Shown: in pieces, positions 1 to 64,000 of the stretch
Numbering within the stretch: the stretch's first letter is position 1
How the letters are laid out: each line of letters opens with the position of its first letter
Assembly: GCF_054482525.1 (NCBI RefSeq)
Contig: NZ_CM137006.1
Length of the DNA stretch: 64,000 nucleotides
Strand: one strand, 5' to 3'
The notes under the pieces: generated by a model
Told to the model about the DNA's origin: nothing
What the model saw: only the letters and a program-made list of their open reading frames with translations
The model's database searches: none
Program-made: the position numbers and the translations under genes

Positions 1-1325
<1,325 letters not shown>

Positions 1326-1349
1326 TAAACTGTAGCAGGAAGGAACAGC

Positions 1350-4022
1350 ATGACAGATGTAACGATTAAAACGCTGGCCGCAGAGCGACAGACCTCCGTG
1401 GAACGCCTGGTACAGCAATTTGCTGATGCAGGTATCCGGAAGTCTGCTGACGACTCTGTGTCCGCACAAGAGAAACAGACTTTGATTGACCACCTGAATC
1501 AGAAAAATTCAGGCCCGGACAAATTGACGCTGCAACGTAAAACACGCAGCACCCTTAACATTCCTGGTACCGGTGGAAAAAGCAAATCGGTACAAATCGA
1601 AGTCCGCAAGAAACGCACCTTTGTGAAACGCGATCCGCAAGAGGCTGAACGCCTTGCTGCGGAAGAGCAAGCGCAGCGTGAAGCGGAAGAGCAAGCCCGT
1701 CGTGAGGCAGAAGAATCGGCTAAACGCGAGGCGCAACAAAAAGCTGAACGTGAGGCCGCAGAACAAGCTAAGCGTGAAGCTGCTGAACAAGCGAAACGTG
1801 AAGCTGCGGAAAAAGACAAAGTGAGCAATCAACAAGACGATATGACTAAAAACGCCCAGGCTGAAAAAGCCCGCCGTGAGCAGGAAGCTGCAGAGCTCAA
1901 GCGTAAAGCCGAAGAAGAAGCGCGTCGTAAACTCGAAGAAGAAGCACGTCGCGTTGCTGAAGAAGCACGTCGTATGGCGGAAGAAAACAAATGGACTGAT
2001 AACGCGGAACCGACTGAAGATTCCAGCGATTATCACGTCACTACTTCTCAACATGCTCGCCAGGCAGAAGACGAAAGCGATCGTGAAGTCGAAGGCGGCC
2101 GTGGCCGTGGTCGTAACGCGAAAGCTGCGCGTCCGAAGAAAGGCAACAAACACGCTGAATCAAAAGCTGATCGTGAAGAAGCACGCGCAGCAGTACGTGG
2201 CGGTAAGGGCGGAAAACGTAAAGGTTCTTCGCTGCAGCAAGGCTTCCAGAAGCCTGCTCAGGCCGTTAACCGTGACGTTGTGATCGGCGAAACCATCACC
2301 GTTGGCGAACTGGCGAACAAGATGGCGGTTAAAGGCTCTCAGGTCATCAAAGCGATGATGAAACTGGGCGCAATGGCAACCATCAACCAGGTTATCGATC
2401 AGGAAACCGCACAGCTGGTTGCTGAAGAGATGGGCCACAAAGTTATCCTGCGTCGTGAAAACGAGCTGGAAGAAGCGGTAATGAGCGACCGTGACACGGG
2501 TGCAGCGGCTGAACCGCGTGCGCCGGTTGTGACCATCATGGGTCACGTTGACCACGGTAAAACCTCTCTGCTGGACTACATTCGTTCAACGAAAGTGGCC
2601 TCTGGCGAAGCGGGCGGCATTACCCAGCACATTGGTGCATACCACGTTGAAACTGAAAACGGCATGATCACCTTCCTGGACACCCCGGGGCACGCCGCGT
2701 TTACTTCAATGCGTGCTCGTGGTGCGCAGGCAACGGACATCGTAGTCCTGGTTGTTGCTGCCGACGACGGCGTAATGCCGCAGACCATCGAAGCAATCCA
2801 GCACGCGAAAGCGGCGCAGGTTCCGGTGGTGGTTGCAGTGAACAAGATCGATAAACCAGAAGCCGATCCGGATCGCGTTAAGAACGAACTCTCCCAGTAC
2901 GGCATCCTGCCGGAAGAGTGGGGCGGTGAAAGCCAGTTCGTACATGTGTCTGCGAAAGCGGGTACTGGTATCGATGAGCTGCTGGACGCTATCCTGCTGC
3001 AGGCGGAAGTTCTGGAACTGAAAGCGGTACGTAAAGGTATGGCGAGCGGTGCGGTTATCGAATCCTTCCTCGATAAAGGTCGTGGTCCGGTTGCTACCGT
3101 TCTGGTACGTGAAGGTACTCTGCACAAGGGCGATATCGTTCTGTGTGGCTTCGAATACGGTCGTGTTCGTGCGATGCGTAACGAACTGGGTCAGGAAGTG
3201 CTGGAAGCGGGTCCGTCCATTCCGGTGGAAATCCTCGGCCTGTCCGGCGTTCCGGCTGCGGGTGATGAAGTTACCGTTGTACGTGACGAGAAGAAAGCGC
3301 GTGAAGTTGCACTCTATCGTCAGGGTAAATTCCGCGAAGTTAAACTGGCACGTCAGCAGAAATCTAAACTCGAGAACATGTTCGCCAATATGACCGAAGG
3401 CGAAGTTCACGAAGTGAACATCGTCCTGAAGGCAGACGTACAGGGTTCCGTGGAAGCTATCTCCGACTCCTTGCTGAAACTGTCTACTGACGAAGTTAAA
3501 GTGAAGATCATCGGTTCTGGCGTAGGTGGTATCACCGAAACCGACGCTACCCTGGCTGCGGCGTCCAACGCCATCCTGGTTGGCTTCAACGTACGTGCTG
3601 ATGCCTCTGCACGTAAAGTGATTGAAGCGGAAAGCCTGGATCTGCGTTACTACTCCGTCATCTATAACCTGATCGACGAAGTGAAAGCGGCAATGAGCGG
3701 TATGCTGTCTCCGGAACTGAAACAACAGATTATCGGTCTGGCGGAAGTTCGTGACGTATTCAAATCACCGAAATTTGGTGCCATCGCAGGTTGTATGGTT
3801 ACCGAAGGTGTGGTTAAACGTCACAACCCGATCCGCGTTCTGCGCGACAACGTGGTTATCTACGAAGGCGAGCTGGAGTCCCTGCGCCGCTTCAAAGATG
3901 ACGTTAACGAAGTCCGTAACGGTATGGAATGTGGTATCGGCGTTAAGAACTACAACGACGTCCGCACTGGCGATGTGATCGAAGTGTTCGAAATCATCGA
4001 AATCCAACGTACCATCGCTTAA
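1350..4022 (+). CDS. infB: Translation initiation factor IF-2
   Basis: 890-aa ORF; GTP-binding motifs ([17 protein letters not shown]); charged repetitive N-terminal region; position after nusA. Confidence 0.97.
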
Positions 4023-4035
4023 GGTTGTCTGGGTT

Positions 4036-4113
4036 GTAGGCCGGATAAGGCTTTTACGCCGTATCCGGCAGCCGTTGCCTGATGCGACGCTCGCGCGTCT
4101 TATCAGGCCTACA
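4036..4113. repeat. REP/BIME palindromic elements (two inverted REP units)
   Basis: gtaggccggataagg...gccgtatccggca and gcctgatgcgacgc...cttatcaggcctac palindromes in the infB-rbfA spacer. Confidence 0.8.
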
Positions 4114-4142
4114 CAGCCCTTTCCACCTGAGATTAATTTTAA

Positions 4143-4172
4143 AAGGGGCTATGGCCCCTTTTTTGTCAGGAG
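4143..4172 (+). terminator. GC hairpin plus T-run (attenuating terminator-like structure) just upstream of rbfA
   Basis: ggggctatggcccc followed by ttttttg; overlaps rbfA ribosome-binding region. Confidence 0.45.
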
Positions 4173-4180
4173 AATTTATT

Positions 4181-4582
4181 ATGGCGAAAGAATTTGGTCG
4201 CCCGCAGCGCGTAGCGCAGGAAATGCAAAAAGAGATCGCTCTCATCCTGCAGCGTGAAATTAAAGATCCTCGTCTGGGCATGATGACCACCGTTTCCGGT
4301 GTCGAAATGTCTCGCGACCTGGCGTATGCCAAAGTATATGTAACGTTCCTCAACGACAAAGATGAAGACGCGGTTAAAGCGGGCATCAAAGCGTTGCAGG
4401 AAGCTTCTGGTTTCATCCGCAGCCTGCTGGGGAAAGCGATGCGCCTGCGTATCGTGCCGGAACTGACCTTCTTCTACGACAACTCGCTGGTTGAAGGGAT
4501 GCGCATGTCAAACCTGGTGACCAGCGTGGTCAAACATGACGAAGAACGTCGTGTTAACCCGGACGACAGCAAGGAGGACTAA
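4181..4582 (+). CDS. rbfA: Ribosome-binding factor A (30S maturation)
   Basis: [20 protein letters not shown]... 133 aa; start chosen at ATG 4181 preceded by AGGAG rather than the longer track ORF from 4082. Confidence 0.93.
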
Positions 4583-5526
4583 TGAGTCGTCCTCGTCGTC
4601 GCGGTCGCGACATTAACGGCGTTTTGTTGCTGGATAAACCGCAGGGTATGTCCAGCAATGATGCGCTGCAAAAAGTGAAACGGATTTATAACGCCAACCG
4701 TGCCGGGCATACCGGTGCGCTGGACCCGCTGGCAACTGGCATGTTGCCAATTTGCCTCGGGGAAGCGACGAAGTTTTCCCAGTATCTGCTGGACTCCGAC
4801 AAACGTTATCGGGTGATTGCGCGTCTTGGACAGCGTACCGATACGTCTGACGCCGATGGACAAATCGTTGAAGAACGTCCGGTAACCTTTAGCGCAGAGC
4901 AACTGGCGGCGGCACTGGATACTTTCCGTGGCGATATCGAACAGATCCCATCGATGTATTCAGCACTGAAATACCAAGGCAAAAAACTGTACGAATATGC
5001 GCGTCAGGGCATTGAAGTACCGCGTGAAGCGCGCCCGATTACCGTTTATGAATTGCTGTTTATTCGCCACGAAGGCAATGAGCTGGAGCTGGAAATTCAC
5101 TGCTCAAAAGGCACTTATATCCGCACCATCATTGATGACCTGGGTGAAAAACTCGGTTGTGGCGCGCATGTTATTTACCTGCGTCGTCTGGCGGTAAGTA
5201 AATATCCGGTTGAACGGATGGTGACCCTGGAACATCTGCGTGAACTGGTTGAACAAGCCGAACAGCAGGATATTCCAGCCGCGGAGTTACTTGATCCATT
5301 ACTGATGCCAATGGACAGTCCAGCTTCGGACTACCCGGTGGTGAATCTTCCGTTAACGTCTTCTGTTTACTTCAAAAATGGTAACCCGGTTCGTACATCC
5401 GGTGCGCCGCTGGAAGGACTGGTTCGCGTTACAGAAGGTGAGAACGGCAAGTTTATCGGTATGGGCGAAATTGACGATGAAGGCCGCGTCGCGCCTCGTC
5501 GCCTGGTGGTTGAATACCCGGCGTAA
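4582..5526 (+). CDS. truB: tRNA pseudouridine(55) synthase
   Basis: 314-aa ORF, TruB family motifs ([12 protein letters not shown]); 1-nt overlap with rbfA stop. Confidence 0.96.
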
Positions 5527-5578
5527 TGTTAACCGTCTTGCGATAACAGGTCGCTACGAGTAGAATACTGCCGCTTAA

Positions 5579-5944
<366 letters not shown>

Positions 5945-5960
5945 TTCTTGCGAGTTTCAG

Positions 5961-5990
5961 AAAAGGGGGCCTGAGTGGCCCCTTTTTTCA
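5961..5990 (+). terminator. Rho-independent terminator after rpsO
   Basis: aaaagggggcctgagtggcccc followed by tttttt. Confidence 0.85.
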
Positions 5991-6190
5991 AGCTGACGGC
6001 AGCAATTCACTGGAAACTAATGTATTGTTGCTATGAATGATCTTCCGTTGCAGAGGTTCGCGCGGCTAATGAGAGGCTTTACCCACATTGGGCTGGGTTA
6101 GGGTTGTCATTAGTCGCGAGGATGCGCAGAAGATCGGGTATTAACACCAGTGCCGTAAGGTACTGTCTAAGAAAGAGAAAGGATATTACA

Positions 6191-8326
6191 TTGCTTAATC
6201 CGATCGTTCGTAAATTCCAGTACGGCCAACACACCGTGACTCTGGAAACCGGCATGATGGCTCGTCAGGCTACTGCCGCTGTTATGGTTAGCATGGATGA
6301 CACCGCGGTATTCGTTACCGTTGTTGGCCAGAAAAAAGCCAAACCAGGTCAGGACTTCTTCCCACTGACCGTTAACTATCAGGAGCGTACCTACGCTGCT
6401 GGTCGTATCCCGGGTAGCTTCTTCCGTCGTGAAGGCCGCCCAAGCGAAGGCGAAACCCTGATCGCGCGTCTGATTGACCGCCCAATTCGCCCGCTGTTCC
6501 CGGAAGGCTTCGTCAACGAAGTTCAGGTTATCGCCACCGTGGTTTCTGTTAACCCGCAAGTTAACCCGGATATCGTCGCGATGATTGGTGCTTCCGCAGC
6601 ACTGTCTCTGTCTGGTATTCCGTTCAATGGTCCGATTGGTGCTGCCCGCGTAGGTTACATCAATGACCAGTACGTACTGAACCCGACTCAGGACGAGCTG
6701 AAAGAGAGCAAACTGGATCTGGTTGTTGCCGGTACTGAAGCCGCTGTACTGATGGTTGAATCTGAAGCTGAACTGCTGAGCGAAGACCAGATGTTGGGCG
6801 CAGTAGTGTTCGGTCATGAACAACAGCAGGTTGTCATTCAGAACATCAATGAACTGGTGAAAGAAGCCGGTAAACCGCGTTGGGACTGGCAGCCGGAGCC
6901 GGTAAACGAAGCGCTGAACGCGCGCGTTGCTGCACTGGCTGAAGCTCGTCTGAGCGATGCTTACCGCATCACCGACAAACAAGAGCGTTATGCGCAGGTT
7001 GATGTCATCAAATCTGAAACCATCGCGACGCTGCTTGCTGAAGATGAAACCCTGGACGAAAACGAACTGGGTGAAATTCTGCACGCTATCGAGAAAAACG
7101 TTGTTCGTAGCCGCGTACTGGCAGGCGAACCGCGTATCGACGGTCGTGAAAAAGATATGATTCGTGGTCTGGATGTGCGTACTGGCGTGCTGCCGCGTAC
7201 TCACGGTTCTGCGCTGTTCACCCGTGGTGAAACTCAGGCGCTGGTTACCGCAACGCTGGGTACTGCACGTGACGCGCAAGTTCTTGATGAACTAATGGGC
7301 GAACGTACTGACACCTTCCTGTTCCACTACAACTTCCCTCCGTACTCAGTAGGCGAAACCGGCATGGTCGGTTCTCCGAAGCGTCGTGAAATTGGTCACG
7401 GTCGTCTGGCGAAGCGCGGTGTGCTGGCAGTCATGCCGGATATGGACAAATTCCCGTACACCGTACGTGTTGTGTCTGAAATCACTGAATCCAACGGTTC
7501 CTCTTCTATGGCTTCCGTGTGCGGCGCGTCTCTGGCGCTGATGGACGCAGGTGTGCCAATCAAAGCTGCTGTTGCGGGTATCGCAATGGGTCTGGTGAAA
7601 GAAGGCGACAACTACGTTGTACTGTCTGACATTTTGGGCGACGAAGATCACCTGGGCGATATGGACTTCAAAGTTGCGGGTTCCCGCGACGGTATCTCTG
7701 CATTGCAGATGGATATCAAAATTGAAGGTATCACCAAAGAGATCATGCAGGTTGCGCTGAACCAGGCTAAAGGTGCGCGTCTGCATATCCTGGGCGTAAT
7801 GGAACAGGCGATCAACGCGCCGCGCGGCGATATCTCTGAGTTCGCTCCGCGTATCCATACCATCAAGATCAACCCGGACAAGATCAAAGACGTTATCGGT
7901 AAAGGCGGTTCTGTTATCCGTGCTCTGACCGAAGAAACTGGCACCACCATCGAAATCGAAGATGACGGTACTGTGAAGATCGCAGCGACCGACGGCGAGA
8001 AAGCGAAACATGCTATTCGTCGTATCGAAGAGATCACTGCAGAAATCGAAGTGGGCCGCGTCTACAATGGTAAAGTGACCCGTATCGTTGACTTTGGCGC
8101 ATTTGTTGCCATCGGCGGCGGTAAAGAAGGTCTGGTACACATCTCTCAGATCGCTGACAAACGCGTAGAGAAAGTGACCGATTACCTGCAGATGGGTCAG
8201 GAAGTACCGGTGAAAGTTCTGGAAGTTGATCGCCAGGGCCGTATCCGTCTGAGCATTAAAGAAGCGACTGAGCAGTCTCAACCTGCTGCAGCACCGGAAG
8301 CTCCGGCTGCTGAACAGGGCGAGTAA
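6191..8326 (+). CDS. pnp: Polynucleotide phosphorylase (PNPase), UUG start
   Basis: 711 aa from TTG at 6191 ([15 protein letters not shown]...); RNase PH, KH and S1 domains; track ORF from 6104 is an upstream in-frame extension. Confidence 0.95.
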
Positions 8327-8335
8327 GGTTGCCAT

Positions 8336-8365
8336 TTGCCCTCCGCTGCGGCGGGGGGCTTTTAA
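8336..8365 (+). terminator. Rho-independent terminator after pnp
   Basis: gccctccgctgcggcggggggc hairpin followed by tttt. Confidence 0.7.
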
Positions 8366-8434
8366 CCGGGCAGGACGCCTTGTTAGCAACCGGGAACAGG
8401 ACGTTCATTCAACCGTGGTCTTCGGGAGTGGGAA

Positions 8435-9319
8435 ATGAAGCCTTTTTTGCGCTGGTGTTTCGTTGCGACAGCACTTACGCTTGCAGGATGCAGTAATACT
8501 TCCTGGCGTAAAAGTGAAGTCCTCGCGGTACCATTGCAACCGACTTTACAGCAGGAAGTGATTCTGGCACGTATGGAACAAATCCTTGCCAGTCGGGCTT
8601 TAACCGATGACGAACGCGCACAGCTTTTATATGAGCGCGGAGTGTTGTATGATAGTCTCGGTCTGAGGGCATTAGCGCGTAACGATTTTTCGCAAGCGCT
8701 GGCAATCCGACCGGATATGCCTGAAGTATTCAATTACTTAGGCATATATTTAACGCAGGCAGGCAATTTTGATGCTGCCTATGAAGCGTTTGATTCTGTA
8801 CTTGAGCTTGATCCAACTTACAACTACGCGCACTTGAATCGCGGGATCGCATTATATTACGGCGGTCGTGATAAGTTAGCGCAAGATGATCTGCTGGCGT
8901 TTTATCAAGACGATCCCAATGATCCTTTCCGTAGTCTGTGGCTTTATCTCGCCGAGCAGAAGCTCGATGAGAAGCAGGCTAAAGAAGTGTTGAAACAGCA
9001 CTTCGAAAAATCGGATAAGGAACAGTGGGGATGGAACATTGTCGAGTTCTACCTGGGCAACATTAGCGAACAAACGTTAATGGAAAGGCTCAAGGCGGAC
9101 GCAACGGATAACACCTCGCTCGCTGAGCATCTCAGTGAAACCAACTTCTATTTAGGTAAGTACTACCTAAGTCTGGGGGATTTGGACAGCGCCACGGCAC
9201 TGTTCAAACTGGCGGTTGCCAACAACGTTCATAACTTTGTTGAGCACCGATACGCATTGTTGGAATTATCGCTCCTGGGCCAGGACCAAGATGACCTGGC
9301 AGAATCGGACCAGCAATAG
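8435..9319 (+). CDS. nlpI: Lipoprotein NlpI (TPR repeats)
   Basis: 294 aa; lipobox LTLAGC in signal peptide; TPR-like repeats. Confidence 0.95.
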
Positions 9320-9425
9320 CTGACGTACACATCAGCCCGTAATCTTTTTTGATTGCCATCACCTTAACGGGTGAGGGCGTTGTTGTTCGTTAATACACCT
9401 ACTTTGAGCCGGTTCACACTTTTCA

Positions 9426-9506
9426 ATGAAAATTGCTGATCAATTTCATGATGAGTTATGTAGACTGGCCGCCATTAATTTTGAGGCACACGTACTACAT
9501 GGCTGA
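9426..9506 (+). CDS. yrbN: Small protein YrbN (26 aa)
   Basis: atg aaa att gct gat caa ttt... translates [26 protein letters not shown]; stop overlaps deaD start. Confidence 0.5.
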
Positions 9507-11400
9507 ATTCGAAACCACTTTTGCAGATCTGGGCCTGAAGGCTCCTATCCTTGAAGCCCTTAACGATCTGGGTTACGAAAAACCATCTCCAATTCAGGCA
9601 GAGTGTATTCCACATCTGCTGAATGGCCGCGACGTTCTGGGTATGGCCCAGACGGGGAGCGGAAAAACTGCAGCATTCTCTTTACCTCTGCTGCAGAATC
9701 TTGATCCTGAGCTGAAAGCACCACAGATTCTGGTGTTGGCACCGACCCGCGAACTGGCGGTACAGGTTGCTGAGGCAATGACGGATTTCTCTAAACACAT
9801 GCGCGGCGTAAACGTGGTTGCCCTGTACGGCGGCCAGCGTTATGACGTGCAATTACGCGCCCTGCGTCAGGGGCCGCAGATCGTTGTCGGTACTCCGGGC
9901 CGTCTGCTGGATCACCTGAAACGTGGCACTCTGGACCTTTCTAAACTGAGCGGTCTGGTTCTGGATGAAGCTGACGAAATGCTGCGCATGGGCTTCATCG
10001 AAGACGTTGAAACCATTATGGCGCAGATCCCGGAAGGTCATCAGACCGCTCTGTTCTCTGCAACCATGCCGGAAGCGATTCGTCGCATTACCCGCCGCTT
10101 TATGAAAGAGCCGCAGGAAGTGCGCATTCAGTCCAGCGTGACTACCCGTCCTGACATCAGCCAGAGCTACTGGACCGTCTGGGGTATGCGTAAAAACGAA
10201 GCACTGGTACGTTTCCTGGAAGCGGAAGATTTTGATGCGGCGATTATCTTCGTTCGTACCAAAAACGCGACTCTGGAAGTGGCAGAAGCTCTTGAGCGTA
10301 ACGGCTACAATAGCGCCGCGCTGAACGGTGACATGAACCAGGCGCTGCGTGAGCAGACACTGGAACGACTGAAAGATGGTCGTCTGGACATCCTGATTGC
10401 GACCGACGTTGCGGCCCGTGGCCTGGACGTTGAGCGTATCAGCCTGGTAGTTAACTACGATATCCCGATGGATTCTGAGTCTTACGTTCACCGTATCGGT
10501 CGTACCGGTCGTGCGGGCCGTGCTGGCCGTGCGCTGCTGTTCGTTGAGAACCGTGAGCGTCGTCTGCTGCGTAACATTGAACGCACCATGAAGCTGACCA
10601 TTCCGGAAGTTGAACTGCCGAACGCAGAACTGCTGGGCAAACGTCGTCTGGAAAAATTCGCCGCTAAAGTACAGCAGCAGCTGGAAAGCAGCGATCTGGA
10701 TCAATACCGTGCACTGCTGAGCAAAATTCAGCCGACTGCCGAAGGCGAAGAGCTGGATCTCGAAACTCTGGCCGCCGCACTGCTGAAAATGGCACAGGGT
10801 GAACGTACTCTGATTGTTCCGCCAGATGCGCCGATGCGTCCGAAACGTGAATTCCGTGACCGTGATGACCGTGGTCCGCGCGATCGTAACGACCGTGGCC
10901 CGCGTGGTGACCGTGAAGATCGTCCGCGTCGTGAACGTCGTGATGTTGGCGATATGCAGCTGTACCGCATTGAAGTGGGCCGCGATGATGGTGTTGAAGT
11001 TCGTCATATCGTTGGCGCGATTGCTAACGAAGGCGACATCAGCAGCCGTTACATCGGTAACATCAAGCTGTTTGCTTCTCACTCCACCATCGAACTGCCG
11101 AAAGGTATGCCGGGTGAAGTGCTGCAACACTTTACGCGTACTCGCATTCTCAACAAGCCGATGAACATGCAGTTACTGGGCGATGCACAGCCGCATACTG
11201 GCGGTGAGCGTCGTGGCGGTGGTCGTGGTTTCGGTGGCGAACGTCGTGAAGGTGGTCGTGAAGGCGGTCGTAACTTCAGCGGTGAACGCCGTGAAGGTGG
11301 TCGTGGTGATGGTCGTCGTTTTAGCGGCGAACGTCGTGAAGGCCGCGCTCCGCGTCGTGATGACTCTACCGGTCGTCGTCGTTTCGGTGGTGATGCGTAA
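9499..11400 (+). CDS. deaD: ATP-dependent DEAD-box RNA helicase DeaD/CsdA
   Basis: [13 protein letters not shown]...; motifs [25 protein letters not shown]; Arg/Gly-rich repetitive C-terminus; start at ATG 9499. Confidence 0.95.
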
Positions 11401-11425
11401 TCATCGCTGAACAGCGAACACAATC

Positions 11426-11502
11426 TGTAAAATAATATATACAGCCCCGATTTGTACCATCGGGGCTTTTTTTCTGTCTTTTGTACTCGTGTACTGGTAC
11501 AG
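11426..11502 (+). promoter_or_regulatory. mtr promoter region with TyrR-box-like and TrpR-operator-like palindromes
   Basis: tgtaaaataatatataca (TGTAAA-N6-TATACA) and tgtactcgtgtactggtacag upstream of mtr. Confidence 0.55.
11444..11473 (+). terminator. Rho-independent terminator after deaD
   Basis: gccccgatttgtaccatcggggc followed by tttttttc. Confidence 0.75.
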
Positions 11503-11553
11503 TGCAATGCATAACAACGCAGTCGCACTATTTTTCACTGGAGAGAAGCCCTC

Positions 11554-12798
11554 ATGGCAACACTAACCACCACCCAAACGTCACCGTCGCTGCTTGGCGG
11601 CGTGGTGATTATCGGCGGCACCATTATTGGCGCAGGGATGTTTTCTCTGCCTGTGGTCATGTCCGGGGCGTGGTTCTTCTGGTCAATGGCGGCGCTGATC
11701 TTTACCTGGTTCTGTATGCTGCATTCCGGCTTGATGATTCTGGAAGCTAACCTGAATTATCGAATCGGTTCTAGTTTTGACACCATCACCAAAGATTTGC
11801 TGGGCAAAGGCTGGAATGTAGTCAACGGCATTTCCATTGCCTTTGTGCTCTATATCCTGACTTACGCCTATATTTCTGCCAGCGGTTCGATTCTGCATCA
11901 CACCTTCGCGGAGATGTCGCTAAACGTCCCTGCACGGGCAGCTGGATTTGGTTTTGCACTGCTGGTAGCGTTCGTGGTGTGGTTGAGTACGAAAGCTGTC
12001 AGCCGGATGACAGCAATTGTGCTGGGGGCGAAAGTCATTACTTTCTTCCTCACCTTCGGCAGCCTGCTGGGGCATGTACAGCCTGCGACATTGTTCAACG
12101 TCGCCGAAAGCAATGCGTCTTATGCGCCGTATCTGCTGATGACACTGCCATTCTGTCTGGCATCGTTTGGTTATCACGGTAACGTGCCGAGCCTGATGAA
12201 GTATTACGGCAAAGATCCGAAAACCATCGTGAAATGCCTGGTGTACGGTACGCTGATGGCGCTGGCGCTGTATACCATCTGGTTGCTGGCGACGATGGGC
12301 AACATCCCTCGTCCGGAGTTTATCGGCATCGCCGAGAAGGGCGGTAACATTGATGTGCTGGTACAGGCATTAAGCGGCGTGCTGAACAGCCGTAGCCTGG
12401 ATCTGCTGCTGGTCGTGTTCTCAAACTTTGCGGTAGCAAGTTCGTTCCTTGGCGTAACGCTGGGTTTGTTTGACTATCTGGCAGATCTGTTTGGTTTCGA
12501 TGACTCGGCTATGGGCCGCTTGAAAACAGCATTGTTGACCTTTGCACCGCCTGTTGTGGGTGGTCTGCTGTTCCCGAATGGATTCCTGTACGCCATTGGC
12601 TATGCTGGCTTAGCAGCTACCATCTGGGCGGCAATTGTACCGGCGCTGTTGGCCCGCGCATCGCGTAAACGCTTTGGCAGCCCGAAATTCCGCGTCTGGG
12701 GCGGTAAGCCGATGATTGCGCTGATTCTGGTGTTTGGCGTCGGCAACGCACTGGTGCATATTTTATCGAGCTTTAATTTGCTGCCGGTGTATCAGTAA
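11554..12798 (+). CDS. mtr: Tryptophan-specific permease Mtr
   Basis: 414-aa polytopic membrane protein, aromatic amino acid permease family. Confidence 0.95.
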
Positions 12799-12858
12799 TT
12801 GAACGAGCCGGATGAGCAGTTTTCATCCGGCAATAATTCACAAGTACACGAGATGGTA

Positions 12859-13389
12859 TCAAATAAACCCCTGTTTATTATAAAGTTCTTCAGCGAGAGT
12901 TTCCCCGTGCTCATCGAAAAAAGCATCGGCGATAGTTAAATTTTCTGCCTTAGGATTTGCCGTTATTTTGCTACCATTGGCATCAAATTCGAGCGCGATA
13001 GCGGTCTCCGAACCCCACCAGTAATAATAAATTAGCGCAAAATTATTTTCCCCTGGCGTAATAAACTTCTCGATTCTCCGCACACAGGCCATGAGTGGCA
13101 TGAAGATTTCATAGCTCTCTGAGAGAAATATGTGATCCATCGTGACTATCTGTGTTTCTTTATTAAAGTTGATATGTTCGGCATAAATATTCTTTTCACT
13201 TTCACCAGAATTACAAGCTGCAAGATTGTTAAGCATTTTTGCAGGATCGCCGTACAACCGCTGCTTCTCGATAAACCATGGTAACCAGTCGTCATAGTCT
13301 TTGATATTTGTTGCTGGTGAATGGAAAAACTTCTCGAGGTTACTCTCGGTAATATGTGCATGAAGAAAAAAGGAAGCCGGTTCACTCAT
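12859..13389 (-). CDS. Hypothetical protein, 176 aa, no recognisable motif (orphan ORF in AT-rich islet)
   Basis: Clean ATG-start ORF with plausible RBS; AT-rich codon usage unlike flanking genes; no signal peptide; not part of the K-12 gene order as I know it. Confidence 0.6.
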   Translation of the reverse strand: MSEPASFFLHAHITESNLEKFFHSPATNIKDYDDWLPWFIEKQRLYGDPAKMLNNLAACNSGESEKNIYAEHINFNKETQIVTMDHIFLSESYEIFMPLMACVRRIEKFITPGENNFALIYYYWWGSETAIALEFDANGSKITANPKAENLTIADAFFDEHGETLAEELYNKQGFI

Positions 13390-13547
13390 GATGATTTTCT
13401 CTGGTAATAAGTCGATTTGTTCATTTCTCTGTTTGGTGATGATAAAACGATGACTATTTTATAAAAGTACAGAACTGGACCTTTCATCTATTTCATATCA
13501 TAAGAAAATATATACAAGAACTGGCTCAGAATAAGCGGAATACGAAA

Positions 13548-14267
13548 ATGGGGCGTAAAGGACTACTTGCTATTGTATTGTTGAGCCTGTTTATCGCCAT
13601 GATTTTTCAATTTTTCTGGCCTGCCCCACACGATGAGCACGTTTTCCTGCTGGTTGAAAAACCTGTCGTACCGTCTTTAAAAATCATTCACGCCGGCGAC
13701 CAGTTATTTATCCGCATTCTGAAAGCGGAAGATAAGCTGGAACTGTGGGCAAGCACCAACAACAAGCCTTACGAACTCTATAAAACCTGGACTATATGCG
13801 CGTGGTCTGGTGGCTTAGGGCCAAAGCACAAACAGGGGGATGGTAAAAGCCCGGAAGGTTTTTATGCCACCAACAAAGGGTTACTTAACCCAAACAGTCG
13901 CTATCATCTGGCATTTAATATTGGTTACCCGAATGCTTACGATCGGGCAAACGGCTACACCGGTGATTTCATTATGGTTCACGGAAACTGCCTTTCGGCG
14001 GGCTGCTATGCCATGACCGATGCTGGTATTGAAGAGATTTATCAACTGGTGGCGCAGGCGCTGAATAGCGGGCAGAAGAGCGTGCCGGTGCATATCTTCC
14101 CGTTTGCGATGAACGAAGAAAATATGCGCCAGGCGCAGGTATGGCCGGAATATAATTTCTGGCGTATGTTGAAGCCCGGCTATGATTACTTTGAAAAAAA
14201 TCGCCGATTGCCAACCATCACCATTGAAAACCGGCGTTATAAAATCAGCCCAACAACTCATCCTTAG
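13548..14267 (+). CDS. YafK/DpaA-like L,D-transpeptidase-fold protein (YkuD domain) with N-terminal signal/anchor
   Basis: 239 aa; hydrophobic N-terminus; YkuD catalytic motif HGNCLSAGC; long-range similarity to E. coli YafK (…SGGLGPK…[10 protein letters not shown]…[11 protein letters not shown]…GCYAM…PGYDYFE…). Confidence 0.75.
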
Positions 14268-15252
14268 CATCCATCGCCAGTTCAAACGAATGCAGGCGCG
14301 CCTGGTGATCGAAAATCTGCCCGTTAACCATAATCTCATCGGCGTCGGTTTCGCGCAGGATCGACTGCAAGCCGTGACGCACTTTCGCTTTATCGCCCAC
14401 CAGCGACATACTCAGCGCCTGCTGCACGCCATACTGCTCGGACGGTGACCAGAACTGATCCATATTTTGAATCGGCGGCGGTAGTTGCCCGGTTTCGCCA
14501 CGGCGTAGTTTCACAAAGGCTTGCTGCATTGAGGTAAAGAGAAATTCAGCGTCGCGGTTGCTGTCGGCGGCGATAATATTGATGCACACCATCGCATACG
14601 GTTTTTCCAGCCGAGCCGACGGTTTGAAGTTACTGCGATAAAGATGCAGCGCCTGGAACAACATATCCGGCGCGAAGTGTGAGGCAAACGCAAACGGCAG
14701 ACCAAGCTGCGCCGCCAGTTGCGCACTGTAAAGGCTGGAGCCTAACAACCATACGGGGATTTTTTCGCCATAGCCTGGTACCGGGCGCACATGTGGATTG
14801 GGATCGCGGGCGTCAAACCAGTCCACCAGCTCCGCGACATCGCGGGGGAAATTATCAATATCGCCGCTCATATGACGACGTAGAGCCATCATGGTTCGCT
14901 GGTCACTACCCGGAGCACGACCCAGCCCCAAATCGATTCGCCCCGGATAGAGCGTATTAAGCGTGCCGAACTGTTCGGCGATCACCAATGGTGAGTGATT
15001 AGGCAACATCACGCCGCCAGACCCCAGATGCAGCGTAGTGGTATTCGCCGCCAGATAGCCAATCAAAACTGATGTTGCAGCACTGGCAATGCCAGTCATA
15101 TTGTGGTGTTCTGCCAGCCAGTAGCGATGATAGCCGCGCTTTTCAGCCAGACGGGCGAGATCGAGAGAGTGGGAGAATGCTTCTCGCGCTGAAGAACCTT
15201 CGGGAATGGGGGCCAGATCGAGTAGCGAAAACGGAATGGTTTTATCAGTCAT
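14245..15252 (-). CDS. yhbW: Luciferase-like monooxygenase YhbW
   Basis: 335-aa [22 protein letters not shown]...; bacterial luciferase-like family. Confidence 0.93.
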
Positions 15253-15332
15253 AACAGCTCACTTTGTTACCGATTAATCTTTAATACTGCATTAAAGAGT
15301 AGTTAAAGTTGTTAACAAAGTGAGCTATATAC

Positions 15333-16211
15333 TTACGCTTGCAGCTCCAGCCCGGCCAGCCGCCGCCAGTAGCCGTTACAATCGCTGTTTGCCGTCAACG
15401 GCAGTGGTGCAGCGCCATTTTCATTGGCGCGGAAGGCGTCGAGCATTGCGAAAGTGTCAGTACCCTGCGGTGACAGGCGGACCACATCGACCAGCCCCTG
15501 CATGGATGTCAGCTCGTTACCGAGGTTGTAAACGTAGCCGCTCATGGTCTGAATGCCATTGAGTACAAACACTTGTTGGTTTTCCTGCGATAGCACGTTG
15601 CGCCCGTTCGGATACTTAATGCAGCAGGTTTCACACTCATCTTTCGGGCGGTCTTCCGAACGCGCGGTAAAGCAGCGGGCGGAGTAGGCCAGCGGCAGAT
15701 GACCGTAGCTCAGGACTTCCACTTCAAACTGGTTGCGAATGCCCAGCTCATCGCACTGATTAAGCAGATTCACCAGCCAGTCGCGGGATAGCTCCACCGG
15801 CATACACCAGCGCATCATGCCCTGTTTAAGCAATATTTTCAGCGTCACCGCGTTGTAGCAGTTCAGCGCATGTCCGGCGACGAACGGCAGTTTGCGTTCA
15901 GCGCACATATTCACCACGCCGAGATCGCTGGCTTCAATCAGAAACTCACCGTTCTCAACATAGCGTTTCAGTTCGCCCAGTTCAGAGGATGCCTGCACCA
16001 GCGCCAGCGTGGAGAGCACAATCTGCTTACCACTTCCGGCGAGTGATTTTGCCATCTCCAGCCAGTCGCCAACTTTGGTTGCCCGGCGCTTGCTGCATAC
16101 CGCTTCACCAAGATAAATCACGTCGGCGCTGCTGGCGGCGGCCTGCTGATAAAATTCTTCCAGCGTCTCTTTTGGCCAGTACCACAGCACTGGCCCTAAG
16201 GAATATTTCAT
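15333..16211 (-). CDS. ubiV: U32-family protein UbiV (O2-independent ubiquinone biosynthesis)
   Basis: MKYSLGPVLWYWPKETLEEFYQQ...; 292 aa from internal ATG of track ORF. Confidence 0.9.
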   Translation of the reverse strand: MKYSLGPVLWYWPKETLEEFYQQAAASSADVIYLGEAVCSKRRATKVGDWLEMAKSLAGSGKQIVLSTLALVQASSELGELKRYVENGEFLIEASDLGVVNMCAERKLPFVAGHALNCYNAVTLKILLKQGMMRWCMPVELSRDWLVNLLNQCDELGIRNQFEVEVLSYGHLPLAYSARCFTARSEDRPKDECETCCIKYPNGRNVLSQENQQVFVLNGIQTMSGYVYNLGNELTSMQGLVDVVRLSPQGTDTFAMLDAFRANENGAAPLPLTANSDCNGYWRRLAGLELQA

Positions 16212-16219
16212 TGCTTTTC

Positions 16220-17215
16220 TCACTGCCATTTACGGTGATACGCGCCAAGGGTGGTCTGCGTGCCTTCGGACATCGACCCGAGCGTCTCCATCCACGCGCT
16301 TTGCGGTACGAAGTTTTGCGGATCGGCCTTACAACGGTCGATAGCCTGACGCCAGACTTTCGCCACCTGGCTGACATACGCCGGGCTACGCTGGCGGCCT
16401 TCAATTTTCACCGAAGCAATATTCGCTGCCATTAACTCCGGCAGCAGTTCCAGGGTATTGAGACTGGTGGGTTCTTCCAGCGCGTGATAGCGCTCGCCGT
16501 CCACCAGATAACGCCCTTTACACAGCGTCGGATAACCTGCGTTTTCGCCGTCCTGATAACGGTCGATCAGCACTTCGTTCAGGCGGGATTCCAGCCCCTG
16601 CGGCGTTTGCTGCCAGCGCACGAAGCGAGCCGGAGAACATGCACCGACGGTGTTGGGCGATTCACCCGTCAGATATGACGACAGATAGCAACGGCCTTCC
16701 GACATAATGCACAGGCTGCCGAAAGCAAAGACTTCCAGTGGTACAGGCGTGACCCGCGCCAGTTGTTTCACCTGATGAATCGACAACACGCGCGGCAGCA
16801 CCACGCGGGCAACGTCAAAATGGCGATGATAAAAGTTAATCGCCTCTTCATTGGTCGCCGAAGCCTGCACTGACACATGACGCTCAATATGCGGGTAACG
16901 CTCGGCGGCGTACTCCAGCATGGCGAGGTCGGCGAGGATCAGCGCGTCGGCACCCAGCTGCGCCGCCATATCCACGGCGCGCTGCCAGCGGGCGTAACCG
17001 TCCGGGTGCGCAAAAGTGTTAATCGCGATGTGAAGTTTGCGGCGATGTTGATGGACAAAACTCACCGCTTCCTGCAATTTTTTCTCGGTAAAGTTAAGGC
17101 CGGCGAAGTGACGGGCATTGGTATCATCTTTTAGCCCGATATAAACAGCATCTGCGCCGTTTTCGATGGCCGCCTTAAGCGCCGGGAGATTTCCGGCAGG
17201 GCAGAGCAGCTCCAT
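16220..17215 (-). CDS. ubiU: U32-family protein UbiU
   Basis: MELLCPAGNLPALKAAIENGADAVYIG...; 331 aa; 8-bp spacing to ubiV. Confidence 0.9.
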   Translation of the reverse strand: MELLCPAGNLPALKAAIENGADAVYIGLKDDTNARHFAGLNFTEKKLQEAVSFVHQHRRKLHIAINTFAHPDGYARWQRAVDMAAQLGADALILADLAMLEYAAERYPHIERHVSVQASATNEEAINFYHRHFDVARVVLPRVLSIHQVKQLARVTPVPLEVFAFGSLCIMSEGRCYLSSYLTGESPNTVGACSPARFVRWQQTPQGLESRLNEVLIDRYQDGENAGYPTLCKGRYLVDGERYHALEEPTSLNTLELLPELMAANIASVKIEGRQRSPAYVSQVAKVWRQAIDRCKADPQNFVPQSAWMETLGSMSEGTQTTLGAYHRKWQ

Positions 17216-17423
17216 AATTTTTCCTGAAGGTTGCGCTATCAAAGCGCAAAAATGTTAACGAACTGGGATTTTAGTTAACCTTGCTGCGACAATTTTTGAT
17301 TTAAGGCAGTTAAAGTTGTATTGGTGGTAGCAGCAATTTCATATGGAATTGTTGATTTATACCGCTATGTTATTTTTCTGATATGGCAAAATAGGATGAT
17401 TGTTGAAACAGGGAGTAAAACTC

Positions 17424-17948
17424 GTGTTGGATAAACTGCGTTCCCGTATTGTGCATTTGGGGCCATCTCTGTTGAGTGTACCGGTAAAACTGACGCCATT
17501 TGCGCTAAAACGCCAGGTTCTTGAGCAGGTCTTAAGCTGGCAATTCCGTCAGGCGCTGGATGATGGCGAGCTGGAGTTTCTTGAAGGCCGCTGGTTAAGT
17601 ATTCATGTGCGTGATATTGACCTGCAATGGTTTACCTCGGTGGTGAATGGCAAACTGGTCGTTAGCCAGAACGCGCAAGCTGATGTGAGTTTTAGTGCCG
17701 ACGCCAGCGATCTGCTGATGATTGCGGCGCGTAAACAAGATCCGGATACGCTCTTCTTCCAGCGTCGGCTGGCGATTGAAGGCGATACGGAGCTGGGGCT
17801 GTATGTGAAAAACCTGATGGACGCCATTGAACTGGAGCAAATGCCGAAAGCCTTACGCATGATGCTGCTGCAACTGGCGGATTTTGTTGAGGCGGGAATG
17901 AAAACCGCGCCTGAAACCAAACAGACATCGGTAGGTGAACCATGCTAA
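17424..17948 (+). CDS. ubiT: SCP2-domain protein UbiT (YhbT)
   Basis: …LDKLRSRIVHLGPSLLSVPVKLTPFALKR…; likely GTG start at 17424 (track ORF begins 17400); divergent from ubiU. Confidence 0.8.
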   Translation: MLDKLRSRIVHLGPSLLSVPVKLTPFALKRQVLEQVLSWQFRQALDDGELEFLEGRWLSIHVRDIDLQWFTSVVNGKLVVSQNAQADVSFSADASDLLMIAARKQDPDTLFFQRRLAIEGDTELGLYVKNLMDAIELEQMPKALRMMLLQLADFVEAGMKTAPETKQTSVGEPC

Positions 17949-18445
17949 TTCGAGTAGAAATTCCCATTGATGCGCCGGGTATTGATGCCCTGCTGCGTCG
18001 TTCATTCGAAAGTGATGCGGAAGCGAAGCTGGTTCACGATCTGCGTGAAGATGGCTTTCTGACGTTGGGGCTGGTGGCGACAGATGACGAAGGTCAGGTC
18101 ATTGGCTATGTGGCATTTAGTCCGGTTGATGTGCAGGGCGAAGACCTGCAATGGGTCGGCATGGCACCGTTGGCGGTTGATGAAAAATACCGTGGACAGG
18201 GGCTGGCACGCCAACTGGTCTATGAAGGACTCGATTCGCTTAATGAGTTCGGCTATGCCGCAGTGGTGACGCTGGGCGATCCGGCGCTGTACAGTCGTTT
18301 CGGCTTTGAGCTGGCGGCGCATCACGATCTGCGTTGTCGCTGGCCGGGCACTGAAAGCGCCTTCCAGGTACATCGTTTAGCGGATGACGCGCTGAACGGC
18401 GTAACCGGTCTGGTTGAGTATCACGAGCACTTCAATCGCTTTTAA
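17942..18445 (+). CDS. yhbS: GNAT-family N-acetyltransferase YhbS
   Basis: 167-aa ORF, acetyl-CoA binding motif region ([10 protein letters not shown]). Confidence 0.9.
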
Positions 18446-18734
18446 TCTTTGGGGTTTGCAGGCTGCTCAACAGTTCTGCAAACCCTGCGCCTTTCGCTAC
18501 CAGACGTTCTTTTTGCCGTTTGGTCAGTTGCTTAACGCGATATTCTGCCCGTAACGCCAGCGAACGATCGCCCACTGGCGCGGAAAACGCCAGCGTTAGT
18601 TCTCCTTTCCCGCGCAGTGCTTTCGCCCCTTTGCCGCTTTGGTGCTCCTTATAGCGGCGTTCGACATCCGTGGTGATCCCGGTATAAAGCTTATTATCGG
18701 CGGTACGGATCAAGTAAAGAAACCAGGGTGTCAT
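18432..18734 (-). CDS. yhbQ: GIY-YIG domain protein YhbQ
   Basis: 100-aa ORF with GIY-YIG-type motif ([15 protein letters not shown]…). Confidence 0.9.
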
Positions 18735-18784
18735 CGTCTGTGTCGCATGTTAAGGTCAGGCCCACAGTATAAAAGAGAACAGTT

Positions 18785-19207
18785 ATGGAAACACTCACCG
18801 CCATCAGCCGTTGGATGGCAAAACAACATGTTGTCACCTGGTGTGTGCAGCAGGAAGGGGAATTGTGGTGCGCCAATGCCTTTTATCTTTTTGATGCGCA
18901 GAAAGTTGCCTTCTACATTTTGACGGAAGAAAAAACGCGCCACGCGCAGATGAGTGGGCCGCAGGCGGTAGTTGCCGGAACGGTAAACGGTCAGCCGAAA
19001 ACGGTAGCGTTAATTCGCGGCGTGCAATTTAAAGGCGAGATCCGCAGACTGGAAGGTGAGGAAAGCGACCTCGCACGCCAGGCGTACAATCGACGCTTTC
19101 CGGTTGCCAGAATGCTGTCGGCCCCGGTGTGGGAAATCCGGCTCGATGAAATCAAATTCACCGACAACACGCTGGGCTTTGGTAAAAAAATGATCTGGCT
19201 ACGTAAC

Positions 19208-19228
<21 letters not shown>
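18785..19228 (+). CDS. yhbP: UPF0306 protein YhbP
   Basis: 147-aa [22 protein letters not shown]... Confidence 0.88.
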
Positions 19229-20489
<1,261 letters not shown>

Positions 20490-20561
20490 TTATTCCCAAG
20501 AATTGATAGTGAGCGTAATATTCACGCGCTCAATTATCATAACTTATTCCTGGGGAATGCT

Positions 20562-21602
20562 ATGACTGGTCAGTCTTCATCTCAGGCGGCAACGCCCATT
20601 CAGTGGTGGAAACCCGCGCTTTTCTTTCTCGTTGTCATTGCTGGTCTCTGGTATGTGAAATGGCAACCTTACTACGGCAAAGCGTTTACTGCTGCCGAAA
20701 CCCACAGTATCGGTAAATCTATCCTTGCGCAGGCGGATGCTAATCCGTGGCAGGCGGCGTTGGATTACGCGATGATCTATTTCCTCGCGGTATGGAAAGC
20801 GGCGGTGCTGGGGGTGATCCTCGGTTCGTTGATTCAGGTGCTGATCCCGCGTGACTGGTTGCTGCGTACGCTTGGGCAATCGCGCTTTCGCGGCACGCTG
20901 CTGGGAACGCTGTTTTCGCTGCCGGGCATGATGTGTACCTGCTGTGCGGCTCCGGTCGCGGCGGGAATGCGTCGCCAACAGGTATCGATGGGCGGGGCGC
21001 TGGCATTCTGGATGGGGAATCCGTTGTTAAACCCGGCGACGCTGGTGTTTATGGGGTTTGTCCTCGGTTGGCAATTTGCCGCGATTCGTCTGGTTGCAGG
21101 CCTTGCGATGGTGTTGCTGATTGCGACGCTGGTGCAAAAATGGGTGCGTGAAACACCGCAAACGCAGGCTCCGGTCGAAATTGACATACCGGAAGCGCAG
21201 GGCGGATTTTTTAGCCGCTGGGGCAGGGCGCTATGGACGCTTTTCTGGAGTACGATCCCGGTTTACATCCTTGCAGTACTGGTGTTGGGTGCCGCTCGCG
21301 TCTGGTTATTCCCCCATGCCGATGGTGCTGTCGATAACAGCCTGATGTGGGTGGTGGCGATGGCGGTAGCGGGATGCTTGTTTGTCATTCCCACGGCGGC
21401 AGAAATTCCAATTGTACAAACGATGATGCTGGCAGGCATGGGAACCGCTCCGGCGCTGGCATTGTTGATGACGCTCCCGGCGGTGAGTTTGCCGTCACTG
21501 ATTATGTTGCGTAAAGCGTTCCCGGCGAAAGCCTTATGGCTGACGGGGGCGATGGTGGCAGTGTCTGGTGTGATTGTCGGCGGGCTGGCGCTGTTGGTTT
21601 GA
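20562..21602 (+). CDS. yraQ: Predicted permease YraQ
   Basis: 346-aa polytopic membrane protein. Confidence 0.9.
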   Translation: MTGQSSSQAATPIQWWKPALFFLVVIAGLWYVKWQPYYGKAFTAAETHSIGKSILAQADANPWQAALDYAMIYFLAVWKAAVLGVILGSLIQVLIPRDWLLRTLGQSRFRGTLLGTLFSLPGMMCTCCAAPVAAGMRRQQVSMGGALAFWMGNPLLNPATLVFMGFVLGWQFAAIRLVAGLAMVLLIATLVQKWVRETPQTQAPVEIDIPEAQGGFFSRWGRALWTLFWSTIPVYILAVLVLGAARVWLFPHADGAVDNSLMWVVAMAVAGCLFVIPTAAEIPIVQTMMLAGMGTAPALALLMTLPAVSLPSLIMLRKAFPAKALWLTGAMVAVSGVIVGGLALLV

Positions 21603-21616
21603 TTTGAGGGAAAACA

Positions 21617-21700
21617 TGTCGGATGCGTCGTAAACGCCTTATCCGACCTACGGTTTGCATCGTTGTAGGCCTGATAAGACGCGGCAAGCGTCGCATCAGG
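21617..21700. repeat. REP/BIME palindromic elements
   Basis: cggatgcgtcgtaaacgccttatccgacctac … gtaggcctgataagacgcggcaagcgtcgcatcaggc. Confidence 0.8.
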
Positions 21701-21714
21701 CATTACAAGGGCTG

Positions 21715-22290
21715 CTATTTAATAAACGTAAACGCCGTGGTTACCCGCTTCACGCCGCTTACCCGGCTGGCAATATCTGCCGCCGCTTTCGCTTCACGTT
21801 CAGTCACTAGCCCCATCAGGAACACTTCACCGTTTTCGGTGGTCACTTTCACGTTGGACGATTTCACCAGGTCGCTGGTTAACAGCTGCGAACGCACTTT
21901 GGTGGTGATCCACGTATCGTTAGACGCTTCGCCCAGACCAATCGGCTGGCCCTGACGAATCTCGTTATACACTTCGTTGGCACCGTCGACGCCCATCGCA
22001 ATTTGTTTAGCGCGAGCCGAAAGTTCAGCGTTTGGTGACTGCCCAACCAGCAGCACTTTGCCCTGATACGCCGTGACATTAATACGGGTTTCTTTCTTTA
22101 TCTGTTCGTCTTTCGACAATGCGCTGTTTACGCGCACTTCCAGGGTACCATCGTCTACCTGGGTGCCGACACTGCGTGGGTCAGTTGCGGCTTTGGTACC
22201 CACAGCAGCGGTACCCACTACGGCAGCGGCAACACAACCTTGCAACAGCAGCGCGGAAAGAAGGACTGCGATTGGCGATAATGCCTTCAT
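21715..22290 (-). CDS. dolP: Outer-membrane lipoprotein DolP (YraP), dual BON domains
   Basis: 191 aa, lipobox LLQGC, two BON-like repeats. Confidence 0.93.
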   Translation of the reverse strand: MKALSPIAVLLSALLLQGCVAAAVVGTAAVGTKAATDPRSVGTQVDDGTLEVRVNSALSKDEQIKKETRINVTAYQGKVLLVGQSPNAELSARAKQIAMGVDGANEVYNEIRQGQPIGLGEASNDTWITTKVRSQLLTSDLVKSSNVKVTTENGEVFLMGLVTEREAKAAADIASRVSGVKRVTTAFTFIK

Positions 22291-22299
22291 GTATTCTCC

Positions 22300-22890
22300 T
22301 TAAACATCCTGGTGAGGGAAAAGCGTGTTATCGATCAGATCGCACAGGCAATTTACCGTCAGCATATGCATCTCCTGAATGCGAGCACTACGATGCGAAG
22401 GAATGCGGATCTCCACATCCTGTGGCCCTAACAAACCTGCAAGTTCACCGCCGTCATAGCCGGTTAATGCCACAATGGTCATATCACGCGTAACGGCAGC
22501 TTCTACCGCTTTTACAATATCGCGGCTGTTGCCACGGGTGGAAATGGCTAACAATACATCTCCCGCATGACCCAGCGCCCGCACCTGTTTTGCATACACT
22601 TCATCATGTAAGCGATCGTTGGCAATCGCCGTTAAGACAACATTATCAGTATTTAGTGCAATGGCAGGTAAGCTGGGCCGCTCCGTTTCGAAACGGTTGA
22701 TCATGCTGGCAGCAAAATGCTGTGCATTGGCAGCGGAAGTTCCATTACCACAACAGAGGATTTTGTTGCCATTGAGCAGAGACTGAACCAGCGTCATGGC
22801 TGCACGGGAGATGGCATCCGGAAGCGCCTCTGCCGCCGCAATTTGAGTTTGAATGCTTTCAGTGAAGCAAGCTTTAATTCTTTCTTGCAC
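22300..22890 (-). CDS. diaA: DnaA initiator-associating protein DiaA (SIS domain)
   Basis: 196-aa [26 protein letters not shown]... Confidence 0.93.
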
Positions 22891-22909
22891 GCTAATCCTT
22901 AAACCTTAA

Positions 22910-23305
22910 TTATGAGTGGTCATTAAAGGCATCCTTAATCCACTCAACCTCATTCCCGGTGAAGGCTACCACATCGAACCGGCAATCCACAGTATCAAAA
23001 CTCCCATTATGACGCGCGAGCCACAAGCGGGCAGTCTGTAATAATTTGTGTTGTTTGCTGCGGGTCACACTGGCTGCCGCGCCGCCATAAAGCGCAGAGC
23101 GGCGGTAACGCACCTCAACAAAAACGGTGGTCCGGCCTTCACGCATTATCAGATCGATCTCGCCGCCACGCTCGTTCACGTTAGCGGCGATAAACCGCAG
23201 TCCTTTGCCTTCCAGCCAGCGACGCGCTTGTGCTTCCCACGCATCGCCGGTCTGTTTGGTGGTTAACTGGCGGGGACTACCTGACCTTGTTGGTACTGTA
23301 GCCAT
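22910..23305 (-). CDS. yraN: UPF0102 protein YraN
   Basis: 131-aa ORF; conserved position between diaA and lpoA. Confidence 0.88.
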
Positions 23306-25299
23306 GATAACTTCCTGTTAATCACGCAATCCGGGTTAGCCGTCAGACTTCCGGTATTACCGTTGATTTCAAAACCCTGAACCTGGCGCATTTGTGAGAA
23401 ATGATTTGTCAACGACCAGGCATCGACGCCCATCGCATACATGCGAGCCAGCGAATAATCGTTGTTCACCGCGCTGAGCGCCTGCTGCATTAACGGCAGA
23501 TTACCGCCTGCCAGCATCGGGATTTCGCTGTACTGCAAGCCTTCCATCTCCAGACGGAAATCCGGGCCTGCGGTGCCTTGTGCGCTGCGGGAACTGGCGT
23601 ACAGCGTTGCACCGCTCTGGCTACCGTTACGCATGGCGATCATCGGTTTGATAAAAGCGATTTCACCCGGCGTTGCCACAATGTAGACCGCATCGACACG
23701 ACCGCCATTATTGGTGAACTGGTCATCGGTTGGCGTGGTTTGCAGCGTTGGATTGTTGGTCGTCATGCCGGAGTCGGTTGTCGCTCTGGGAGTAATCGGG
23801 CTACCCGTTAAAGCAATACCAGAACCGCCGTTAACACCCGCGCGTAATTCGCTGGTGGAACCAAATTTTTGTTGCAGAACGGTGCCGCCACCCAGTTTCT
23901 GCCACTCTTGCGCAAACGCATTGGCTACGCGATCGCCCAATGAACTACGTGGGATCAGCACCAGCGGCGCTTGTTTACCCTGGTCACGAATATGACGCGC
24001 AGCATCGCGCGCTTCGTCTTCTGGTGAAAGCGCGAAGTAACAAATATTGACGCGGTTTTCGATATTCTCCGGCTGGTTCAGTGCCAGCACGTTCAGCGGG
24101 GTGTTGCTCTTCAGCAACTCTTCAACGTTATTTTTCAGCAACGGGCCGACCACAATACTCGCGCCATCCTGTTGAACCTGGTTGAGGATCTGGCTAAGTG
24201 GTTGTGATGATGTATCGTAGATTTTCAGCTCTGCGGATGGATTCGCAGGTGCGCTTACCGCTGCGGTGGTTGCCGCCGGGGCGTTTACAGGCACCGGCTG
24301 GGCCGCAGGTTGTTCACCGGTCAGATCGCTAACCGAGGCTTGTGCCGGGCTGGCAACGCCATCCACGGTTTGCGGCTGAGGTTGTTCTGCTACGTCTGCG
24401 GCAGGTGCGGCAGCTACCTGAGTCGCCACTGGCTGAGTGCCGATATTTTTCGCCGCTTCAAAGCCTTGCTGAATAGTGCGACCAAATACCGCTGCCTGGC
24501 CATTCAGTGGCAAAAGCAGGGCGATTTTGTTGGTCGATGCGGGTTTAAACGCTTTTACGTTAACCAACTGCGTTGGCAGCATTTTCGCGCCCGGGTTGTT
24601 CGGATAACGTTTCTGCCAGTCGGCGATCCCGGCTTTCATCATGTCGGGATCGTTACGGTTATCAAACCAGATGCGCTGCAGATCCAGCCAGCCTTGCAGA
24701 ATATTTTCGTCGGCATTGATCACCAGCGTATTCGCCTGTTCCTGAGTCATGGAGGAGAGCGCCTGCCAGGTTGCGTCAATATTCTGCTGCTTTTCTTTCG
24801 CGCCGAGCAGCGGTTCCTGAGCAATTAACGCGCGCAGTAAATCAATGGAAGGACGCCCCTGGCTGGCATCGATTTTTACCTGCCAGTAACGCGCTTGCTG
24901 GTTTTGTTCTAAATCTGCAGGTGTGATTTTCGCCAGCAAGTTTTGCGCGCCAGCAAAATCTTTCTGCGCCAGTTTAATCTCTGCCGCCAGCAGTGTTTTC
25001 TCGCGACGCTGAGAATCGTTCAGTTCTTGCGGTAGTTGGTTAAACAACTCCACCGCCTGTCCGGTTTTACCTTCTTTCACCAGTGCACGAATGGCGAGTA
25101 ATTGCCAGTTGATCCTGGTATCATCAGAGCTTTGCTGCATCTGTTGCAGGTAAAAGGCAGAATCAGCCTGCGCCGTGCCCTGCATATAAGCAGTGGACTG
25201 ATCGGGAGTATGGGTGCCACAACCGGCGAAAATCAGGGCTGCCAGAACAACAGGCAGACAACGCGCGGCTTTCAAACGAGAAAATGTTGAGGGTACCAT
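23263..25299 (-). CDS. lpoA: Penicillin-binding protein activator LpoA (lipoprotein)
   Basis: [28 protein letters not shown]…; 678 aa from internal ATG; lipobox. Confidence 0.92.
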
Positions 25300-25363
25300 A
25301 ATGTATCCAGTGATATTTTTTTTACGCAATGCTCAATATTAAATCGGCAAAACGGACGACACA

Positions 25364-26227
25364 ATGAAACAACACCAATCGGCGGATAATTCTCAGGGCC
25401 AGCTTTACATTGTACCGACGCCAATCGGCAATCTGGCGGATATCACCCAGCGTGCGTTGGAGGTATTACAGGCCGTTGATCTGATTGCCGCCGAGGATAC
25501 GCGTCACACCGGTTTATTGCTGCAACATTTTGGGATTAATGCTCGGTTGTTTGCGCTGCACGACCATAACGAACAACAAAAAGCCGAAACGCTGCTGGCG
25601 AAGCTGCAAGAGGGGCAAAACATTGCGCTGGTTTCCGATGCCGGAACGCCGCTAATTAACGATCCTGGCTACCATCTGGTGCGTACCTGCCGTGAAGCGG
25701 GGATTCGCGTGGTGCCGCTACCCGGGCCGTGTGCTGCTATCACTGCGTTAAGCGCCGCGGGTTTACCATCCGATCGTTTTTGTTATGAAGGCTTTTTACC
25801 TGCCAAATCAAAAGGCCGCCGTGATGCGCTAAAAGCCATTGAAGCGGAGCCGCGCACGCTGATTTTTTATGAATCTACCCACCGTCTGTTAGATAGCCTG
25901 GAAGATATCGTTGCGGTATTAGGCGAATCCCGCTACGTCGTTCTGGCGCGTGAGCTGACCAAAACCTGGGAAACCATTCACGGCGCGCCCGTTGGCGAGC
26001 TGCTGGCGTGGGTCAAAGAAGATGAAAACCGTCGCAAAGGCGAAATGGTACTGATTGTCGAAGGCCATAAAGCACAGGAAGAAGACTTACCCGCCGATGC
26101 CCTGCGCACGCTGGCGCTGCTACAGGCAGAACTGCCACTGAAAAAAGCGGCGGCGCTGGCAGCAGAAATTCACGGCGTGAAGAAAAATGCGCTGTATAAG
26201 TATGCACTGGAGCAGCAGGGAGAGTGA
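25364..26227 (+). CDS. rsmI: 16S rRNA (cytidine1402-2'-O)-methyltransferase RsmI
   Basis: 287-aa ORF, tetrapyrrole-methylase fold motifs ([15 protein letters not shown]). Confidence 0.93.
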
Positions 26228-26276
26228 TTACAGGCGTCGCAGCAGGAATAGCGTTGCAACGCCTGTAGCAGGCGAG

Positions 26277-27044
26277 TTAACGACGACACATCTCATCAAT
26301 CATGCATGTGAAATAGTTATGCAGCCATAAAAATGAAGCCGGGATAGCGGTAGAGACTTTAGCCGTGAGAAAACGTTCTGTCGCATCCTGCTTTCCTTCG
26401 CCAGTCACCAGTAACAAAACTTCGTGGGCATTGAGAATATCCTTCAGGCCTAAGGTGATCCCACGAGTCACGGGACGGCCCGCGGTTTTTAACATCTCAT
26501 GTTGCTGTGTTCTGGCATCAAGTTGACTGATATGGCAGGCCGGTTGCAGGCTTTCTCCCGGTTCGTTCAGCCCAAGATGACCGTTTTTCCCCAACCCGAG
26601 AACGCATAAATCCAGACCGCCTTTGCGCGCAATCAGGTGCGTTACCCGTTCGCACTCTGTCTCATTTATCTCTTCGGAGCGAAAGCTGATGAGCTGGTCT
26701 TCACGCAGCCCCAGCGGCTGCACGATATGCTGTTGCAGGAAAGTTTCGCAGGTACCAGGCATAGTTAATGGCAGATCCACCCATTCGTCGAGCTTCACGA
26801 AGGTGAGCTGGCTGACATCAACCTGCTGCTGGTGGATTTTTTCTACCAGATAATGATACGTCAGTAATGGCGTGGCTCCGGTCGCCAGGCAAATCACTGC
26901 ATCCGGTTTGCTACGGATCACTGCCAATAAATATTCGCTGGCACGTTCACTTAACGCCATATAGTTTTCAACTTGCTGAAGGGTTTGCACAGGATGAAAT
27001 TCCTTAAGTAAAGAGGCACCACCAGACGCAGTGCCTCGTTCCAT
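26277..27044 (-). CDS. agaI: Putative galactosamine-6-phosphate deaminase/isomerase AgaI
   Basis: 255-aa ORF, NagB/GlcN6P-deaminase-like; last gene of aga cluster. Confidence 0.88.
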   Translation of the reverse strand: MERGTASGGASLLKEFHPVQTLQQVENYMALSERASEYLLAVIRSKPDAVICLATGATPLLTYHYLVEKIHQQQVDVSQLTFVKLDEWVDLPLTMPGTCETFLQQHIVQPLGLREDQLISFRSEEINETECERVTHLIARKGGLDLCVLGLGKNGHLGLNEPGESLQPACHISQLDARTQQHEMLKTAGRPVTRGITLGLKDILNAHEVLLLVTGEGKQDATERFLTAKVSTAIPASFLWLHNYFTCMIDEMCRR

Positions 27045-27836
27045 TTACAAAATGCCGAATGCGGAACAAACAATAGAGAGCACAAAAGTCACGCCGATTA
27101 ACAGCACCGGATGCGCTTTTTTCACCCGCAGGAAGTAATACATCAGCAGGGTGTAGGCCATCGGTAAAATATTCGGGAAGACTTTATCGAAGAAATCCTG
27201 CTGCAGCGCGACGCTGTGGGTACTGTCGATGGCAAACGATGTCACCACGTTAATATGCACATACGAAGCGATCAGCCCGCCGATTACTGTGATCCCGAGG
27301 ATGGTTGCCGAACGGGCAATCATCTGCGAGTTCTCTCGCACTTTATCGATCGCCTTCACGCCGACTGAATAACCGACGTGGGTCCAGCCGACGCGCAGGA
27401 AAAAGATAAGCAGGTAAACGGCGAAAAATAGAATCGGCCCCAGCAGGTTTCCCTGGCTGGCAAATGATGAGCAAATCCCCGCCATAATCGGCAACAAAGT
27501 GAACCAGAAAATCGCATCGCCAATCCCGGCGATTGGGCCAAACAGTGCCACTTTGAGGCCTTTAATGGTGTCGCGGTTTTCTCCTTTTTCTTCCATCGAA
27601 ATTAATAACCCCATCAGGAATCCGACCAGATTCGGGTGGGTATTAATAAATTCGAGGTTATCTTTCATCGCCGCGCTTAGGCCCGGTTTGTCGTCCTTAT
27701 AAATCTTTTTCAGGATCGGCAACATCGCCCAGGTAAAACCGCCCGCCTGCATCCTTTCGTAGTTAAAGCTTGCTTGTAGCAGTGACGAACGAAAGCCCAG
27801 ACGGGTGATATCTTTTTTACTGATTTCAGATCCCAT
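27045..27836 (-). CDS. agaD: PTS galactosamine-specific EIID
   Basis: MGSEISKKDITRLGFRSSLLQASFNYERMQ… 263 aa from internal ATG; mannose-family IID. Confidence 0.9.
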   Translation of the reverse strand: MGSEISKKDITRLGFRSSLLQASFNYERMQAGGFTWAMLPILKKIYKDDKPGLSAAMKDNLEFINTHPNLVGFLMGLLISMEEKGENRDTIKGLKVALFGPIAGIGDAIFWFTLLPIMAGICSSFASQGNLLGPILFFAVYLLIFFLRVGWTHVGYSVGVKAIDKVRENSQMIARSATILGITVIGGLIASYVHINVVTSFAIDSTHSVALQQDFFDKVFPNILPMAYTLLMYYFLRVKKAHPVLLIGVTFVLSIVCSAFGIL

Positions 27837-28629
27837 TGCTGTAGTCCTCTTCTTCATTTTTACTGGCAACGGGCTGCGGTTGCGCTTGCTGCCGGGATTT
27901 CGCATTGAAAAACTCATACACCGCAAAGCCTGCACCCAGTACGGCAACCGGCAACAGGTTGCTGACCTGGATGTAGCAAACAAACAGGAAGCCAGCGATC
28001 AGGTAAGGGATATATTGCGCTTTGAACATCACGCGCAGCAGCAAGCCAAAACCAACGGCAGGCAGAATACCACCAGCCACTTCAAAGCCGTGGGTCAGCC
28101 AGGCGGGCATCGCTTTCACCAGCGCCTGCATCGCCCCTTGTGCCAGGTAAGTACAGAGGAACGCAATCACCGCATACGCTGAAGCGACGATGAGCATCGT
28201 TGTCCAGTTAAGTCGGGAAAACGCTGCCGTATCCGCCTCTTTCGCGCATTTATCGGCTTTGGTCATAAATAATGAGAAAGCGGAATAGAAGAACAGAATG
28301 ACGTACTGCATTAACAAACTAAACGGCAGGCCAAGACCAATTGCCGTTTTGGCATCAACGCCCGTAGACCATGCAATGACGGTGGTCATCAGACCCGCCA
28401 TAATCGGGTTGGGCGGCTGAACACCACCTGCAGGGGTTAATCCGGCGAAAGCCAACTCTGTCAGACCACCGGTAATTAAGCCAGTCTGAATATCACCGAG
28501 AATAGCGCCAGTTAGGGTACAAACGATTATCGGGCGGAATAAAAATAAGGCTTCCAGCCAAAAATCAATCCCCAGAAAGAAAACTAACGCCGCCAGGGAT
28601 AATCCCTGGAGTAGGGTTATTTCATGCAT
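27826..28629 (-). CDS. agaC: PTS galactosamine-specific EIIC
   Basis: 267-aa membrane ORF, mannose-family IIC; 11-bp overlap with agaD. Confidence 0.9.
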   Translation of the reverse strand: MHEITLLQGLSLAALVFFLGIDFWLEALFLFRPIIVCTLTGAILGDIQTGLITGGLTELAFAGLTPAGGVQPPNPIMAGLMTTVIAWSTGVDAKTAIGLGLPFSLLMQYVILFFYSAFSLFMTKADKCAKEADTAAFSRLNWTTMLIVASAYAVIAFLCTYLAQGAMQALVKAMPAWLTHGFEVAGGILPAVGFGLLLRVMFKAQYIPYLIAGFLFVCYIQVSNLLPVAVLGAGFAVYEFFNAKSRQQAQPQPVASKNEEEDYSNGI

Positions 28630-28667
28630 TTTTATTACCTCAAACCAATATTAAGGCGATTTTAGAT

Positions 28668-29144
28668 TTAGTCAGGGATTTGTTCTTTTTGATCGCCAGG
28701 GACGTCCTGAATGAAAACATTCACGCCACGTTGTTTAATAAAACGTAAGTCCGTGAGATCCTGGTCATCGACATAAACTTTACTGCTGATTTGCTTTTTC
28801 CCTTCCGAGAAATGCATATTGCCGACGTTGACATCTTTCAGGTCAATGCCACCTTCTACCAATTTACGTACCGTTTGTGGCGTACGGCAAATCAGGAAGA
28901 TCTTTTGATGCGGTGCAGCTTTGCCGATGACATTAATGGTTTTTTCGATAGTAAAGAAACGAATGCCAAAGCCGTAGGTTTCCGCGGTAATACCCATTAA
29001 TTTCTGTTGAATATCATCGTTAGCGACAACATCATCCACGACTACCAGCAGATTTGCACCGATGGTAGATGTCCAGGTCACACCAACCTGGCCATGAACC
29101 AGACGGTTATCAATACGGGTTAAGAGAATATTTGGACTGCTCAT
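28668..29144 (-). CDS. agaB: PTS galactosamine-specific EIIB
   Basis: 158 aa, mannose-family IIB (LTRIDNRLVHGQV). Confidence 0.9.
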   Translation of the reverse strand: MSSPNILLTRIDNRLVHGQVGVTWTSTIGANLLVVVDDVVANDDIQQKLMGITAETYGFGIRFFTIEKTINVIGKAAPHQKIFLICRTPQTVRKLVEGGIDLKDVNVGNMHFSEGKKQISSKVYVDDQDLTDLRFIKQRGVNVFIQDVPGDQKEQIPD

Positions 29145-29310
29145 TGTGTAATCCTCACCATAAAGTTGAATAATATAATCTTTTTAAATATATTATTGTT
29201 GCGGTATTGTACTGATGTATTTATTAAGGTTTAGTTATCTCCTTTACCATTAAGGCACTCCCCGATATTAATCGGGAAGTACATTGGGATAAATCATAAA
29301 AAACTAATGA

Positions 29311-30183
<873 letters not shown>

Positions 30184-31338
30184 TTATGCCTGCCACGGAT
30201 GAATGATTACGCCTTGCACCACGCGGTTAACGGTGCCACTGGCTGATGGGGTATCCGGCGTATTGCCCATGTGCAGCGACTGCATCAGTGCAAACGTCTG
30301 GGCGTACATCAGGAAGCAAAATGCCTGCTCAACGTCGATAAAGTGACGGGACGGCGGCAGGATGATATGTGGACCGGCGGTAATAACGTCGTTGCTTTCC
30401 GCGGCGATAGCGATTACGCGCATCGCCTGGTTATCGCGGCGAAGTTCAGCCAGCAGATCAAGATCATACTGACGGGTGTAAGGGTGGCTGGAGACAAATA
30501 CCACCACCAGCGTTTCGTTATCGACCAGCGATTTCGGGCCATGACGGAATCCGGTCGGGGAATCATAAAAGGCCGCCAGTTTACCCGCCGTCAGTTCCAG
30601 TACTTTCAGCGCCGACTCGCGTGCTGCGCCCTGTAAGCCACCGCTGCCGAGATAAACGATCCGTTTCCACGGTGCGTAACCAAACACACCTTCGCTGAAA
30701 TCGCCCAGTGAGGTCAGGATCGCCTGGCAACGATCCGCCACGTCGCGGAAGCTCTGGCTATTGATCGTCTCAGGTGCGAAAACCGCGAGGCAGCTGGCCA
30801 TCATGGTGGTAATGCTGCTGGTCATCGCAAAGCCGCGATCGTGCGTTTCTGCGGGCATCAGCAGGGCAAACGCGTTGTCGCTGTTGATCGCGTTTTGGTA
30901 AAGAGCGCCCGCTTCGTTGCAGGTGATCGGCAGGTGATAGCATTCTGGTACAAATTGATTTGCCAGTTCCACGGCGGCGACGCTTTCCGGGCTGTTGCCG
31001 GATCGACCGAAGGAGATCAACAGTAGCGGATGAGCTGGATTCAGGTAGTCCATCGGATTAGTGACCAGATCGGTGGTCGGTACGGCGCTGAAGTTTTTAC
31101 CGGTATGGCTGGCGAGCCACGGCGCGATGATGTCACCGATAAATGCCGAGGTTCCGGCTCCGGTCAGGATTACCCGCAGATTCTCTTTGAGCAGTAACGG
31201 TTCAAGGAAGTTATTGAGCGCGGAACGTAGCGCGTCGATGTTGGTGAGTGAACGGATCCATGCGCGAGGCTGATGGCGGATCTCTTCTTCAGTCCATGTA
31301 CCGGTTGCGGCAGCAGCAGGGGTGTAATTTTCTGGCAT
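30184..31338 (-). CDS. agaS: Putative sugar isomerase/deaminase AgaS (SIS domains)
   Basis: 384-aa ORF with tandem SIS domains. Confidence 0.92.
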   Translation of the reverse strand: MPENYTPAAAATGTWTEEEIRHQPRAWIRSLTNIDALRSALNNFLEPLLLKENLRVILTGAGTSAFIGDIIAPWLASHTGKNFSAVPTTDLVTNPMDYLNPAHPLLLISFGRSGNSPESVAAVELANQFVPECYHLPITCNEAGALYQNAINSDNAFALLMPAETHDRGFAMTSSITTMMASCLAVFAPETINSQSFRDVADRCQAILTSLGDFSEGVFGYAPWKRIVYLGSGGLQGAARESALKVLELTAGKLAAFYDSPTGFRHGPKSLVDNETLVVVFVSSHPYTRQYDLDLLAELRRDNQAMRVIAIAAESNDVITAGPHIILPPSRHFIDVEQAFCFLMYAQTFALMQSLHMGNTPDTPSASGTVNRVVQGVIIHPWQA

Positions 31339-31391
31339 AACTCAATCCTTAGTCTGATGAACTTGACGTCGGGCGTTGTCGCTTTCGCTTA

Positions 31392-31520
31392 CCTTTCGTT
31401 TCATTTCACTTGGTGATGTCTTTCGTTGATTAAAATCTATAGAAAAGAAACTGAAAGTTCAATGGAGAAAAAAGAAATAAAACGAAATTTGTGATCATTG
31501 AAAGAAAAGACAAGGGAAGA
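31392..31520. promoter_or_regulatory. agaS promoter with AgaR-operator-like repeats
   Basis: cctttcgtttcatttcacttgg fits the AgaR operator pattern; further ctttcgtt/aaacgaaa copies nearby. Confidence 0.6.
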
Positions 31521-31557
31521 TTAAAGGATTGCGTAATGACGTCGCTATGTTCACCGA

Positions 31558-31615
31558 TTGCCGGATGCGGCGTACCGTAGGTCGGATCAGACGCGTTAGC
31601 GTCGCATCCGACACC
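31558..31615. repeat. REP palindromic element pair
   Basis: gccggatgcggcgtaccgtaggtcggatcagacgcgttagcgtcgcatccgacac. Confidence 0.75.
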
Positions 31616-31688
31616 GCTGCACAGATCAAAAAGAAAGAAAAAGAAAGGCCTTACGGGGGAAGTGAAGGCCCAATAATGGAGCAAACCA

Positions 31689-32822
31689 TCAAAACGAAGC
31701 TAATTGACCCTGAATCCAGATTTGTTGCACATGCAGCCCGCTATCCAGCGCAACGACGCTGGCGCGTTTGCCCGGTTTAAGCGATCCCAGAACACCATCA
31801 ACACCCAGCATTCGCGCCGGATGCAGCGACGCCATATGGATGGCTTCCGCAGGCGTTACGCCCGTTAACTCGACCATGTTGCGCACTGCTGCATCGACAG
31901 ATAGCGTACTGCCCGCCAGCCCACCGGACGCGGTACGGACAACGCCACCGTGCATCTGCACTTCTTCGCCACATAACGTATAGCGACCATCCGGCATCCC
32001 AGCTGCCTGCATCGCGTCGGTGATCAGTACGATTCTCTCTTTCGCACAGCAACAACACAGCGACATCGCCGCCGGATGCACATGATGACCATCGGCTATC
32101 AGTTCCAGCCAGGCGCGCTTGTCCGTTAATCCCGCGCCAACCATTCCCGGTTCGCGGTGATGTAAACCTGTCATCCCGTTATAGCAATGCACCAGGCCGT
32201 CGGCACCAGCATCAAATGCGGCGCGGGTTTGTTGCCAGGTCGCCGCGCTATGCCCCAGCATCACCCTTACGTTTTGCTGTTTAAGATGGCGGATGGCCTG
32301 CAATGCCCCTTCTTTTTCCGGTGCCAGCGCTACCACGCGCAAGGTGTGCTGAGAAACGGCAATCAATTGATCCAGCTCGGCAATTTCAAGCTCGCGAAAC
32401 AACTCCGGCGGATGCGCGCCTTTATTCTGCGGCGTGAAGTACGGTCCTTCGAGATAACTCCCCAGCACTTGCGCACCAGGTCCGCCGCGTTGGCAACGTT
32501 GAGCAATACGTTTCAGCGCCGCATGAATGGTATTAAGCGGCGCGGTTACGGTGGTCGGTAACCAACTGCCGACACCTTCGCGTGCCTTGTGCATTGCCAG
32601 CTTGTCGAGTACATCCGGCGCGTCATCCATTACATCAACGCCCGCACCACCATGTACATGGGTGTCGATGTAAGCGGGGCAGAGCAGTTCCGCATCGCGT
32701 TCAGTCACGCCCACTGGAATCGGTTCGATTGCTGCGATTACACCGTCAGCAATACGCAACTGATGGTCATCGAGCCATCCCTCTTCAGTCAGCAGCCTTC
32801 TGGCGCGCAGAACGTGTGTCAT
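31689..32822 (-). CDS. agaA: N-acetylgalactosamine-6-phosphate deacetylase AgaA (full length)
   Basis: MTHVLRARRLLTEEGWL…; about 377 aa; NagA-like metal-binding motifs; intact here. Confidence 0.9.
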   Translation of the reverse strand: MTHVLRARRLLTEEGWLDDHQLRIADGVIAAIEPIPVGVTERDAELLCPAYIDTHVHGGAGVDVMDDAPDVLDKLAMHKAREGVGSWLPTTVTAPLNTIHAALKRIAQRCQRGGPGAQVLGSYLEGPYFTPQNKGAHPPELFRELEIAELDQLIAVSQHTLRVVALAPEKEGALQAIRHLKQQNVRVMLGHSAATWQQTRAAFDAGADGLVHCYNGMTGLHHREPGMVGAGLTDKRAWLELIADGHHVHPAAMSLCCCCAKERIVLITDAMQAAGMPDGRYTLCGEEVQMHGGVVRTASGGLAGSTLSVDAAVRNMVELTGVTPAEAIHMASLHPARMLGVDGVLGSLKPGKRASVVALDSGLHVQQIWIQGQLASF

Positions 32823-33253
32823 ATTCCTTCCTCGACCGGACATTCTTCATGGCAGCGGCCTAACTCGTCTACCAGACTGGTCAGCCCACGGTGTCCACAC
32901 TCCAGCGCCTGCACACGGAACTCTTCACCGCTTAACCCTTCGCGCTCCAGCACCATCTCCAGTAGCAGTTGCAAATTGGTGCCGGTGATCACTTCACAGC
33001 CCGGTTTTTGCATCGCCAGCGTTGAAGCTACGCGAAACGGCGTGCCGCCCAGCAAATCTGTCAGAAAAACAATGCCGTCTTCACAATCCAGTTGGGCGAT
33101 GGCCTCTTCAAGCTGCGATGTAAGCAGCGCGGTGCTTGAGGTTTCGGGAAAATCGATGGCAATAAACTGCGATTGATCGCCGAGGATTTGCTTCATTGCT
33201 TTTTCCATGCCACTGGCAAACCCGCCATGCCCTGTCAAAATAATACTTAACAT
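32819..33253 (-). CDS. agaF: PTS N-acetylgalactosamine-specific EIIA
   Basis: 144 aa, mannose-family IIA (MLSIILTGHGGFASG). Confidence 0.88.
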   Translation of the reverse strand: MLSIILTGHGGFASGMEKAMKQILGDQSQFIAIDFPETSSTALLTSQLEEAIAQLDCEDGIVFLTDLLGGTPFRVASTLAMQKPGCEVITGTNLQLLLEMVLEREGLSGEEFRVQALECGHRGLTSLVDELGRCHEECPVEEGI

Positions 33254-33270
33254 CTAATACCTCATTGTAT

Positions 33271-34155
33271 TTAAAGGAAATGGCAGAATTTACCGACGAT
33301 ACCGAGAACCACGGTAACTGCAATCAGGCGCAGCGGACTCCAGCCGCGGCGTACCAGCCAGAACATGGTCAGGGTGTAGACCAGCGGTAAGAAGGCAGGC
33401 ATCAGTTTGTCGATAACATCAGCCTGTAACTTAACCACTGCGTCGCCCGCTGTGATTTCCAGCGTGGTGCTTAAACGAACATAGGTTGCCACCAGCGCGC
33501 CGATTACCGTCATCCCAACGATAGACGCAGCATGGCCGACTTTTTTGGTATTCGCTTTAATGAGTGGAATCGCCGCCACGCCCATGCGGTAAGCATAATG
33601 CGCCAGACCAAAACGCAGCCCCAGGTGTACCACGTTGAACAGCACAATAAAGACGACTGCGCCAAGAATAGAGCCTTGTAGCGCGAGGCTTGCGCCTATC
33701 CCGCCACAAATCGGCAGTAGCGTCAGCCAGAACATCGCATCGCCAATCCCGCCAAGTGGCGCACCGACGGCAATTTTGGTGCTCTGAATACTGTTAACGT
33801 CCTGCTTAGAACGCTCCATAGCAAGGATAATGCCGATAACAAACGTCACCAGAAACGGATGGGTATTGAAGAAACCCATATGCCCCTTCATGGCGCGCGC
33901 CAGGTCGCGTTTATTAGTGTGGATCTTTTTCAGAGCAGGCAGCAGACCGTACAACCAGCCGGAAGCCTGCATACGTTCGTAGTTAAAAGACGCTTGTAAC
34001 AGCATGGAACGCCAGGCGACGCGGTTGATATCTTTTTTCGTCAGCTCCGCGCCAATGCTCTGATCTTCATACACGTTTTCATTGACGCCAGTCAGCAATG
34101 TTTCTTCGTTTTCACTGACGTTCGGCAGGGTGGTTTGATTAGATGCCATCTTCAA
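33271..34155 (-). CDS. agaE: PTS N-acetylgalactosamine-specific EIID
   Basis: 294-aa membrane ORF paralogous to agaD. Confidence 0.88.
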   Translation of the reverse strand: MKMASNQTTLPNVSENEETLLTGVNENVYEDQSIGAELTKKDINRVAWRSMLLQASFNYERMQASGWLYGLLPALKKIHTNKRDLARAMKGHMGFFNTHPFLVTFVIGIILAMERSKQDVNSIQSTKIAVGAPLGGIGDAMFWLTLLPICGGIGASLALQGSILGAVVFIVLFNVVHLGLRFGLAHYAYRMGVAAIPLIKANTKKVGHAASIVGMTVIGALVATYVRLSTTLEITAGDAVVKLQADVIDKLMPAFLPLVYTLTMFWLVRRGWSPLRLIAVTVVLGIVGKFCHFL

Positions 34156-34918
34156 ATTCCTCTTTCTGTGCCGCAGGTTGAGTCGGTTCAGGAGATTTAC
34201 GCAGCAGGTCGATCAGCGCCATCGCCAGCGCGGCGGCAGCAATAGCCAGCACCGGTAACTTGAGCCAGGCTGCGGCAACAAAGCCCAGGATGAAGTAGGG
34301 GATGTAGACGTTTTTCATCATGATTTTCAGCAGTACGGCAAAACCGATCGCTGGCATGATGCCGCCCGCGACGCCGAGGCCGTCGATTAATCGTTGCGGC
34401 AGGACATCAATGATGGTTTTGGCATGTTCTGCGCCGAAGTAGATAGGCAGGAAAGCGCAGAGAAAATAGAAAGTGCCGAGTGCCAGCAGTGCCAGATAGT
34501 TCACGCGTTCAATGCCGCGAGTATCGGCGTTCTCTGCCATCCGGTCACAGCGGGACATTACGCCAGACATCACCGAGAACAGGAAGGTAATCCCCATCTG
34601 TACTGCGACAGCGAAAGGTACGGCGACACCGACTGCGACATCGGGTTTCACGCCAGTAGTAATGGCAAACGCCGTGCCGACGATAGTACCGATAATCACG
34701 TTAGGCGGCTGTGCGCCCGCCAGCGGGGCCAGCCCCATCCACACCAGTTCCAGCGTACCGCCGGTTAAAATACCGGTATGCAGATCGCCAAGTACCAGCC
34801 CGACTAACGGGCCGAGGACCACCGGGCGGTGCATATGGGTTAGGCCGTTAAACATATCCAGGCCAGCGATAAAGGCGATAATGCCCAACGCGAATGCCTG
34901 CAACAGACTGATTTCCAT
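34139..34918 (-). CDS. agaW: PTS N-acetylgalactosamine-specific EIIC (full length)
   Basis: 259-aa membrane ORF paralogous to agaC. Confidence 0.88.
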   Translation of the reverse strand: MEISLLQAFALGIIAFIAGLDMFNGLTHMHRPVVLGPLVGLVLGDLHTGILTGGTLELVWMGLAPLAGAQPPNVIIGTIVGTAFAITTGVKPDVAVGVAVPFAVAVQMGITFLFSVMSGVMSRCDRMAENADTRGIERVNYLALLALGTFYFLCAFLPIYFGAEHAKTIIDVLPQRLIDGLGVAGGIMPAIGFAVLLKIMMKNVYIPYFILGFVAAAWLKLPVLAIAAAALAMALIDLLRKSPEPTQPAAQKEEFEDGI

Positions 34919-34928
34919 GATGAATCCC

Positions 34929-35402
34929 TCAAAGTAATTTAAAGAGGTCCACTGCAGGCTCTGTCGGGACGCCCTGAACGAAGCATTCCACCCCAGCGGC
35001 TTTCAGGTCGTTAAATGCTGCAATATCGCCCGCATCTACAGAAACCGTTTTGGCGATTTGTTGCTTGCCATTGGCGTAGTGCATATTGCCAACGTTAATG
35101 CGATTCACCGGAACGCCACCTTTCACCAGCGTCAGGAAATCGGCAGGTGTTTTACAAACCAGCAGGATTTTCTGTCGATCGGCGGCGCGATGAATGTTGT
35201 CGATGACTTTTTGCAGCGTCCAGAAACGTACGGCGATCCCTTCTGCCAGTACCATTTCCATCAGGTTTTGTTGTACCGGATCTTCGGCAACCTCATCGTT
35301 GGCTACCAGCACCAGATTTGCCCCCGCAAATCCGACCCACTGAACGCCGACCTGACCGTGAATCAAGCGTTCATCAATCCGGCTTAAAACAATATTTGGC
35401 AT
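34929..35402 (-). CDS. agaV: PTS N-acetylgalactosamine-specific EIIB
   Basis: MPNIVLSRIDERLIHGQVG… 157 aa from internal ATG. Confidence 0.9.
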   Translation of the reverse strand: MPNIVLSRIDERLIHGQVGVQWVGFAGANLVLVANDEVAEDPVQQNLMEMVLAEGIAVRFWTLQKVIDNIHRAADRQKILLVCKTPADFLTLVKGGVPVNRINVGNMHYANGKQQIAKTVSVDAGDIAAFNDLKAAGVECFVQGVPTEPAVDLFKLL

Positions 35403-35424
35403 AGCGTGTTCCTCTTTGTTTTGC

Positions 35425-36705
35425 TTATTGGCCTTCACAGGCTGTGTGGTACTGCGCCAGGATGTCCTGAATATGGTTGATAATGAGTTCCCGTGGCGTT
35501 GGCTGCAGCTCGCCGGAGCGAACTTTCACGTATTGCAGCGGCAAATACTGGCTGATGAGCGGTAGCGGAATTGGTGAATCCGCCAGATTACGAACCAGAT
35601 GAGCGAAAGCGTCATCAATCTGGCTGTCCGGCCAGTAATAGCGCACGCGATCCGAGTAGCTATAACCACGTGCCAGACGACGCGCGTTGCCGTCACCGTG
35701 GTAGTGGCTTTGCCAGTATTCCGGGCGGTCGAGCATCACGTTTTCCAGTACCTGACGCAGACCGGAACAGGCTTTCGCTGGCACCAGTTCTTCTTCAATC
35801 GCCGCCAGAGAGAACAGAGCTTCACGCAGGGCGAAGGTCAGCGCCGGGCCAACTTTCAGAATGGCAAAGTGGTCAATCACCAGCTGGCGCAGCGATTGCG
35901 GCGTTTGATAATCGGTAGAGTGCGCTTCGAAAATCAGCGTTTCGTAGTTTTCGACCATCTGGCTTAAGGCGCTCGCTTTGGCGGGCTGATAATCAATAAC
36001 GTTGGTGTGATCGAATTCGACGCCGGGTTGTACCACCAGAGCAATGATGCGTGGCCAGATGGCACTCAGACCTTGCTTTTCAAAGGCGTGACGATGGGCT
36101 TCCAGCGTGGCGCGGGCGGCATCCGGCGTGGTGACCGCCAGCTCGCTTAAGGTTTCATGCGCGCCGCCAGGTACCGGCACTTCGGTACCAATGACATACT
36201 CCAAATCGGCTTCGCCAAAGTGTTCACGACAGGTTTCTTCCGCCACTTTCGCCAGACGTGCGGCGCGTTCAGCCACGATGTCATCAGTTAAGGGAACCGG
36301 ATCATCCTGACAGGACATGCTGCAATCAAGGTGAATTTTTTTGAATCCTGCCGCCACGTAGCTTTTAATCAAATCATCGGCATTGGCCATTGCCTGAGCG
36401 GCAGGCAGGTTTTGCCAGCGGTTTGGACCCAGATGGTCGCCACCCAGAATCAACGCATCCTGTGGGAAATTCAATGAGTCGGCGAGCTGACAAACAAAGC
36501 CGCGAAAATCGGCGGGCGTCATTCCGGTATAGCCGCCGAACTGGTCTACCTGATTGGAGGTTGCTTCAATCAGTAACGGCGTTTGGTTTGCACTGGCGTA
36601 GCGGATTGCAGCCTCCAGCACCAGCGGATGTGCGGAACAAACGGCATAAATTCCATTTGTTTTGCCCGCTTTGTGCTGTCTCACCATTTCTGTCAGATGT
36701 TTCAC
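35425..36705 (-). CDS. kbaZ: Tagatose-bisphosphate aldolase non-catalytic subunit KbaZ
   Basis: 426-aa ORF, GatZ/KbaZ family. Confidence 0.92.
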
Positions 36706-36953
36706 TTTCCTCTCCAGTTCAGATTACTGCGATATTAATCTTTCGTTTTGTTTCAGTTGATACTGCGCCATGGTGAGATAAAAATAAAACGAAAGATAAT
36801 GGTTTTCTGATCTGATTCACAAAAGAAACATAATGAAAGCCACTGAAACGAGAGTAGCTTGCGCCAATGGGTAAGGTGGGCTTGCATTTGCTTAATAGAA
36901 AGGCGTTAATAGGCAAAACGAAATGAAACGAAAGTTTTACGAAAGGACTTACT
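36706..36953. promoter_or_regulatory. Divergent kbaZ/agaR promoter region with multiple AgaR-operator-like repeats
   Basis: ctttcgttttgtttcagttga plus inverted copies aaaacgaaag and aaacgaaatgaaacgaaagtttt. Confidence 0.6.
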
Positions 36954-37763
36954 ATGAGTAATACCGACGCTTCAGGTGAGAAGCGAATGACAGGCACCAG
37001 CGAGCGACGAGAACAGATCATTCAGCGTCTGCGACAGCAAGGGAGTGTGCAGGTTAACGATCTGTCGGCATTGTATGGCGTATCTACTGTGACGATCCGC
37101 AACGATCTGGCGTTTCTGGAAAAGCAGGGGATCGCTGTGCGTGCCTATGGCGGCGCGTTGATCTGCGATAGCACGACGCCGTCAGTCGAGCCATCAGTGG
37201 AAGATAAAAGCGCGCTGAATACCGCAATGAAACGCAGCGTTGCGAAAGCTGCCGTTGAGTTGATTCAGCCAGGTCATCGGGTGATCCTCGATTCCGGGAC
37301 CACCACTTTTGAGATTGCTCGTCTGATGCGCAAGCACACTGACGTAATTGCGATGACCAACGGTATGAACGTAGCTAATGCGTTGCTGGAAGCGGAAGGC
37401 GTTGAGCTGCTGATGACCGGCGGGCATTTGCGCCGTCAGTCGCAATCTTTTTACGGCGATCAGGCTGAACAATCGCTGCAAAATTACCACTTCGATATGC
37501 TGTTTCTTGGCGTAGATGCGATCGATCTGGAGCGCGGCGTCAGCACGCATAATGAAGATGAAGCCCGTTTAAACCGCCGGATGTGCGAAGTTGCGGAACG
37601 GATCATCGTGGTCACCGATTCCAGTAAGTTCAATCGTTCCAGTTTACATAAGATCATTGATACTCAACGTATCGACATGATCATTGTTGATGAAGGCATT
37701 CCTGCGGATAGTCTGGAAGGACTGCGAAAGGCTGGGGTTGAAGTGATTCTGGTCGGGGAGTGA
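36954..37763 (+). CDS. agaR: DeoR-family repressor AgaR
   Basis: 269 aa, N-terminal HTH ([23 protein letters not shown]) and DeoR C-terminal domain. Confidence 0.93.
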
Positions 37764-37817
37764 GAAAGGGTGCCCGCTGGTCAACACGAATGCGTTCGGC
37801 GGGCATTGTGAACACCA

Positions 37818-38282
37818 TCAATGGGTTTCTTCTGTCTCTCGGGTGAGGGTTTCCCAGTCGGCAGGAGGATGTCCTCTTTTTAACATTTTGCTGAATACGG
37901 TATAGGCATCTGTTTTTTTACCGTAGGTGCGCAGAGTGTTTTCATCGTTCATCCATCCCAGAATGATGACTTTCTCTTTTTCACTATAACGAAAGAAGAG
38001 ACGATAACGACCAGCACCAAATTTTACCCGTGACCAGTCTTTATTTTTCCCAGAGCCTAACGACTTGCCATGACGGAATGCCGGTGATGATGGATTGACC
38101 GTGATATGCTCCTCAATCACTTTATGGACTACCGCCAATAACTTTGTGGCGGCTTTTCTCTGATAATTTTCAGGATCTTTTCCCTTTAATGTCTCGACTT
38201 CGGCAACTAAAGCGTCGTAGGTTTCCTGAAAACAGGGATGAGCATATAGCGCCCAACCATTAACCCTTTGTGGAAAATCCAT
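37818..38282 (-). CDS. yhaV: Toxin YhaV (ribosome-dependent mRNA interferase)
   Basis: 154-aa ORF; start overlaps prlF stop. Confidence 0.9.
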   Translation of the reverse strand: MDFPQRVNGWALYAHPCFQETYDALVAEVETLKGKDPENYQRKAATKLLAVVHKVIEEHITVNPSSPAFRHGKSLGSGKNKDWSRVKFGAGRYRLFFRYSEKEKVIILGWMNDENTLRTYGKKTDAYTVFSKMLKRGHPPADWETLTRETEETH

Positions 38283-38617
38283 TATTCGTCGTCGCCAATC
38301 TCATCATCAATGTTGACGTCCATGCCAGCGACAAGTTTCTTTCCTTGTTGAATGTTGAATGGACGAGTTTTTTGCGGGTTGTTCTGGATATCTGCATCCA
38401 GAAAACGCAAAAATGCATTCATAGTATGATCCTCCTGTTCATCTCCCAGTCGGCACATAAATACTTGCCCACCAGGCAGAATTTCGTAATGAATGCTGTC
38501 CTGGCCTGGCTTCAGTTTTAAGGCCTCACGCACTGGCGCGGGGATAGTTGTTTGTCCGCGTATCGTGACCTTTGATTCAGTGGTCAGTACAGCGTGAGAG
38601 CGAGCATTAGCGGGCAT
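38282..38617 (-). CDS. prlF: Antitoxin PrlF (SohA), AbrB/SpoVT-type
   Basis: 111-aa ORF MPANARSHAVLTTESKVTIRGQTTIPAPVREAL…, acidic C-terminus. Confidence 0.9.
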   Translation of the reverse strand: MPANARSHAVLTTESKVTIRGQTTIPAPVREALKLKPGQDSIHYEILPGGQVFMCRLGDEQEDHTMNAFLRFLDADIQNNPQKTRPFNIQQGKKLVAGMDVNIDDEIGDDE

Positions 38618-38765
38618 GATTCACTGTCCTTTTACAGCCTGTTTTCTGCTCAAATTATAAGCTTGAACTAAGGTAATGCAAATGCATTATTAATGGACGT
38701 GGGGGCTTTAAACAATAAAAACATGGCACTAAGGCCATGTTTTGCGAGGGACGTTCCAAAAGAAA

Positions 38766-40337
38766 TCAGGTCACCGGTGCCGGGTTAAACACCGCCAGCT
38801 GGTTATGCAGTCCCCATTGATCTGAGAAGGTTTTCTTCTTCCCGCTGGCGACGTCGAGAATAAAGTGGAACAACTTCCAGCCCACCTCTTCAATAGTTTC
38901 TTCGCCGGTAGCGATGGTGCCCGCATTAATATCCATTAAATCAAACCAGCGGTTCGCCAGCTCGGTGCGGGTCGCCATTTTAATGACGGGTACCGCCATC
39001 AGGCCGTATGGCGTACCACGACCGGTCGTAAACACTTGCACGGTGATACCCGAAGCCACCTGTTGCGTGCCACAGACAAAATCGCTGGCTGGCGTCGCGG
39101 CGTAAATTAATCCGCGTTTAGTCGGGCGTTGACCGGGCGACAGCACTTCAACAATTGCACTTTTACCCGATTTAGCAATGGAGCCGAGCGCTTTCTCCAC
39201 CACGTTTGCCAGACCGCCTTTCTTGTTGCCCGGCGAAGGGTTGGCGCTGCGGTCGGTTTTTCCCATATTGAGATAGTTATCGTACCACTCCATCTCCTCC
39301 AGCAGCCGTTTGCCGACCTCTTCGTTCACTGCGCGTGGTGTCAGCAGATGGATCGCGTCACGCACTTCCGTGACTTCTGAAAACATCACCGTTGCGCCGC
39401 AGCGCACCAGTAGATCAGACGCATAGCCAACCGCCGGGTTTGCCGTTACGCCAGAAAACGCATCGCTACCGCCGCACTGCATGCCGACAACCAGTTCTGA
39501 AGCCGGACAGGTTTCTCGCTGCCGTTGATTCAGTTTGTGCAAATGGCGTTCGGCGACCTGCAAAATATCCTAGACCATGGACTGAAAACCGACATGCTTT
39601 TCATCCTGCAAACTGACAATGCTGGCGCTTTCTACTGGAATAGCTTGCACATCATCCGTTCCAGTCAGCAGGCGCTCAGGCTGCAACTTTTCACAACCCA
39701 GACCAATCACCATTACTTCGCCGCCAAAGTTAGGGTTCAGCGAAATATTGTGGATGGTACGAATAGGCACAACTGCCGCCGGTGCGTTAATCGCCACGCC
39801 ACAACCGTACAAATGATTCAGCCCCACCACGCCATCGACGTTCGGGTATTTCGGTAGCAGATCGCGTTCAATGATTTTTACTACATAGTCCACCACGCCT
39901 GCCACACAGTGGACGCTGGTGGTGATGCCGAGCAGGTTTTTGGTGCCCACGCTGCCATCGGCATTGCGATAGCCCTCAAAGGTGTAACCTTCAAGCGGCG
40001 GTAAGGGTTCCGGGACTTTGGTTGCAAGTGGCAGCGTGTGTAACGGCGGCGCTTCCGGTAGTACAACCATTGATTCGTCGATCCAGCTTCCGCGTGGGAT
40101 TGCGCGCACGGCGTAACCAATCACTTCGCCATAACGAATAATTTCACCATTAGCCGGAATGTCCAGCAATGCGACTTTATGCCCCTGGGGAATATGTTCA
40201 ATTAATTCCAGCCCATCCGGAAAACGCGTTCCTGCTTTCAGGCCATTATCATTAACAATAATTGCCACATTATCTGTGTCGTGAACTTTTATATAAAACG
40301 CAGTTGGCGTTTCTTGTCTGATTTCGATGTTGGCCAT
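38766..40337 (-). pseudogene. garD: Galactarate dehydratase GarD interrupted by an in-frame amber codon
   Basis: Two collinear ORFs in the same frame; minus-strand reading …[16 protein letters not shown]… with TAG at 39570..39572; no frameshift. Confidence 0.8.
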
Positions 40338-40711
40338 TGTGCAATATTCTCCAGCCAGGGGTTATTAAAATGAGGACCTGGTCTCATTTAAAAATAAATG
40401 ACTTCATTGGGTGAAATAAGAATGTCAGGAGTTTAAAGGCAGAAATGTGATCAATGTCAATCATTTCAGGGATTGCAGTGCCGCGCGGTAAGGTAAAGCG
40501 CAAATCTGTGCTTTAGCGCGCAACCTTATGTGCATATGCTCAAAATAATATTTAAATAGTACTGATTAAATTAGCATTTGCACAATGATTATTATTCTCC
40601 CGCTGCTTATACTAATTCCCGAGTTCATTGTCGTAACGGCATAAATAAAACTCATAAATAACACCTTCCCCATAATAATAAAAATCAGCATAAGTACCCG
40701 AGGTAAATAAA

Positions 40712-42046
40712 ATGATTCTGGACACCGTTGACGTAAAAAAGAAAGGCGTGCATACCCGCTATTTAATATTACTGATTATTTTTATTGTTACCGCCGTTAA
40801 CTACGCCGATCGTGCAACGCTGTCTATTGCTGGTACCGAAGTGGCAAAAGAGTTGCAGTTAAGTGCGGTTTCGATGGGTTACATCTTCTCTGCTTTTGGC
40901 TGGGCCTACTTGCTGATGCAAATCCCCGGCGGCTGGCTGCTTGATAAGTTTGGTTCGAAAAAAGTTTACACCTACAGCCTCTTTTTCTGGTCGCTATTCA
41001 CCTTCCTGCAAGGCTTTGTTGATATGTTCCCGCTGGCCTGGGCAGGGATCTCCATGTTCTTTATGCGCTTTATGCTGGGGTTCTCGGAAGCGCCATCATT
41101 CCCGGCGAACGCCCGTATTGTCGCCGCCTGGTTCCCAACGAAAGAACGTGGTACTGCCTCCGCCATCTTTAACTCGGCGCAATATTTCTCGCTGGCGCTC
41201 TTTTCGCCGCTGCTTGGCTGGCTGACTTTCGCCTGGGGCTGGGAGCACGTCTTTACCGTTATGGGGGTAATTGGTTTTGTGCTGACGGCGCTGTGGATCA
41301 AGTTGATTCATAACCCGACAGATCACCCACGTATGTCTGCGGAAGAGCTGAAGTTTATCTCAGAAAATGGCGCGGTGGTCGATATGGACCACAAAAAGCC
41401 GGGCAGTGTGGCAGCAAGCGGTCCCAAACTGCATTACATCAAGCAATTGCTCTCTAACCGCATGATGCTGGGCGTATTTTTCGGACAATATTTTATCAAC
41501 ACCATCACCTGGTTCTTCCTCACCTGGTTCCCAATTTATCTGGTGCAGGAAAAAGGCATGTCGATTCTGAAAGTGGGTCTGGTCGCCTCGATTCCGGCAC
41601 TGTGTGGCTTTGCGGGCGGCGTGCTGGGAGGTGTCTTCTCGGATTATCTGATCAAACGCGGTTTGTCCCTGACCCTGGCACGTAAGCTACCGATTGTGCT
41701 GGGAATGTTGCTGGCTTCCACCATCATCTTATGTAACTACACCAACAACACCACGCTGGTGGTCATGCTGATGGCGCTGGCTTTCTTTGGCAAAGGATTT
41801 GGTGCGCTGGGCTGGCCAGTGATTTCTGACACCGCGCCGAAAGAGATTGTTGGTCTCTGCGGCGGCGTCTTTAACGTCTTTGGCAATGTTGCCTCCATTG
41901 TCACTCCACTGGTGATTGGCTATCTGGTAAGTGAACTGCACTCCTTCAATGCAGCACTGGTTTTCGTGGGATGTTCAGCGCTGATGGCGATGGTCTGCTA
42001 CCTCTTCGTAGTTGGCGACATTAAACGTATGGAATTGCAGAAATAA
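40712..42046 (+). CDS. garP: Galactarate/glucarate MFS transporter GarP
   Basis: 444-aa 12-TM MFS ORF. Confidence 0.93.
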   Translation: MILDTVDVKKKGVHTRYLILLIIFIVTAVNYADRATLSIAGTEVAKELQLSAVSMGYIFSAFGWAYLLMQIPGGWLLDKFGSKKVYTYSLFFWSLFTFLQGFVDMFPLAWAGISMFFMRFMLGFSEAPSFPANARIVAAWFPTKERGTASAIFNSAQYFSLALFSPLLGWLTFAWGWEHVFTVMGVIGFVLTALWIKLIHNPTDHPRMSAEELKFISENGAVVDMDHKKPGSVAASGPKLHYIKQLLSNRMMLGVFFGQYFINTITWFFLTWFPIYLVQEKGMSILKVGLVASIPALCGFAGGVLGGVFSDYLIKRGLSLTLARKLPIVLGMLLASTIILCNYTNNTTLVVMLMALAFFGKGFGALGWPVISDTAPKEIVGLCGGVFNVFGNVASIVTPLVIGYLVSELHSFNAALVFVGCSALMAMVCYLFVVGDIKRMELQK

Positions 42047-42061
42047 GCAAAGGTATAAGCG

Positions 42062-42832
42062 ATGAATAACGATGTTTTCCCGAATAAATTCAAAGCCGCA
42101 CTGGCTGCGAAACAGGTACAAATTGGTTGCTGGTCAGCACTCTCTAACCCGATTAGCACTGAAGTTCTTGGTTTGGCTGGGTTTGACTGGCTGGTGCTGG
42201 ATGGCGAACATGCGCCAAACGATATCTCCACGTTTATTCCGCAGTTAATGGCCCTGAAAGGCAGCGCCAGCGCGCCAGTAGTGCGAGTGCCGACCAACGA
42301 GCCGGTAATTATTAAGCGTCTTCTGGATATCGGTTTCTATAACTTCCTGATTCCTTTTGTAGAAACAAAAGAGGAAGCAGAGCAGGCGGTGGCATCAACC
42401 CGTTACCCACCGGAAGGCATTCGCGGCGTCTCCGTTTCTCACCGCGCCAATATGTTTGGCACCGTGGCGGATTATTTCGCTCAGTCGAACAAGAACATCA
42501 CCATTCTGGTCCAGATAGAAAGTCAGCAGGGCGTAGATAACGTCGATGCCATTGCCGCTACCGAAGGTGTAGACGGTATCTTCGTCGGCCCCAGCGATCT
42601 GGCTGCGGCATTAGGCCATCTCGGCAATGCCTCGCACCCGGATGTACAAAAAGCAATTCAGCATATTTTTAACCGTGCCAGTGCGCACGGCAAACCCAGC
42701 GGTATCCTCGCACCGGTCGAAGCCGATGCGCGTCGTTATCTGGAATGGGGTGCGACGTTTGTGGCTGTCGGTAGCGATCTCGGCGTCTTCCGCTCTGCCA
42801 CTCAGAAACTGGCTGATACCTTTAAAAAATAA
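42062..42832 (+). CDS. garL: 5-keto-4-deoxy-D-glucarate aldolase GarL
   Basis: 256-aa ORF, HpcH/HpaI aldolase family. Confidence 0.93.
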
Positions 42833-42867
42833 CCACCACCGCAACAAGAGAGATGATTGATATGACT

Positions 42868-43752
42868 ATGAAAGTTGGTTTTATTGGCCTGGGGATTATG
42901 GGTAAACCAATGAGTAAAAACCTTCTGAAAGCAGGTTACTCGCTGGTGGTTGCTGACCGTAACCCAGAAGCTATTGCTGACGTGATTGCTGCAGGTGCAG
43001 AAACAGCCTCTACGGCTAAAGCGATCGCTGAACAGTGCGACGTCATCATAACCATGCTGCCAAACTCCCCTCATGTGAAAGAGGTGGCGCTGGGTGAGAA
43101 TGGCATTATTGAAGGCGCGAAGCCAGGTACGGTATTGATCGATATGAGTTCTATCGCACCGCTGGCAAGCCGTGAAATCAGCGAAGCGCTGAAAGCGAAA
43201 GGCATTGATATGCTGGATGCTCCGGTGAGCGGCGGTGAACCGAAAGCTATCGACGGTACGCTGTCAGTGATGGTGGGTGGCGACAAGGCTATTTTCGACA
43301 AATACTATGATTTGATGAAAGCGATGGCGGGTTCCGTGGTGCATACCGGGGAAATTGGTGCAGGTAACGTTACCAAACTGGCGAATCAGGTCATTGTGGC
43401 GCTGAATATTGCCGCGATGTCAGAAGCGTTAACGCTGGCAACCAAAGCGGGCGTTAACCCGGATCTGGTGTATCAGGCAATTCGCGGTGGACTGGCGGGC
43501 AGTACCGTGCTGGATGCCAAAGCGCCGATGGTGATGGACCGCAACTTCAAGCCAGGCTTCCGTATTGATCTGCATATTAAGGATCTGGCGAATGCACTGG
43601 ATACTTCCCACGGCGTCGGCGCGCAACTGCCGCTCACAGCTGCGGTTATGGAGATGATGCAGGCACTGCGAGCAGATGGTTTAGGAACGGCGGATCATAG
43701 CGCTCTGGCGTGCTACTACGAAAAACTGGCGAAAGTCGAAGTTACTCGTTAA
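42868..43752 (+). CDS. garR: Tartronate semialdehyde (2-hydroxy-3-oxopropionate) reductase GarR
   Basis: MKVGFIGLGIMGKPM… NAD-binding GxGxxG; internal ATG of track ORF. Confidence 0.92.
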   Translation: MKVGFIGLGIMGKPMSKNLLKAGYSLVVADRNPEAIADVIAAGAETASTAKAIAEQCDVIITMLPNSPHVKEVALGENGIIEGAKPGTVLIDMSSIAPLASREISEALKAKGIDMLDAPVSGGEPKAIDGTLSVMVGGDKAIFDKYYDLMKAMAGSVVHTGEIGAGNVTKLANQVIVALNIAAMSEALTLATKAGVNPDLVYQAIRGGLAGSTVLDAKAPMVMDRNFKPGFRIDLHIKDLANALDTSHGVGAQLPLTAAVMEMMQALRADGLGTADHSALACYYEKLAKVEVTR

Positions 43753-43848
43753 TGACGTCGTGCCCGGATGGCGTATTGCAATCCGGGCCTGGAATCCAGG
43801 CCGAATAAGAGAAACGCCCTCCGGCGTCATGTGGTAACAGGCATAGGT

Positions 43849-44994
43849 ATGAAAATCGTAATCGCCCCAGACTCTTATAAAGAAAGTTTATCTGCCAGCG
43901 AGGTTGCGCAGGCGATAGAAAAAGGATTTCGGGAAATTTTTCCTGATGCACAGTACGTTTCTGTTCCGGTTGCCGATGGTGGCGAAGGAACGGTGGAAGC
44001 GATGATTGCAGCTACCCAGGGTTCTGAACGTCACGCCTGGGTTACAGGGCCGCTGGGCGAGAAAGTGAATGCCAGTTGGGGGATCTCCGGCGATGGCAAA
44101 ACCGCGTTTATTGAAATGGCGGCGGCCAGTGGACTGGAACTGGTACCTGCGGAAAAACGTGATCCACTCGTGACCACTTCACGCGGCACAGGCGAGTTAA
44201 TCCTACAGGCGCTGGAGAGCGGCGCGACAAACATTATTATCGGCATTGGCGGCAGCGCCACAAATGATGGCGGCGCAGGCATGGTACAGGCGCTGGGGGC
44301 GAAATTATGCGACGCCAACGGCAATGAAATTGGTTTTGGCGGTGGTAGCCTTAATACTCTGAATGATATTGATATTTCCGGCCTCGATCCGCGCTTAAAA
44401 GATTGCGCCATTCGTGTCGCTTGTGATGTCACCAATCCGCTGGTGGGCGATAACGGCGCATCGCGCATCTTTGGCCCACAAAAGGGAGCCAGTGAAGCGA
44501 TGATTGTCGAGCTGGACAATAACCTCTCTCACTATGCCGATGTCATTAAAAAAGCGCTGCATGTTGATGTGAAAGATGTCCCCGGCGCAGGAGCTGCGGG
44601 CGGTATGGGCGCGGCGCTGATGGCGTTTCTTGGTGCGGAACTGAAAAGTGGTATTGAAATCGTCACGACGGCGCTGAATCTGGAGGAACATATTCACGAT
44701 TGTACGCTGGTGATCACCGGTGAAGGGCGTATTGACAGCCAGAGTATTCACGGCAAGGTTCCGATTGGCGTTGCAAACATGGCAAAAAAGTACCATAAAC
44801 CGGTGATTGGCATTGCGGGTAGCCTGACCAATGATGTTGGCGTTGTACATCAGCATGGCATTGATGCGGTCTTCAGCGTATTGACCAGCATTGGTACGTT
44901 GGACGAAGCATTCCGCGGGGCTTATGACAATATTTACCGTGCTTCACGTAATATCGCCGCGACACTGGCGATTGGAATGCGCAACGCGGGGTGA
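43849..44994 (+). CDS. garK: Glycerate 2-kinase GarK
   Basis: MKIVIAPDSYKESLSASEVAQAIEKGF… 381 aa from internal ATG. Confidence 0.92.
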   Translation: MKIVIAPDSYKESLSASEVAQAIEKGFREIFPDAQYVSVPVADGGEGTVEAMIAATQGSERHAWVTGPLGEKVNASWGISGDGKTAFIEMAAASGLELVPAEKRDPLVTTSRGTGELILQALESGATNIIIGIGGSATNDGGAGMVQALGAKLCDANGNEIGFGGGSLNTLNDIDISGLDPRLKDCAIRVACDVTNPLVGDNGASRIFGPQKGASEAMIVELDNNLSHYADVIKKALHVDVKDVPGAGAAGGMGAALMAFLGAELKSGIEIVTTALNLEEHIHDCTLVITGEGRIDSQSIHGKVPIGVANMAKKYHKPVIGIAGSLTNDVGVVHQHGIDAVFSVLTSIGTLDEAFRGAYDNIYRASRNIAATLAIGMRNAG

Positions 44995-45026
44995 CAAGGG
45001 CGCGCAAACCCTCTATACTGCGCGCC

Positions 45027-45403
<377 letters not shown>

Positions 45404-45412
45404 GATTTACGT

Positions 45413-45436
45413 AAAAACCCGCTTCGGCGGGTTTTT
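45413..45436 (+). terminator. Rho-independent terminator after rnpB
   Basis: aaaaacccgcttcggcgggttttt. Confidence 0.85.
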
Positions 45437-45508
45437 GCTTTTGGAGGGGCGGAAAGATGAATAAATATCAACGGTATTAATAATAGATTTTGTAAGAAGT
45501 TATTAAGT

Positions 45509-46696
45509 CTATATTGCATTTAAAAGGTCGTAATCATACGTATAGTCCTCTCTGGTATAATATTGCTTCTCTGAGTTATAAGCTTCATATGTATTATATT
45601 TTACGACTTCAAAGCAATTGTCTGGAGAATTTTCGTCTTTCTCGAGTGTATTATCTGGAAGGAATTCCTCTGAGCTAGAGTCCTCTATGTTTAAATCTGT
45701 ATTGTAATTAATTTTTGGATCGATTAGATAAGCATTTCCTTTGACGCTTTCATAATCTTTAATGATTATATCGATGTAATAATCTATTTTTTCTGATGAG
45801 AATGCTTTCATCTCTGGTAATCTAATTCTGTTCAAGTAATTGTTAATTTTCGATGAGCTTTTATATATTTCTTTTGTTAATTCATTTTCTAATTCATCTG
45901 TTAGAGTTGCTCTTGGTATAGATTCTATAATTGCAAGTCTCATAATTTTTAATTGTTCTTCGGTAATATCTCCAAGCGCATTTAAACAACTTTCGACAAG
46001 CTTAATTTTTTCTTCAGAATACATATCGTTAATGCTTGTTATAACAGGCGTTATTTTTAGTAAATAATCCCATGAGATTGTGGCGTTTTGTTTTGAACTA
46101 ACGAAATTTACCTGAAACATGTTGGCATTAGTAAAATCTGTGTCATCCAATTTAAAAGGGTTTAAAATTGTATTGGCCATATGTTTATCTGTAAAATCAT
46201 AAAGTTCTAAATCGACATTCCGTAAGTCCAGAGAGGATAGATCAACTATACCTCCAGTCCCACAACTAAAGATTACGTTCAACCTCCTGATTTCATTGTA
46301 AATGTCTTTCAATGGGCAATTAACATTGATATTGCCTGTGGATATTTCCTGGTTTTTTAACGGTTCATTAATTGTAAGTTCACAGGTATTGTCTGATCGT
46401 TGAATAATTCGGGCGTTATAACCAAAAAAATCCAGACGAAGAGACGAATCATTATAAAGAATTACATTTTGTAAGTACGCTAATTCTTTTTGAAAATCAC
46501 CAGTGATAATGCATTTCCCACCTGGTTGTAACGCGTTAAGTAAAGTGACCATTTGAACAGAGGTCTGTTTTAGTTTTTCTATGCCTGGTGCTAGTGCTTC
46601 GAGGTTATTTCCTATGGGGCTTTCAGGAAGATCATTCATTTTTCGACGGGCTAAATCACAACTAATATCATTACCAATTGATGAAACAGGGGACAT
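45509..46696 (-). CDS. yhaC: Uncharacterised protein YhaC
   Basis: 395-aa ORF in strongly AT-rich DNA, Asn/Ile/Lys-rich. Confidence 0.85.
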   Translation of the reverse strand: MSPVSSIGNDISCDLARRKMNDLPESPIGNNLEALAPGIEKLKQTSVQMVTLLNALQPGGKCIITGDFQKELAYLQNVILYNDSSLRLDFFGYNARIIQRSDNTCELTINEPLKNQEISTGNINVNCPLKDIYNEIRRLNVIFSCGTGGIVDLSSLDLRNVDLELYDFTDKHMANTILNPFKLDDTDFTNANMFQVNFVSSKQNATISWDYLLKITPVITSINDMYSEEKIKLVESCLNALGDITEEQLKIMRLAIIESIPRATLTDELENELTKEIYKSSSKINNYLNRIRLPEMKAFSSEKIDYYIDIIIKDYESVKGNAYLIDPKINYNTDLNIEDSSSEEFLPDNTLEKDENSPDNCFEVVKYNTYEAYNSEKQYYTREDYTYDYDLLNAI

Positions 46697-46717
46697 TATT
46701 TTATCCTTTATAAATAA

Positions 46718-47278
46718 TCAATAAAAATCATTATTAAAATGATCGGGTGAAAAAAAGAGAATTTGCCAACAATCTGTAGGAATGGAGGTTTTATTAAAGT
46801 ACGTAGGGGGGGTTAAGATGGCTTCTTTTCGGGTGAATTTTGCACAATACTTAGAAATCGTCTCCTTAATACACTCCAGCTCTTTTTTATTGACGGCTGA
46901 GCAAGTACATTGTTCGCCAAAAGGTGCAAAAGTGCCTACATCTAATGTTTGTATGATATAATCGTCATGTTCTCCTGTAGAAATATCTATGATGAATGGA
47001 CTCATATTTTCCGGTTGGATTCGGATCATGACAGAAGGAACATCGCCTTGATAGAAATTCAATGCAGTAATTGCAGATAATACTCTCCGCAGTTCATTAC
47101 TTATACTGTATATTTTATTAACGTCATTGGTGGAGACAATTTCTGCAAACTTTCTTTTTACCGTCCAATAATCAATATTTCTGTTGTGATTGTTAACCAC
47201 TGCGTGCATTGGTGGGATTGAAGGGTGAAAAATATGTGCAATTGGGAAGCCTTTCATTGATGCCAGCCTTGTCATCAT
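46718..47278 (-). CDS. yhaB: Uncharacterised protein YhaB
   Basis: MMTRLASMKGFPIAHIFHPS…; start uncertain (track ORF extends to 47317). Confidence 0.75.
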   Translation of the reverse strand: MMTRLASMKGFPIAHIFHPSIPPMHAVVNNHNRNIDYWTVKRKFAEIVSTNDVNKIYSISNELRRVLSAITALNFYQGDVPSVMIRIQPENMSPFIIDISTGEHDDYIIQTLDVGTFAPFGEQCTCSAVNKKELECIKETISKYCAKFTRKEAILTPPTYFNKTSIPTDCWQILFFSPDHFNNDFY

Positions 47279-47512
47279 GACAAACAATAATAGATGCTTA
47301 TTTTCCTCGCACGGCACTTTCGCACTATCAAAAAACGCTCATTTACCCGGCATTACAGTAAACGAAGCAACATTCTGTGGCCTACGCCGATCAAAAGCTC
47401 TGTGAAAATTCCCCTTGTTGTCTTTGGCAGACCTTATCGCGGCGACCAGCAATTATTCGTTTTGTGATCCTCAACACAAAATGCTATTCGTCGCCTATGA
47501 GGGGAGAGGAAT

Positions 47513-47731
47513 TTATGGAAAACGATTGCATTCACAAAATGACGTCCTGTCAGAAGAGAAAAAGTTGACGTTAATCAATTGTTCGAGATGATCAATACCT
47601 GTATTCGAAATTTTAAAATATTGATAAAATAAATGTTTGTTCTCCAACAAATAACGTGAAAAAATGTGACGTGCCGCATTATTTATCGCTGAAAATGGTT
47701 TATTTATAATAAAATTTGAGAACTTGCTCAT
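47513..47731 (-). CDS. tdcR: tdc operon activator TdcR (short form)
   Basis: MSKFSNFIINKPFSAINNAARHIF…; the open frame extends upstream to 47869. Confidence 0.7.
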   Translation of the reverse strand: MSKFSNFIINKPFSAINNAARHIFSRYLLENKHLFYQYFKISNTGIDHLEQLINVNFFSSDRTSFCECNRFP

Positions 47732-48045
47732 TAAATTTAACTCAAATTTTGCCTGGTAATTATCCGGTAATTGCTTGAAATATGGTCTCAGCCCCTTTTT
47801 TGTATTAACCACATAACGAATGATGTTATCGCCATAAAATATGGTTATCCCCGTCATTTTTTTTGACAAAAATCAGGGTTTATGCTGATTTTTATACTTT
47901 AACTTATTGATATATAAAGATATTTAATTGAAATAACGATGCCCTGGAAAGTATTGAAAGTTAATTTGTGAGTGGTCGCACATATCCTGTTCATTTCATT
48001 TTGATACACTTCATGCCGTCAATGAGGTAATTAACGTAGGTCGTT

Positions 48046-48984
48046 ATGAGCACTATTCTTCTTCCGAAAACGCAGCACCTGGTAGTCTTTCAGGAAGTCA
48101 TTAGAAGTGGCTCTATCGGCTCGGCTGCAAAAGAATTAGGGTTAACTCAACCGGCCGTCAGTAAAATCATTAACGATATTGAAGATTATTTTGGCGTGGA
48201 ATTAGTGGTGCGGAAAAATACCGGTGTAACATTAACACCTGCCGGTCAATTGTTACTCTCCCGTTCCGAATCCATTACCCGTGAAATGAAAAATATGGTT
48301 AATGAGATAAGCGGTATGTCTTCTGAGGCGGTGGTGGAAGTCTCATTTGGTTTTCCTTCATTGATTGGTTTTACTTTTATGTCCGGGATGATCAACAAGT
48401 TCAAAGAGGTGTTCCCGAAAGCGCAGGTTTCTATGTATGAAGCGCAACTGTCTTCGTTCTTACCGGCAATCCGCGACGGTCGACTGGATTTTGCGATTGG
48501 TACGTTAAGCGCAGAAATGAAGCTTCAGGATTTACATGTTGAGCCGCTGTTCGAGTCCGAGTTTGTGCTGGTAGCCAGTAAGTCCCGAACATGCACCGGC
48601 ACCACCACGCTGGAGTCGTTGAAGAACGAACAGTGGGTGTTGCCACAAACCAATATGGGGTACTACAGCGAGCTACTTACTACGTTACAAAGAAATGGCA
48701 TCAGTATTGAAAACATCGTTAAAACCGACTCAGTCGTGACAATTTATAATCTTGTTCTCAATGCTGATTTCTTAACTGTAATTCCTTGTGATATGACATC
48801 ACCTTTTGGTTCAAATCAATTTATTACTATTCCGGTTGAAGAAACATTACCTGTGGCACAATATGCCGCGGTATGGTCGAAAAATTATCGTATTAAAAAA
48901 GCAGCATCGGTTTTGGTGGAATTAGCCAAAGAGTATTCATCTTATAATGGGTGTAGACGAAGGCAATTAATTGAAGTTGGTTAG
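48046..48984 (+). CDS. tdcA: LysR-family activator TdcA
   Basis: 312 aa, N-terminal HTH (GSIGSAAKELGLTQPAVSKIINDIE). Confidence 0.93.
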   Translation: MSTILLPKTQHLVVFQEVIRSGSIGSAAKELGLTQPAVSKIINDIEDYFGVELVVRKNTGVTLTPAGQLLLSRSESITREMKNMVNEISGMSSEAVVEVSFGFPSLIGFTFMSGMINKFKEVFPKAQVSMYEAQLSSFLPAIRDGRLDFAIGTLSAEMKLQDLHVEPLFESEFVLVASKSRTCTGTTTLESLKNEQWVLPQTNMGYYSELLTTLQRNGISIENIVKTDSVVTIYNLVLNADFLTVIPCDMTSPFGSNQFITIPVEETLPVAQYAAVWSKNYRIKKAASVLVELAKEYSSYNGCRRRQLIEVG

Positions 48985-49082
48985 TTATTTGTTTTTATTT
49001 AAACATAAATAATCCACCTGTCTGTTTTGCAGGTGTCGGTTACGGTTACCTACATATTTAATTCAGGCTAAGAGGTTTTATA

Positions 49083-50072
49083 ATGCATATTACATACGAT
49101 CTCCCGGTTGCTATTGATGACATCATTGAAGCAAAACAACGACTGGCTGGGCGAATTTATAAAACAGGCATGCCTCGCTCCAACTATTTTAGTGAACGTT
49201 GCAAAGGTGAAATATTCCTCAAATTCGAAAACATGCAGCGTACCGGTTCATTTAAAATTCGTGGCGCATTTAATAAATTAAGTTCACTGACCGATGCGGA
49301 AAAACGTAAAGGTGTAGTGGCCTGCTCTGCGGGCAACCATGCGCAAGGGGTTTCGCTCTCCTGCGCGATGCTGGGTATCGACGGTAAAGTGGTGATGCCA
49401 AAAGGCGCGCCGAAATCCAAAGTAGCGGCAACGTGCGACTACTCTGCAGAAGTCGTTCTGCATGGTGATAACTTCAACGACACTATCGCTAAAGTGAGCG
49501 AAATTGTCGAAATGGAAGGCCGTATTTTTATCCCACCTTATGATGATCCGAAAGTGATTGCTGGCCAGGGAACGATTGGTCTGGAAATTATGGAAGATCT
49601 CTATGATGTCGATAATGTGATTGTGCCAATTGGTGGTGGCGGTTTAATTGCTGGTATTGCGGTGGCAATAAAATCTATTAACCCGACCATTCGTGTTATT
49701 GGCGTACAGTCAGAAAACGTTCACGGCATGGCGGCTTCTTTCCACTCCGGAGAAATAACCACGCACCGAACTACCGGCACCCTGGCGGATGGTTGTGATG
49801 TCTCCCGCCCGGGTAATTTAACTTACGAAATCGTTCGTGAATTAGTCGATGACATCGTGCTGGTCAGCGAAGACGAAATCAGAAACAGTATGATTGCCTT
49901 AATTCAGCGCAATAAAGTCGTCACCGAAGGCGCAGGCGCTCTGGCATGTGCTGCATTATTAAGCGGTAAATTAGACCAATATATTCAAAACAGAAAAACC
50001 GTCAGTATTATTTCCGGCGGCAATATCGATCTTTCTCGCGTCTCTCAAATCACCGGTTTCGTTGACGCTTAA
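49083..50072 (+). CDS. tdcB: Catabolic threonine dehydratase TdcB
   Basis: 329 aa, PLP-binding motif (SFKIRGA). Confidence 0.95.
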
Positions 50073-50090
50073 TTAATTCGTTGAGGATAG

Positions 50091-51425
<1,335 letters not shown>

Positions 51426-51450
51426 TCCGTAACTCAGGATGAGAAAAGAG

Positions 51451-52659
51451 ATGAATGAATTTCCGGTTGTTTTGGTTATTAACTGTGGTTCGTCTTCGAT
51501 TAAGTTTTCCGTGCTCGATGCCAGCGACTGTGAAGTATTAATGTCAGGTATTGCCGACGGTATTAACTCGGAAAATGCATTCTTATCCGTAAATGGGGGA
51601 GAGCCAGCACCGCTGGCTCACCACAGCTACGAAGGTGCATTGAAGGCAATTGCATTTGAACTGGAAAAACGGAATTTAAATGACAGCGTGGCCTTAATTG
51701 GCCACCGCATCGCTCACGGCGGCAGTATTTTTACCGAGTCCGCCATTATTACCGATGAAGTCATTGATAATATCCGTCGCGTTTCTCCACTGGCACCCCT
51801 GCATAATTACGCCAATTTAAGTGGTATTGAATCGGCGCAGCAATTATTTCCTGGCGTAACTCAGGTGGCGGTATTTGATACCAGTTTCCACCAGACGATG
51901 GCTCCGGAAGCTTATTTATACGGCCTGCCGTGGAAATATTATGAAGAGTTAGGTGTACGCCGTTATGGTTTCCACGGCACGTCGCACCGCTATGTTTCCC
52001 AGCGCGCACATTCTTTGCTGAATCTGGCGGAAGATGACTCCGGCCTGGTTGTGGCGCATCTTGGCAATGGCGCGTCAATCTGCGCAGTTCGCAACGGTCA
52101 GAGTGTTGACACTTCAATGGGAATGACGCCGCTGGAAGGCTTGATGATGGGTACCCGCAGTGGTGATGTCGACTTTGGTGCGATGTCCTGGGTCGCCAGC
52201 CAAACCAACCAGAGCCTGGGTGACCTGGAACGCGTAGTGAATAAAGAGTCGGGATTATTAGGTATTTCCGGTCTTTCTTCGGATTTACGTGTTCTGGAAA
52301 AAGCCTGGCATGAAGGTCACGAACGCGCGCAGCTGGCAATTAAAACCTTTGTTCACCGAATTGCCCGTCATATTGCCGGACACGCAGCCTCATTACGTCG
52401 CCTGGATGGAATTATATTCACCGGCGGAATAGGAGAGAATTCAAGTTTAATTCGTCGTCTGGTCATGGAACATTTGGCTGTATTAGGCGTAGTGATTGAT
52501 ACAGAAATGAATAATCGATCTAACTCTTTTGGAGAGCGAATTGTTTCCAGTGAAAATGCGCGTGTCATTTGCGCCGTTATTCCGACTAACGAAGAAAAAA
52601 TGATTGCTTTGGATGCCATTCATTTAGGCAAAGTTAACGCGCCCGCAGAATTTGCATAA
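51451..52659 (+). CDS. tdcD: Propionate/acetate kinase TdcD
   Basis: [23 protein letters not shown]… acetate kinase family. Confidence 0.93.
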
Positions 52660-52692
52660 TTTAGTTGAAGTATTGTAGAGAGATTATTTTTC

Positions 52693-54987
52693 ATGAAGGT
52701 AGATATTGATACCAGCGATAAGCTGTACGCCGACGCATGGCTTGGCTTTAAAGGTACGGACTGGAAAAACGAAATTAATGTCCGCGATTTTATTCAACAT
52801 AACTATACACCGTATGAAGGCGATGAATCTTTCCTCGCTGAAGCGACGCCAGCCACCACGGAATTGTGGGAAAAAGTGATGGAAGGCATTCGTATCGAAA
52901 ACGCAACCCACGCGCCGGTTGATTTCGATACTAATATTGCTACCACCATTACCGCTCATGATGCGGGATATATTAACCAGCCGCTGGAAAAAATAGTGGG
53001 CCTGCAAACGGATGCGCCATTAAAGCGTGCGCTGCATCCGTTCGGTGGCATTAATATGATTAAAAGTTCATTCCACGCCTATGGCCGTGAAATGGACAGT
53101 GAATTTGAATATTTGTTTACCGATCTGCGTAAAACCCATAATCAGGGCGTATTTGATGTTTACTCACCGGATATGCTGCGCTGCCGTAAATCTGGCGTAC
53201 TGACCGGTTTGCCAGATGGTTATGGTCGTGGGCGCATCATCGGTGACTACCGCCGCGTGGCGCTGTATGGCATTCGTTATCTGGTGCGTGAACGCGAACT
53301 GCAATTTGCCGATCTCCAGTCCCGTCTGGAAAAAGGCGAAGATCTCGAAGCCACTATCCGTCTGCGTGAGGAGCTGGCAGAGCATCGTCATGCGCTGTTG
53401 CAGATTCAGGAAATGGCGGCGAAATATGGCTTTGATATCTCTCGCCCGGCGCAGAATGCGCAGGAAGCGGTGCAGTGGCTCTACTTCGCTTACCTGGCGG
53501 CAGTGAAATCGCAAAATGGCGGCGCGATGTCGCTGGGTCGCACGGCATCGTTCCTCGATATCTACATTGAGCGCGACTTTAAAGCTGGCGTACTCAATGA
53601 GCAGCAGGCACAGGAACTGATCGACCACTTCATTATGAAAATCCGTATGGTGCGCTTCCTGCGTACGCCGGAATTTGATTCGCTGTTCTCCGGCGACCCA
53701 ATCTGGGCGACGGAAGTGATCGGCGGGATGGGGCTTGACGGTCGTACGCTGGTGACCAAAAACTCCTTCCGCTATTTGCACACCCTGCACACTATGGGGC
53801 CTGCACCGGAACCTAACCTGACCATTCTTTGGTCGGAAGAATTACCGATTGCCTTCAAAAAATATGCCGCGCAGGTGTCGATCGTCACCTCTTCCTTGCA
53901 GTATGAAAACGACGATCTGATGCGTACTGACTTCAACAGCGACGATTACGCGATTGCCTGCTGCGTCAGCCCAATGGTGATTGGTAAGCAAATGCAGTTC
54001 TTTGGTGCACGCGCTAACCTGGCGAAAACACTGCTGTACGCAATTAACGGCGGGGTAGACGAGAAGCTGAAGATTCAGGTCGGGCCGAAAACGGCACCGT
54101 TGATGGACGATGTGCTGGATTACGACAAAGTGATGGACAGCCTCGATCACTTCATGGACTGGCTGGCGGTGCAGTACATCAGCGCGCTGAATATCATTCA
54201 CTACATGCACGACAAGTACAGCTACGAAGCTTCGCTGATGGCGCTGCACGATCGTGATGTCTATCGCACCATGGCGTGCGGCATCGCGGGCCTGTCGGTG
54301 GCAACGGACTCCCTGTCTGCGATCAAATATGCCCGCGTGAAACCAATCCGTGACGAAAACGGCCTGGCGGTGGACTTTGAAATCGACGGTGAATATCCGC
54401 AGTACGGCAACAACGACGAGCGCGTAGACAGTATTGCCTGCGACCTGGTTGAACGCTTTATGAAGAAAATTAAAGCGCTGCCAACCTATCGCAACGCCGT
54501 CCCTACCCAGTCGATTCTGACTATCACTTCTAACGTGGTGTACGGCCAGAAAACCGGTAACACGCCAGACGGTCGTCGCGCGGGTACACCGTTCGCACCG
54601 GGCGCTAACCCGATGCACGGTCGTGACCGCAAAGGTGCGGTAGCCTCGCTGACGTCGGTGGCGAAACTGCCGTTCACCTACGCCAAAGACGGGATCTCGT
54701 ACACCTTCTCGATCGTGCCTGCGGCGCTGGGCAAAGAAGATCCAGTACGTAAAACCAACCTTGTCGGCCTGCTGGATGGGTATTTCCACCACGAAGCGGA
54801 TGTCGAAGGAGGTCAACACCTCAACGTCAACGTAATGAATCGGGAAATGCTGCTGGATGCCATCGAGCACCCGGAAAAATATCCTAACCTGACAATCCGT
54901 GTCTCTGGCTACGCCGTGCGCTTCAACGCACTGACCCGTGAACAGCAACAGGATGTTATTTCACGTACTTTTACCCAGGCGCTCTGA
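52693..54987 (+). CDS. tdcE: 2-ketobutyrate/pyruvate formate-lyase TdcE (glycyl radical enzyme)
   Basis: 764 aa; C-terminal glycyl-radical motif RVSGYAV. Confidence 0.95.
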
Positions 54988-55000
54988 CGCCGGAGGATGT

Positions 55001-55390
55001 ATGAAAAAGATTATCGAAACGCAACGTGCCCCAGGCGCAATCGGCCCTTATGTTCAGGGCGTTGATTTAGGCAGCATGGTCTTCACCTCCGGGCAAATTC
55101 CGGTTTGCCCACAAACCGGTGAGATCCCGGCTGATGTGCAAGATCAGGCGCGTTTAAGCCTCGAAAACGTCAAAGCGATCGTGGTTGCTGCCGGGCTGAG
55201 CGTGGGCGATATCATCAAGATGACCGTGTTCATCACCGATCTGAATGATTTTGCCACCATCAACGAAGTCTATAAGCAGTTCTTCGATGAGCATCAGGCG
55301 ACCTACCCGACCCGGAGCTGTGTGCAGGTTGCGCGTTTGCCGAAAGATGTGAAGCTGGAAATTGAAGCCATCGCAGTACGTAGTGCGTAA
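55001..55390 (+). CDS. tdcF: RidA-family enamine/imine deaminase TdcF
   Basis: MKKIIETQRAPGAIGPYVQGV… 129 aa from internal ATG. Confidence 0.93.
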   Translation: MKKIIETQRAPGAIGPYVQGVDLGSMVFTSGQIPVCPQTGEIPADVQDQARLSLENVKAIVVAAGLSVGDIIKMTVFITDLNDFATINEVYKQFFDEHQATYPTRSCVQVARLPKDVKLEIEAIAVRSA

Positions 55391-55461
55391 AGCCTCGTGA
55401 GCGGGACGGTCGCAAGGTCGTTCCGCTCCACTTCACTGAACGGCAATCCGAGGGTGTGGAT

Positions 55462-56826
55462 ATGATTAGTGCATTCGATATTTTCAAAATTGGGATTGGT
55501 CCCTCCAGTTCGCATACCGTGGGGCCAATGAATGCCGGAAAAAGTTTTATTGATCGGCTGGAAAGTAGCGGCTTATTAACCGCGACGAGCCATATTGTGG
55601 TCGATCTGTACGGGTCGTTGTCACTGACGGGCAAAGGCCATGCCACGGATGTCGCCATTATCATGGGACTGGCAGGAAACAGTCCGCAGGATGTTGTCAT
55701 TGATGAGATCCCTGCATTTATAGAGTTAGTAACGCGCAGCGGGCGGCTGCCAGTGGCATCTGGTGCGCATATTGTTGATTTTCCTGTAGCAAAGAACATT
55801 ATCTTCCATCCCGAAATGTTGCCTCGCCATGAGAACGGAATGCGGATCACTGCCTGGAAGGGACAGGAAGCGCTATTAAGTAAAACCTATTACTCTGTCG
55901 GCGGCGGGTTTATTGTCGAAGAAGAACACTTCGGCCTGTCGCACGATGTCGAAACGTCCGTACCTTACGATTTCCACTCAGCAGGTGAACTGCTGAAAAT
56001 GTGTGATTACAACGGCCTGTCTATATCTGGTCTGATGATGCACAACGAGCTGGCGCTGCGCAGCAAAGCGGAAATTGACGCAGGGTTTGCCCGTATCTGG
56101 CAAGTGATGCATGACGGTATTGAACGCGGGATGAACACTGAAGGCGTGCTGCCTGGTCCGCTCAATGTGCCGCGTCGTGCCGTAGCGCTGCGTCGTCAGC
56201 TGGTTTCCAGCGATAACATCTCTAACGATCCGATGAATGTCATCGACTGGATCAATATGTACGCGCTGGCGGTTAGTGAAGAAAACGCAGCTGGCGGGCG
56301 CGTGGTGACGGCACCGACTAACGGTGCGTGCGGCATTATTCCGGCAGTGCTGGCTTATTACGATAAGTTCCGTCGTCCGGTAAACGAGCGGTCAATTGCC
56401 CGCTATTTTCTGGCAGCGGGGGCTATTGGCGCGCTGTATAAAATGAACGCCTCCATCTCTGGCGCGGAAGTCGGCTGTCAGGGGGAGATTGGCGTGGCCT
56501 GTTCAATGGCGGCGGCAGGGTTAACTGAACTCCTGGGCGGCAGTCCGGCGCAGGTGTGCAATGCGGCGGAAATCGCGATGGAGCATAACCTTGGGCTGAC
56601 CTGCGATCCGGTTGCCGGACAGGTACAAATCCCGTGCATTGAACGTAATGCCATTAATGCCGTGAAAGCAGTAAACGCCGCGCGGATGGCGATGCGCCGC
56701 ACCTCGGCACCGCGTGTTTCACTCGATAAAGTGATCGAGACGATGTATGAAACCGGCAAAGATATGAACGATAAATACCGCGAAACATCACGCGGAGGAC
56801 TGGCCATTAAAGTGGTCTGCGGCTGA
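55462..56826 (+). CDS. tdcG: L-serine dehydratase TdcG
   Basis: [23 protein letters not shown]… Fe-S serine dehydratase family. Confidence 0.93.
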
Positions 56827-57100
56827 CATTGCTGTCAGCTTTCATCCTTGGGTGCACAAATGTGCACCTTTTTTTTGTGATCTGCCGCAAATAGAGAATG
56901 AATATTCTCTTGCGATTAATTTAGTAGAAAATTCTTATCCATCTCCGTTATTTCAAAGTCTTGATTGTGAAGATTTTCTCTGACCTCGCGCGTATCATTT
57001 CTTTATTCTAATAACTCGCCTGCAAAAACGTAGACCGCATATCGCCTTGATGCGGCTCGGAAAAAAATAATAAGCCCTACAAAATATTGAGCGAGAAATT

Positions 57101-58432
57101 ATGGAAATTGCATCGAATAAAGGCGTCATTGCAGACGCTTCGACCCCGGCGGGTCGTGTTGGAATGAGTGAGAGCGAGTGGCGAGAAGCGATCAAATTCG
57201 ACAGTACTGACACCGGCTGGGTGATTATGAGTATCGGGATGGCGATTGGCGCGGGGATTGTTTTTCTCCCGGTGCAGGTCGGTTTGATGGGATTGTGGGT
57301 ATTTTTGCTCTCATCGGTGATTGGTTACCCGGCAATGTATCTGTTTCAGCGGTTGTTTATTAATACGCTGGCAGAATCACCAGAATGTAAAGATTACCCG
57401 AGTGTCATTAGCGGTTATTTAGGTAAAAACTGGGGCATCCTGTTAGGTGCGCTCTATTTCGTAATGCTGGTGATTTGGATGTTCGTCTATTCCACCGCCA
57501 TCACCAACGATAGTGCTTCCTACCTGCATACCTTCGGCGTGACGGAAGGGTTGCTGTCAGACAGTCCCTTTTATGGTCTGGTACTGATTTGCATTCTGGT
57601 GGCGATCTCCTCACGCGGCGAGAAATTGTTATTCAAAATTTCGACGGGGATGGTGCTGACCAAGCTGCTGGTGGTCGCGGCGCTGGGCGTGTCGATGGTG
57701 GGAATGTGGCATCTGTATAACGTCGGTTCGCTACCGCCGCTGGGGCTGCTGGTGAAAAACGCCATTATTACGCTGCCGTTTACCCTGACGTCGATTCTGT
57801 TTATCCAGACGTTAAGCCCGATGGTGATCTCTTATCGCTCGCGGGAAAAATCAATTGAAGTGGCGCGGCATAAAGCATTGCGGGCAATGAATATCGCGTT
57901 TGGTATTTTGTTTGTCACCGTCTTTTTCTACGCCGTGTCGTTCACGCTGGCGATGGGACATGACGAAGCGGTAAAAGCCTACGAGCAGAATATTTCCGCG
58001 CTGGCAATTGCGGCGCAGTTTATTAGCGGTGACGGCGCAGCGTGGGTGAAAGTGGTCAGCGTCATTCTCAATATCTTTGCTGTAATGACTGCATTCTTTG
58101 GCGTCTATTTAGGCTTTCGCGAAGCAACGCAAGGGATCGTAATGAACATCCTGCGTCGCAAGATACCTGCCGAGAAGATTAACGAAAATCTCGTTCAGCG
58201 CGGCATCATGATTTTCGCCATTTTGCTGGCCTGGAGCGCCATCGTACTGAACGCCCCGGTGTTGAGCTTCACCTCTATCTGTAGCCCGATTTTCGGCATG
58301 GTAGGGTGCCTGATCCCGGCGTGGCTGGTTTACAAAGTACCGGCATTGCACAAATACAAAGGGATGTCTTTGTACCTGATTATCGTCACTGGTTTGTTGC
58401 TTTGTGTTTCTCCGTTCCTGGCATTTTCTTGA
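57101..58432 (+). CDS. cyuP: Putative cysteine/serine transporter CyuP (YhaO)
   Basis: 443-aa HAAAP-family membrane ORF paralogous to tdcC. Confidence 0.9.
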   Translation: MEIASNKGVIADASTPAGRVGMSESEWREAIKFDSTDTGWVIMSIGMAIGAGIVFLPVQVGLMGLWVFLLSSVIGYPAMYLFQRLFINTLAESPECKDYPSVISGYLGKNWGILLGALYFVMLVIWMFVYSTAITNDSASYLHTFGVTEGLLSDSPFYGLVLICILVAISSRGEKLLFKISTGMVLTKLLVVAALGVSMVGMWHLYNVGSLPPLGLLVKNAIITLPFTLTSILFIQTLSPMVISYRSREKSIEVARHKALRAMNIAFGILFVTVFFYAVSFTLAMGHDEAVKAYEQNISALAIAAQFISGDGAAWVKVVSVILNIFAVMTAFFGVYLGFREATQGIVMNILRRKIPAEKINENLVQRGIMIFAILLAWSAIVLNAPVLSFTSICSPIFGMVGCLIPAWLVYKVPALHKYKGMSLYLIIVTGLLLCVSPFLAFS

Positions 58433-58459
58433 TTTACCTGAAATTTTAAGGTTTTTAAT

Positions 58460-59770
58460 ATGTTTGATTCGACTTTAAATCCGTTATGGCAGCGTTACAT
58501 CCTCGCCGTTCAGGAGGAGGTAAAACCGGCGCTGGGGTGTACTGAACCGATTTCACTGGCGCTGGCGGCGGCGGTTGCTGCGGCAGAACTGGAAGGTCCG
58601 GTTGAACGTGTAGAAGCCTGGGTTTCGCCAAATCTGATGAAGAACGGTCTGGGCGTCACCGTTCCCGGCACGGGAATGGTGGGGCTGCCGATTGCGGCGG
58701 CGCTTGGGGCGTTAGGTGGAAATGCTAACGCCGGGCTGGAAGTGCTGAAAGACGCAACTGCGCAGGCAATTGCCGATGCCAAAGCACTGCTGGCGGCGGG
58801 GAAAGTCTCAGTTAAGATCCAGGAACCTTGCGATGAAATCCTCTTCTCACGCGCCAAAGTCTGGAACGGTGAGAAGTGGGCGTGTGTCACCATCGTCGGC
58901 GGGCATACCAACATTGTGCATATTGAGACGCACAATGGCGTGGTGTTTACCCAGCAGGCGTGTGTGACAGAGGGCGAGCAAGAGTCGCCGCTGACGGTGC
59001 TTTCCAGGACGACGCTGGCTGAGATCCTGAAGTTCGTCAATGAAGTCCCGTTTGCGGCGATCCGCTTTATTCTCGATTCTGCGAAGTTAAATTGCGCGTT
59101 ATCGCAGGAAGGTTTGAGTGGTAACTGGGGGCTGCATATTGGCGCGACGCTGGAGAAACAGTGTGCACGCGGTTTGCTGGCGAAAGATCTCTCTTCATCC
59201 ATTGTGATTCGTACCAGCGCGGCATCCGATGCGCGTATGGGCGGCGCTACGCTTCCGGCGATGAGTAATTCAGGCTCGGGTAACCAGGGGATCACTGCAA
59301 CAATGCCTGTGGTGGTGGTAGCAGAACACTTCGGGGCCGATGATGAACGGCTGGCGCGAGCGCTGATGCTTTCGCATTTGAGCGCGATTTACATCCATAA
59401 CCAGTTACCGCGTTTGTCTGCGCTTTGTGCCGCAACGACCGCAGCAATGGGGGCCGCCGCCGGGATGGCATGGCTGGTGGATGGGCGTTATGAAACCATC
59501 TCGATGGCGATCAGCAGTATGATCGGCGATGTCAGCGGCATGATTTGCGATGGTGCGTCGAACAGCTGCGCGATGAAGGTTTCGACCAGTGCTTCGGCTG
59601 CGTGGAAAGCGGTGTTAATGGCGCTGGATGATACCGCCGTGACCGGCAATGAAGGGATTGTGGCTCATGATGTTGAGCAGTCGATTGCCAACCTGTGTGC
59701 GTTAGCAAGCCATTCGATGCAGCAAACGGATCGGCAGATTATCGAGATTATGGCGAGCAAGGCCAGATAA
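58460..59770 (+). CDS. cyuA: L-cysteine desulfidase CyuA (YhaM)
   Basis: 436-aa [41 protein letters not shown]…. Confidence 0.9.
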
Positions 59771-59791
59771 ACGCCAGGTTTTGGGTATCGT

Positions 59792-59880
59792 GCCGGATGC
59801 GATGCTGGCGCATCTTATCCGGCCTACGAATTGCACAATTTGTTGATGTTGTTGGGTTTTGTAGGCCGGATAAGGCGTTT
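59792..59880. repeat. REP elements; the distal REP is interrupted by the IS element and resumes at 61314
   Basis: gccggatgcgatgctggcgcatcttatccggcctac … gtaggccggataaggcgttt | IS | gtttacgccgcatccggc. Confidence 0.8.
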
Positions 59881-60635
<755 letters not shown>

Positions 60636-60739
60636 ATCAGCATACTTGTCCTTAGCCTTCTGCAGTGACAGCTGGTAGTACAGCGTGCTTCTGGCCAGCC
60701 CTGCAGCCTTTAACAGGTCAGACTGGCAGTGTCCGCACC

Positions 60740-61261
60740 TCAGGCTCCGGATGACTTTCGTTTTTTCTCCAGCTCCTGGCGCTTTTTTTCCAGGAGATGC
60801 TCCTGCATGGCTTTCAGATATGCATTTTCTGCGCGAAGATAACGCAGCTCATTCTTCATCTCTTCCGGCGTCATGTTTGCCTCGTTTTCATGGGTATCAT
60901 CAGAACGGGTCATGCTTTTCTCCTTCCTGCGCCTGATAAAGGCCTCATTACCAGATTTGCGGTAGCCTTTTATCCAGTTTTTAACCGTGTTGTGGCTGGG
61001 AATGTTAAACCGGGCAGCTACCCGGGGTAGAGACTCAGAATGCCCGAGAGCATAAAGAACCACGCAAAGTTTATCTTCAGGAGAATAGCTACGCTTGTGT
61101 CTGCAATCCAGTGCCCGAGGACCGTGAAGAAGAAAAAGATTAATCCAGTGTGAGAGGCTGGTGTGAGAAAGTTGAAAGAGTTTTGCCGTAGAAATGATGC
61201 CTGCATGACCAGCCAGGTAGTGATTTACAGCGGCAAGTTTTACTTCAAATGAATGTTTCAT
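60740..61261 (-). CDS. insJ: IS3-family transposase OrfA (HTH), IS150 InsJ-like
   Basis: MKHSFEVKLAAVNHYLAGHAGIISTAKLFQLSHTSLSHWINLF… 173 aa. Confidence 0.88.
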   Translation of the reverse strand: MKHSFEVKLAAVNHYLAGHAGIISTAKLFQLSHTSLSHWINLFLLHGPRALDCRHKRSYSPEDKLCVVLYALGHSESLPRVAARFNIPSHNTVKNWIKGYRKSGNEAFIRRRKEKSMTRSDDTHENEANMTPEEMKNELRYLRAENAYLKAMQEHLLEKKRQELEKKRKSSGA

Positions 61262-61338
61262 AAACTGCACCTTCAGATGTCAGATTATGTCCAACATTTG
61301 GGGTGCAGTTCAGTTTACGCCGCATCCGGCACCTGTCT

Positions 61339-61503
61339 TTACGCGGTAGCTTCATCCTCGGCTAAACGCGTTTCAGCATCCGCGACGATGGCTTCCAGCT
61401 CGCTCAACATCTCTTCATAGCCAAAACTATTGGCGGTGCGAGCAGGTTCTTTCGCCACCACGGGCTTCACTGGCTGACGCTTTTTGGCCGATTTTTTACT
61501 CAT
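61339..61503 (-). CDS. yhaL: Small protein YhaL (54 aa)
   Basis: Manual translation of minus strand: MSKKSAKKRQPVKPVVAKEPARTANSFGYEEMLSELEAIVADAETRLAEDEATA; below track size cut-off. Confidence 0.6.
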   Translation of the reverse strand: MSKKSAKKRQPVKPVVAKEPARTANSFGYEEMLSELEAIVADAETRLAEDEATA

Positions 61504-61525
61504 CATCATCTCCCTGTAAAAACAA

Positions 61526-62227
61526 CTAGACAGGCAAATCTATCAGCAAAGCGCGCAGTGGGGAATCGGCAACCAGCGTAATGTTAGCCTCGTCACGAAT
61601 AAACGCCCCATCACCGCAGGTCAGCGCTGCTTTCTCTTCATAATGCGTAAGCGCATGAAATTTCCCGTGAATCGATTGCAAATACGCGCGTGGCCCATGC
61701 AACTGGAAATTCGCACTTTCGCCTTTGTCGAGCACAATATGATGCAGCCATACTTGCTGGCGCAATTGCAGGCTTCCCATCGCACCCTCTGGCGAGGCAA
61801 TTAATTGCTGCTTGCCCATATTAAGCGCCAGCTTTTGAATCAGCGGATTCTCTCGCTGCGGGCAGGCATCCAGCCAAAGCTGCATTCGCGTTAACGGTTT
61901 GTCTTTGCTGAGATTGTGTTCGCTATAGCTGACACCCGGCTGGGTAGAGAGCAGCAACACCTCACCAGCGCTGGCCTGAACATGATTGCCTTCGCTGTCG
62001 CGATACTCAGCTTCTCCATCCAGAATCACATTTAAAATATCGACTTTGGGATAGGTTCGCGGCTGAAAGGCGGCACCTGGGGCCAGCACTTCCTGGTTAA
62101 GCACGCGCAGGGAGGCATAGCCTAACAATTTCGGGTCGAAGTAGTGTCCAAAGGAAAAAGTATACCGGGCCTGCAACCATCCGTAGTCTGCTTGTCCACA
62201 CTGCCTGGCAGTTCGGGTAGTAATCAT
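61526..62227 (-). CDS. yhaK: Pirin-like cupin protein YhaK
   Basis: 233-aa ORF, bicupin/pirin family. Confidence 0.9.
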   Translation of the reverse strand: MITTRTARQCGQADYGWLQARYTFSFGHYFDPKLLGYASLRVLNQEVLAPGAAFQPRTYPKVDILNVILDGEAEYRDSEGNHVQASAGEVLLLSTQPGVSYSEHNLSKDKPLTRMQLWLDACPQRENPLIQKLALNMGKQQLIASPEGAMGSLQLRQQVWLHHIVLDKGESANFQLHGPRAYLQSIHGKFHALTHYEEKAALTCGDGAFIRDEANITLVADSPLRALLIDLPV

Positions 62228-62331
62228 AATTCTTGACCTCTCTTTACTTCCTTTTATGGTAAGGGGCTGGACGCTACATTGTTAGCCAGATATTCTGCCC
62301 GGTATGTTCAAATTTCCTGAATGAGAACGAA

Positions 62332-63228
62332 ATGGCCAAAGAAAGGGCATTAACGCTGGAAGCACTACGGGTTATGGACGCGATCGATCGCCGGGGCAGT
62401 TTTGCGGCGGCGGCGGATGAGCTGGGACGCGTGCCTTCCGCACTTAGCTACACCATGCAAAAACTGGAAGAAGAGCTGGATGTGGTGCTGTTTGACCGCT
62501 CGGGCCATCGCACCAAATTCACCAATGTCGGGAGGATGTTGCTGGAGCGAGGGCGCGTTTTGCTGGAAGCCGCAGATAAACTGACTACCGATGCGGAAGC
62601 CCTCGCGCGCGGTTGGGAAACGCATCTCACCATTGTGACCGAGGCGCTGGTACCGACACCTGCCTTTTTCCCGTTAATCGACAAACTGGCGGCAAAAGCC
62701 AATACCCAACTGGCAATTATCACCGAAGTGCTGGCGGGGGCGTGGGAACGGCTGGAGCAGGGGCGGGCGGATATTGTTATCGCGCCGGATATGCATTTTC
62801 GTTCCTCGTCGGAGATCAACTCGCGCAAGCTCTATACGTTAATGAACGTCTACGTTGCCGCGCCTGATCACCCGATTCATCAGGAGCCGGAACCGTTATC
62901 TGAAGTGACGCGCGTGAAATATCGTGGAATTGCGGTGGCGGATACCGCTCGTGAGCGCCCGGTGTTGACCGTACAGCTGCTGGACAAACAGCCGCGCTTA
63001 ACGGTGAGCACGATTGAAGATAAACGTCAGGCATTACTGGCGGGGCTTGGCGTGGCGACGATGCCGTATCCGATGGTTGAAAAAGATATTGCGGAAGGGC
63101 GGTTGCGTGTCGTCAGCCCGGAATCGACCAGCGAGATCGATATTATTATGGCCTGGCGTCGTGACAGTATGGGGGAAGCGAAATCCTGGTGTCTGCGGGA
63201 AATTCCCAAACTTTTTAGCGGAAAATAA
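62332..63228 (+). CDS. yhaJ: LysR-family transcriptional regulator YhaJ
   Basis: 298 aa, N-terminal HTH (GSFAAAADELGRVPSALSYTMQKLE). Confidence 0.92.
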   Translation: MAKERALTLEALRVMDAIDRRGSFAAAADELGRVPSALSYTMQKLEEELDVVLFDRSGHRTKFTNVGRMLLERGRVLLEAADKLTTDAEALARGWETHLTIVTEALVPTPAFFPLIDKLAAKANTQLAIITEVLAGAWERLEQGRADIVIAPDMHFRSSSEINSRKLYTLMNVYVAAPDHPIHQEPEPLSEVTRVKYRGIAVADTARERPVLTVQLLDKQPRLTVSTIEDKRQALLAGLGVATMPYPMVEKDIAEGRLRVVSPESTSEIDIIMAWRRDSMGEAKSWCLREIPKLFSGK

Positions 63229-63261
63229 TCGATTAAGCACCTTTTACAAGGTGCTTAATTA

Positions 63262-63630
63262 TTATTCTTGTTCCAGTTTCGGATCTGGTCCAAAGCGGTT
63301 TTCGCCTGGCGTACCCGCCTGGCAGTTAAAGACGATGATAATAAGCCAGCCGATAAACGGGATTAAGAATAGCAGTGCCCACCACGCCGAGCGGTCGGTG
63401 TCGTGCAGGCGGCGGAACTGAACCGCCCACCACGGTAAAAACACCAGAATACCGTAGATTGTCGTCAGGATGCCTTCGCCACCAGCGCGTTGCCAGCCTA
63501 ACATTTTATCCAGCAGCCCCAGCACGAACGTAAAGATGATGTTGACCAGAATAAACATCCAGTACTCTTTGCGCCGCGCACGACCCCGGAAACCGACATA
63601 ATTTTTTAGTACTTTCAGATACCAGTCCAT
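63262..63630 (-). CDS. yhaI: DUF805 inner-membrane protein YhaI
   Basis: …MDWYLKVLKNYVGFRGRARRKEYWMF… DUF805 signature; start uncertain (ATG at 63630 or 63651). Confidence 0.7.
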   Translation of the reverse strand: MDWYLKVLKNYVGFRGRARRKEYWMFILVNIIFTFVLGLLDKMLGWQRAGGEGILTTIYGILVFLPWWAVQFRRLHDTDRSAWWALLFLIPFIGWLIIIVFNCQAGTPGENRFGPDPKLEQE

Positions 63631-63761
63631 TTTTGCCTCAATTTTGCTCAATCACTTGTTTTTAAAGCAGCAAATTAAGAATAGACGTGAATGAAATGGC
63701 AGTAAATATTCGTTCAAGGAATTAATAAAGTGCCGTGAAGGCGCGCTAAGACTGATGACAA

Positions 63762-63869
63762 GCGCAAAATCGCCAGATGCGCTACGCTTATCTGGCCTAC
63801 GCGGCATTGTAACATATTGAATATAAACGTTTTGTAGGTTGGAAAAGACGTTCACGCCGCATCCGACAT
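63762..63869. repeat. REP-like palindromic elements
   Basis: gccagatgcgctacgcttatctggcctac … gtaggttggaaaagacgttcacgccgcatccgacat. Confidence 0.65.
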
Positions 63870-63896
63870 AAATAACACGCACTTAGCTAATAATCA

Positions 63897-63923
63897 GAGG
63901 CACCTCGTAAGGTGCCTTTTTTT
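63897..63923 (+). terminator. Hairpin plus T-run (Rho-independent terminator-like)
   Basis: gaggcacctcgtaaggtgcc followed by ttttttt. Confidence 0.5.
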
Positions 63924-64000
63924 AACCGAAGCGAACATCTCGTCCATGCGGTTCATCGAGATCCTGCCACGGACCAATTGAAATAATCCCCGTAGGGTTG

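Follow-up and report, generated by a model that had tools for sequence, protein, structure and literature searches.

What do the repeats and the hairpin between infB and rbfA do in Escherichia coli, and to which of them should an effect on the downstream genes be ascribed? We addressed this for a stretch of 64,000 nt (the whole of it is called the window below), in which the original prediction, made from the letters alone, had placed two inverted REP units and a terminator-like hairpin in the spacer between these genes, suggesting that the structure could attenuate transcription and/or modulate rbfA translation. The idea of attenuation is already published, once for terminator t3 and once for a BIME upstream of rbfA. 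We consider it very probable that the locus combines a leaky Rho-independent terminator, t3, with a REP pair of younger age in the 3' UTR of infB. Such a site would set the ratio of IF2 to RbfA (and TruB), and a central operon of the translation machinery would be subject there, among other points, to feedback by NusA and to anti-termination on cold shock. As far as E. coli is concerned, t3 is textbook-level knowledge of K-12 and nothing is added to it here; the modest new value is comparative and concerns the order-wide presence of the hairpin, the later arrival of the repeats, and the persistence of the hairpin beyond its U-tract in Morganellaceae.

The infB-rbfA spacer and its REP pair

The window species is E. 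coli: over 3900-4300 the sequence agrees with strain PCN033 at 100% identity, and this segment was matched in 5425 of the 5426 complete E. coli genomes. When the RefSeq annotation of PCN033 was transferred, the infB-rbfA spacer came to 4023-4180 (158 nt), which is exactly the span of the original prediction. Upstream of it lies the coding sequence of infB, encoding IF2 (1350-4022, + strand; open reading frame and RefSeq annotation of the identical PCN033 sequence, which places the stop codon at 4020-4022), and the 3' UTR of this gene holds the elements described below. Downstream, rbfA occupies 4181-4582 on the + strand (133 codons, ATG at 4181; RefSeq annotation of the identical sequence and open reading frame list) and is directly followed by truB. 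The Shine-Dalgarno sequence of rbfA, AGGAG at 4168-4172 (+ strand), was recognized in the sequence and lies, according to a 55-sequence alignment, within the motif TGTCWGGAG that is conserved throughout the order. Two other open reading frames were rejected: one of 166 aa (4082-4582) is a mechanical extension of rbfA to an in-frame ATG within a REP, and the other, antisense (4054-4416), was likewise regarded as mechanical. The spacer as a whole folds with a z-score of -5.5 relative to shuffled sequences.

Both of the predicted REP units were indeed present. The first, of Y type and in inverted orientation, spans 4035-4070 (+ strand, TGTAGGCCGGATAAGGC-ttttac-GCCGTATCCGGCA), and the second, of Z2 type, spans 4077-4113 (+ strand, GCCTGATGCGACGCT-cg-CGCGTCTTATCAGGCCTACA). 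In an inverted-repeat search their arms were located at 4040-4051/4058-4069 and 4077-4090/4095-4108, respectively, and an outer inverted repeat of 15 nt (4035-4049/4099-4113) shows that the Y and Z2 units are oppositely oriented. The Y-type consensus matched 4040-4069 with two mismatches and the Z2-type consensus matched 4077-4112 with none, the chance expectation being 0 in either case (100 shuffles); these consensus matches are backed independently by Rfam family RF02564 (naRNA4, a model of the Y + Z2 REP pair), the match of which contains both units and reaches 77.1 bits (gathering score 59.5; E ~1e-12).

Like the REP/BIME elements of E. coli in general, the pair consists of inverted Y and Z2 units, is extragenic, lying in the gap that separates the tandem genes infB and rbfA, and belongs to a dispersed repeat family. 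A further Y unit was found in the window by consensus match at 21618-21647, and the REP part of the spacer matches other places in E. coli genomes (median 2, up to 8 per genome). The pair is not a BIME-1, in which Y is joined to Z1 by a long IHF-binding L linker: its second unit is Z2, and the linker measures only 6 nt (4071-4076). Both the MFE and the centroid structures contain a predicted helix closing the REP pair, formed by GGGUUGU (4031-4037, + strand) and its partner ACAGCCC (4113-4119).

The naRNA4 model derives from REP325, which is an array of six pairs, whereas the infB-rbfA spacer contains a single pair and, unlike REP325, a separate canonical intrinsic terminator after it. REP325 was reported to act as a terminator and stabiliser in the yjdMN operon, its termination being partly Rho-dependent, and REP-containing tandem gene pairs were described as having upstream-biased expression; according to the same source, terminal REPs do not lengthen mRNA half-lives genome-wide, and the nucleoid-organising role of naRNA4 is unsupported and its function disputed (Harris et al. 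2026 preprint). As a functional nucleoid-associated RNA, naRNA4 would be a processed RNA of ~80 nt that binds HU and compacts DNA. The naRNA4-like match in our spacer is a matter of similarity in sequence and structure, and a nucleoid-organising role is not implied by it.

Terminator t3 and the evidence from K-12

The terminator-like hairpin with T6 was confirmed as well. It is composed of an A-tract (4141-4144), GGGGC (4145-4149), the loop TATG (4150-4153), GCCCC (4154-4158) and T6 (4159-4164), and we assign it as intrinsic terminator t3 (4141-4164, + strand) on the basis of the inverted repeat, folding, the K-12 orthologue and the comparison of 117 loci given below. The inverted repeat AAAAGGGGC/GCCCCTTTT (4141-4149/4154-4162) is 100% complementary over 9 bp, including the A and T runs; folding yielded -8.7 kcal/mol for the hairpin core and -13.0 kcal/mol with the A/U extension. 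The G+C-rich stem-loop is thus directly followed by a U-rich tract, as expected of a Rho-independent terminator. Its position had been given as directly over the rbfA ribosome-binding region, which was off by a few bases: T6 ends at 4164 and the Shine-Dalgarno sequence occupies 4168-4172, so that the hairpin lies upstream.

A simple terminator scan of the window listed neither this hairpin nor the rpsO terminator on the + strand, and the same scan in Photorhabdus again listed neither of the two. We treat these misses as a limit of the scan and not as evidence against a terminator; our guess is that the stem was perhaps extended into the A and T runs and the T tail thereby lost. When 4110-4200 was compared with Rfam at a permissive E-value, only generic terminator-like matches were obtained (STnc390 with 19.9 bits, and the terminator end of SraG), and membership in these families was rejected. 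Membership in the rimP leader family (RF01770) was rejected too, at 11.8 bits (gathering score 47; E = 8.9) and with only the terminator end of the model matched.

Nevertheless, the rimP leader, with its NusA-autoregulated t1/t2 at the start of the operon, resembles the rbfA-upstream element in having a short GGGC...GCCC hairpin and a U-tract, although it is a 5' leader and our hairpin is intercistronic. This stem signature of the rimP leader has been called unusual (Naville & Gautheret 2010, PMC2965389), and the t1 sequence of K-12 is GGGCUUUAGGCCC-U7 in the TRS tables of a 2023 re-analysis of 3'-end data (PMC10687069). The rpsO terminator, 1.8 kb downstream (5960-5988), is built in the same style from an A-tract, a GGGGGCC...GGCCCC hairpin and T6; in contrast to t3 it closes the transcription unit, its stem is stronger (-21 kcal/mol for the extended hairpin, PMC10687069), and its opposite strand overlaps SraG.

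In K-12, terminator t3 is drawn just upstream of rbfA (Brandi et al. 2019, PMC6511841). Northern blots revealed a ~4.8-kb rimP-nusA-infB RNA that ends at t3 and, as the product of read-through, a ~6.7-kb RNA extending over rbfA; mRNA levels were higher for infB than for rbfA, about twofold in an earlier study as cited there, and transcript levels increased in mutants with reduced NusA-mediated termination (PMC6511841). Terminated and read-through RNAs thus coexist with a lower level of the downstream gene, as expected of an attenuator, and the proposed attenuation of transcription finds support in this published work (PMC6511841).

Whether RNA 3' ends map to the site is answered differently by two sources. 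The TRS tables contain a 3' terminus at K-12 3313188-3313197 (- strand) with a peak at 3313191-3313193 (supplementary data 2 and 3 of PMC10687069). This terminus is ascribed to infB and classed as an 'alternative primary' terminus in the transcription unit, with the sequence ...AAAAAGGGGCUAACAGCCCCUUUUUUGUCA and a hairpin of -15.2 kcal/mol (PMC10687069). Counting back from the rbfA ATG (K-12 3313178) in identical sequence, the peak corresponds to 4166-4168 of the window (+ strand), 8-10 nt past the stem and close ahead of the Shine-Dalgarno sequence, which is where the 3' end of the terminated infB mRNA would be expected. On the other hand, the curated Term-seq list of Adams et al. 2021 contains, for the LB conditions covered, no 3' end in 3311708-3318213, and none of its tables, including the one for Rho termination, has an entry for infB or rbfA, which also argues against Rho-dependent termination at the REPs. 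The original prediction, which an absence of 3' ends from transcriptome data would have refuted, is not refuted on this point, the list of Adams et al. being the exception. Not every data set, then, shows t3 to yield 3' ends strongly, and we read it as a weak, partial terminator that lies above some thresholds and below others. As for regulation, when CspA, CspC and CspE were overproduced, the internal terminator(s) of metY-rpsO terminated less and rbfA expression rose, according to earlier work cited in PMC9765468 and PMC12562117.

The window site is orthologous in position to t3 of the K-12 metY-rimP-nusA-infB operon, and the elements follow in the same order, namely REP pair, A-tract, G/C hairpin, T6, GTCAGGAG and the rbfA ATG. 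The two alleles differ in that K-12 has a 6-bp stem with an AAC loop, whereas the window has a 5-bp core stem with a TATG loop; the hairpin core of the latter is slightly weaker (-8.7 vs -9.5 kcal/mol in K-12), while its REP flanks (TGTAGGCCGG / CCTACA) are more canonical. The hairpin region is present as a single copy in 5422 of the 5426 complete E. coli genomes. Among these 5422 genomes the window allele is in the minority (at least 99% identical in 472), and the K-12-like allele, ~92.5% identical, is found in 4786. The REP pair and the hairpin are essentially fixed within E. coli, in the form of two main alleles. Mosaic alleles also occur, for example in strain W46.

The S1 mapping was reportedly carried out by Sands et al. 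in 1988, and Bylund et al., in 2001 and 2011, reportedly linked RbfA levels to NusA-stimulated termination inside the operon. Published work traces feedback to termination stimulated by NusA, and the cold induction of rbfA to anti-termination at the internal terminators of the operon by proteins of the CspA family. In the explanation that we prefer, AAAA-GGGGC-TATG-GCCCC-U6 would act as the leaky t3 of the metY-rimP-nusA-infB-rbfA-truB operon. A fraction of the RNA polymerases would let the transcript go ~8-10 nt past the stem (~4166-4168), and the product would be an infB-terminal mRNA ending just before the rbfA Shine-Dalgarno sequence; the remaining polymerases would continue into rbfA-truB, leaving rbfA mRNA below infB mRNA. 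Because termination at t3 is partial, it would also be tunable. NusA and the Csp proteins probably act at t3 specifically and not only at t1 and t2, and the allele of the window strain, with its 5-bp stem and TATG loop, can be expected to behave like that of K-12.

The Y + Z2 pair would be an ordinary BIME-type repeat in the 3' UTR of infB, added within Enterobacteriaceae, and most likely it would serve as a structured barrier to 3'-to-5' exonucleases that stabilises infB mRNA, perhaps with slight added attenuation. Both parts of this suggestion, exonuclease barrier and minor attenuator, are made by analogy with REP325 and with the classic REP stabilisers.

The hairpin and the repeats across Enterobacterales

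For comparison, genomes of 120 Enterobacterales species were retrieved with a degenerate DNA pattern covering rbfA codons 9-20; 116 of them had enough upstream sequence for a hairpin search, which together with the window made 117 loci. A hairpin formed by a G-run and a C-run was located just before the rbfA Shine-Dalgarno sequence in every one of them (117/117). The stems varied (GGGGC, GGGGCU, GGGGGC, GGGGGGC and similar), and the loops measured 3-6 nt with the sole exception of 8 nt in a Sodalis-like endosymbiont. From the 3' end of the stem to the rbfA ATG there were 19-23 nt in most loci and 24 nt in the same endosymbiont; several Citrobacter, Salmonella, K. pneumoniae and Raoultella had a distance of 28-29 nt, with a 7-nt insert. 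Compensatory changes were seen both in the innermost pairs (U-A, U.G, C-G, G-C) and in the outermost ones (C-G, GA/UC, CA/UG). Pairs were counted per sequence and not by column, because the stems of different families were two columns out of register in the 55-sequence MAFFT alignment.

The spacers of Enterobacteriaceae were 82-220 nt long, and those of other families mostly 59-77 nt, the longest being 189 nt in Providencia and 129 nt in one Serratia. No REP-like sequence was detected in the spacers outside Enterobacteriaceae (59-189 nt), all of which contain the hairpin. Among the loci compared, inserts of REP, BIME or ERIC type were confined to Enterobacteriaceae. In most genera of this family the spacer contained a single REP unit. 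The Y-Z pair was found in Escherichia, and also in Citrobacter sp. R56 and Phytobacter massiliensis, and six loci carried an additional ERIC-like element (Salmonella diarizonae, Citrobacter amalonaticus, C. youngae, Raoultella, Pluralibacter and Phytobacter diazotrophicus). From the presence of the hairpin in 117/117 loci and the restriction of the repeats to Enterobacteriaceae, it can be inferred that the hairpin is ancestral to Enterobacterales while the repeats are later arrivals. The infB-rbfA spacer is thus permissive and tolerates insertions.

The U-tract in Morganellaceae and the rival explanations

The U-tract proved to be far less constant than the stem. In the 8 nt after the core, most Enterobacteriaceae had 6-7 T, Pectobacteriaceae 5, most Serratia 4 and most Morganellaceae 2-3. 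In the last family, a very stable hairpin (GGGGGGC-loop-GCCCCCC with added U-A pairs) has an A-tract in place of the U-tract: the 3' flank reads AAA(A)TG and the 5' flank TT, and the stem is extended by U-A instead of A-U pairs. The pairs flanking the core were A-U in 37 distinct sequences and U-A in 21, and pairing at the first two flank levels exceeded that in all 2000 shuffles. In Photorhabdus, the rbfA-upstream hairpin is very stable (-16 kcal/mol) and is not a canonical terminator, while 1.7 kb downstream the rpsO terminator keeps a normal U-tract, so that loss of this tract is specific to the hairpin upstream of rbfA. This loss amounts to a natural experiment in which the role of the hairpin is separated from that of the terminator. 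As a hairpin without a U-tract is maintained in Morganellaceae, termination cannot fully explain its conservation, and it may not be the only role of the hairpin.

These observations are also what speaks for a different explanation, which we regard as somewhat unlikely, namely that the main conserved job of the hairpin is that of an mRNA-end or spacing element and that the U-tract, and termination with it, is a lineage-specific addition of Enterobacteriaceae. Such an element could protect the 3' end of infB mRNA or the processed 5' end of rbfA-truB mRNA, or could shield the rbfA ribosome-binding site from upstream pairing. It would account for a G/C stem that is found in all loci at a near-fixed distance from the ATG, next to a U-tract that varies among families, and for the flip from A-U to U-A pairs, by which the extended stem was retained when the U-tract was lost, at this hairpin and not at the rpsO terminator of Photorhabdus. 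However, the flip may have arisen just once or a very few times, plain termination agrees with the 3' ends and northern bands of E. coli, and an insulating role in E. coli is disfavoured by the predicted accessibility of the Shine-Dalgarno sequence, which is 0.36 with the hairpin and 0.31 when it is deleted in silico. A broader conjecture, in our view rather unlikely, supposes that the hairpin has been kept 19-23 nt before the rbfA start throughout the order for a reason that replaces intrinsic termination or comes on top of it. It might mark a boundary of decay between infB and rbfA-truB (end protection) or be a site of recognition or pausing for NusA/Csp, to which Escherichia may add a decoy arm (4115-4122) freed by the ribosome.

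Attenuation has also been sought in the repeats. A BIME that lies upstream of rbfA, gatY and cvpA was named as a possible attenuator by Naville & Gautheret in 2010 (PMC2965389), with the same locus and the same idea as in the original prediction; in their proposal the repeat itself is the attenuator, whereas our comparison shows the short G/C hairpin further downstream to be what is conserved, and the repeat to be lineage-specific. If the REP pair paused or terminated RNA polymerase, partly via Rho as REP325 does, the downstream hairpin would be secondary, and the upstream-biased expression of REP-containing tandem pairs (Harris et al. 2026 preprint) would agree with this. We nevertheless find it improbable: the sole 3' terminus listed in the K-12 spacer lies at the U-tract hairpin and not inside the REPs (PMC10687069), Adams et al. 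2021 list no Rho-termination region for infB/rbfA, and spacers outside Enterobacteriaceae have the hairpin and no REP-like sequence, while even within the family the REP content is variable (single unit, Y-Z pair, added ERIC). Modulation of rbfA translation, the other effect that had been predicted, found no support, and a hairpin that serves as a translational operator masking the rbfA ribosome-binding site seems very improbable to us. In its favour are the short distances, with T6 ending 3 nt and the stem 9 nt before the Shine-Dalgarno sequence, and a weak helix of the MFE structure (CCUGA 4127-4131 / UCAGG 4166-4170) that encloses the hairpin and takes up part of that sequence. The Shine-Dalgarno sequence (4168-4172) and the ATG are nonetheless outside the conserved stem, which ends at 4158 and so does not sequester the ribosome-binding site, and the predicted unpaired probability of the Shine-Dalgarno sequence, 0.36 in the wild type and 0.31 without the hairpin, is 0.40 when the REP pair is deleted. 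Very improbable too, finally, is a translation-coupled attenuation, modelled as follows: a ribosome terminating at the end of infB would open the helix 4031-4037/4113-4119 that closes the REP pair, whereupon AGCCCUUU (4115-4122) would pair as an anti-terminator with the 5' arm of the terminator (4143-4150), and read-through into rbfA would track infB translation. When 4010-4036 were kept unpaired and the transcript ended at 4153, this anti-terminator pairing was indeed predicted with a probability of 0.98, and without the block the closing helix formed instead (0.91); complementarity as high was reached by 40 of 2000 shuffles of the window sequence and by 94 of 2000 for K-12. This thermodynamic sketch is, however, accompanied by no covariation, its signal is marginal and was seen in Escherichia and in none of the other genera, and when the whole RNA was folded the terminator prevailed (0.96) in spite of the block.

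The rbfA-upstream hairpin and a possible alternative pairing at t3

A hairpin upstream of rbfA is retained in the Photorhabdus locus L007 at approximately 3015-3056, where it takes the form GGGGGGC-loop-GCCCCCC with a folding energy of about -16 kcal/mol. Within the retrieved Enterobacterales set, the same form was retained in all loci of Xenorhabdus, Photorhabdus and Moellerella and in most of those of Providencia, flanked by TT on the 5' side and, on the 3' side, by AAA(A)TG in place of a U-tract. A normal U-tract is present on the rpsO terminator of the same Photorhabdus locus (L007 4826-4850).

In the window, the segment 4115-4122 (AGCCCUUU) is similar to the 3' arm and U-tract of t3, the leaky intrinsic terminator hairpin upstream of rbfA (4141-4164), and is able to pair with its 5' arm (4143-4150). 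The pre-terminator segment AACAGCCCTT of K-12 is a near repeat of the terminator's own AACAGCCCCTT. Statistically, the complementarity is marginal in both sequences.

Detection of t3 in 3'-end data and by terminator scan

A terminus at K-12 3313191-3313193 (-) is given in three tables of TRS 2023 (PMC10687069), whereas the curated Term-seq list of Adams 2021 contains no 3' terminus between K-12 3311708 and 3318213 in the LB conditions covered; the two resources are in conflict at this site. A simple terminator scan of the window gave no hit for t3 or for the + strand rpsO terminator (5960-5988, AAAAGGGGGCCTGAGTGGCCCCTTTTTT). Both in the window and in L007, such a scan appears to overlook terminators with stems extendable into flanking A and T runs.

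Alleles and repeat insertions in the infB-rbfA spacer

Two main alleles of the spacer occur in E. coli, one window-like (~9%) and the other K-12-like (~88%), along with mosaic alleles, for example in strain W46. Between window 4023-4180 and K-12 (L006 279-443, minus strand), the REP flanks and the terminator loop differ, and a 3-nt indel 3' of the Z2 REP unit separates the two main alleles. Two open reading frames overlapping the spacer were rejected: the 166-aa frame at 4082-4582 is rbfA artefactually extended upstream to an ATG within the Z2 REP, and the 120-aa antisense ORF at 4054-4416 is a mechanical artefact of ORF listing.

In several genera of Enterobacteriaceae, the spacer contains an inserted element (...CACCCCGGTCACATAGTTATCTATGCTCCCGGGGATTCAC...) adjoining a single REP unit (L041, L073, L075, L101, L105, L110 and L118), which we presume to be ERIC-like from the ERIC primer sequences. 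This spacer appears to be an insertion hot spot for small repeats. In L108, recorded as Citrobacter freundii strain M-21, it shows near identity to the spacers of the three Atlantibacter loci (L082, L124 and L125) and is unlike those of the remaining Citrobacter loci; this genome may be mislabelled.

Other RNA elements and repeats

The S15 (rpsO) leader (5617-5731, +; RF00114, 117.6 bits), the rpsO terminator located 3' of it, and the sRNA SraG (5961-6132, -; RF00082, 162 bits) are already known features of the rpsO-pnp region. RNase P RNA (rnpB) was found at 45027-45403 (RF00010, 318.6 bits). A further REP unit of the Y type lies at 21618-21647 (-) and departs from the search pattern at 3 positions.

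Follow-up and report, generated by a model that had tools for sequence, protein, structure and literature searches.

The window, the whole 64,000-nucleotide stretch of DNA that was analysed, is a segment of the E. coli chromosome with the gene order pnp-nlpI-yrbN-deaD-mtr. Four features describe the yrbN-deaD junction and the promoter that serves it.

8626-8653, plus strand: deaD promoter TTTATA-16-TATGAT, located inside nlpI by promoter scan
9426-9506, plus strand: yrbN, an upstream open reading frame of 26 codons running from the ATG at 9426 to the TGA at 9504-9506, read from the sequence and its translation
9499-9506, plus strand: the overlap of yrbN and deaD, ATGGCTGA, 8 nt read in different frames, seen in the sequence
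9499-11400, plus strand: the deaD (csdA) coding sequence, 633 codons, ATG at 9499-9501, N-terminus MAEFETTF..., from the open reading frame and N-terminal alignment

A first-pass annotation of this DNA had placed a 26-codon open reading frame immediately before deaD, and that frame is present at 9426-9506 with a peptide translation exactly as given there and with the junction triplets cat ggc tga and atg gct gaa correct on re-reading of the sequence. The accompanying description, that the stop overlaps the deaD start codon, is accurate for the reading frames, which share 8 nt, but not for the codons themselves: the TGA begins 2 nt past the ATG and takes its T from the third position of deaD codon 2 and its GA from the start of codon 3. 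The next stop in the yrbN frame is at 9552-9554. In all 30 Enterobacterales loci the N-terminus of DeaD aligned with the start at 9499. An N-terminally extended DeaD, beginning at the in-frame ATGATG at 9448, was considered and rejected, the codons involved not being conserved in other genera.

The reading frame at 9426-9506 is the already annotated E. coli gene yrbN (K-12 b4685; UniProt C1P618). A 241-nt query around it matched 5425 of 5426 complete E. coli genomes at an identity of at least 99%, and the RefSeq label "yrbN: protein YrbN" (WP_010723222.1), adjoining deaD, was among the matches listed. The copy in the window is 100% identical to the annotated RefSeq copy and lies, in the same way, downstream of nlpI and overlapping deaD. 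In addition, the peptide matched the NCBIfam equivalog model NF033440 (small_YrbN) over its full length (1-26 of 26) with 76.3 bits and E = 9.4e-22, against a curated cutoff of 33 bits. A scan of 8300-9700 on both strands with the Rfam 15 covariance models returned no match at E <= 1.

According to a preprint on the long csdA 5'UTR (10.1101/2021.03.08.434349), yrbN was found as a conserved small open reading frame by Hemm et al. 2008. The same 2021 preprint places yrbN and deaD in one transcript, contains both the 8-nt overlap and the idea of a leader peptide, and describes the function of YrbN as unknown; it offers neither a mechanism nor a structural analysis, and its reporters do not separate yrbN from the remainder of the UTR. 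The gene, its overlap with deaD and its possible leader role are thus already in the literature, and as the product of a genome scan the finding is ordinary. What the present analysis adds is nucleotide-level conservation across the order and a testable helix in which yrbN would mask the deaD start codon. It also differs from the preprint in that, in the present sample, the reading frame is confined to Enterobacterales. No mention of yrbN was found in the article supplements that were searched. A label "yrbN_PAIR_0" (VanOrsdel 2018) was set aside as apparently that of YnfR, a cold-induced small protein downstream of cspI; YnfR (MKAPSGAFLLGVYSMDTHILR) is unrelated to YrbN, and a comparison of the Qin csp region with the deaD leader gave no match.

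DeaD (CsdA) is the major cold-shock RNA helicase of E. coli, and few leaders known from this species match the 838 nt of its own (PMC7430678). The main deaD transcription start site (TSS), 838 nt upstream of the ATG (Ojha & Jain 2020, PMC7430678), accounts for about 90% of deaD transcription and falls at about position 8661 of the window, inside nlpI. The -10 element TATGAT found by promoter scan at 8648-8653 agrees with the published -10. The yrbN gene therefore lies within the 838-nt 5'UTR of deaD, of which it occupies the last 73 nt. Published regulatory work on the leader ignores yrbN: the gene is never mentioned in PMC7430678, where all deletions leave the last 100 nt of the leader and hence both yrbN and the conserved block before it, and across the published leader deletions (PMC7430678; 10.1101/2021.03.08.434349) yrbN was always either kept or removed along with other sequence.

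In a single genome, an open reading frame of this kind is not beyond chance, whereas its conservation across genomes is. When the spacer was shuffled with dinucleotide composition preserved, 402 of 3000 shuffles (13%) gave a comparable frame, defined as an ATG-initiated open reading frame of at least 26 codons ending within -20 to +10 of the deaD ATG. The comparative sample comprised 80 deaD loci, anchored on DeaD, with one genome per species. A YrbN-like open reading frame with an invariant ATG and a conserved core peptide was present in all 30 Enterobacterales loci, which span Enterobacteriaceae, Hafniaceae, Yersiniaceae, Erwiniaceae, Pectobacteriaceae, Morganellaceae and Budviciaceae. It was absent from the sampled Orbales, Pasteurellales, reduced-genome Pantoea symbionts and more distant Gammaproteobacteria. 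Conservation is concentrated in three segments, one of them outside the reading frame.

9403-9425, plus strand: block A, non-coding, about 22 nt (TTTGAGCCGGTTCACACTTTTCA), directly 5' of the yrbN ATG, from the alignment
9453-9473, plus strand: the yrbN core GAGTTATGTAGACTGGCCGCC, codons 10-16, encoding ELCRLAA, from the alignment
9483-9489, plus strand: the deaD Shine-Dalgarno (SD) block GAGGCAC, in yrbN codons 20-22, invariant in the aligned Enterobacterales

The mean major-allele frequency across 30 taxa was 0.955 over the 22 nt of block A at 9404-9425, and within the core it was 0.97 at each of the first, second and third codon positions. For the same taxa, third codon positions of deaD had a mean of only 0.654, or 0.666 in codons whose amino acid is invariant, and the best of 178 seven-codon windows reached 0.857; second codon positions of deaD, where changes are predominantly replacements, were invariant at 0.96. 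Conservation of the core peptide is accordingly explained by nucleotide-level constraint. Outside the core the peptide is highly variable, the residues IADQFH, MTENFL, RPESFH and TTDMRS being among those found and the length ranging from 18 to 26 amino acids, and the C-terminal third of the reading frame is missing in Erwiniaceae, Acerihabitans and Proteus. The conservation of yrbN is mostly at the nucleotide level and does not follow the pattern typical of a protein gene.

Several features of the alignment nevertheless point to selection on the reading frame. No indel separates the yrbN ATG from the core in the aligned taxa. The core lies 19, 22 or 25 nt from the deaD ATG in 26 of 27 sequences, which differ in length by 3 or 6 nt and retain the frame; the exception is Acerihabitans, at 23 nt. 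Over codons 2-9, pN/pS was 0.50 in the yrbN frame compared with 0.92 and 0.84 in the other two frames. The T that forms the TGA at deaD codons 2/3 or 3/4 was present in 30 of 30 ingroup loci, compared with 18 of 41 outgroup loci, and the ingroup has kept it despite the use of four different codons (GCT, ACT, TCT and AAT). As this T is also kept in the lineages where yrbN stops earlier (Erwiniaceae, Acerihabitans and Proteus), it may be selected for another reason. Finally, a divergent Enterobacterales metagenome-assembled genome (L032) has lost the core and yet keeps a 22-codon upstream open reading frame whose start context is unchanged and which stops 2 nt short of the deaD ATG. On these alignment patterns the frame appears to be translated, with selection acting on frame and end point and weak selection acting on amino acids.

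The stop codon lies within -19 to +8 of the deaD ATG in all 30 Enterobacterales loci. In most taxa, E. coli included, it is at +5, giving the 8-nt overlap, while in taxa whose DeaD begins MTTE it is at +8, giving an 11-nt overlap. Earlier stops occur in Proteus (-4), in Acerihabitans (-14) and, at -19, in Erwinia, Tatumella and one Rosenbergiella. As the end point varies over this range, literal overlap is not essential; what is constant across Enterobacterales is an open reading frame of at least 18 codons that ends within 20 nt of the deaD ATG. Post-termination ribosomes can reinitiate within a radius of about 40 nt at a start codon preceded by an SD (review PMC5972666), and all of the yrbN stops fall inside this radius of a deaD start that has an SD of its own. 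In most other families that SD lies 9 nt from the deaD ATG, whereas E. coli has a long spacing of 12 nt, which is consistent with weak independent initiation. We found no SD in the sequence before the yrbN start.

Two helices are predicted in this region, each of which uses part of the yrbN core.

9408-9418, plus strand: 5' arm of helix P1, GCCGGUUCACA, in block A at the yrbN ribosome-binding region, from the RNAalifold consensus
9459-9469, plus strand: 3' arm of helix P1, UGUAGACUGGC, from the RNAalifold consensus
9455-9463, plus strand: 5' arm of helix P2, GUUAUGUAG, yrbN codons 10-13, pairing with 9495-9503
9495-9503, plus strand: 3' arm of helix P2, CUACAUGGC, deaD -4 to +5 with the start codon included, from pairing and folding

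Applied to 27 leaders, RNAalifold predicts P1, with the yrbN start enclosed in its loop. In this helix 99.3% of alignment cells are paired, and the changes are one-sided and wobble-compatible, with no compensatory change. As both arms are nearly invariant, the shuffle control is uninformative for P1, which can be called "compatible" only. The minimum-free-energy fold of the E. coli sequence instead pairs the core with the deaD start as P2, which has 9 bp when extended. Here 98.7% of cells are paired, and there are two compensatory changes, each in one taxon: Proteus has C-G in place of A-U, and Acerihabitans has G-U in place of U-G/A. On every measure, all 500 column shuffles fell short of the observed value, a result to be read with the caution that related sequences can exceed all shuffles. 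The pairing statistics give moderate support to the predicted P2, and covariation has little power on helix arms that vary so little.

Because the 5' arm of P2 and the 3' arm of P1 share UGUAG, the two helices are mutually exclusive. At 37 °C they are predicted to be isoenergetic in E. coli (-29.7 versus -29.7 kcal/mol), with P2 dominant at 15 °C in the model, and across taxa P2 has a predicted median pair probability of 0.97, compared with 0.03 for P1. The predicted median probability that the deaD AUG is unpaired is 0.024 in yrbN-bearing leaders, compared with 0.74 in 18 outgroup leaders that have no yrbN (Mann-Whitney p = 9e-7), a contrast between groups that also differ in GC content (0.41 versus 0.32) and whose taxa are phylogenetically non-independent. 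When the upstream arm was shuffled, the corresponding value for the deaD AUG rose to 0.405. The local E. coli fold as a whole is no more stable than its shuffles (z = -0.58). Overlapping constraints, namely two alternative helices and a reading frame, would account for the frozen state of the core.

Taken as a model, these observations describe yrbN as a cis-acting upstream open reading frame whose translation would unmask the deaD start and couple it to yrbN by termination and reinitiation, a proposal to which we give roughly an even chance of being right. In the favoured fold, yrbN codons 10-13 would pair with the deaD start region and hide its AUG, and part of the deaD SD would also be paired, the partners in this fold lying in yrbN codons 10-16. 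The yrbN AUG, without an SD and in a more open, A/U-rich context, would be where a ribosome starts, and in elongating through yrbN that ribosome would melt the masking helix. Termination would follow at the UGA (9504-9506), which lies 18 nt beyond the GAGG of the SD and 2 nt beyond the deaD AUG, after which the same ribosome could reinitiate on deaD, or the exposed site could be taken by another 30S subunit. Unmasking of this kind would explain why all natural truncations of yrbN extend beyond codon 13 and why the end point stays near the deaD ATG; the variants of 18-22 codons do still read through the P2 5' arm (codons 10-13). We infer that deaD translation needs, or is modulated by, translation of yrbN, and that the YrbN peptide is probably not the functional product. 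The translational coupling that the first-pass annotation had suggested is therefore plausible on comparative evidence, from the position of the stop, the inclusion of the deaD SD and AUG within yrbN, and the conserved P2. Against it stand the lack of an SD before the yrbN start and the published conclusion that mRNA level accounts in full for DeaD autoregulation, leaving no significant part to translation (PMC7430678).

With the alternative helix P1 in place, the deaD AUG would be exposed and the yrbN ribosome-binding region occluded, which could make a two-state switch. The leader may thus be bistable, with P1 covering the region that is needed to start on yrbN. Extended to the whole order, the suggestion would be that the last ~100 nt of the leader form a switch with yrbN as its moving part, a speculative reading that we consider possible but on balance doubtful. 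P1 would block the yrbN ribosome-binding region and P2 would block deaD, and ribosomes reading yrbN would convert the masked state to the active one and load ribosomes onto deaD, which would also stop Rho from terminating there. If true, such a switch could link temperature, or helicase-dependent refolding of RNA, to the cold-induced Rho antitermination of deaD. More generally, if translation of yrbN gates the deaD start, it would constitute an element, testable by mutation, that links translation, RNA refolding and Rho-dependent attenuation.

The coupling model has to be weighed against readings in which yrbN serves another role or none. One of these, which we regard as unlikely, is that ribosomes on yrbN mainly shield the leader's 3' end, and the transition from it to deaD, against Rho termination and RNase E; the efficiency of initiation on yrbN, for example in the cold, would then set the level of deaD mRNA and not its translation. 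DeaD exerts 25-fold negative autoregulation through Rho-dependent termination and RNase E, with determinants spread over the 5'UTR (PMC7430678). Strong Rho-dependent termination yields transcript ends 400-900 nt from the TSS in vitro, together with RNase E decay in the 5'UTR (PMC7430678), and this range corresponds to about 9061-9561 of the window, spanning yrbN and the deaD start. In a 2025 review deaD appears among the targets of cold-induced Rho antitermination, with the "exact mechanism undetermined", and upstream-ORF control of Rho termination is known for tnaC and mgtA (PMC12360218). Published deletions speak against shielding, however. Removal of -820 to -101, which keeps yrbN, abolishes the Rho dependence of the leader, and regulation draws on several regions distributed across the upstream 720 nt (PMC7430678); because the published deletions map the determinants there, the main Rho entry sites lie upstream of yrbN. 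In addition, yrbN covers no more of the leader than its last 73 nt. No compositional signal of a Rho loading site was seen at yrbN itself: there is no C-rich, G-poor stretch at or just after the gene, and the C/G ratio is about 1.0 over 9389-9518, composition being a crude proxy. Shielding is compatible with coupling and may act together with it, and coupling might in turn feed into the Rho mechanism, in that ribosome loading at the yrbN/deaD junction would protect the deaD start from Rho.

Quite unlikely, in our assessment, is that a conserved nucleic-acid element is the functional entity, whether an RNA switch, a protein-binding site or a DNA operator in block A, and that yrbN is incidental, open only because the invariant sequence has no stop and translated, if at all, as a by-product. 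In its favour, the third positions of the core are as invariant as its first and second positions, far above those of deaD, the non-coding block A is equally invariant, nucleotide conservation fully explains that of the core peptide, and the C-terminal third is dispensable in Erwiniaceae, Acerihabitans and Proteus. An incidental frame would not readily account for the retention of frame in 26 of 27 sequences with the lowest pN/pS in the yrbN frame, for the invariant ATG, for the upstream open reading frame that L032 retains after loss of the core, or for the fact that yrbN never terminates before the P2 arm; yrbN is also reported as a small-protein gene (10.1101/2021.03.08.434349). As for an operator, block A contains a 12/16 palindrome that resembles the CRP core with one mismatch. 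This CRP-like palindrome was rejected as a lead, as one-mismatch sites occur near chance (5 found versus 1.66 expected), the invariant spacer and flanks exceed the needs of a CRP site, and no literature support was found. An internal promoter in block A (TTGAGC...) was likewise rejected, the promoter scan being negative there and most transcription coming from the -838 start described above (PMC7430678).

A trans-acting role for YrbN, in which the small protein is co-expressed with deaD and acts with or on, for example, DeaD, the ribosome or the degradosome, appears improbable. YrbN is an annotated protein with its own equivalog model, its core peptide is conserved across the order, and its tight linkage to deaD would give stoichiometric co-expression. 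Yet the peptide outside the core varies strongly in sequence and length and is truncated at its C-terminus in several families, the pN/pS of 0.50-0.64 indicates only weak selection when set against the second positions of deaD, a Pfam scan of YrbN found no domain, and a core with no synonymous variation is the opposite of a protein-driven signature. A classical amino-acid-sensing transcription attenuator of the trpL/hisL type, one sense of the leader-peptide role raised by the first-pass annotation, has a short open reading frame in a long leader as its sole favouring feature and is excluded by geometry, since the 8-nt overlap leaves no room for a terminator and antiterminator, no terminator was found in a scan of 8500-9700, there are no regulatory codon runs and no enrichment of the variable positions for any one residue, the three His residues are only partly conserved (many taxa have other residues in place of His8 and His22), and the peptide outside the core is poorly conserved.

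Coupled upstream open reading frames of the same general type have precedents. The uof-fur pair of E. coli, reportedly described by Vecerek et al. in 2007, is said to be a translationally coupled upstream open reading frame of this type. In uof-pqsR of Pseudomonas aeruginosa, which is activated by PhrS, the short upstream open reading frame ends at or next to the main start, as yrbN does; translation of the main open reading frame depends on the upstream one, and RNA structure around the ribosome-binding sites is the control point (review PMC8395346). The yrbN-deaD pair differs from both in that its coupling is a proposal, in that no sRNA partner is known, and in that the predicted masking helix is formed between the coding sequence of the upstream open reading frame itself and the main AUG. 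The tnaC-tnaAB and mgtL-mgtA systems (PMC12360218) resemble the deaD leader in having a long leader, Rho-dependent premature termination and a small open reading frame inside. In contrast to them, yrbN occupies the extreme 3' end of its leader and shares its last nucleotides with the main gene, inspection of yrbN gave neither a stalling motif nor a neighbouring rut-like C-rich tract, and the mapped regulatory determinants of deaD lie upstream of it (PMC7430678).

The long, structured leader of the cold-shock gene deaD also invites comparison with the cspA-type 5'UTR thermosensor. This leader and the region just upstream of the cspA SD share the octamer AGGCACAC, at chance level, whereas cspA has no upstream open reading frame and the deaD leader has no Rfam match and no significant sequence similarity to that of cspA. 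Cold-shock elements of the cspA kind were rejected on this basis, a local alignment of the deaD and cspA leaders being matched by 77 of 300 shuffles. A resemblance by eye to the 5' "cold box" of cspA was also set aside, as it was missed by the alignment and lies partly in positions that are variable in other genera.

Finally, a structured segment was observed upstream of block A, between nlpI and yrbN.

9320-9392, plus strand: structured spacer after the nlpI stop, with a fold of -26.5 kcal/mol

With z = -4.29 and 0 of 200 shuffles as stable, this spacer is more stable than expected from its composition. It ends in a hairpin, UCACCU-UAAC-GGGUGA (9359-9374), followed by a U-rich tail. The simple terminator scan of 8500-9700 did not call this hairpin as a terminator; both the hairpin and its tail are conserved, and together they are terminator-like and leaky in character.

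The published main deaD transcription start, at -838 relative to the deaD ATG, and the spacer between the nlpI stop codon and yrbN, the 26-codon upstream ORF, each have a recognizable sequence element, as follows.

8626-8653, sigma-70-like promoter TTTATA-16-TATGAT, found by promoter scan inside the nlpI coding sequence
9359-9374, hairpin UCACCU-UAAC-GGGUGA, then GGGCGUUGUUGUUCGUU, at the end of the 9320-9392 spacer

The scanned promoter coincides with the published -838 promoter (Ojha & Jain 2020, PMC7430678). As it lies inside nlpI, roughly 660 nt of what counts as the deaD "5'UTR" are coding sequence of nlpI, transcribed from an internal start. The spacer 3' of the nlpI stop (9320-9392) has a predicted fold of -26.5 kcal/mol (z = -4.29), with none of 200 shuffles equally stable, and in the leader comparison its hairpin and tail were kept across Enterobacterales. 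A simple terminator scan made no call at the hairpin. Together, hairpin and tail look like a leaky intrinsic terminator, and if they do act as one, both the pnp-nlpI transcripts and those starting at -838 must read through it to reach deaD.

Block A (TTTGAGCCGGTTCACA), the nearly invariant non-coding stretch directly 5' of the yrbN ATG that gives the 5' arm of the predicted helix P1, is also, at 9403-9418, a DNA palindrome at 12 of 16 positions and differs from the CRP core TGTGA-N6-TCACA at a single position. Judged from sequence, the invariance of block A might instead be due to an operator acting at the DNA level; one-mismatch matches to this core number 5 in the window, against 1.66 expected, and a literature search found no link between the block A palindrome and CRP. 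Within yrbN, the rare arginine codon AGA at codon 13 (9462-9464) is nearly invariant across Enterobacterales, and codon 24 in E. coli is the rare CTA. Because codon 13 falls within arms of both predicted, mutually exclusive helices (P1, with block A, and P2, with the deaD start), slow decoding and RNA pairing are inseparable here from sequence alone.

Just 5' of the deaD start, the octamer AGGCACAC (9485-9492) recurs in the cspA leader, in the context GCCGAAAGGCACAC about 30 nt before the cspA start codon. Outside the octamer the similarity of the two leaders is not significant, and the common 8-mer is within chance expectation.

In a divergent AT-rich Enterobacterales MAG (L032), a 22-codon upstream ORF, MKIVSCFLDNKYQRIDVNCGGM (1430-1498 of that locus), ends 2 nt before deaD and is retained despite loss of the conserved yrbN core. 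In three reduced-genome Pantoea symbionts (L037, L040 and L074) nlpI is gone, as is the upstream ORF (upstream of 1501), and the deaD SD block GAGGCAC persists in L037 alone. The name "yrbN_PAIR_0", given to a cold-induced small protein in the Figure 2 legend of PMC6001520, was considered as a possible YrbN paralogue and rejected; the accompanying text describes YnfR, encoded in the Qin prophage downstream of cspI-ynfQ, and as YnfR is unrelated to YrbN in sequence, the label is a naming artefact.

The deaD frame is open 5' as far as 9430 (9430-9498) and contains an in-frame ATGATG at 9448-9453, which corresponds to an older, longer DeaD annotation. Other genera do not share these ATGs, so a functional N-terminal extension of DeaD is unlikely. 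At the other end, the DeaD of the window (633 aa) is longer than that of the RefSeq comparator L001 (629 aa); its C-terminal tail, rich in arginine and glycine, carries one additional GGRE unit (about 11230-11260), apparently a small in-frame polymorphism in repeat number.

Follow-up and report, generated by a model that had tools for sequence, protein, structure and literature searches.

In Escherichia coli K-12, the cold-shock DEAD-box RNA helicase DeaD (CsdA) has helicase activity, and its loss produces a cold-sensitive phenotype (PMC1616957). According to a summary of Xu et al. 2017, CsdA lacking its C-terminal tail keeps its ATPase and unwinding activities, which are even raised (PMC11850223). 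Hera of Thermus thermophilus and CshA of Geobacillus and Staphylococcus likewise combine a helicase core, a dimerization domain and a C-terminal RNA-binding domain (PMC11850223). The DeaD protein described here is encoded in a stretch of 64,000 nucleotides, referred to below as the window, and CshA (5ivl) aligns to its residues 6-433. It shares with K-12 DeaD the gene, the locus, the domain architecture and every aligned residue, and differs from it by four additional residues, REGG, and by 36 synonymous SNPs.

Two further systems offer a comparison for the tail of this protein. The RGG/RG tails of eukaryotic proteins are Arg/Gly-rich and disordered, lie beside an RNA-binding or helicase module, and evolve by the gain and loss of repeat units. 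The DeaD tail differs from them in its abundance of Glu and Asp (GERREGGR) and its small number of canonical RGG triplets, and it is not known to be methylated on arginine; homology is not implied by the likeness. The other system is that of the bacterial contingency loci, phase-variable simple sequence repeats that share with the DeaD tail the occurrence of repeat-mediated indels within a coding region. Unlike these loci, the DeaD tail has units that are multiples of three, one to three copies rather than long arrays, and alleles that are stable within clones.

The coding sequence of deaD (csdA) occupies positions 9499..11400 on the plus strand and specifies 633 residues plus a stop, as supported by the ORF list, the RefSeq annotation and Pfam. 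We follow RefSeq in placing the start at the ATG at 9499; the 655-aa ORF in the mechanical ORF list, which begins at a TTG at 9433, is an upstream extension of the same gene and was set aside in favour of that ATG. All five domains of the family are found by Pfam (DEAD, Helicase_C, DeaD_dimer, DbpA and DeaD_C). The helicase core is represented by DEAD (177 bits, residues 30-196) and Helicase_C (111.8 bits, residues 232-340), the dimerization domain by PF25399 DeaD_dimer (64.7 bits, residues 374-443), and the RNA-binding domain by PF03880 DbpA (73.6 bits, residues 489-558). The tail matches PF12343 DeaD_C, a family curated as “DeaD_C disordered region”, over the full profile (1-62 of 62) at residues 568-633, with 51.9 bits against a cutoff of 23.3. 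The E. coli DeaD fragments in PDB entries 5gju and 5gi4 match the window protein with E values of 3e-130 and 2.7e-142, and 5b88 is essentially identical to residues 481-564 (E 1.6e-50), which form the folded, non-repetitive RNA-binding domain of the DbpA/RRM type (10939..11190, plus strand). Since 5gi4 stops at residue 445 and 5b88 spans 481-564, the linker between these two structures and the tail are the only DeaD segments without a solved structure. K-12, 118UI and FXCREC035 share the gene order nlpI-yrbN-deaD-mtr in their annotated regions, RefSeq labels identical or near-identical loci deaD, and over 4.4 kb the window matches PCN033 at 100% identity. Downstream of the stop codon, a terminator scan picks up an intrinsic-terminator-like hairpin and T-run at 11443..11474 (plus strand), with a 9-bp stem holding six G-C pairs followed by TTTTTTCTGT. 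The gene is unambiguously the E. coli cold-shock helicase gene deaD/csdA, and from the identity of every aligned residue we infer that its product would have the same helicase activity and cold phenotype as K-12 CsdA.

The initial annotation described the 3' end of this gene as a run of near-identical short units encoding two Arg/Gly-rich peptides of 20 and 36 residues. Both peptides do lie in the deaD frame, at residues 455-474 and 582-617. The repetitive character holds for the second of them, in the tail, but not for the first, in the linker, and what separates these two low-complexity segments in the 3' third of the gene is the folded, non-repetitive domain at 10939-11190. The linker itself (10834..10938, plus strand; residues 446-480) is an Arg/Asp/Pro-rich segment that leads from the dimerization domain to the RNA-binding domain and carries the motifs DDRGPR and NDRGPR; among Enterobacterales its length ranges from 38 to 68 aa. 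Its proposed unit, cgt gat gac cgt ggY ccg cgY, is present at about 10858-10905 in two copies only, which by manual count are about 79% alike, and Tandem Repeats Finder (TRF) did not detect it there. In a codon-shuffle test of 10858-10929, 467 of 1000 shuffles reached the observed score. We therefore rejected the linker as a significant DNA repeat, its score being within what codon composition leads one to expect.

The in-frame repeats of the tail are real. This Arg/Gly/Glu-rich, disordered segment (11200..11397, plus strand; residues 568-633), supported by PF12343, composition and codon shuffles, is built from four degenerate GERR(E/G)GGR..F(S/G) units, and Arg accounts for 20 and Gly for 22 of 67 codons. 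Over 11197-11397, its best self-match, with a score of 28, was reached by none of 1000 codon shuffles, which averaged 13.4 and peaked at 26. Over the GERREGGR units, TRF reports a repeat with a 45-nt period at 11236..11342 on the plus strand (2.4 copies, 80% matches) and, within it, a 12-nt period at 11243-11271 (2.4 copies, 94% matches). The DNA of the tail contains numerous short direct repeats, 5 to 18 nt in length. Repeat enumeration places GGCGAACGTCGTGAAGG at 11236 and again at 11326, and the counterpart of this pair in K-12 is a perfect direct repeat of 18 nt, 78 bp apart. A 15-bp unit, GGTGAGCGTCGTGGC, which encodes GERRG, is present in one copy in the window, at 11203..11217 on the plus strand.

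It is in this tail that the window departs from K-12. The initial annotation proposed that K-12 DeaD lacks a few of the residues around GERREGG, and alignment put the difference at exactly four residues, or 12 bp: the window protein has 633 aa, as does the RefSeq record WP_001306022.1, against 629 aa in K-12 (WP_001295553.1), so that the two genes differ in both length and sequence. In both DNA and protein alignments, the insertion of REGG within GERREGG(REGG)RNFSG is the sole protein difference, with all 36 SNPs between the two genes being synonymous. At the DNA level it is a 12-bp tandem duplication at 11243..11266 on the plus strand, GTCGTGAAGGTG followed by GTCGTGAAGGCG, seen in the K-12 alignments and by TRF; the two copies differ by one base, T or C, giving GGT in one and GGC in the other. 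REGG occurs only once in E. albertii, E. whittamii, Escherichia sp. E1V33 and Salmonella diarizonae, as well as in E. coli E69, so that the 633-aa long form is the derived state. GGT and GGC both occur as SNP alleles of the single-copy form, and probes for independent perfect duplications (GGC-GGC and GGT-GGT) found none among the matches listed.

Variation in repeat number across strains, which had been raised as a possibility, was borne out by a survey of 5,426 complete E. coli genomes with junction probes. The survey detects predicted junctions only, at in-frame repeats of at least 8 nt, and the probes were screened by a 28-mer check against megablast seeding on shared stretches; two records at 80-90% identity and a further two at 99% or more stand outside the allele assignments. 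Seven in-frame length alleles were found besides that of K-12. The +12 bp allele of the window is the most frequent, being recognized by exact 36-nt and 56-nt junctions in 157 of the genomes, in every case on the chromosome and in one copy. The +15 bp allele has 49 carriers, among which several are labelled ST361, and the +30 bp allele has one. Shortened tails are represented by -15 bp (two genomes), -66 bp (three genomes, with the junction at GGTGGTCGTGGT), -78 bp (21 genomes) and -132 bp (two genomes, with the junction at GCGTCGTG). The -78 bp allele was predicted from the perfect 18-nt repeat before it was found, and its junction falls exactly at that repeat, the GGCGAACGTCGTGAAGG sites; since two or more SNP backgrounds are represented among its carriers, a repeated origin of the deletion is probable. 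All seven alleles are multiples of three, each sits at a short direct repeat, and all retain the C-terminal 15 residues of DeaD. The copy number of GGTGAGCGTCGTGGC is zero in ET776, one in K-12 and the window, two in EC5 and three in CFIAFB20180511, and that of the 12-bp unit is one or two across E. coli. Head-to-tail units of polymorphic copy number give the tail a VNTR-like character, with a low variability: the seven alleles together account for 235 genomes (4.3%), and about 95.7% are of K-12 length.

Several partial matches were considered and set aside. About 730 records match 29 nt of one probe, which was put down to a common SNP that turns GGT into GGC in the terminal FGGDA codons, and EC529, GmM077 and 357900 are SNP variants at K-12 length rather than indel alleles. 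Another 26 genomes match only 34 nt of the 56-nt +12 junction probe; SW4848 and one other were examined, and both have the K-12 length, carry GGT at the variable codon and lack the duplication.

The carriers of the +12 allele include PCN033, which belongs to phylogroup D (PMC4578781), and strains labelled ‘O15:H18 ST69’ and ‘O7:H15 ST70’. The PCN033-like and 118UI-like sub-haplotypes are set apart by eight SNPs within deaD and have the duplication in common. An identity of 99% or more to the window over 4.4 kb is shared by 180 genomes, a number that is only loosely informative, as a genome without the 12 bp would also pass this threshold. Both the +12 and the +15 allele belong to clinically sampled clones, a pattern that hitch-hiking or selection could explain.

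Length variation of the tail also extends to other species. In a survey of PF12343 tails across Enterobacterales, the tail measures 45-89 aa and has zero to six ERR motifs, and in 41 of 117 species it contains exact in-frame repeats longer than those in any of 30 codon shuffles. Independent duplications are seen as well: S. arizonae has two copies of FSGERR, and Yokenella has REGGREGG.

Taken as a whole, the window very probably shows a clonal REGG duplication within a length-tolerant, repeat-coded DeaD tail that evolves by slow in-frame indels. Slippage in replication, or unequal recombination between tail repeats, is the likely cause and would occasionally add or remove whole units; the disorder of the tail would allow a change in length to be tolerated, while strong purifying selection would keep the remaining residues. 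We infer that such length changes are nearly neutral. Going by the anatomy of the junctions alone, slippage is a plausible mechanism, and the REGG event in the window could stem from two GTCGT copies flanking GAAGGYG in the ancestral sequence. For the 12-bp duplication, slippage with a later point mutation and unequal recombination involving two alleles are equally possible, since its copies differ as GGT and GGC and both are known as SNP alleles of the single-copy form. The duplication is fairly old, given this one-base difference and the two sub-haplotypes that carry it.

One could ask whether the extra 12 bp are an artefact of sequencing or assembly in a gene that is truly of K-12 length, as assembly and polishing are well known to go wrong in short tandem repeats and the difference amounts to exactly one repeat unit. 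We regard this as so improbable as to be negligible: 157 complete genomes that were assembled independently carry the exact junctions, none of the listed close matches over 4.4 kb stops short of either end of the query, the 633-aa protein has its own RefSeq record (WP_001306022.1), and a one-base difference between the copies is not what an error of collapse or expansion would be expected to leave. A genuine length difference could still belong to a hypermutable locus of the contingency type, in which rapid and reversible switching of repeats tunes or switches DeaD function. The several length alleles, including the series of zero to three copies of the 15-bp unit, and the probably recurrent -78 bp deletion on at least two SNP backgrounds do lend themselves to this reading. 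It is nonetheless very improbable, because copy numbers go from one to three in units of 12-78 bp whose copies are imperfect, every allele stays in frame and so allows no on/off switching by frame-shift, and variability within lineages is low, with about 95.7% of genomes at K-12 length. Each common variant, moreover, recurs within one clone label or haplotype and has thus been stable through clonal expansions, and the ‘capsule spontaneous mutant’ strains, apparently one laboratory series, all retain the +12 allele. The alleles are clonally stable, and what they record is slow indel evolution rather than rapid instability of the phase-variation kind.

Slow evolution of the tail could also be adaptive, with lineage-specific tails that tune RNA binding or annealing, condensates, or fitness under cold and stress, and that were selected in clones. 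Basic C-terminal extensions of DEAD-box proteins have been tied to RNA annealing and tethering in the literature (PMC3590231), deletion of the tail is summarised as altering ATPase and unwinding in vitro (PMC11850223, on Xu et al. 2017), and DeaD foci in E. coli are mentioned with reference to Hondele et al. 2019 (PMC7414142). The +12 (ST69/ST70) and +15 (ST361) alleles are found throughout clinically sampled sets of strains with the same label; a clone-wide marker is, however, also what hitch-hiking alone would produce, and the changes are small, four or five of about 65 residues, next to the 45-89 aa seen in related species. We consider selection of such tails unlikely. The proposal that tail length is a selectable tuning knob, with the clone-wide (+12, +15) or recurrent (-78) alleles favoured by selection, is in our estimate quite doubtful; if true, changes of +4, +5 and +10 or of -5, -22, -26 and -44 aa would alter RNA tethering or annealing, or the formation of foci. 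The reading we prefer remains that of slow, nearly neutral indel evolution.

The repeats had also been held responsible for the long antisense ORFs in this area. This is partly right. Two of them on the minus strand, an ORF of 149 aa over the tail (11079..11528) and one of 80 aa over the linker (10728-10970), share one antisense frame, and the stop-free stretches of that frame coincide with both Arg/Gly-rich segments. The statement fails for the longest, the 425-aa ORF at 9853..11130 on the minus strand in the codon-aligned frame, which reflects codon bias: it stays open not because of repeats but because deaD is nearly devoid of TTA, CTA and TCA codons (three, none and none among 633 sense codons). 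A Pfam search of the 149-, 80- and 425-aa ORFs gave no match, and since frame analysis accounts for them they were rejected as genes.

It is worth pointing out that deaD, its tail family in Pfam and the 633-aa allele in RefSeq had all been annotated before, and that the extra REGG is an ordinary inherited lineage marker, not a new feature. Its biological significance at large is little. For annotation, there is a note of caution in that long antisense ORFs over deaD reflect codon bias and amino-acid composition, not genes. The alleles provide simple markers, +12 for a set of genomes that takes in PCN033 (phylogroup D) and strains labelled ST69 and ST70, and +15 for strains labelled ST361. Beyond this, the natural series of proteins with 585, 603, 607, 624, 629, 633, 634 and 639 aa would lend itself to probing the function of the DeaD tail in cold adaptation, 50S assembly or the formation of foci.

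The helicase gene deaD (also named csdA) occupies 9499-11400 on the plus strand and encodes a 633-residue protein in which the Pfam architecture of the DeaD family is complete: DEAD (residues 30-196), Helicase_C (232-340), DeaD_dimer (374-443), the DbpA RNA-binding domain (489-558), and PF12343, the "DeaD helicase C-terminal disordered region" (568-633; 51.9 bits against a cutoff of 23.3). The gene is flanked by nlpI, yrbN (26 aa) and mtr, an arrangement like that of K-12. Over a stretch of 4.4 kb the window matches E. coli PCN033, SCU-102 and 19KM1776 at 100% identity and a large set of genomes, a strain labelled 'O15:H18 ST69' among them, at 99.4%; PCN033 is a porcine ExPEC of phylogroup D (PMC4578781). 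RefSeq starts deaD at the ATG at 9499, which gives 633 aa in the window and 629 aa in K-12. A mechanical ORF list starts at a TTG at 9433 instead, for 655 aa; the extension at 9433-9498 shares sequence with yrbN and probably forms no part of the translated DeaD. The small yrbN ORF (9426-9506), which RefSeq annotates here in K-12 as well as in other strains, overlaps the start codon of deaD by 8 nt. A strong hairpin at 11443-11474 (9-bp stem, 6 G-C pairs, then a T-run) lies 43 nt past the deaD stop; the minus-strand call of this hairpin lacks a good T-run.

The initial annotation described the 3' end of deaD as consisting of two kinds of short, slip-prone repeat. Both of the peptides it quoted occur, in the deaD frame, and one of the two repeat units, that of the Arg/Gly/Glu-rich C-terminal tail, withstood analysis. 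TRF detects two periods in it, one of 45 nt at 11236-11342 (2.4 copies, 80% matches) and one of 12 nt at 11243-11271 (2.4 copies, 94% matches). When the tail codons were permuted 1000 times, preserving composition and codon usage, the observed self-match score of 28 was reached by none of the shuffles (mean 13.4, maximum 26). The C-terminal tail is truly repetitive. The other unit, at about 10858-10929 in the linker between the dimerization and RNA-binding domains, is present in two copies only (DDRGPR and NDRGPR, about 79% alike by our own count), goes unreported by TRF, and has a score equalled in 467 of the 1000 codon shuffles; we rejected it as a significant DNA repeat and regard it as low-complexity sequence. 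The wording that the 3' end "consists of" repeats likewise goes too far, since bases 10939-11190 code for a folded RNA-binding domain whose structure is PDB 5b88. The earlier observation was largely right, with the linker repeat and this wording overstated. Solved DeaD structures exist for residues 6-210 (5gju), 218-445 (5gi4) and 481-564 (5b88), and the segments thereby left without one are exactly the linker (446-480) and the tail (565-633), which fits with their being disordered.

The same annotation had put the K-12 protein at a few residues shorter, and alignment bears this out. The K-12 gene (strain HMS174) has 1890 nt and 629 codons, compared with 1902 nt and 633 in the window, so the two are identical neither in length nor in sequence. 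Four inserted residues, which add a REGG, are the sole protein difference; at the DNA level they correspond to a 12-bp tandem duplication at 11243-11266, GTCGTGAAGGTG then GTCGTGAAGGCG. Another 36 SNPs separate the two genes, all of them synonymous since every aligned residue is identical; the tail sequence is therefore under purifying selection, though its length can change. As to which form came first, one genome per species was scanned for a conserved 12-residue peptide, recovering 120 Enterobacterales deaD loci. A single REGG is found in E. albertii, E. whittamii, Escherichia sp. E1V33, E. coli E69 and Salmonella enterica subsp. diarizonae, and the duplication is therefore derived. It also predates the split between the PCN033-like and 118UI-like sub-haplotypes carrying it, since these differ by 8 SNPs within deaD but have its configuration in common. 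The two copies of the 12-bp unit differ at one base (T/C). This difference may have arisen later than the duplication or by unequal exchange between two alleles; the variable codon is GGT in some single-copy alleles and GGC in others.

Repeat number had been suggested as possibly varying across strains, and it does vary: seven non-K-12 length alleles occur in 235 of 5,426 complete E. coli genomes (4.3%). In 5,425 of them the tail region occurs as one copy per genome; for one genome the deaD 3' end matched nothing, and a plasmid carries one additional copy of the region. One representative sequence per allele was read out, and genomes were counted with junction probes that have fewer than 28 nt in common with the frequent alleles; as Megablast requires a 28-nt exact word, they were designed to match junction carriers only. 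The window's +12 bp allele (633 aa; GTCGT flanking GAAGGYG) is carried by 157 genomes, among them PCN033, 118UI and strains labelled ST69 and ST70. Three alleles differ in the copies of GGTGAGCGTCGTGGC: a second copy gives +15 bp (634 aa; 49 genomes, including EC5 and strains labelled ST361), three copies give +30 bp (639 aa; CFIAFB20180511 only), and no copy gives -15 bp (624 aa; the two frog isolates ET776 and ES9). The larger deletions are -78 bp at an 18-nt perfect repeat, GGCGAACGTCGTGAAGGC (603 aa; 21 genomes, including SCEC020001 and EC0026B derivatives), -66 bp at GGTGGTCGTGGT (607 aa; 14EC047 and two O145:H28 strains), and -132 bp at an 8-nt repeat, GCGTCGTG (585 aa; FXCREC035 and FXCREC004). 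These three classes add up to 26, exactly the number of records below 80% coverage in the tail-region survey, and such deletions also explain the 24 records at 95-99% identity (21 + 3). Four records, two at 80-90% identity and two at 99% or above, were assigned to no allele, so the catalogue may miss a few rare ones. The -78 bp allele was predicted from its 18-nt repeat before it was searched for and found. It lies on at least two SNP backgrounds, which favours recurrence; four of the 21 genomes with it were derived in the laboratory from a single parent isolate, which puts the number of independent isolates below 21. The 603-aa protein has one RefSeq accession, WP_005001325.1, over the differing synonymous backgrounds of EC0026B_C and SCEC020001. 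All non-K-12 alleles are in frame and retain the terminal 15 residues. The indels end at short direct repeats, and the common variants each recur among strains sharing a clone label or haplotype.

Among Enterobacterales, tail and linker both normally evolve by gaining and losing units. In 117 species the tail after LLGDA(Q) has 45-89 residues, a median of 55% of them Arg or Gly, with 0 to 6 ERR motifs, and in 41 of the 117 the longest exact in-frame repeat exceeds that of all 30 codon shuffles; the linker ranges from 38 to 68 aa. Duplications have arisen independently: Yokenella and Pluralibacter have REGGREGG, Serratia oryzae has doubled a 42-nt unit, and the six residues FSGERR stand twice in tandem in S. 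enterica subsp. arizonae. One genome of the latter also has a linker three residues shorter, where E. coli has DRNDRGPR; both low-complexity segments have thus changed in one lineage.

The long antisense ORFs were likewise put down to the repeats. This holds for the minus-strand ORFs of 149 aa (11079-11528) and 80 aa (10728-10970), which lie in one common frame and whose stop-free stretches coincide with tail and linker respectively. It does not hold for the 425-aa ORF (9853-11130, minus), in the codon-aligned antisense frame, which reflects codon bias because TTA, CTA and TCA are nearly absent from deaD (3, 0 and 0 of 633 sense codons). None of the three has a Pfam match. Farther downstream, about 1.45 kb at 12799-14244, between mtr (end 12798) and yhbW (14245-15252, minus), is absent from K-12, where the gap is about 117 bp. 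A 176-aa ORF here (12859-13389, minus) has no Pfam match and equals in position a 176-aa hypothetical protein annotated in 118UI; a 239-aa ORF (13548-14267, plus) has a weak YkuD L,D-transpeptidase domain (27 bits).

The DeaD tail is a disordered, repeat-built Arg/Gly/Glu-rich appendage, and its length is polymorphic. The indels would arise by replication slippage or unequal recombination, and the reading of the region as a slip-prone array that is shorter in K-12 is supported. C-terminally truncated CsdA reportedly keeps partial function in vivo (work of Turner et al. in 2007). Changes in tail length would be nearly neutral because the tail would be dispensable for the catalytic cycle. A construct without it is described as unwinding RNA and hydrolysing ATP more actively (PMC11850223, summarising Xu et al. 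2017). For basic C-terminal extensions, a role in secondary RNA binding and annealing has been proposed (PMC1616957, PMC3590231). DeaD is also described as forming foci in E. coli (PMC7414142, citing Hondele et al. 2019), to which the tail may contribute. deaD itself, the family to which its tail belongs and the 633-aa allele were all on record before, and a low-complexity tail polymorphic for coding indels is an ordinary case; the analysis adds the polarity of the indel, how frequent it is and in which strains it occurs, as well as a small series of natural alleles.

What the first reader, a model, noticed from the sequence alone, without database searches (positions are those of the whole stretch)
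12799..14267. AT-rich two-gene islet between mtr and yhbW, not part of the canonical gene order
Between the convergent core genes mtr and yhbW, which I know as direct neighbours in K-12, lie two divergently transcribed ORFs (12859..13389 minus, 13548..14267 plus) around a ~160-bp very AT-rich spacer. The DNA is visibly more AT-rich and uses different codons from the flanking genes, suggesting horizontal acquisition. An orphan protein paired with a secreted peptidoglycan-enzyme-fold protein is the only material here I cannot assign to a known system.
Basis: partly seen in the sequence, partly recalled or inferred. Interest (0 to 1): 0.7.

Follow-up and report, generated by a model that had tools for sequence, protein, structure and literature searches.

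The report
Second YafK-type amidase gene pair
About 3% of E. coli strains carry, between the genes mtr and yhbW, an old two-gene cassette that is widespread at the same spot in Salmonella; it encodes a second copy-like relative of the enzyme that releases the outer-membrane lipoprotein Lpp from the cell wall, plus a small cytoplasmic protein of unknown role, and it is real but fairly ordinary.

Summary
Two divergent ORFs, 12859..13389(-) of 176 aa and 13548..14267(+) of 239 aa, flank a 158-bp spacer of 31% GC and fill the whole mtr-yhbW intergenic space.

- **Distribution in E. coli:** K-12-type strains have a 117-bp REP-type spacer here instead. The pair is in 183 of 5426 complete E. coli genomes.
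- **Not a mobile element:** the same pair sits at the same site in Salmonella enterica (thousands of assemblies), Klebsiella oxytoca, Superficieibacter and an Enterobacteriaceae MAG.
- **Exchange between genera:** E. coli-Salmonella synonymous divergence is 0.20-0.25 in the pair against 0.72-1.07 in the flanks. The pair crossed between the two genera after they split, presumably by recombination in the conserved flanks. Low GC recurs in every genus, so it does not date the acquisition.
- **The 239-aa protein:** a paralogue of DpaA/YafK (LdtF), 50% identical, with the catalytic His/Cys and four of six mutagenesis-tested cleft residues kept. It scores below the equivalog cut-off and has an anchor-like N-terminus. 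dpaA itself is present in 5423 of 5426 genomes.
- **The 176-aa protein:** not a true orphan. It belongs to an unnamed family (133 clusters at 50% identity) with no Pfam or PDB relative and a near-invariant N-terminal Met-Ser-Glu-Pro.

Both genes are under purifying selection. Their functions remain inferred. Interest is modest.

The parts
12799..12858 (.). 60-bp 3' intergenic stretch between the mtr stop and the stop of the 176-aa gene. It holds a conserved stem-loop at 12807-12831 (10 pairs), a likely two-way transcription stop.
   Evidence: Fold energy is -18 kcal/mol on the + strand (z -3.9) and -19.6 on the - strand (z -3.7); 0 of 200 shuffles fold as well. The stem is conserved between E. 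coli haplotypes and Salmonella. The simple terminator scan did not list it because no T-run follows, so the terminator function is inferred.
12859..13389 (-). Gene for a 176-aa cytoplasmic protein (RefSeq WP_001294023.1, 'hypothetical protein'). It belongs to an unnamed family with an N-terminal Met-Ser-Glu-Pro signature.
13390..13547 (.). 158-bp divergent promoter region, GC 0.31.
   Evidence: GC. It is 92.4% identical to Salmonella and conserved across E. coli haplotypes and Salmonella. No strict sigma-70 consensus site was found in it and no Rfam family matches. Its promoter role is inferred from the divergent gene arrangement.
13548..14267 (+). Gene for a 239-aa YkuD-fold protein (WP_000532751.1), a paralogue of DpaA/YafK/LdtF. 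It has an N-terminal hydrophobic export or anchor segment (about residues 6-24), catalytic His145 and Cys153. Its last 23 bp overlap the 3' end of yhbW.
   Evidence: NCBIfam LdtF_DpaA_YafK scores 250.4 bits, below the 365 cut-off. Pfam YkuD E is 1.3e-5. PDB 8ikr E is 3e-64. It is 50% identical to E. coli DpaA over 201 aa. Residue mapping is. dN/dS is 0.14 against Salmonella and 0.09-0.12 against more distant orthologues.
11554..12798 (+). mtr (tryptophan permease), left flank. The islet begins at the first base after its stop codon.
14245..15252 (-). yhbW (luciferase-like monooxygenase), right flank. Homology to islet-less E. coli resumes at 14249.

Best explanation
The islet is a non-mobile two-gene cassette that is an old resident of the mtr-yhbW intergenic site in Enterobacteriaceae. 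Most E. coli lack it and carry a short REP-type spacer there instead. The roughly 3% that have it hold alleles belonging to one shallow pool shared with Salmonella. The cassette was therefore exchanged between the two genera after they split, most simply by homologous recombination in the conserved flanking genes (inferred).

Gene 1 encodes a periplasm-facing YkuD-fold cysteine enzyme of the DpaA/YafK subfamily, probably anchored in the inner membrane. I infer that it is a second amidase cutting the bond between peptidoglycan meso-diaminopimelate and a covalently attached protein such as Lpp. Its altered L3 loop and tethered location could give it a different substrate range or site of action from the universal DpaA.

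Gene 2 encodes a cytoplasmic protein of an unnamed family. In that family the free N-terminal Ser-Glu-Pro, the Trp35/Trp38 pair and Glu91 are the conserved features. Its role is unknown. The most likely reading is that it works independently of gene 1 and shares only the locus and possibly the divergent AT-rich promoter region.

Shown: gene identity, distribution, selection and transfer. Inferred: enzyme activity, membrane anchoring, co-regulation and recombination mechanism.
For: **Presence and absence.** The islet is in 183 of 5426 genomes, always full-length. The boundaries fall at the two stop codons.

**Not mobile.** There is no integrase or transposase ORF, no flanking direct or inverted repeats, and no tRNA-type feature.

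**Same pair at the same site in other genera.** Salmonella (the protein is indexed in 5407 and 1314 blocks), K. oxytoca, Superficieibacter and an Enterobacteriaceae MAG.

**Transfer.**
- dS between E. coli and Salmonella is 0.20 and 0.25 for the two genes, against 0.72 (mtr), 1.07 (yhbW), 0.90 (ubiV) and 0.80 (ubiU).
- The non-coding spacer is 92.4% identical.
- Identity steps up at the islet edges.
- The same genes are saturated (dS above 1.4) against Superficieibacter and the MAG. Their synonymous rate is therefore not intrinsically low.
- Salmonella copies lie on a par with the E. coli haplotypes: 4.6-7.5% between genera and up to 7.0% within E. coli.

**Real genes.** dN/dS is 0.12-0.14.

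**Enzyme assignment.**
- NCBIfam, Pfam and PDB matches and 50% identity to DpaA.
- Kept residues are DpaA Lys83, Gln86, Arg108 and Tyr109, with His135 and Cys143.
- DpaA's amidase function and the mutagenesis of these residues are reported in PMC10653827.
- dpaA is in 5423 of 5426 genomes, so this gene is an extra copy.

**The 176-aa protein.**
Against: - No activity, localisation or expression data exist for either protein. Three literature searches found nothing specific.
- The 239-aa protein scores 250 bits against a 365-bit equivalog cut-off.
- Two of the six cleft residues tested by mutagenesis differ: Lys130 is Asp140 and Tyr131 is Phe141. The DpaA Y131A mutant kept only 4% activity.
- The direction of the E. 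coli-Salmonella exchange is unresolved. Bootstrap support for the deep nodes is low.
- E. coli haplotypes at mtr are themselves unusually deep (dS 0.23-0.27). The history may therefore include introgression from other Escherichia species, since E. albertii and E. fergusonii carry the gene.
- Adjacency of the pair through five genera could mean functional coupling, which I rate lower than independence.
Confidence: 0.7

Rival explanations
1. Purely vertical history. The pair was in the common ancestor of Escherichia and Salmonella, was inherited vertically by the carriers and was deleted in most E. coli, with a REP spacer left in its place. No transfer between genera occurred.
For: The same site is occupied in five genera. 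Low GC3 is a constant property of the pair rather than a mark of recent arrival. There are no mobility features. Presence in old lineages of the family fits an ancestral location.
Against: dS between E. coli and Salmonella is about four times lower in the pair than in all four flanking genes. The non-coding spacer is 92% identical. Identity steps up at the islet edges. The same genes are saturated against other genera, so slow evolution does not explain the result. Ancestral residence and a later allelic replacement across genera can both be true.
Confidence: 0.12
2. The two genes form one functional module. The cytoplasmic protein regulates, matures or counteracts the exported amidase, or it handles the amidase's products after uptake. 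It would work like an enzyme-and-partner pair or an effector-and-immunity pair.
For: The divergent adjacency is conserved in Escherichia, Salmonella, K. oxytoca, Superficieibacter and a MAG despite saturated dS. Consecutive protein accessions in several K. oxytoca assemblies confirm adjacency. The shared AT-rich control region is conserved. The near-invariant residues of the family are two Trp and two Glu plus Ser2 and Phe21; a Trp/Glu set could suit a sugar- or peptide-binding site (speculation).
Against: - The 176-aa protein has no export signal while the enzyme domain is exported, so direct contact is unlikely (sequence).
- In Chania and Leminorella the 176-aa homologue stands without the YkuD gene. 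The Leminorella YkuD homologue lies next to the atp operon.
- Three remote family members have no YkuD neighbour.
- In strain SC434 the YkuD gene is a pseudogene while the neighbour is intact.
Confidence: 0.15
3. The 176-aa protein is an orphan immunity protein of a polymorphic-toxin system (T6SS, CDI or Rhs type) kept without its toxin.
Confidence: 0.08

Closest known systems
DpaA (YafK, LdtF) of E. coli: peptidoglycan meso-DAP-protein amidase that detaches Braun's lipoprotein (NCBIfam NF040599; PDB 8ikr; PMC10653827)
   Same: Both are single-domain YkuD-fold proteins of about 240 aa. They are 50% identical over 201 aa. The catalytic His and Cys are kept. The mDAP- and Lys-contacting residues Lys83, Gln86, Arg108 and Tyr109 are kept. 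Both carry an N-terminal export sequence.
   Different: - It scores 250 bits against the 365-bit equivalog cut-off.
- The L3 residues differ: Lys130 is Asp and Tyr131 is Phe. These changes are shared by its orthologues.
- The N-terminus is a 19-residue hydrophobic stretch with no recognisable signal-peptidase site, whereas DpaA has ...VSFA|G (inference).
- It lacks DpaA's C-terminal tail.
- It is accessory in E. coli, while dpaA is universal.
- Its nearest relatives outside the locus are Budviciaceae and Snodgrassella proteins, not enterobacterial DpaA.
Lpg1514 of Legionella pneumophila, a YafK-family protein with serine-dependent beta-lactam turnover (PMC13400389)
   Same: It belongs to the same YafK subfamily scaffold. 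It shows that paralogues on this fold can have chemistries other than Lpp release.
   Different: No direct comparison was made here. Whether the residue equivalent to Ser132 is kept was not tested.
Strain-variable intergenic segments of E. coli replaced through flanking homology (REP/BIME-occupied 'empty' sites)
   Same: There are two alternative alleles at one intergenic site: a 117-bp spacer with the palindrome GCCTTATCCGA/TCGGATAAGGC or 1.45 kb with two genes. The break points fall at the stop codons of conserved genes. There is no mobility machinery.
   Different: The long allele is shared across genera and is the usual state in Salmonella.
Tlde1/Tldi1-type T6SS L,D-transpeptidase-fold effector and immunity pairs (from my own knowledge, not tested against sequences here)
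   Same: A YkuD-fold protein is encoded next to a small protein of unknown family.
   Different: The YkuD protein here has its own N-terminal export segment and is a close DpaA relative. The neighbour has no signal peptide, whereas the immunity protein to a periplasm-acting effector would be periplasmic. There are no T6SS genes nearby.

Membership tests
DpaA/YafK/LdtF equivalog (NCBIfam NF040599) | Whole-protein score at or above the curated cut-off (365 bits) | tested here: not met
   250.4 bits, E 1.3e-74, covering residues 14-235. It is therefore a family relative or paralogue, not the equivalog.
DpaA/YafK/LdtF subfamily (broad sense) | YkuD catalytic domain with the conserved His and the catalytic Cys (DpaA Cys143) | tested here: met
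   Pfam YkuD E is 1.3e-5. His145 and Cys153 align with DpaA His135 and Cys143.
DpaA/YafK/LdtF subfamily (broad sense) | Compact single-domain architecture without LysM or PG-binding or other extra domains | tested here: met
   The protein is 239 aa. Residues 43-236 align end to end with the DpaA crystal chain 8ikr. No other Pfam domain was found.
DpaA/YafK/LdtF subfamily (broad sense) | Substrate-cleft residues shown by mutagenesis to matter most (Lys83 essential; Tyr109 0.7% and Tyr131 4% residual activity; PMC10653827) | tested here: inconclusive
   Lys83 and Tyr109 are kept as Lys93 and Tyr119, and Gln86 and Arg108 are also kept. Tyr131 is Phe141 and Lys130 is Asp140.
DpaA/YafK/LdtF subfamily (broad sense) | Amidase activity on the peptidoglycan mDAP-Lys(Lpp) bond | not testable with these tools
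   This needs biochemistry with purified PG-Lpp sacculi.
Genomic island or mobile element | Integrase, transposase or recombinase gene; flanking direct repeats or terminal inverted repeats; tRNA or other attachment site | tested here: not met
   Only two ORFs lie in the segment and neither is a recombinase. No boundary repeats were found. There is no RNA gene. All 183 copies are chromosomal, single-copy and at one site.
Polymorphic-toxin immunity protein (for the 176-aa protein) | Membership of a described Imm or SUKH family, and adjacency to a toxin gene | tested here: not met
   No Pfam match for 61 family members. No toxin-type neighbour in the contexts examined.
Anti-phage defence system | Match to a PADLOC model | tested here: not met
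   No match for either protein or for six remote relatives.

The most novel reading that the evidence does not exclude
The 176-aa protein may found a new enzyme or ligand-binding family. Its active site would be built around a free N-terminal Ser-Glu-Pro. Exported members are predicted to be cut exactly at Ala|Ser-Glu-Pro, and Ser2, Glu3, Trp35, Trp38 and Glu91 are nearly invariant. In Enterobacteriaceae it would work together with a membrane-anchored DpaA paralogue as a conditionally expressed module that remodels the covalent links between outer membrane and peptidoglycan. For example, it could process or sense the released peptide or muropeptide in the cytoplasm.
Probability: 0.1. Interest if true: 0.55.

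Novelty: new member of a known kind. Interest (0 to 1): 0.3.

Why it matters
DpaA is so far the only known enzyme in E. coli that releases Braun's lipoprotein from peptidoglycan. A second, probably membrane-anchored paralogue occurs in many Salmonella, in K. oxytoca and in lineages of extraintestinal pathogenic E. coli such as ST69. It could alter how tightly the outer membrane is tethered, with consequences for vesicle formation, envelope stress and antibiotic permeability in those strains.

The locus is also a clean example of an accessory cassette exchanged between genera with no mobile-element machinery. It shows that low GC at such a site is not a reliable clock. The 176-aa protein adds an unnamed and structurally unsolved family with an unusual conserved N-terminus. 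None of this overturns current understanding.

Tried and rejected
1. **Mobile element.** I searched for boundary repeats, recombinases and RNA genes and found none.
2. **Flanks imported from Salmonella.** Where the window and K-12 differ, Salmonella agrees with the window at 33 mtr sites and with K-12 at 18. For yhbW the counts are 17 and 20. There is no tract near the islet, so the flanks are Escherichia alleles.
3. **Species-representative scan for the 176-aa protein.** It returned only Superficieibacter and Leminorella. It missed Chania RB-25 although both search motifs are encoded there. I therefore draw no conclusions about absence from it.
4. **Function of the 176-aa protein.** All of these gave nothing usable:
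   - Pfam on the protein and on 61 relatives;
   - NCBIfam, PADLOC and PHROGs;
   - a PDB sequence profile;

   The AFDB matches are almost all 'uncharacterized'.
5. **Conserved neighbours of remote relatives.** Three look-ups, plus a profile scan for tandem paralogues, showed no recurring partner.
6. **Promoters.** The strict sigma-70 scan found no site in the spacer.
7. **Literature.** There is nothing on this paralogue. The LT2 tag STM3278 appears once, as a computational type III effector candidate described as 'putative cytoplasmic protein'. That STM3278 is this gene rests on the name and on my recollection that mtr is STM3279. It was not verified by sequence.

Full report
**1. Observation**

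The ORF list shows 12859..13389(-) at 176 aa and 13548..14267(+) at 239 aa. They lie between mtr (11554..12798, +) and yhbW (14245..15252, -).
- GC drops to 0.37-0.41 over 12750-13650, against 0.53-0.57 in the flanks.
- Per gene, GC/GC3 is 0.40/0.42 for the 176-aa gene and 0.47-0.48/0.53 for the 239-aa gene. The four flanking genes have GC 0.53-0.58 and GC3 0.60-0.67.
- The 158-bp divergent spacer has GC 0.31.
- The first 800 bp of the islet fall in the lowest 4% of 800-bp windows of the 64-kb window.

The window is identical to E. coli SCU-102, a human commensal isolate. RefSeq annotates the two genes there as 'hypothetical protein' and 'L,D-transpeptidase family protein'.

**2. Presence, absence and boundaries**

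Of 5426 complete E. coli genomes, 5424 match the flanks, but only 183 carry the islet.
- All 183 copies are chromosomal, single and full-length. Carriers include an ST69 strain.
- Islet-less strains have a 117-bp spacer holding the palindrome GCCTTATCCGA...TCGGATAAGGC and a GCCTGATGCG...TTATCAGG motif. I recognise these as REP-type sequences from my own knowledge.
- Homology between the two alleles stops at the mtr stop codon (12798) and resumes at 14249, next to the yhbW stop codon.
- No direct or inverted repeats bracket the islet. It holds no recombinase ORF and no Rfam family.

It is therefore not a mobile element.

**3. The same pair elsewhere**

The 176-aa protein has few close relatives: 22 in the word-indexed search. 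Fetching their contigs shows the same divergent pair between yhbW and mtr in four other groups:
- Salmonella enterica. Two exact protein variants are indexed in 5407 and 1314 blocks of the collection, so the pair is widespread in Salmonella.
- Klebsiella oxytoca.
- Superficieibacter electus.
- An unnamed Enterobacteriaceae MAG.

The 90%-identity cluster of the 239-aa protein also contains E. albertii and E. fergusonii entries.

In Chania and Leminorella the 176-aa homologue stands alone. The Leminorella YkuD homologue lies beside the atp operon.

The species-representative scan missed known carriers. I do not use it to argue absence.

**4. History**

I computed Nei-Gojobori estimates for the window against Salmonella.

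| Gene | dS, window vs Salmonella |
|---|---|
| 176-aa gene | 0.20 |
| 239-aa gene | 0.25 |
| mtr | 0.72 |
| yhbW | 1.07 |
| ubiV | 0.90 |
| ubiU | 0.80 |

- The non-coding spacer is 92.4% identical between the genera.
- A 60-bp identity profile rises from about 85% to about 93-97% between roughly 12870 and 14250, then falls again.
- The same two genes are saturated (dS above 1.4) against Superficieibacter and the MAG. They are not intrinsically slow.
- In distance trees the Salmonella copies are at most 1% apart. They sit on a par with E. coli haplotypes that differ by up to 7%. E. coli-Salmonella distances are 4.6-7.5% in the islet against 13-15% in mtr.

I conclude that the cassette alleles of E. 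coli and Salmonella share an ancestor far younger than the two genera, which means exchange between genera. The direction is unresolved because the deep nodes have low bootstrap support.

The flanks of the window are not Salmonella-derived. They are, however, unusually diverged from K-12. dS is 0.23 in mtr and 0.20 in yhbW, against 0.11-0.12 in ubiV and ubiU. Identity is 93-96% next to the islet, against mostly 97-100% elsewhere with occasional dips to 92-96%. This fits an old haplotype or introgression within Escherichia. Other carriers, such as ST69, have a K-12-type YhbW protein.

Low GC3 of both genes is seen in all five genera.

dN/dS of 0.12-0.14 shows both are functional genes. One carrier (SC434) has a pseudogenised YkuD gene.

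**5. The 239-aa protein**

Its family matches are:

| Search | Best match | Score or E-value |
|---|---|---|
| NCBIfam | LdtF_DpaA_YafK | 250 bits (equivalog cut-off 365) |
| Pfam | YkuD | E 1.3e-5 |
| PDB sequences | 8ikr | E 3e-64 |
| E. coli DpaA | 50% identity over 201 aa | |

The 8ikr chain sequence is that of E. coli DpaA.

dpaA itself is in 5423 of 5426 genomes, so this is an extra paralogue.

I mapped the residues tested in PMC10653827 onto the protein:
- Kept: Lys83, Gln86, Arg108 and Tyr109 are Lys93, Gln96, Arg118 and Tyr119. The catalytic pair His135/Cys143 is His145/Cys153.
- Changed: Lys130 is Asp140 and Tyr131 is Phe141. Phe at the Tyr131 position is shared by all orthologues and by the Leminorella relative. 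The Lys130 position is Asp or Ser.

The N-terminus ([30 protein letters not shown]) has a 19-residue hydrophobic core. I can find no small-x-small signal-peptidase site, unlike DpaA's VSFA|G. I infer an uncleaved inner-membrane anchor with a periplasmic catalytic domain.

The most likely activity is cleavage of peptidoglycan-protein (Lpp-type) links. A recent YafK-family protein with a different chemistry (PMC13400389) is a reminder that this is only an inference.

**6. The 176-aa protein**

It has no signal peptide. It has no Pfam, NCBIfam, PADLOC or PHROG match.
- A profile search of 1.84 billion representative proteins finds 133 clusters at E of 0.001 or better. Most are about 180 aa.
- The AF2 model is confident (pLDDT 85, pTM 0.83) and shows an alpha+beta fold.
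- AFDB relatives come from Pseudomonas, Burkholderia, Bacteroidota and a few actinomycetes, and nearly all are uncharacterised.
- None of 61 members matches Pfam.

The family signature is an N-terminal M-S-E-P. It begins 72 of the 129 retrieved relatives. Three members carry a signal-peptide-like extension ending exactly at Ala|Ser-Glu-Pro.

Ser2, Glu3, Phe21, Trp35, Trp38 and Glu91 are nearly invariant. This suggests that the free N-terminus matters for function, but that is speculation.

Remote members have no recurring neighbour and no toxin partner.

**7. Non-coding parts**

A conserved 10-bp stem-loop (12807-12831) lies between the mtr stop and the 3' end of the 176-aa gene. Its energy is -18 to -19.6 kcal/mol with z about -3.8. 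It is probably a two-way terminator, although no T-run follows it.

The spacer has no strict sigma-70 consensus match. Silencing by H-NS is plausible for 31% GC DNA but was not tested.

**8. Verdict**

The finding is real and correctly located. The K-12 comparison is right. What is there is:
- a known kind of thing, an accessory, non-mobile gene pair that is the usual state in Salmonella;
- an uncharacterised paralogue of a recently characterised enzyme family;
- a member of an unnamed protein family.

The exchange between genera and the N-terminal signature are the two points of some interest. I rate interest at 0.3.

Noticed in passing
islet-less E. coli genomes, hits H24 (NZ_CM125667.1) and H26 (NZ_AP027212.1), at the mtr-yhbW spacer that corresponds to window 12799-14248: In some islet-less strains the annotation places an IS110-family IS621 transposase gene between mtr and yhbW. 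From my own knowledge IS621 targets REP sequences, which fits the REP-type nature of the short spacer.
   Followed up: no
window 11554-12798 (mtr) and 14245-15252 (yhbW): E. coli carries at least three deep mtr haplotypes that differ by 5-6% in nucleotides (dS 0.23-0.27). From my own knowledge this is far more than is usual within the species. Islet presence does not follow the haplotypes strictly: JNE151685 has a K-12-like mtr (0.7% different) yet carries the islet.
   Followed up: partly
relatives of the 176-aa protein: P0039, P0066, P0093, P0033: Three family members have an N-terminal signal-peptide-like extension ending exactly before Ser-Glu-Pro (SVSA|SEP, LHA|SEP, LWA|SEP). One member, P0033 (399 aa), is a tandem fusion of two copies. 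The mature N-terminus therefore seems to be conserved in both cytoplasmic and exported forms.
   Followed up: partly
window about 45100-49600: This is the lowest-GC stretch of the window (down to 0.295 in 800-bp windows). By coordinate mapping to SCU-102 it corresponds to rnpB, yhaC, yhaB, tdcR, tdcA and tdcB. The lowest values probably fall on yhaB, yhaC and tdcR. To my knowledge these are also present in K-12, so this is not a strain-specific island.
   Followed up: partly
window about 27000-37000 (aga/kba cluster, by coordinate mapping to SCU-102): The annotation shows intact agaW, agaE, agaF and an N-acetylglucosamine-6-phosphate deacetylase gene. From my own knowledge K-12 has a deletion in this part of the aga cluster, which would be another known difference from K-12.
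   Followed up: no
Salmonella LT2 locus tag STM3278 (literature): STM3278, a 'putative cytoplasmic protein', is listed as rank 44 among computationally predicted type III effector candidates in PMC3240867. It is probably the Salmonella orthologue of the 176-aa protein, judging by name and gene number only. Relatives in bacteria such as Bacteroidota and Pseudomonas putida, which to my knowledge lack such secretion systems, argue against an effector role.
   Followed up: partly
locus L020 (E. coli SC434), 3750-4466: The YkuD-family gene is annotated as a pseudogene (missing its C-terminus) while the neighbouring 176-aa gene is intact.
   Followed up: no
locus L012 (Leminorella grimontii), 5001-5555 and 9944-10543: The stand-alone 176-aa homologue lies about 4.4 kb from a yhbW-like gene (56% identity over 200 aa). 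Between them lie three ORFs that I read, from their sequences, as SymE-like, Sel1-repeat and sulfatase-modifying-factor-like. This may be a trace of an old link to the yhbW neighbourhood.
   Followed up: no

Follow-up and report, generated by a model that had tools for sequence, protein, structure and literature searches.

Genes and features of the locus

The stretch of DNA analysed here (the window, 64 kb in full) is E. coli chromosome and differs at 5 positions from strain PCN033. It carries ubiT on one strand and, divergently oriented on the other, ubiU and ubiV (Table 1). The three genes are full length with no internal stops, as a preliminary description of this DNA had it, and their coordinates agree with the RefSeq annotation of the identical PCN033 stretch.

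Table 1. Genes and sequence elements of the ubiT / ubiU-ubiV locus, in positions of the window.
Feature	Coordinates	Strand	Description
ubiV (yhbV) CDS	15333..16211	-	292 aa, ATG start; U32-family [4Fe-4S] protein, UbiU partner; ORF and translation
ubiU-ubiV intercistronic gap	16212..16219	-	8 nt, GAAAAGCA; identical in K-12
ubiU (yhbU) CDS	16220..17215	-	331 aa, ATG start; U32-family [4Fe-4S] protein
Short hairpin UUGCGC-N7-GCGCAA	17231..17249	-	ubiUV 5' leader, directly upstream of the ribosome-binding site
-10 hexamer TAAAAT	17268..17273	-	Fnr-dependent ubiUV promoter; transcription start ~17259-17261
Fnr site F1	17296..17309	.	TTGATTTAAGGCAG; in ubiU direction CTGCCTTAAATCAA; activates ubiUV, centred ~-41.5; identical in sequence to the site that was published and mutated
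Fnr site F2	17352..17365	.	TTGATTTATACCGC; activator site of ubiTp2, the proximal ubiT promoter; identical in sequence to the published one
Candidate extended -10 element	17384-17392		TGGCAAAAT; read from sequence, ubiTp2 side
ubiT (yhbT) CDS	17424..17948	+	174 aa, GTG start; SCP2 lipid-binding accessory factor
hqbA (yhbS)	17942..18445	+	GNAT acetyltransferase with Pfam GNAT domains, Hfq-binding protein; second gene of the ubiT operon

The spacing of 8 bp previously given for ubiU and ubiV is exact, and such a gap is consistent with a single ubiUV transcript. In orthologous loci the two genes lie adjacent on one strand wherever both are present, and of the 108 loci measured, 9 have a gap outside the range of 8-35 nt (both among the matches listed). 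In 99.6% of genomes, under 500 bp separates ubiU from ubiV (PMC11707229).

On the other side of the locus, ubiT and hqbA overlap by 7 nt. Their co-transcription was demonstrated by RT-PCR (PMC10470549) and the ubiT-hqbA operon is also stated in PMC10710024; HqbA is dispensable for ubiquinone synthesis. Because ubiT overlaps hqbA and shares its transcript, the functional unit reaches beyond 17948. The extent of 15333-17948 proposed earlier is therefore right for ubiV, ubiU and ubiT, and omits hqbA, which belongs to the same transcription unit as ubiT.

Alternative start codons were considered for each gene and rejected. For ubiT, a Shine-Dalgarno sequence (GGGAG) lies 8 nt upstream of the annotated GTG, which is the start in 41 of the 49 orthologues aligned from residue 1 (among the matches listed). 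The in-frame TTG at 17400, which would give 182 aa, was discarded because ubiTp2 transcription starts at ~17399 and the orthologue alignments begin at the annotated GTG. An ATG at 16229 for ubiV (298 aa, overlapping ubiU) and a TTG at 17242 for ubiU (340 aa) were set aside since the published cysteine numbering fits proteins of 292 and 331 aa, respectively, and the orthologue alignments start at the annotated codons.

Protein families and iron-sulfur ligands

The gene identities assigned earlier are borne out by the NCBIfam equivalog models and the Pfam domains (U32 and SCP2). UbiU, queried without its initial Met, scores 558.1 bits against NF047963 (cut-off 440) and covers model positions 2-331 of 331. 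UbiV reaches 363 bits against NF047965 (cut-off 275) and 440.6 against PRK15447 (cut-off 283). UbiT reaches 153.3 bits against NF047962 (cut-off 46.9), and its Pfam SCP2 domain 71 bits. The Pfam Peptidase_U32 domain is found in both UbiU (228.9 bits) and UbiV. A PDB sequence search with UbiU and UbiV returned zero matches, that is, no detectable relative of solved structure.

All eight ligand cysteines are kept: C169, C176, C193 and C232 in UbiU, arranged as CX6CX16CX38C, and C39, C180, C193 and C197 in UbiV, arranged as CXnCX12CX3C. The same residues were identified by mutagenesis in K-12 as the ligands of the two [4Fe-4S] clusters (PMC6747719). The conservation of these cysteines, for which the preliminary description had proposed an alignment, holds throughout about 100 orthologues among the matches listed. 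In UbiU they are invariant in 101 orthologues, where the search pattern itself required C169 and C176, which leaves C193 and C232 as the independent tests; in UbiV they are invariant in 94 orthologues, a set not selected on the UbiV sequence.

The names attached to these proteins suggest a different activity. Pfam places both in Peptidase_U32, RefSeq calls ubiV a "U32 family peptidase" in 10 of the 10 records listed, and the 19KM1776 record names ubiU a "peptidase U32 family protein"; on family and product names, both could be read as peptidases or collagenase-like enzymes. Such a reading deserves almost no credence: both proteins exceed the cut-offs of the UbiU and UbiV equivalog models, none of their Fe-S ligand cysteines is missing or varies (among the matches listed), and the 99% identical K-12 proteins bind [4Fe-4S] clusters and are needed for the anaerobic hydroxylation of ubiquinone precursors (PMC6747719, PMC10990095). 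It is just as improbable that the two genes are paralogues from the TrhP/YegQ (tRNA hydroxylase) or RlhA/YdcP (rRNA hydroxylase) subfamilies. The cysteine motif is common to these families (PMC6747719) and UbiU has a secondary NCBIfam match to TrhP of 164.9 bits, but this lies far under the cut-off of 534, whereas UbiU and UbiV score over their own; moreover, the genes occupy the K-12 ubiUV position and adjoin ubiT.

The divergent spacer and its Fnr sites

The spacer between the annotated start codons of ubiU and ubiT measures 208 bp (17216-17423) and not 180 bp, as previously described; a value of 184 bp is obtained only if the TTG at 17400 is taken as the ubiT start. An Fnr-site search of the spacer, also suggested previously, is answered by the presence of both published sites, base for base, and both F1 and F2 stand in class II activator geometry. 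F1 is followed after 22 nt by the -10 hexamer TAAAAT; 67 distinct orthologous promoters (among the matches listed) have a TAnAAT element at the same distance. The published ubiUV transcription start lies 36 nt from F1 (PMC10470549). On the ubiT side, transcription from ubiTp2 starts at ~17399, and that from the constitutive ubiTp1 about 19 nt upstream of F2, at ~17332 (PMC10470549).

Against the consensus TTGAT-N4-ATCAA, F1 and F2 each match at 7 of 10 positions, and a best match of at least 7 of 10 occurs in ~82% of shuffled 300-nt regions. A consensus scan of the whole window with up to 2 mismatches gave 39 matches, with ~34 expected, and none in the spacer; consequently, a consensus scan cannot find F1 or F2. 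Since their consensus matches are weak, the assignment of the two sites rests on published mutagenesis and conservation rather than on a consensus score. Fnr dependence and its loss on mutation of the sites were reported for the identical sequences of K-12 (PMC10470549, PMC10710024), and the Fnr sites are conserved Pseudomonadota-wide (PMC11707229).

The short hairpin of the ubiUV leader folds at -12.1 kcal/mol with a z of only -0.8. Its pair at 17244 is G-C here and G-U in K-12. By eye, a stem seems to be kept in the Citrobacter leader, with a different loop.

Other candidate elements were discarded. The sole promoter match of a sigma-70 scan overlaps the ubiU start codon and fits no published promoter, and the terminator-like matches in the same scan were at chance level. 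No known RNA family was found by an Rfam scan of 14200-19300; its two sub-threshold matches, to a miRNA model at the ubiV-yhbW hairpin and, in the spacer, to a CRISPR-repeat model, were rejected as chance.

The asymmetric half of F1

Read in the ubiU direction, F1 has the form CTGCC-N4-ATCAA, and Escherichia, Citrobacter, Edwardsiella and five genera of Vibrionaceae all keep this form upstream of ubiU. In the 67 distinct promoters (seven genera, among the matches listed), CTGCC carries about the same information per position as ATCAA, and next to none is found in the spacer and the flanks; most of the sample comes from one family, the Vibrionaceae. Exact CTGCC-N4-ATCAA occurs 69 times in 1.01 Mb, 68 of them upstream of ubiU (among the matches listed), with ~2 expected by chance. 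What is new here, and the sole such detail, is that in the promoters compared the non-consensus CTGCC half of F1 is, unexpectedly, conserved as strongly as the consensus ATCAA half, which is a modest addition to the published work. Palindrome-only motif searches in print would have missed this conservation.

The asymmetry is oppositely oriented at the two promoters: the consensus half is next to the promoter for ubiU and away from the promoter for ubiT. The F2-related site reads TTGAT-N4-GCCGC in Citrobacter and TTGAT-N4-GACGC in Edwardsiella.

Tentatively, and with rather low expectation, F1 may be viewed less as a degenerate Fnr palindrome than as a conserved asymmetric element, CTGCC-TnAn-ATCAA, of which the non-consensus half would be held fixed, in Enterobacterales and Vibrionaceae alike, either by a second factor or by an Fnr-DNA geometry that sets a very low O2 threshold for ubiUV. 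That the CTGCC half is read by a second DNA-binding factor, cooperating or competing with Fnr at the ubiUV promoter, is itself doubtful. The information content of this half and the near-exclusive position of its exact matches speak for such a factor, for a half-site that is merely weak could drift among non-consensus bases and this one did not. However, orthologous sites are known to keep non-consensus bases quite generally, as a matter of affinity tuning. The CTGCC half still holds the T-G core of an Fnr half-site, and the mostly Vibrionaceae sample includes a V. harveyi-clade subset with CTAAC in place of CTGCC. Compared by eye with the consensus motifs of ArcA, NarL, IscR, NsrR, FadR, IHF and sigma-54, the CTGCC half fits none convincingly. 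UbiV is no longer produced when the TTGAT half alone is mutated, and overexpressed Fnr switches the promoter on (PMC10470549); this, too, tells against a second factor. A conserved asymmetric operator could interest work on how Fnr promoters are tuned to O2 thresholds, as a small refinement and not as a discovery.

Proposed function and occurrence

The locus is almost certainly the E. coli O2-independent ubiquinone biosynthesis locus ubiT / ubiU-ubiV, and no evidence contradicting this reading was found. In the window, it draws on gene integrity, protein families, ligand cysteines, Fnr-site identity, promoter geometry and conservation; the heterodimer, cluster binding, hydroxylase function, prephenate donor and Fnr dependence come from the K-12 literature.

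By analogy with K-12, UbiU and UbiV would pair up as a heterodimer of U32-family proteins, in each of which four cysteines hold one [4Fe-4S] cluster. Heterodimer formation, cluster binding and hydroxylase activity in the absence of O2 were established for K-12 proteins that differ by 1 and 2 residues, respectively, from UbiU and UbiV of the window (PMC6747719). The heterodimer would carry out all three hydroxylations of the ring that ubiquinone synthesis requires, with prephenate and not O2 supplying the oxygen, and UbiT, an SCP2 lipid-binding accessory protein, is thought to handle the hydrophobic intermediates instead of UbiJ. At low O2, active Fnr is expected to occupy F1 and F2 in the spacer and, as a class II activator at both, to activate transcription of ubiUV to the left and, from the proximal promoter, of ubiT to the right. 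The second, constitutive ubiT promoter would provide basal UbiT and HqbA in air. The system explains how facultative anaerobes go on making ubiquinone without O2, by a chemistry that is unusual in taking its oxygen from prephenate.

The ubiTUV stretch is 100% identical to annotated ubiT, ubiU and ubiV in three E. coli genomes. Among the complete genomes of the species, 5424 of 5426 have the locus; the system is therefore already known, in line with its first labelling as such. It is an ordinary core locus of E. coli, to which the window adds one more allele, and its biology is already published.

Comparison with known systems

The biochemistry and genetics of the K-12 system (b3157-b3159) were described by Pelosi et al. 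2019 (PMC6747719), Arias-Cartin et al. 2023 (PMC10470549) and Kazemzadeh Ferizhendi et al. 2024 (PMC10990095). Gene order, orientation, lengths, the 8-nt gap, the length of the spacer, both Fnr sites, all ligand cysteines and the ubiT-hqbA overlap are the same in the window and in K-12. The differences within the genes are allelic only (T26A and A235T in UbiV, I190V in UbiU and V117A in UbiT) and affect no ligand cysteine, and the spacer has one SNP, at 17244, outside both Fnr sites. Between yhbW and mtr there is, in the strain of the window, an accessory insert of 1.4 kb that is missing from K-12.

In Vibrionaceae ("architecture 4", PMC11707229), ubiUV is accompanied by a separate ubiT locus. 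Their UbiU is 70-79% and their UbiV 54-67% identical to the proteins of the window. As in the window, ubiU and ubiV are adjacent, and so are ubiT and hqbA; an asymmetric Fnr-type site, 22 nt and a -10 element lie upstream of ubiU and of ubiT. Unlike in the window, ubiT-hqbA stands ~2.4 kb from ubiUV, and a yhbW neighbour is absent. The two loci read, those of Aliivibrio fischeri L089 and Vibrio furnissii L071, hold a PAS-GGDEF-EAL-like gene between ubiUV and ubiT-hqbA. At the ubiT site, Vibrionaceae have AACAG or GGCAT as the second half, where the window has ACCGC.

TrhP/YegQ, which makes ho5U34 in tRNA, and RlhA/YdcP, which makes ho5C2501 in 23S rRNA, have the U32 domain and the four-cysteine motif in common with UbiU and UbiV (PMC6747719), and a prephenate-dependent hydroxylation like that of UbiU and UbiV was proposed for them (PMC10990095). 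The window proteins stay under the TrhP cut-off (164.9 and 23.8 versus 534). TrhP and RlhA act on RNA and have no SCP2 partner, whereas the substrate of UbiU and UbiV is a prenylated phenol.

Genes and encoded proteins

The ubiTUV system is an already known, core locus of E. coli. The preliminary description of ubiT, ubiU and ubiV as intact genes of O2-independent ubiquinone biosynthesis is confirmed and its interpretation supported, apart from the length given for the spacer and the end assigned to the operon, which are corrected below. Translation of all three frames gives zero internal stops. The gap between ubiU and ubiV is 8 nt, as previously stated, whereas the divergent spacer between ubiU and ubiT, formerly given as 180 bp, measures 208 bp.

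Features of the ubiTUV locus (gene coordinates from the RefSeq annotation of the identical stretch)
Feature	Window position	Strand	Remarks
yhbW (neighbour)	14245-15252	-	
ubiV	15333-16211	-	own translation 292 aa, ATG start
ubiU	16220-17215	-	own translation 331 aa, ATG start
ubiUV -10 hexamer TAAAAT	17273-17268		exactly 22 nt past F1
F1 (Fnr site)	17296-17309		exact published sequence, single occurrence in window
F2 (Fnr site)	17352-17365		exact published sequence, single occurrence in window
ubiT	17424-17948	+	own translation 174 aa, GTG start
yhbS/hqbA (neighbour)	17942-18445	+	

The Pfam family Peptidase_U32 matches UbiU (228.9 bits) and UbiV (38.2 bits), and the SCP2 domain matches UbiT (71 bits). 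The NCBIfam equivalog scores are 558.1 bits for UbiU (cut-off 440), 363 for UbiV (275) and 153.3 for UbiT (46.9); the paralogous TrhP model reaches only 164.9 and 23.8 bits with the UbiU/UbiV proteins (cut-off 534). A sequence search of a PDB copy detected no relative of UbiU or UbiV with a solved structure.

Cluster-ligand cysteines

Through mutagenesis, metal analysis and complementation, Pelosi et al. 2019 established in K-12 that UbiU C169/C176/C193/C232 (CX6CX16CX38C) bind one [4Fe-4S] cluster and UbiV C39/C180/C193/C197 (CXnCX12CX3C) a second one, inside the UbiU-UbiV heterodimer (PMC6747719). All eight ligands occupy the exact published positions in the window. A degenerate DNA pattern encoding the UbiU peptide FGSLCIMSEGRCY retrieved at least 120 orthologous loci. 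These are mostly from Vibrionaceae, the rest including Escherichia, Citrobacter, Edwardsiella, Shewanella, Kistimonas, an Oceanospirillales genome, and Colwellia with other Alteromonadales. Among the matches listed, the alignment of 101 UbiU and 94 UbiV sequences of full length, a check proposed earlier, reveals no loss of any ligand cysteine; UbiU C169 and C176 are set by the search pattern, which leaves six cysteines as independent tests. Three non-ligand cysteines are also conserved among these matches (UbiV C278 in 94/94, UbiV C196 in 92/94 and UbiU C5 in 99/101); the literature consulted describes no role for them.

Fnr sites in the divergent spacer

In K-12, 36 nt separate F1 (TTGATTTAAGGCAG) from the ubiUV transcription start that follows it. 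F2 (TTGATTTATACCGC) sits between the two ubiT promoters, 19 nt past the constitutive ubiTp1 and 33 nt ahead of the Fnr-dependent ubiTp2 (PMC10470549). With reporter fusions and chromosomal mutations, Arias-Cartin et al. 2023 showed that UbiV production requires F1 and anaerobic UbiT induction requires F2 (PMC10470549). Both published sites, sought following the preliminary suggestion of an FNR site in the spacer, are found unchanged. They would not be detected by consensus score alone, since each fits 7/10 positions of TTGAT-N4-ATCAA, a scan allowing two mismatches recovers neither, and shuffled 300-nt regions reach at least 7/10 about 82% of the time. F1, the 22-nt interval and TAAAAT form a class II arrangement with the site centre near -41.5; such geometry, together with conservation, supports F1 and F2 as probable operators in this strain.

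By eye, the TTGATT of F1 may have a second role as the -35 element of ubiTp1, with a weak candidate -10 (TATTGG, 17319-17324) placed 17 nt away. In the 17316-17332 area, ATTGGTGGTAGCA bears, also by eye, a loose likeness to half a PdhR box.

Asymmetric operators across genera

Across Pseudomonadota, ubiU and ubiT are preceded by conserved Fnr sites, as described with MEME for palindromic 14-mers only (PMC11707229); the supplementary files of that work make no mention of half-sites, palindromes or asymmetry. When the ubiU upstream regions are anchored at the ATCAA half-site, CTGCC-N4-ATCAA followed by 22 nt and TAnAAT is found in 71/104 loci among the matches listed, in Escherichia, Citrobacter, Vibrio, Photobacterium, Aliivibrio, Enterovibrio and Grimontia. 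This count includes rare variants (ATGCC or CTGGC for CTGCC; GTCAA for ATCAA in two loci). In the 1.01 Mb of DNA fetched, where chance would give about 2 copies, the exact motif occurs 69 times, and 68 of these occurrences, including that of Edwardsiella anguillarum, lie upstream of ubiU (among the matches listed). The ubiU sites of Alteromonadales, Shewanella and Kistimonas are more palindromic, and a V. harveyi-clade subset carries CTAAC-TTAG-GTCAA. Upstream of ubiT, one consensus half (TTGAY) is joined to a lineage-specific half: Vibrio and Aliivibrio have AACAG, Photobacterium, Enterovibrio and Grimontia have GGCAT, and Enterobacterales have RMCGC. Relative to the promoter, the consensus half is the distal one at ubiT and the proximal one at ubiU.

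Among the matches listed, each CTGCC position carries close to 2 bits of information, like ATCAA, and the N4 spacer and flanks near zero. This conservation is ordinarily read as selection for Fnr affinity acting on single non-consensus positions. A second factor that reads the CTGCC half of F1 is an improbable alternative. Two caveats apply: the sample of at least 120 loci is dominated by one family, the Vibrionaceae, and the counts come from the matches listed.

Operon extent and ubiT start

The ubiT stop and the hqbA (yhbS) start overlap by 7 nt (17942-17948). By RT-PCR, ubiT and yhbS share one transcript, and ubiquinone synthesis does not require yhbS (PMC10470549). The functional transcription unit therefore reaches 18445, beyond the end at ubiT assigned previously. 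HqbA is an Hfq-binding acetyltransferase that Fnr co-induces with UbiT (PMC10710024), and the ubiT-hqbA pairing also occurs in Edwardsiella and throughout Vibrionaceae in the fetched loci.

Among the matches listed, 49 ubiT orthologues aligned from residue 1 start with GTG (41), TTG (6) or ATG (2), whereas nearly all ubiU, ubiV and hqbA orthologues start with ATG. This near-universal non-ATG start suggests that a translational down-tuning of UbiT is conserved.

Hairpins and neighbouring features

The 80-bp ubiV-yhbW spacer (15253-15332) is almost entirely a nested hairpin (arms 15256-15269 and 15313-15326), with a perfect outer stem of 14 bp and an inner stem of 9 bp. For the minus-strand RNA the folding energy is -28.4 kcal/mol (z -3.95), no U-tract follows, and the probable yhbW ribosome-binding site (GUGAG) is covered by the 3' arm. 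In Citrobacter the outer arms keep an identical 12-bp core, so there is no covariation by which to choose between a stem in the RNA and a palindrome in the DNA. The ubiUV 5' leader (17231-17249) contains a 6-bp stem, UUGCGC-N7-GCGCAA, whose fold is not significant alone (z -0.8); by eye, Citrobacter also has a stem here, with another loop.

A 1.4-kb accessory insert lies between mtr and yhbW (12800-14244), absent from K-12 and present in 183/5426 complete E. coli genomes. One of its ORFs (12859-13389, minus strand) specifies a 176-aa protein without a Pfam match, and another (13548-14267, plus strand) specifies a YkuD-type L,D-transpeptidase and runs 23 nt into yhbW at its 3' end. In Aliivibrio fischeri (L089, 4114-6141) and Vibrio furnissii (L071, 4406-6466), one ORF of about 680 aa on the ubiUV strand occupies most of the approximately 2.4 kb between ubiT-hqbA and ubiUV; from motifs read by eye, its product looks PAS-GGDEF-EAL-like. 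Most other Vibrionaceae loci have a similar gap (2.3-2.6 kb). Between yhaL and cyuA, at about 59913-61261 by the PCN033 annotation, lies an IS1397 transposase (IS3 family) that has a programmed frameshift; it is unrelated to ubiTUV.

Comparison with known systems

How the system works is described in publications on K-12, whose locus is near-identical. There, at low O2, [4Fe-4S]-Fnr activates ubiUV and ubiTp2, and constitutive ubiTp1 keeps UbiT up in air (PMC10470549). UbiU-UbiV perform the O2-independent hydroxylations (PMC6747719), with prephenate as the source of the oxygen atoms (PMC10990095). The SCP2 protein UbiT has been proposed to substitute for the lipid-handling accessory factor UbiJ (PMC6747719).

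Three complete E. coli genomes (PCN033, SCU-102 and 19KM1776) match the 15200-18100 region at 100% identity, and 5424/5426 complete genomes carry it at ≥80% coverage; two genomes lack the locus, and one of 5429 matching places lies on a record labelled plasmid. PCN033 differs from the entire 64-kb window at five positions, including 13983 and 14020 in the transpeptidase ORF, which is open in the window; in PCN033 it has an internal stop and a pseudogene flag. Compared to K-12 MG1655, the proteins differ by T26A and A235T in UbiV, I190V in UbiU and V117A in UbiT, and the divergent spacer by a single base at 17244, where the leader stem has G-C in the window strain and G-U in K-12.

Follow-up and report, generated by a model that had tools for sequence, protein, structure and literature searches.

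The rsmI-agaI junction of a phylogroup D Escherichia coli: a probably inherited empty allele at a multi-allelic site

Introduction

In Escherichia coli K-12 MG1655, the annotated gene order agaI-yraH-yraI-yraJ-yraK-rsmI places a chaperone-usher fimbrial operon between agaI and rsmI, whose stop codons lie 5,449 bp apart. The DNA analysed here, a stretch of 64,000 nucleotides referred to as the window, has the same two genes side by side. A preliminary description of the window, made from the sequence alone, had given the K-12 order correctly, and agaI and rsmI are indeed not adjacent in K-12, where MG1655 carries yraHIJK between them. That description left two explanations standing, a clean deletion of the operon or an ancestral empty site, and the locus thus raises the question of which arrangement is the older and how the two came to differ.

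Only 5 of the 64,000 positions of the window differ from the finished E. coli PCN033 chromosome. PCN033 is assigned to phylogroup D in its genome paper (PMC4578781), and Table 4 of the same paper scores Yra as '-' in PCN033 and as present in the phylogroup A strain PCN061. The operon yraHIJK has been tabulated as present in strains W, K-12, B and Crooks (PMC3032704), and yra genes have been detected as expressed in urinary isolates of phylogroups A and B1 (PMC4128348). The protein YraJ is described as patchy in its distribution across E. coli and as not co-occurring with the related usher UshC (PMC5717340), and a published phylogenomic reconstruction has yra gained by the E/B1/A lineage (bioRxiv 10.1101/486399). 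Yra is not named in the main text of Wurpel et al. 2013 (PMC3559732). As far as gene content goes, both the absence of yra from PCN033 and its gain in the E/B1/A lineage are therefore already known.

Results

Layout of the junction

The gene rsmI occupies positions 25364-26227 of the window on the + strand and encodes a 16S rRNA C1402 2'-O-methyltransferase of 287 aa, which is matched over its full length by the NCBIfam RsmI equivalog model NF011570 (E=8e-190). Converging on it from the - strand is agaI (26277-27044), which encodes a galactosamine-6-phosphate isomerase/deaminase of 255 aa and is matched by the AgaI equivalog model NF007291 (E=6e-141). The two stop codons are separated by a spacer of 49 bp (26228-26276), exactly the gap that had been reported in the preliminary description, and the palindrome noticed there was located inside the spacer at 26230-26266. 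The junction is flanked on one side by the conserved core gene lpoA (23263-25329, - strand), which is divergent from rsmI and is listed as an ORF of 688 aa but annotated in PCN033 as a 2037-nt CDS, and on the other side by agaD (27045-27836, - strand), the conserved neighbour upstream of agaI in the agaBCDI unit. The reported absence of the yra genes was borne out by a tblastn search with K-12 YraH, YraI, YraJ and YraK as queries, which returned no homologue at E<=1e-3 anywhere in the 64-kb window.

Several features lie elsewhere in the window. The genes agaW, agaE, agaF and agaA (the last annotated as nagA) are intact at 31689-34918 on the - strand; in K-12, agaW and agaA are pseudogenes left by a deletion that also took agaE and agaF. 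The window has an intact gene of the L,D-transpeptidase family (13548-14267, + strand) between yhbW and mtr, whereas the PCN033 RefSeq record contains an internal stop in this gene and annotates it as a pseudogene. Two of the five differences between the window and PCN033 (13983 G/T and 14020 A/T) fall inside this gene, and the window therefore derives either from a corrected assembly or from a very close relative. An IS3-family element, IS1397, is present at 59913-61261 between yhaL and cyuA, according to the annotation of the matching PCN033 record.

Breakpoints and gene tails relative to K-12

In an alignment of the window to K-12, homology ends at position 26220 on the rsmI side and resumes at position 26320 on the agaI side. 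The difference from K-12 is therefore not bounded by the stop codons but takes in the last codons of both genes. The allele-specific segment of 99 bp (26221-26319) spans 7 nt at the 3' end of rsmI, the 49-bp spacer and 43 nt at the 3' end of agaI, has no detectable DNA match in K-12 by blastn, and stands opposite 5,484 K-12-specific bp that carry yraHIJK (positions 6996-12479 of the K-12 locus, L001).

The consequences are visible at the C-termini of both proteins. RsmI ends in ...EQQGE in empty-type alleles and in ...EQQG in K-12, and AgaI ends in ...NYFTCMIDEMCRR in empty-type alleles and in ...SNFICLINT in K-12, or, over a longer stretch, in ...LHNYFTCMIDEMCRR in the window and in ...LHSNFICLINT in K-12. 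The AgaI tails of the window and K-12 are still recognisably related (F-x-C-x-I), which suggests that divergence climbs steeply towards the cassette and has no sharp edge. Across the alleles described below, AgaI tails of the types ...DEMCRR, ...LINT, ...DRNKA, ...ERSKA, ...DKLTLEKHNYIL and ...DEICRH were observed, alongside RsmI tails ending in ...QQGE, ...QQG and ...QQE.

A search for direct or inverted repeats at the boundaries of the K-12 insert found longest common words of 7-8 nt, which were matched by 18-58 of 100 shuffles. No significant word in common was found between the 99 bp and the K-12, Escherichia whittamii, Escherichia sp. MOD1-EC7003 or toxin-module inserts that might mark a remnant of the segment, and at the empty site itself no scar, yra remnant or surviving K-12 intergenic sequence was found. 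The 42-bp spacer between yraK and rsmI in K-12 was considered as a possible homologue of the 49-bp spacer and rejected, the common words being at most 10-11 nt and within chance expectation. Stems of the GCGTTGC/GCAACGC type occur in both spacers, and on sequence comparison their hairpins are treated as analogous, not homologous.

Distribution of the empty junction in E. coli

The distribution of the junction was surveyed in 5,426 complete E. coli genomes. A 1.1-kb probe spanning the junction was contiguous in 1,835 of them, and a 151-bp junction probe was covered over at least 80% of its length in 1,821, with identities from 100% down to 91%. The K-12 yra segment was covered to at least 80% in 3,270 of the 5,426 genomes. 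Carriers of the empty junction include E2348/69, 536, JJ2434 (ST131) and one ST38 strain, and the 1.1-kb probe was split in K-12, a BL21 derivative and O157:H7. Roughly one in three complete E. coli genomes thus carries the empty allele, among them strains of phylogroups D and B2.

These results closely follow the published presence/absence polymorphism of Yra, which concerns the same locus between the same flanks, agaI and rsmI (yraL), and, as here, has the operon absent from D and B2 strains and present in A, B1 and E strains, a phylogroup pattern that in the present survey is drawn from named reference strains and the literature. Nothing substantive differs between the two; what is added here are the base-level breakpoints, the gene tails, the spacer and the additional alleles. 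True secondary lesions of the yra operon were also seen in other strains, in the form of IS1 or IS1203 insertions and of partial deletions that keep yraJ/yraK (H96, H103, H105 and H106).

Alternative alleles at the site

The junction between rsmI and agaI holds at least six alleles, several of which are unrelated cassettes placed between the same conserved flanks. Besides the empty 49-bp spacer of the window and the yraHIJK operon of K-12, one allele consists of a RelE/ParE-family toxin gene and a gene for an HTH protein, found in E. coli 23CRST031 (L014, 3151-4001). This module has a length of 851 bp and a GC content of 41.5%, and it replaces exactly the 49-bp spacer; the gene tails of the empty type are kept, with an RsmI of 287 aa that ends in ...QQGE. 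The module is intact in 13 of the 5,426 genomes, and fragments of its ends are present in approximately 60 others.

A further allele, in E. coli LHM10-1, carries genes for an MBL-fold hydrolase and a divergent LysR regulator (L018, 4702-7122), and another, in O145 strain RM12522-C8, combines the MBL-hydrolase and LysR genes with malX/malY-like genes and a PTS IIB fragment (L017, 9001-14268). In O145 strains, the latter allele wholly replaces agaBCDI. By annotation, the RsmI protein accessions at both loci are the same as in empty-site strains. The two alleles have end fragments in common with the toxin-HTH allele, a sequence likeness that suggests nested replacement histories.

The sixth allele is a divergent yra-like chaperone-usher operon, present in two E. 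coli genomes and in MOD1-EC7003 (L019, 1400-7476, in E. coli 18KM2445; L007, 9778-15167, in MOD1-EC7003). Its proteins exhibit 51-65% amino acid identity with K-12 Yra, and the E. coli and MOD1-EC7003 operons share approximately 80% nucleotide identity. Despite this divergent fimbrial cassette, 18KM2445 is nearly identical to the window in lpoA (99.7%) and rsmI (99.4%), and homology between the two breaks at 26220 and 26320, the same positions as in the comparison with K-12. Window-like flanks around a foreign cassette, together with identical breakpoints, form the pattern expected if whole cassettes, along with the final codons of the two neighbouring genes, are swapped through homologous recombination in the flanking DNA. 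In 18KM2445, 1 kb of DNA with a GC content of 32.8% and no annotated gene separates agaI from the first fimbrial gene.

The site is therefore a multi-allelic replacement hotspot between core genes. No tRNA gene, integrase, target-site duplication or mobile-element machinery was seen in any allele whose annotation was inspected. Integrase-free hotspots of integration or replacement between E. coli core genes are reportedly an existing concept, and the junction resembles them in that unrelated cassettes occupy one core-gene position, boundaries are common to the alleles, and the inserts measured here are AT-richer than the flanks. It is unlike them in that the cassette boundaries fall within the 3' ends of agaI and rsmI themselves, such that the alleles supply their own last codons of AgaI and RsmI.

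The junction in other species

A scan for AgaI in species-representative genomes yielded six loci. The two genes are separated by exactly 49 bp in E. albertii, Escherichia sp. E1V33 and E. coli E69, and all three share with the window the hairpin and the AgaI (...DEMCRR) and RsmI (...QQGE) tails. All nine empty-site sequences compared, that of E. albertii included, have a spacer of this same length. Outside the genus, agaI directly adjoins rsmI in Trabulsiella odontotermitis, with a spacer of 102 bp (L008, 9706-9807). The ancestral empty site proposed in the preliminary description is supported by these arrangements, namely the same 49-bp junction in E. albertii and E1V33 and the adjacency of the two genes in Trabulsiella. 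In place of the Escherichia hairpin, the Trabulsiella spacer holds an inverted pair of palindromes of the GCCGGATAAGGCG type, which, judged by eye, we take to be REP-like.

The window and E. albertii share 93.9% identity over the 99-bp junction, compared with 92.3% for rsmI and 90.6% for agaI. The junction has thus diverged about as much as its flanks, which points to vertical descent rather than introgression, and introgression from E. albertii was on this ground ruled out as the source of the shared empty allele.

Two other members of the genus have an occupied site. E. whittamii carries a K-12-like yraHIJK operon with 83-90% amino acid identity, and the yra-like operon of MOD1-EC7003 exhibits a protein identity of only 53-65%, so that occupancy, too, is of long standing, which complicates any reading of polarity at the root of the genus. 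The inserts have GC contents of 45.1% (K-12 yra), 47.3% (E. whittamii) and 42.7% (MOD1-EC7003), compared with 49-56% for the flanks and 51% for the whole window, and the AT-richness of the yra cassettes relative to their flanks is as expected of acquired DNA. The RsmI tail ...QQG is common to Trabulsiella and the occupied alleles, whereas the empty allele has ...QQGE, suggesting that the 49-bp allele is itself derived and is not literally the primordial sequence.

The spacer hairpin

The spacer palindrome forms a G+C-rich stem-loop directly past both stop codons and is predicted to fold equally well on either strand (-24.3 kcal/mol, z -2.5, on the + strand; -24.5 kcal/mol, z -3.6, on the - strand). 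In this strain, the hairpin has 14 stem positions, of which 12 are Watson-Crick pairs, one is a G-U pair and one is a C-A mismatch, and a loop of 9 nt. A single copy is present in the window when up to 3 mismatches are allowed, with 0 expected by chance, and in the genomes the palindrome was found at 1,870 places in 1,869 genomes, with a median of one place per genome.

The hairpin resembles REP/BIME elements in being an imperfect palindrome in a convergent intergenic region, and the REP-like pair of Trabulsiella lies at the same junction. REPs are, however, present in hundreds of copies per genome, unlike the palindrome of the window, and a REP or other repeated element was ruled out, the palindrome being single-copy both in the window and per genome. 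An intrinsic terminator shares with the hairpin a G+C-rich stem-loop after the stop codons, and rsmI of K-12 is followed at the equivalent place, in the yraK-rsmI spacer of the yra allele, by a canonical intrinsic terminator, which the terminator scan scores as one. The window hairpin differs in lacking a U/T-run on either strand and in being degraded in many B2 genomes; the terminator scan found 0 terminator-like sites on either strand in 25900-26600, and a canonical intrinsic terminator was likewise ruled out. The hairpin had no match in Rfam.

Among the nine empty-site sequences, one compensatory pair was found, a change from G-C to A-U in E. coli E69, alongside five pairs with disruptive changes only, and the covariation score was not significant, being reached by 59 of 500 shuffles on an alignment in which only 8 of the nine sequences are distinct. 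The E69 hairpin is a perfect stem (-29.5 kcal/mol, z -4.6). E2348/69 has lost the structure (-12.2 kcal/mol, z +1.0), its fold being no more stable than that of shuffled sequence. The B2-type empty alleles of E2348/69 and UPEC 26-1 (L010 and L011, 321-396, corresponding to window 26215-26290) carry 3-4 mismatches in the hairpin, and approximately 608 genomes fall into the 90-95% identity band of the 151-bp probe, the band of these B2 alleles. The hairpin is clearly dispensable. Where it is intact, the predicted fold tentatively suggests a stable 3'-end stem-loop shared by both convergent transcripts, though we hold this role to be somewhat less probable than its absence. Such a stem-loop would shield the rsmI and agaI transcripts from 3' exonucleases, aid termination, or both, and, given the lack of a U-tract, termination would presumably occur with Rho.

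Discussion

At this multi-allelic site, the window very probably has an empty allele of ancestral type that was inherited, and not a recent deletion of a K-12-like locus. Trabulsiella, E. albertii and E1V33 have no insert, the junction has diverged to a similar degree as its flanks, the inserts are AT-rich, and the published reconstruction has yra as a gain; from these points together we infer that the empty arrangement is the older and that yra was gained. A 5.5-kb, AT-richer yraHIJK cassette would have replaced the 99 bp in the ancestry of phylogroups E, B1 and A, and alleles at the junction would since have been exchanged by homologous recombination in the conserved flanks.

A recent clean deletion, the other option of the preliminary description, would require the K-12 arrangement in the immediate ancestors of the strain and a precise excision of the four yra genes. 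The bare absence of the operon is all that this account has in its favour at the site, although the secondary yra lesions of other strains do indicate that the operon can be damaged. Those lesions look different, however, bearing IS elements and retaining yraJ/yraK, whereas the empty site has neither repeats nor a scar, its 99 bp have no detectable counterpart in K-12 DNA, the last codons of both AgaI and RsmI differ, and the same architecture recurs in E. albertii and in some 1,835 genomes, among which its sequence varies by up to 9%; we regard a recent deletion as extremely improbable. That a collapsed or mis-joined contig dropped the operon during assembly has no point in its support and a probability close to nil, as 1,835 independent complete genomes have an unbroken junction, the window agrees with the finished PCN033 chromosome at all but the five positions, and Yra is independently reported as absent in the PCN033 genome paper (PMC4578781).

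More has to be weighed in the case of an ancient loss, in which a yra-type operon was present in the Escherichia ancestor and was lost or replaced once, before or around the split of E. coli and E. albertii, the 49-bp allele having since been inherited and now and then recombined. The occupied sites of E. whittamii and MOD1-EC7003 are consistent with such a history, the divergence of the latter (53-65% at the amino acid level) implying a long residence of the cassette, as is the RsmI tail ...QQG, which Trabulsiella has in common with the occupied alleles and not with the empty one. The AgaI tails point the other way, since those of the empty-type and MOD1-EC7003 alleles keep the 'TC..D' motif of Trabulsiella and the K-12-type 'FIC' looks derived. 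Trabulsiella, which is another genus, and also E. albertii and E1V33 are all without an insert, the yra cassettes are AT-richer than their flanks, and the published reconstruction places the gain in E/B1/A, so that an ancient loss appears improbable and an inherited empty allele with later gain of yra is preferred.

The distribution of alleles across species invites a broader reading. E. coli has the empty allele in common with E. albertii and the K-12-type yra operon in common with E. whittamii, and rare E. coli share the divergent yra operon with MOD1-EC7003, a pattern from which it could be argued that the junction is a long-lived trans-species polymorphism under balancing or niche-dependent selection. 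We consider this rather unlikely; if true, possession of Yra fimbriae would represent an ecological switch of ancient origin and not a lineage marker.

The significance of the locus beyond annotation is small, the difference being an ordinary strain-level polymorphism in gene content. To what was known at that level, the present analysis adds a base-level map, in which the final codons of agaI and rsmI belong to the variable cassette, and evidence that the empty allele predates the split of E. coli and E. albertii. It also lists no fewer than six alleles, a set that could be of use as a compact marker for typing or as an example of how cassettes are exchanged without an integrase. For the organism itself, the finding accounts for the lack of one cryptic K-12 fimbria in this phylogroup D ExPEC strain: the absence is very probably inherited and not a strain-specific loss.
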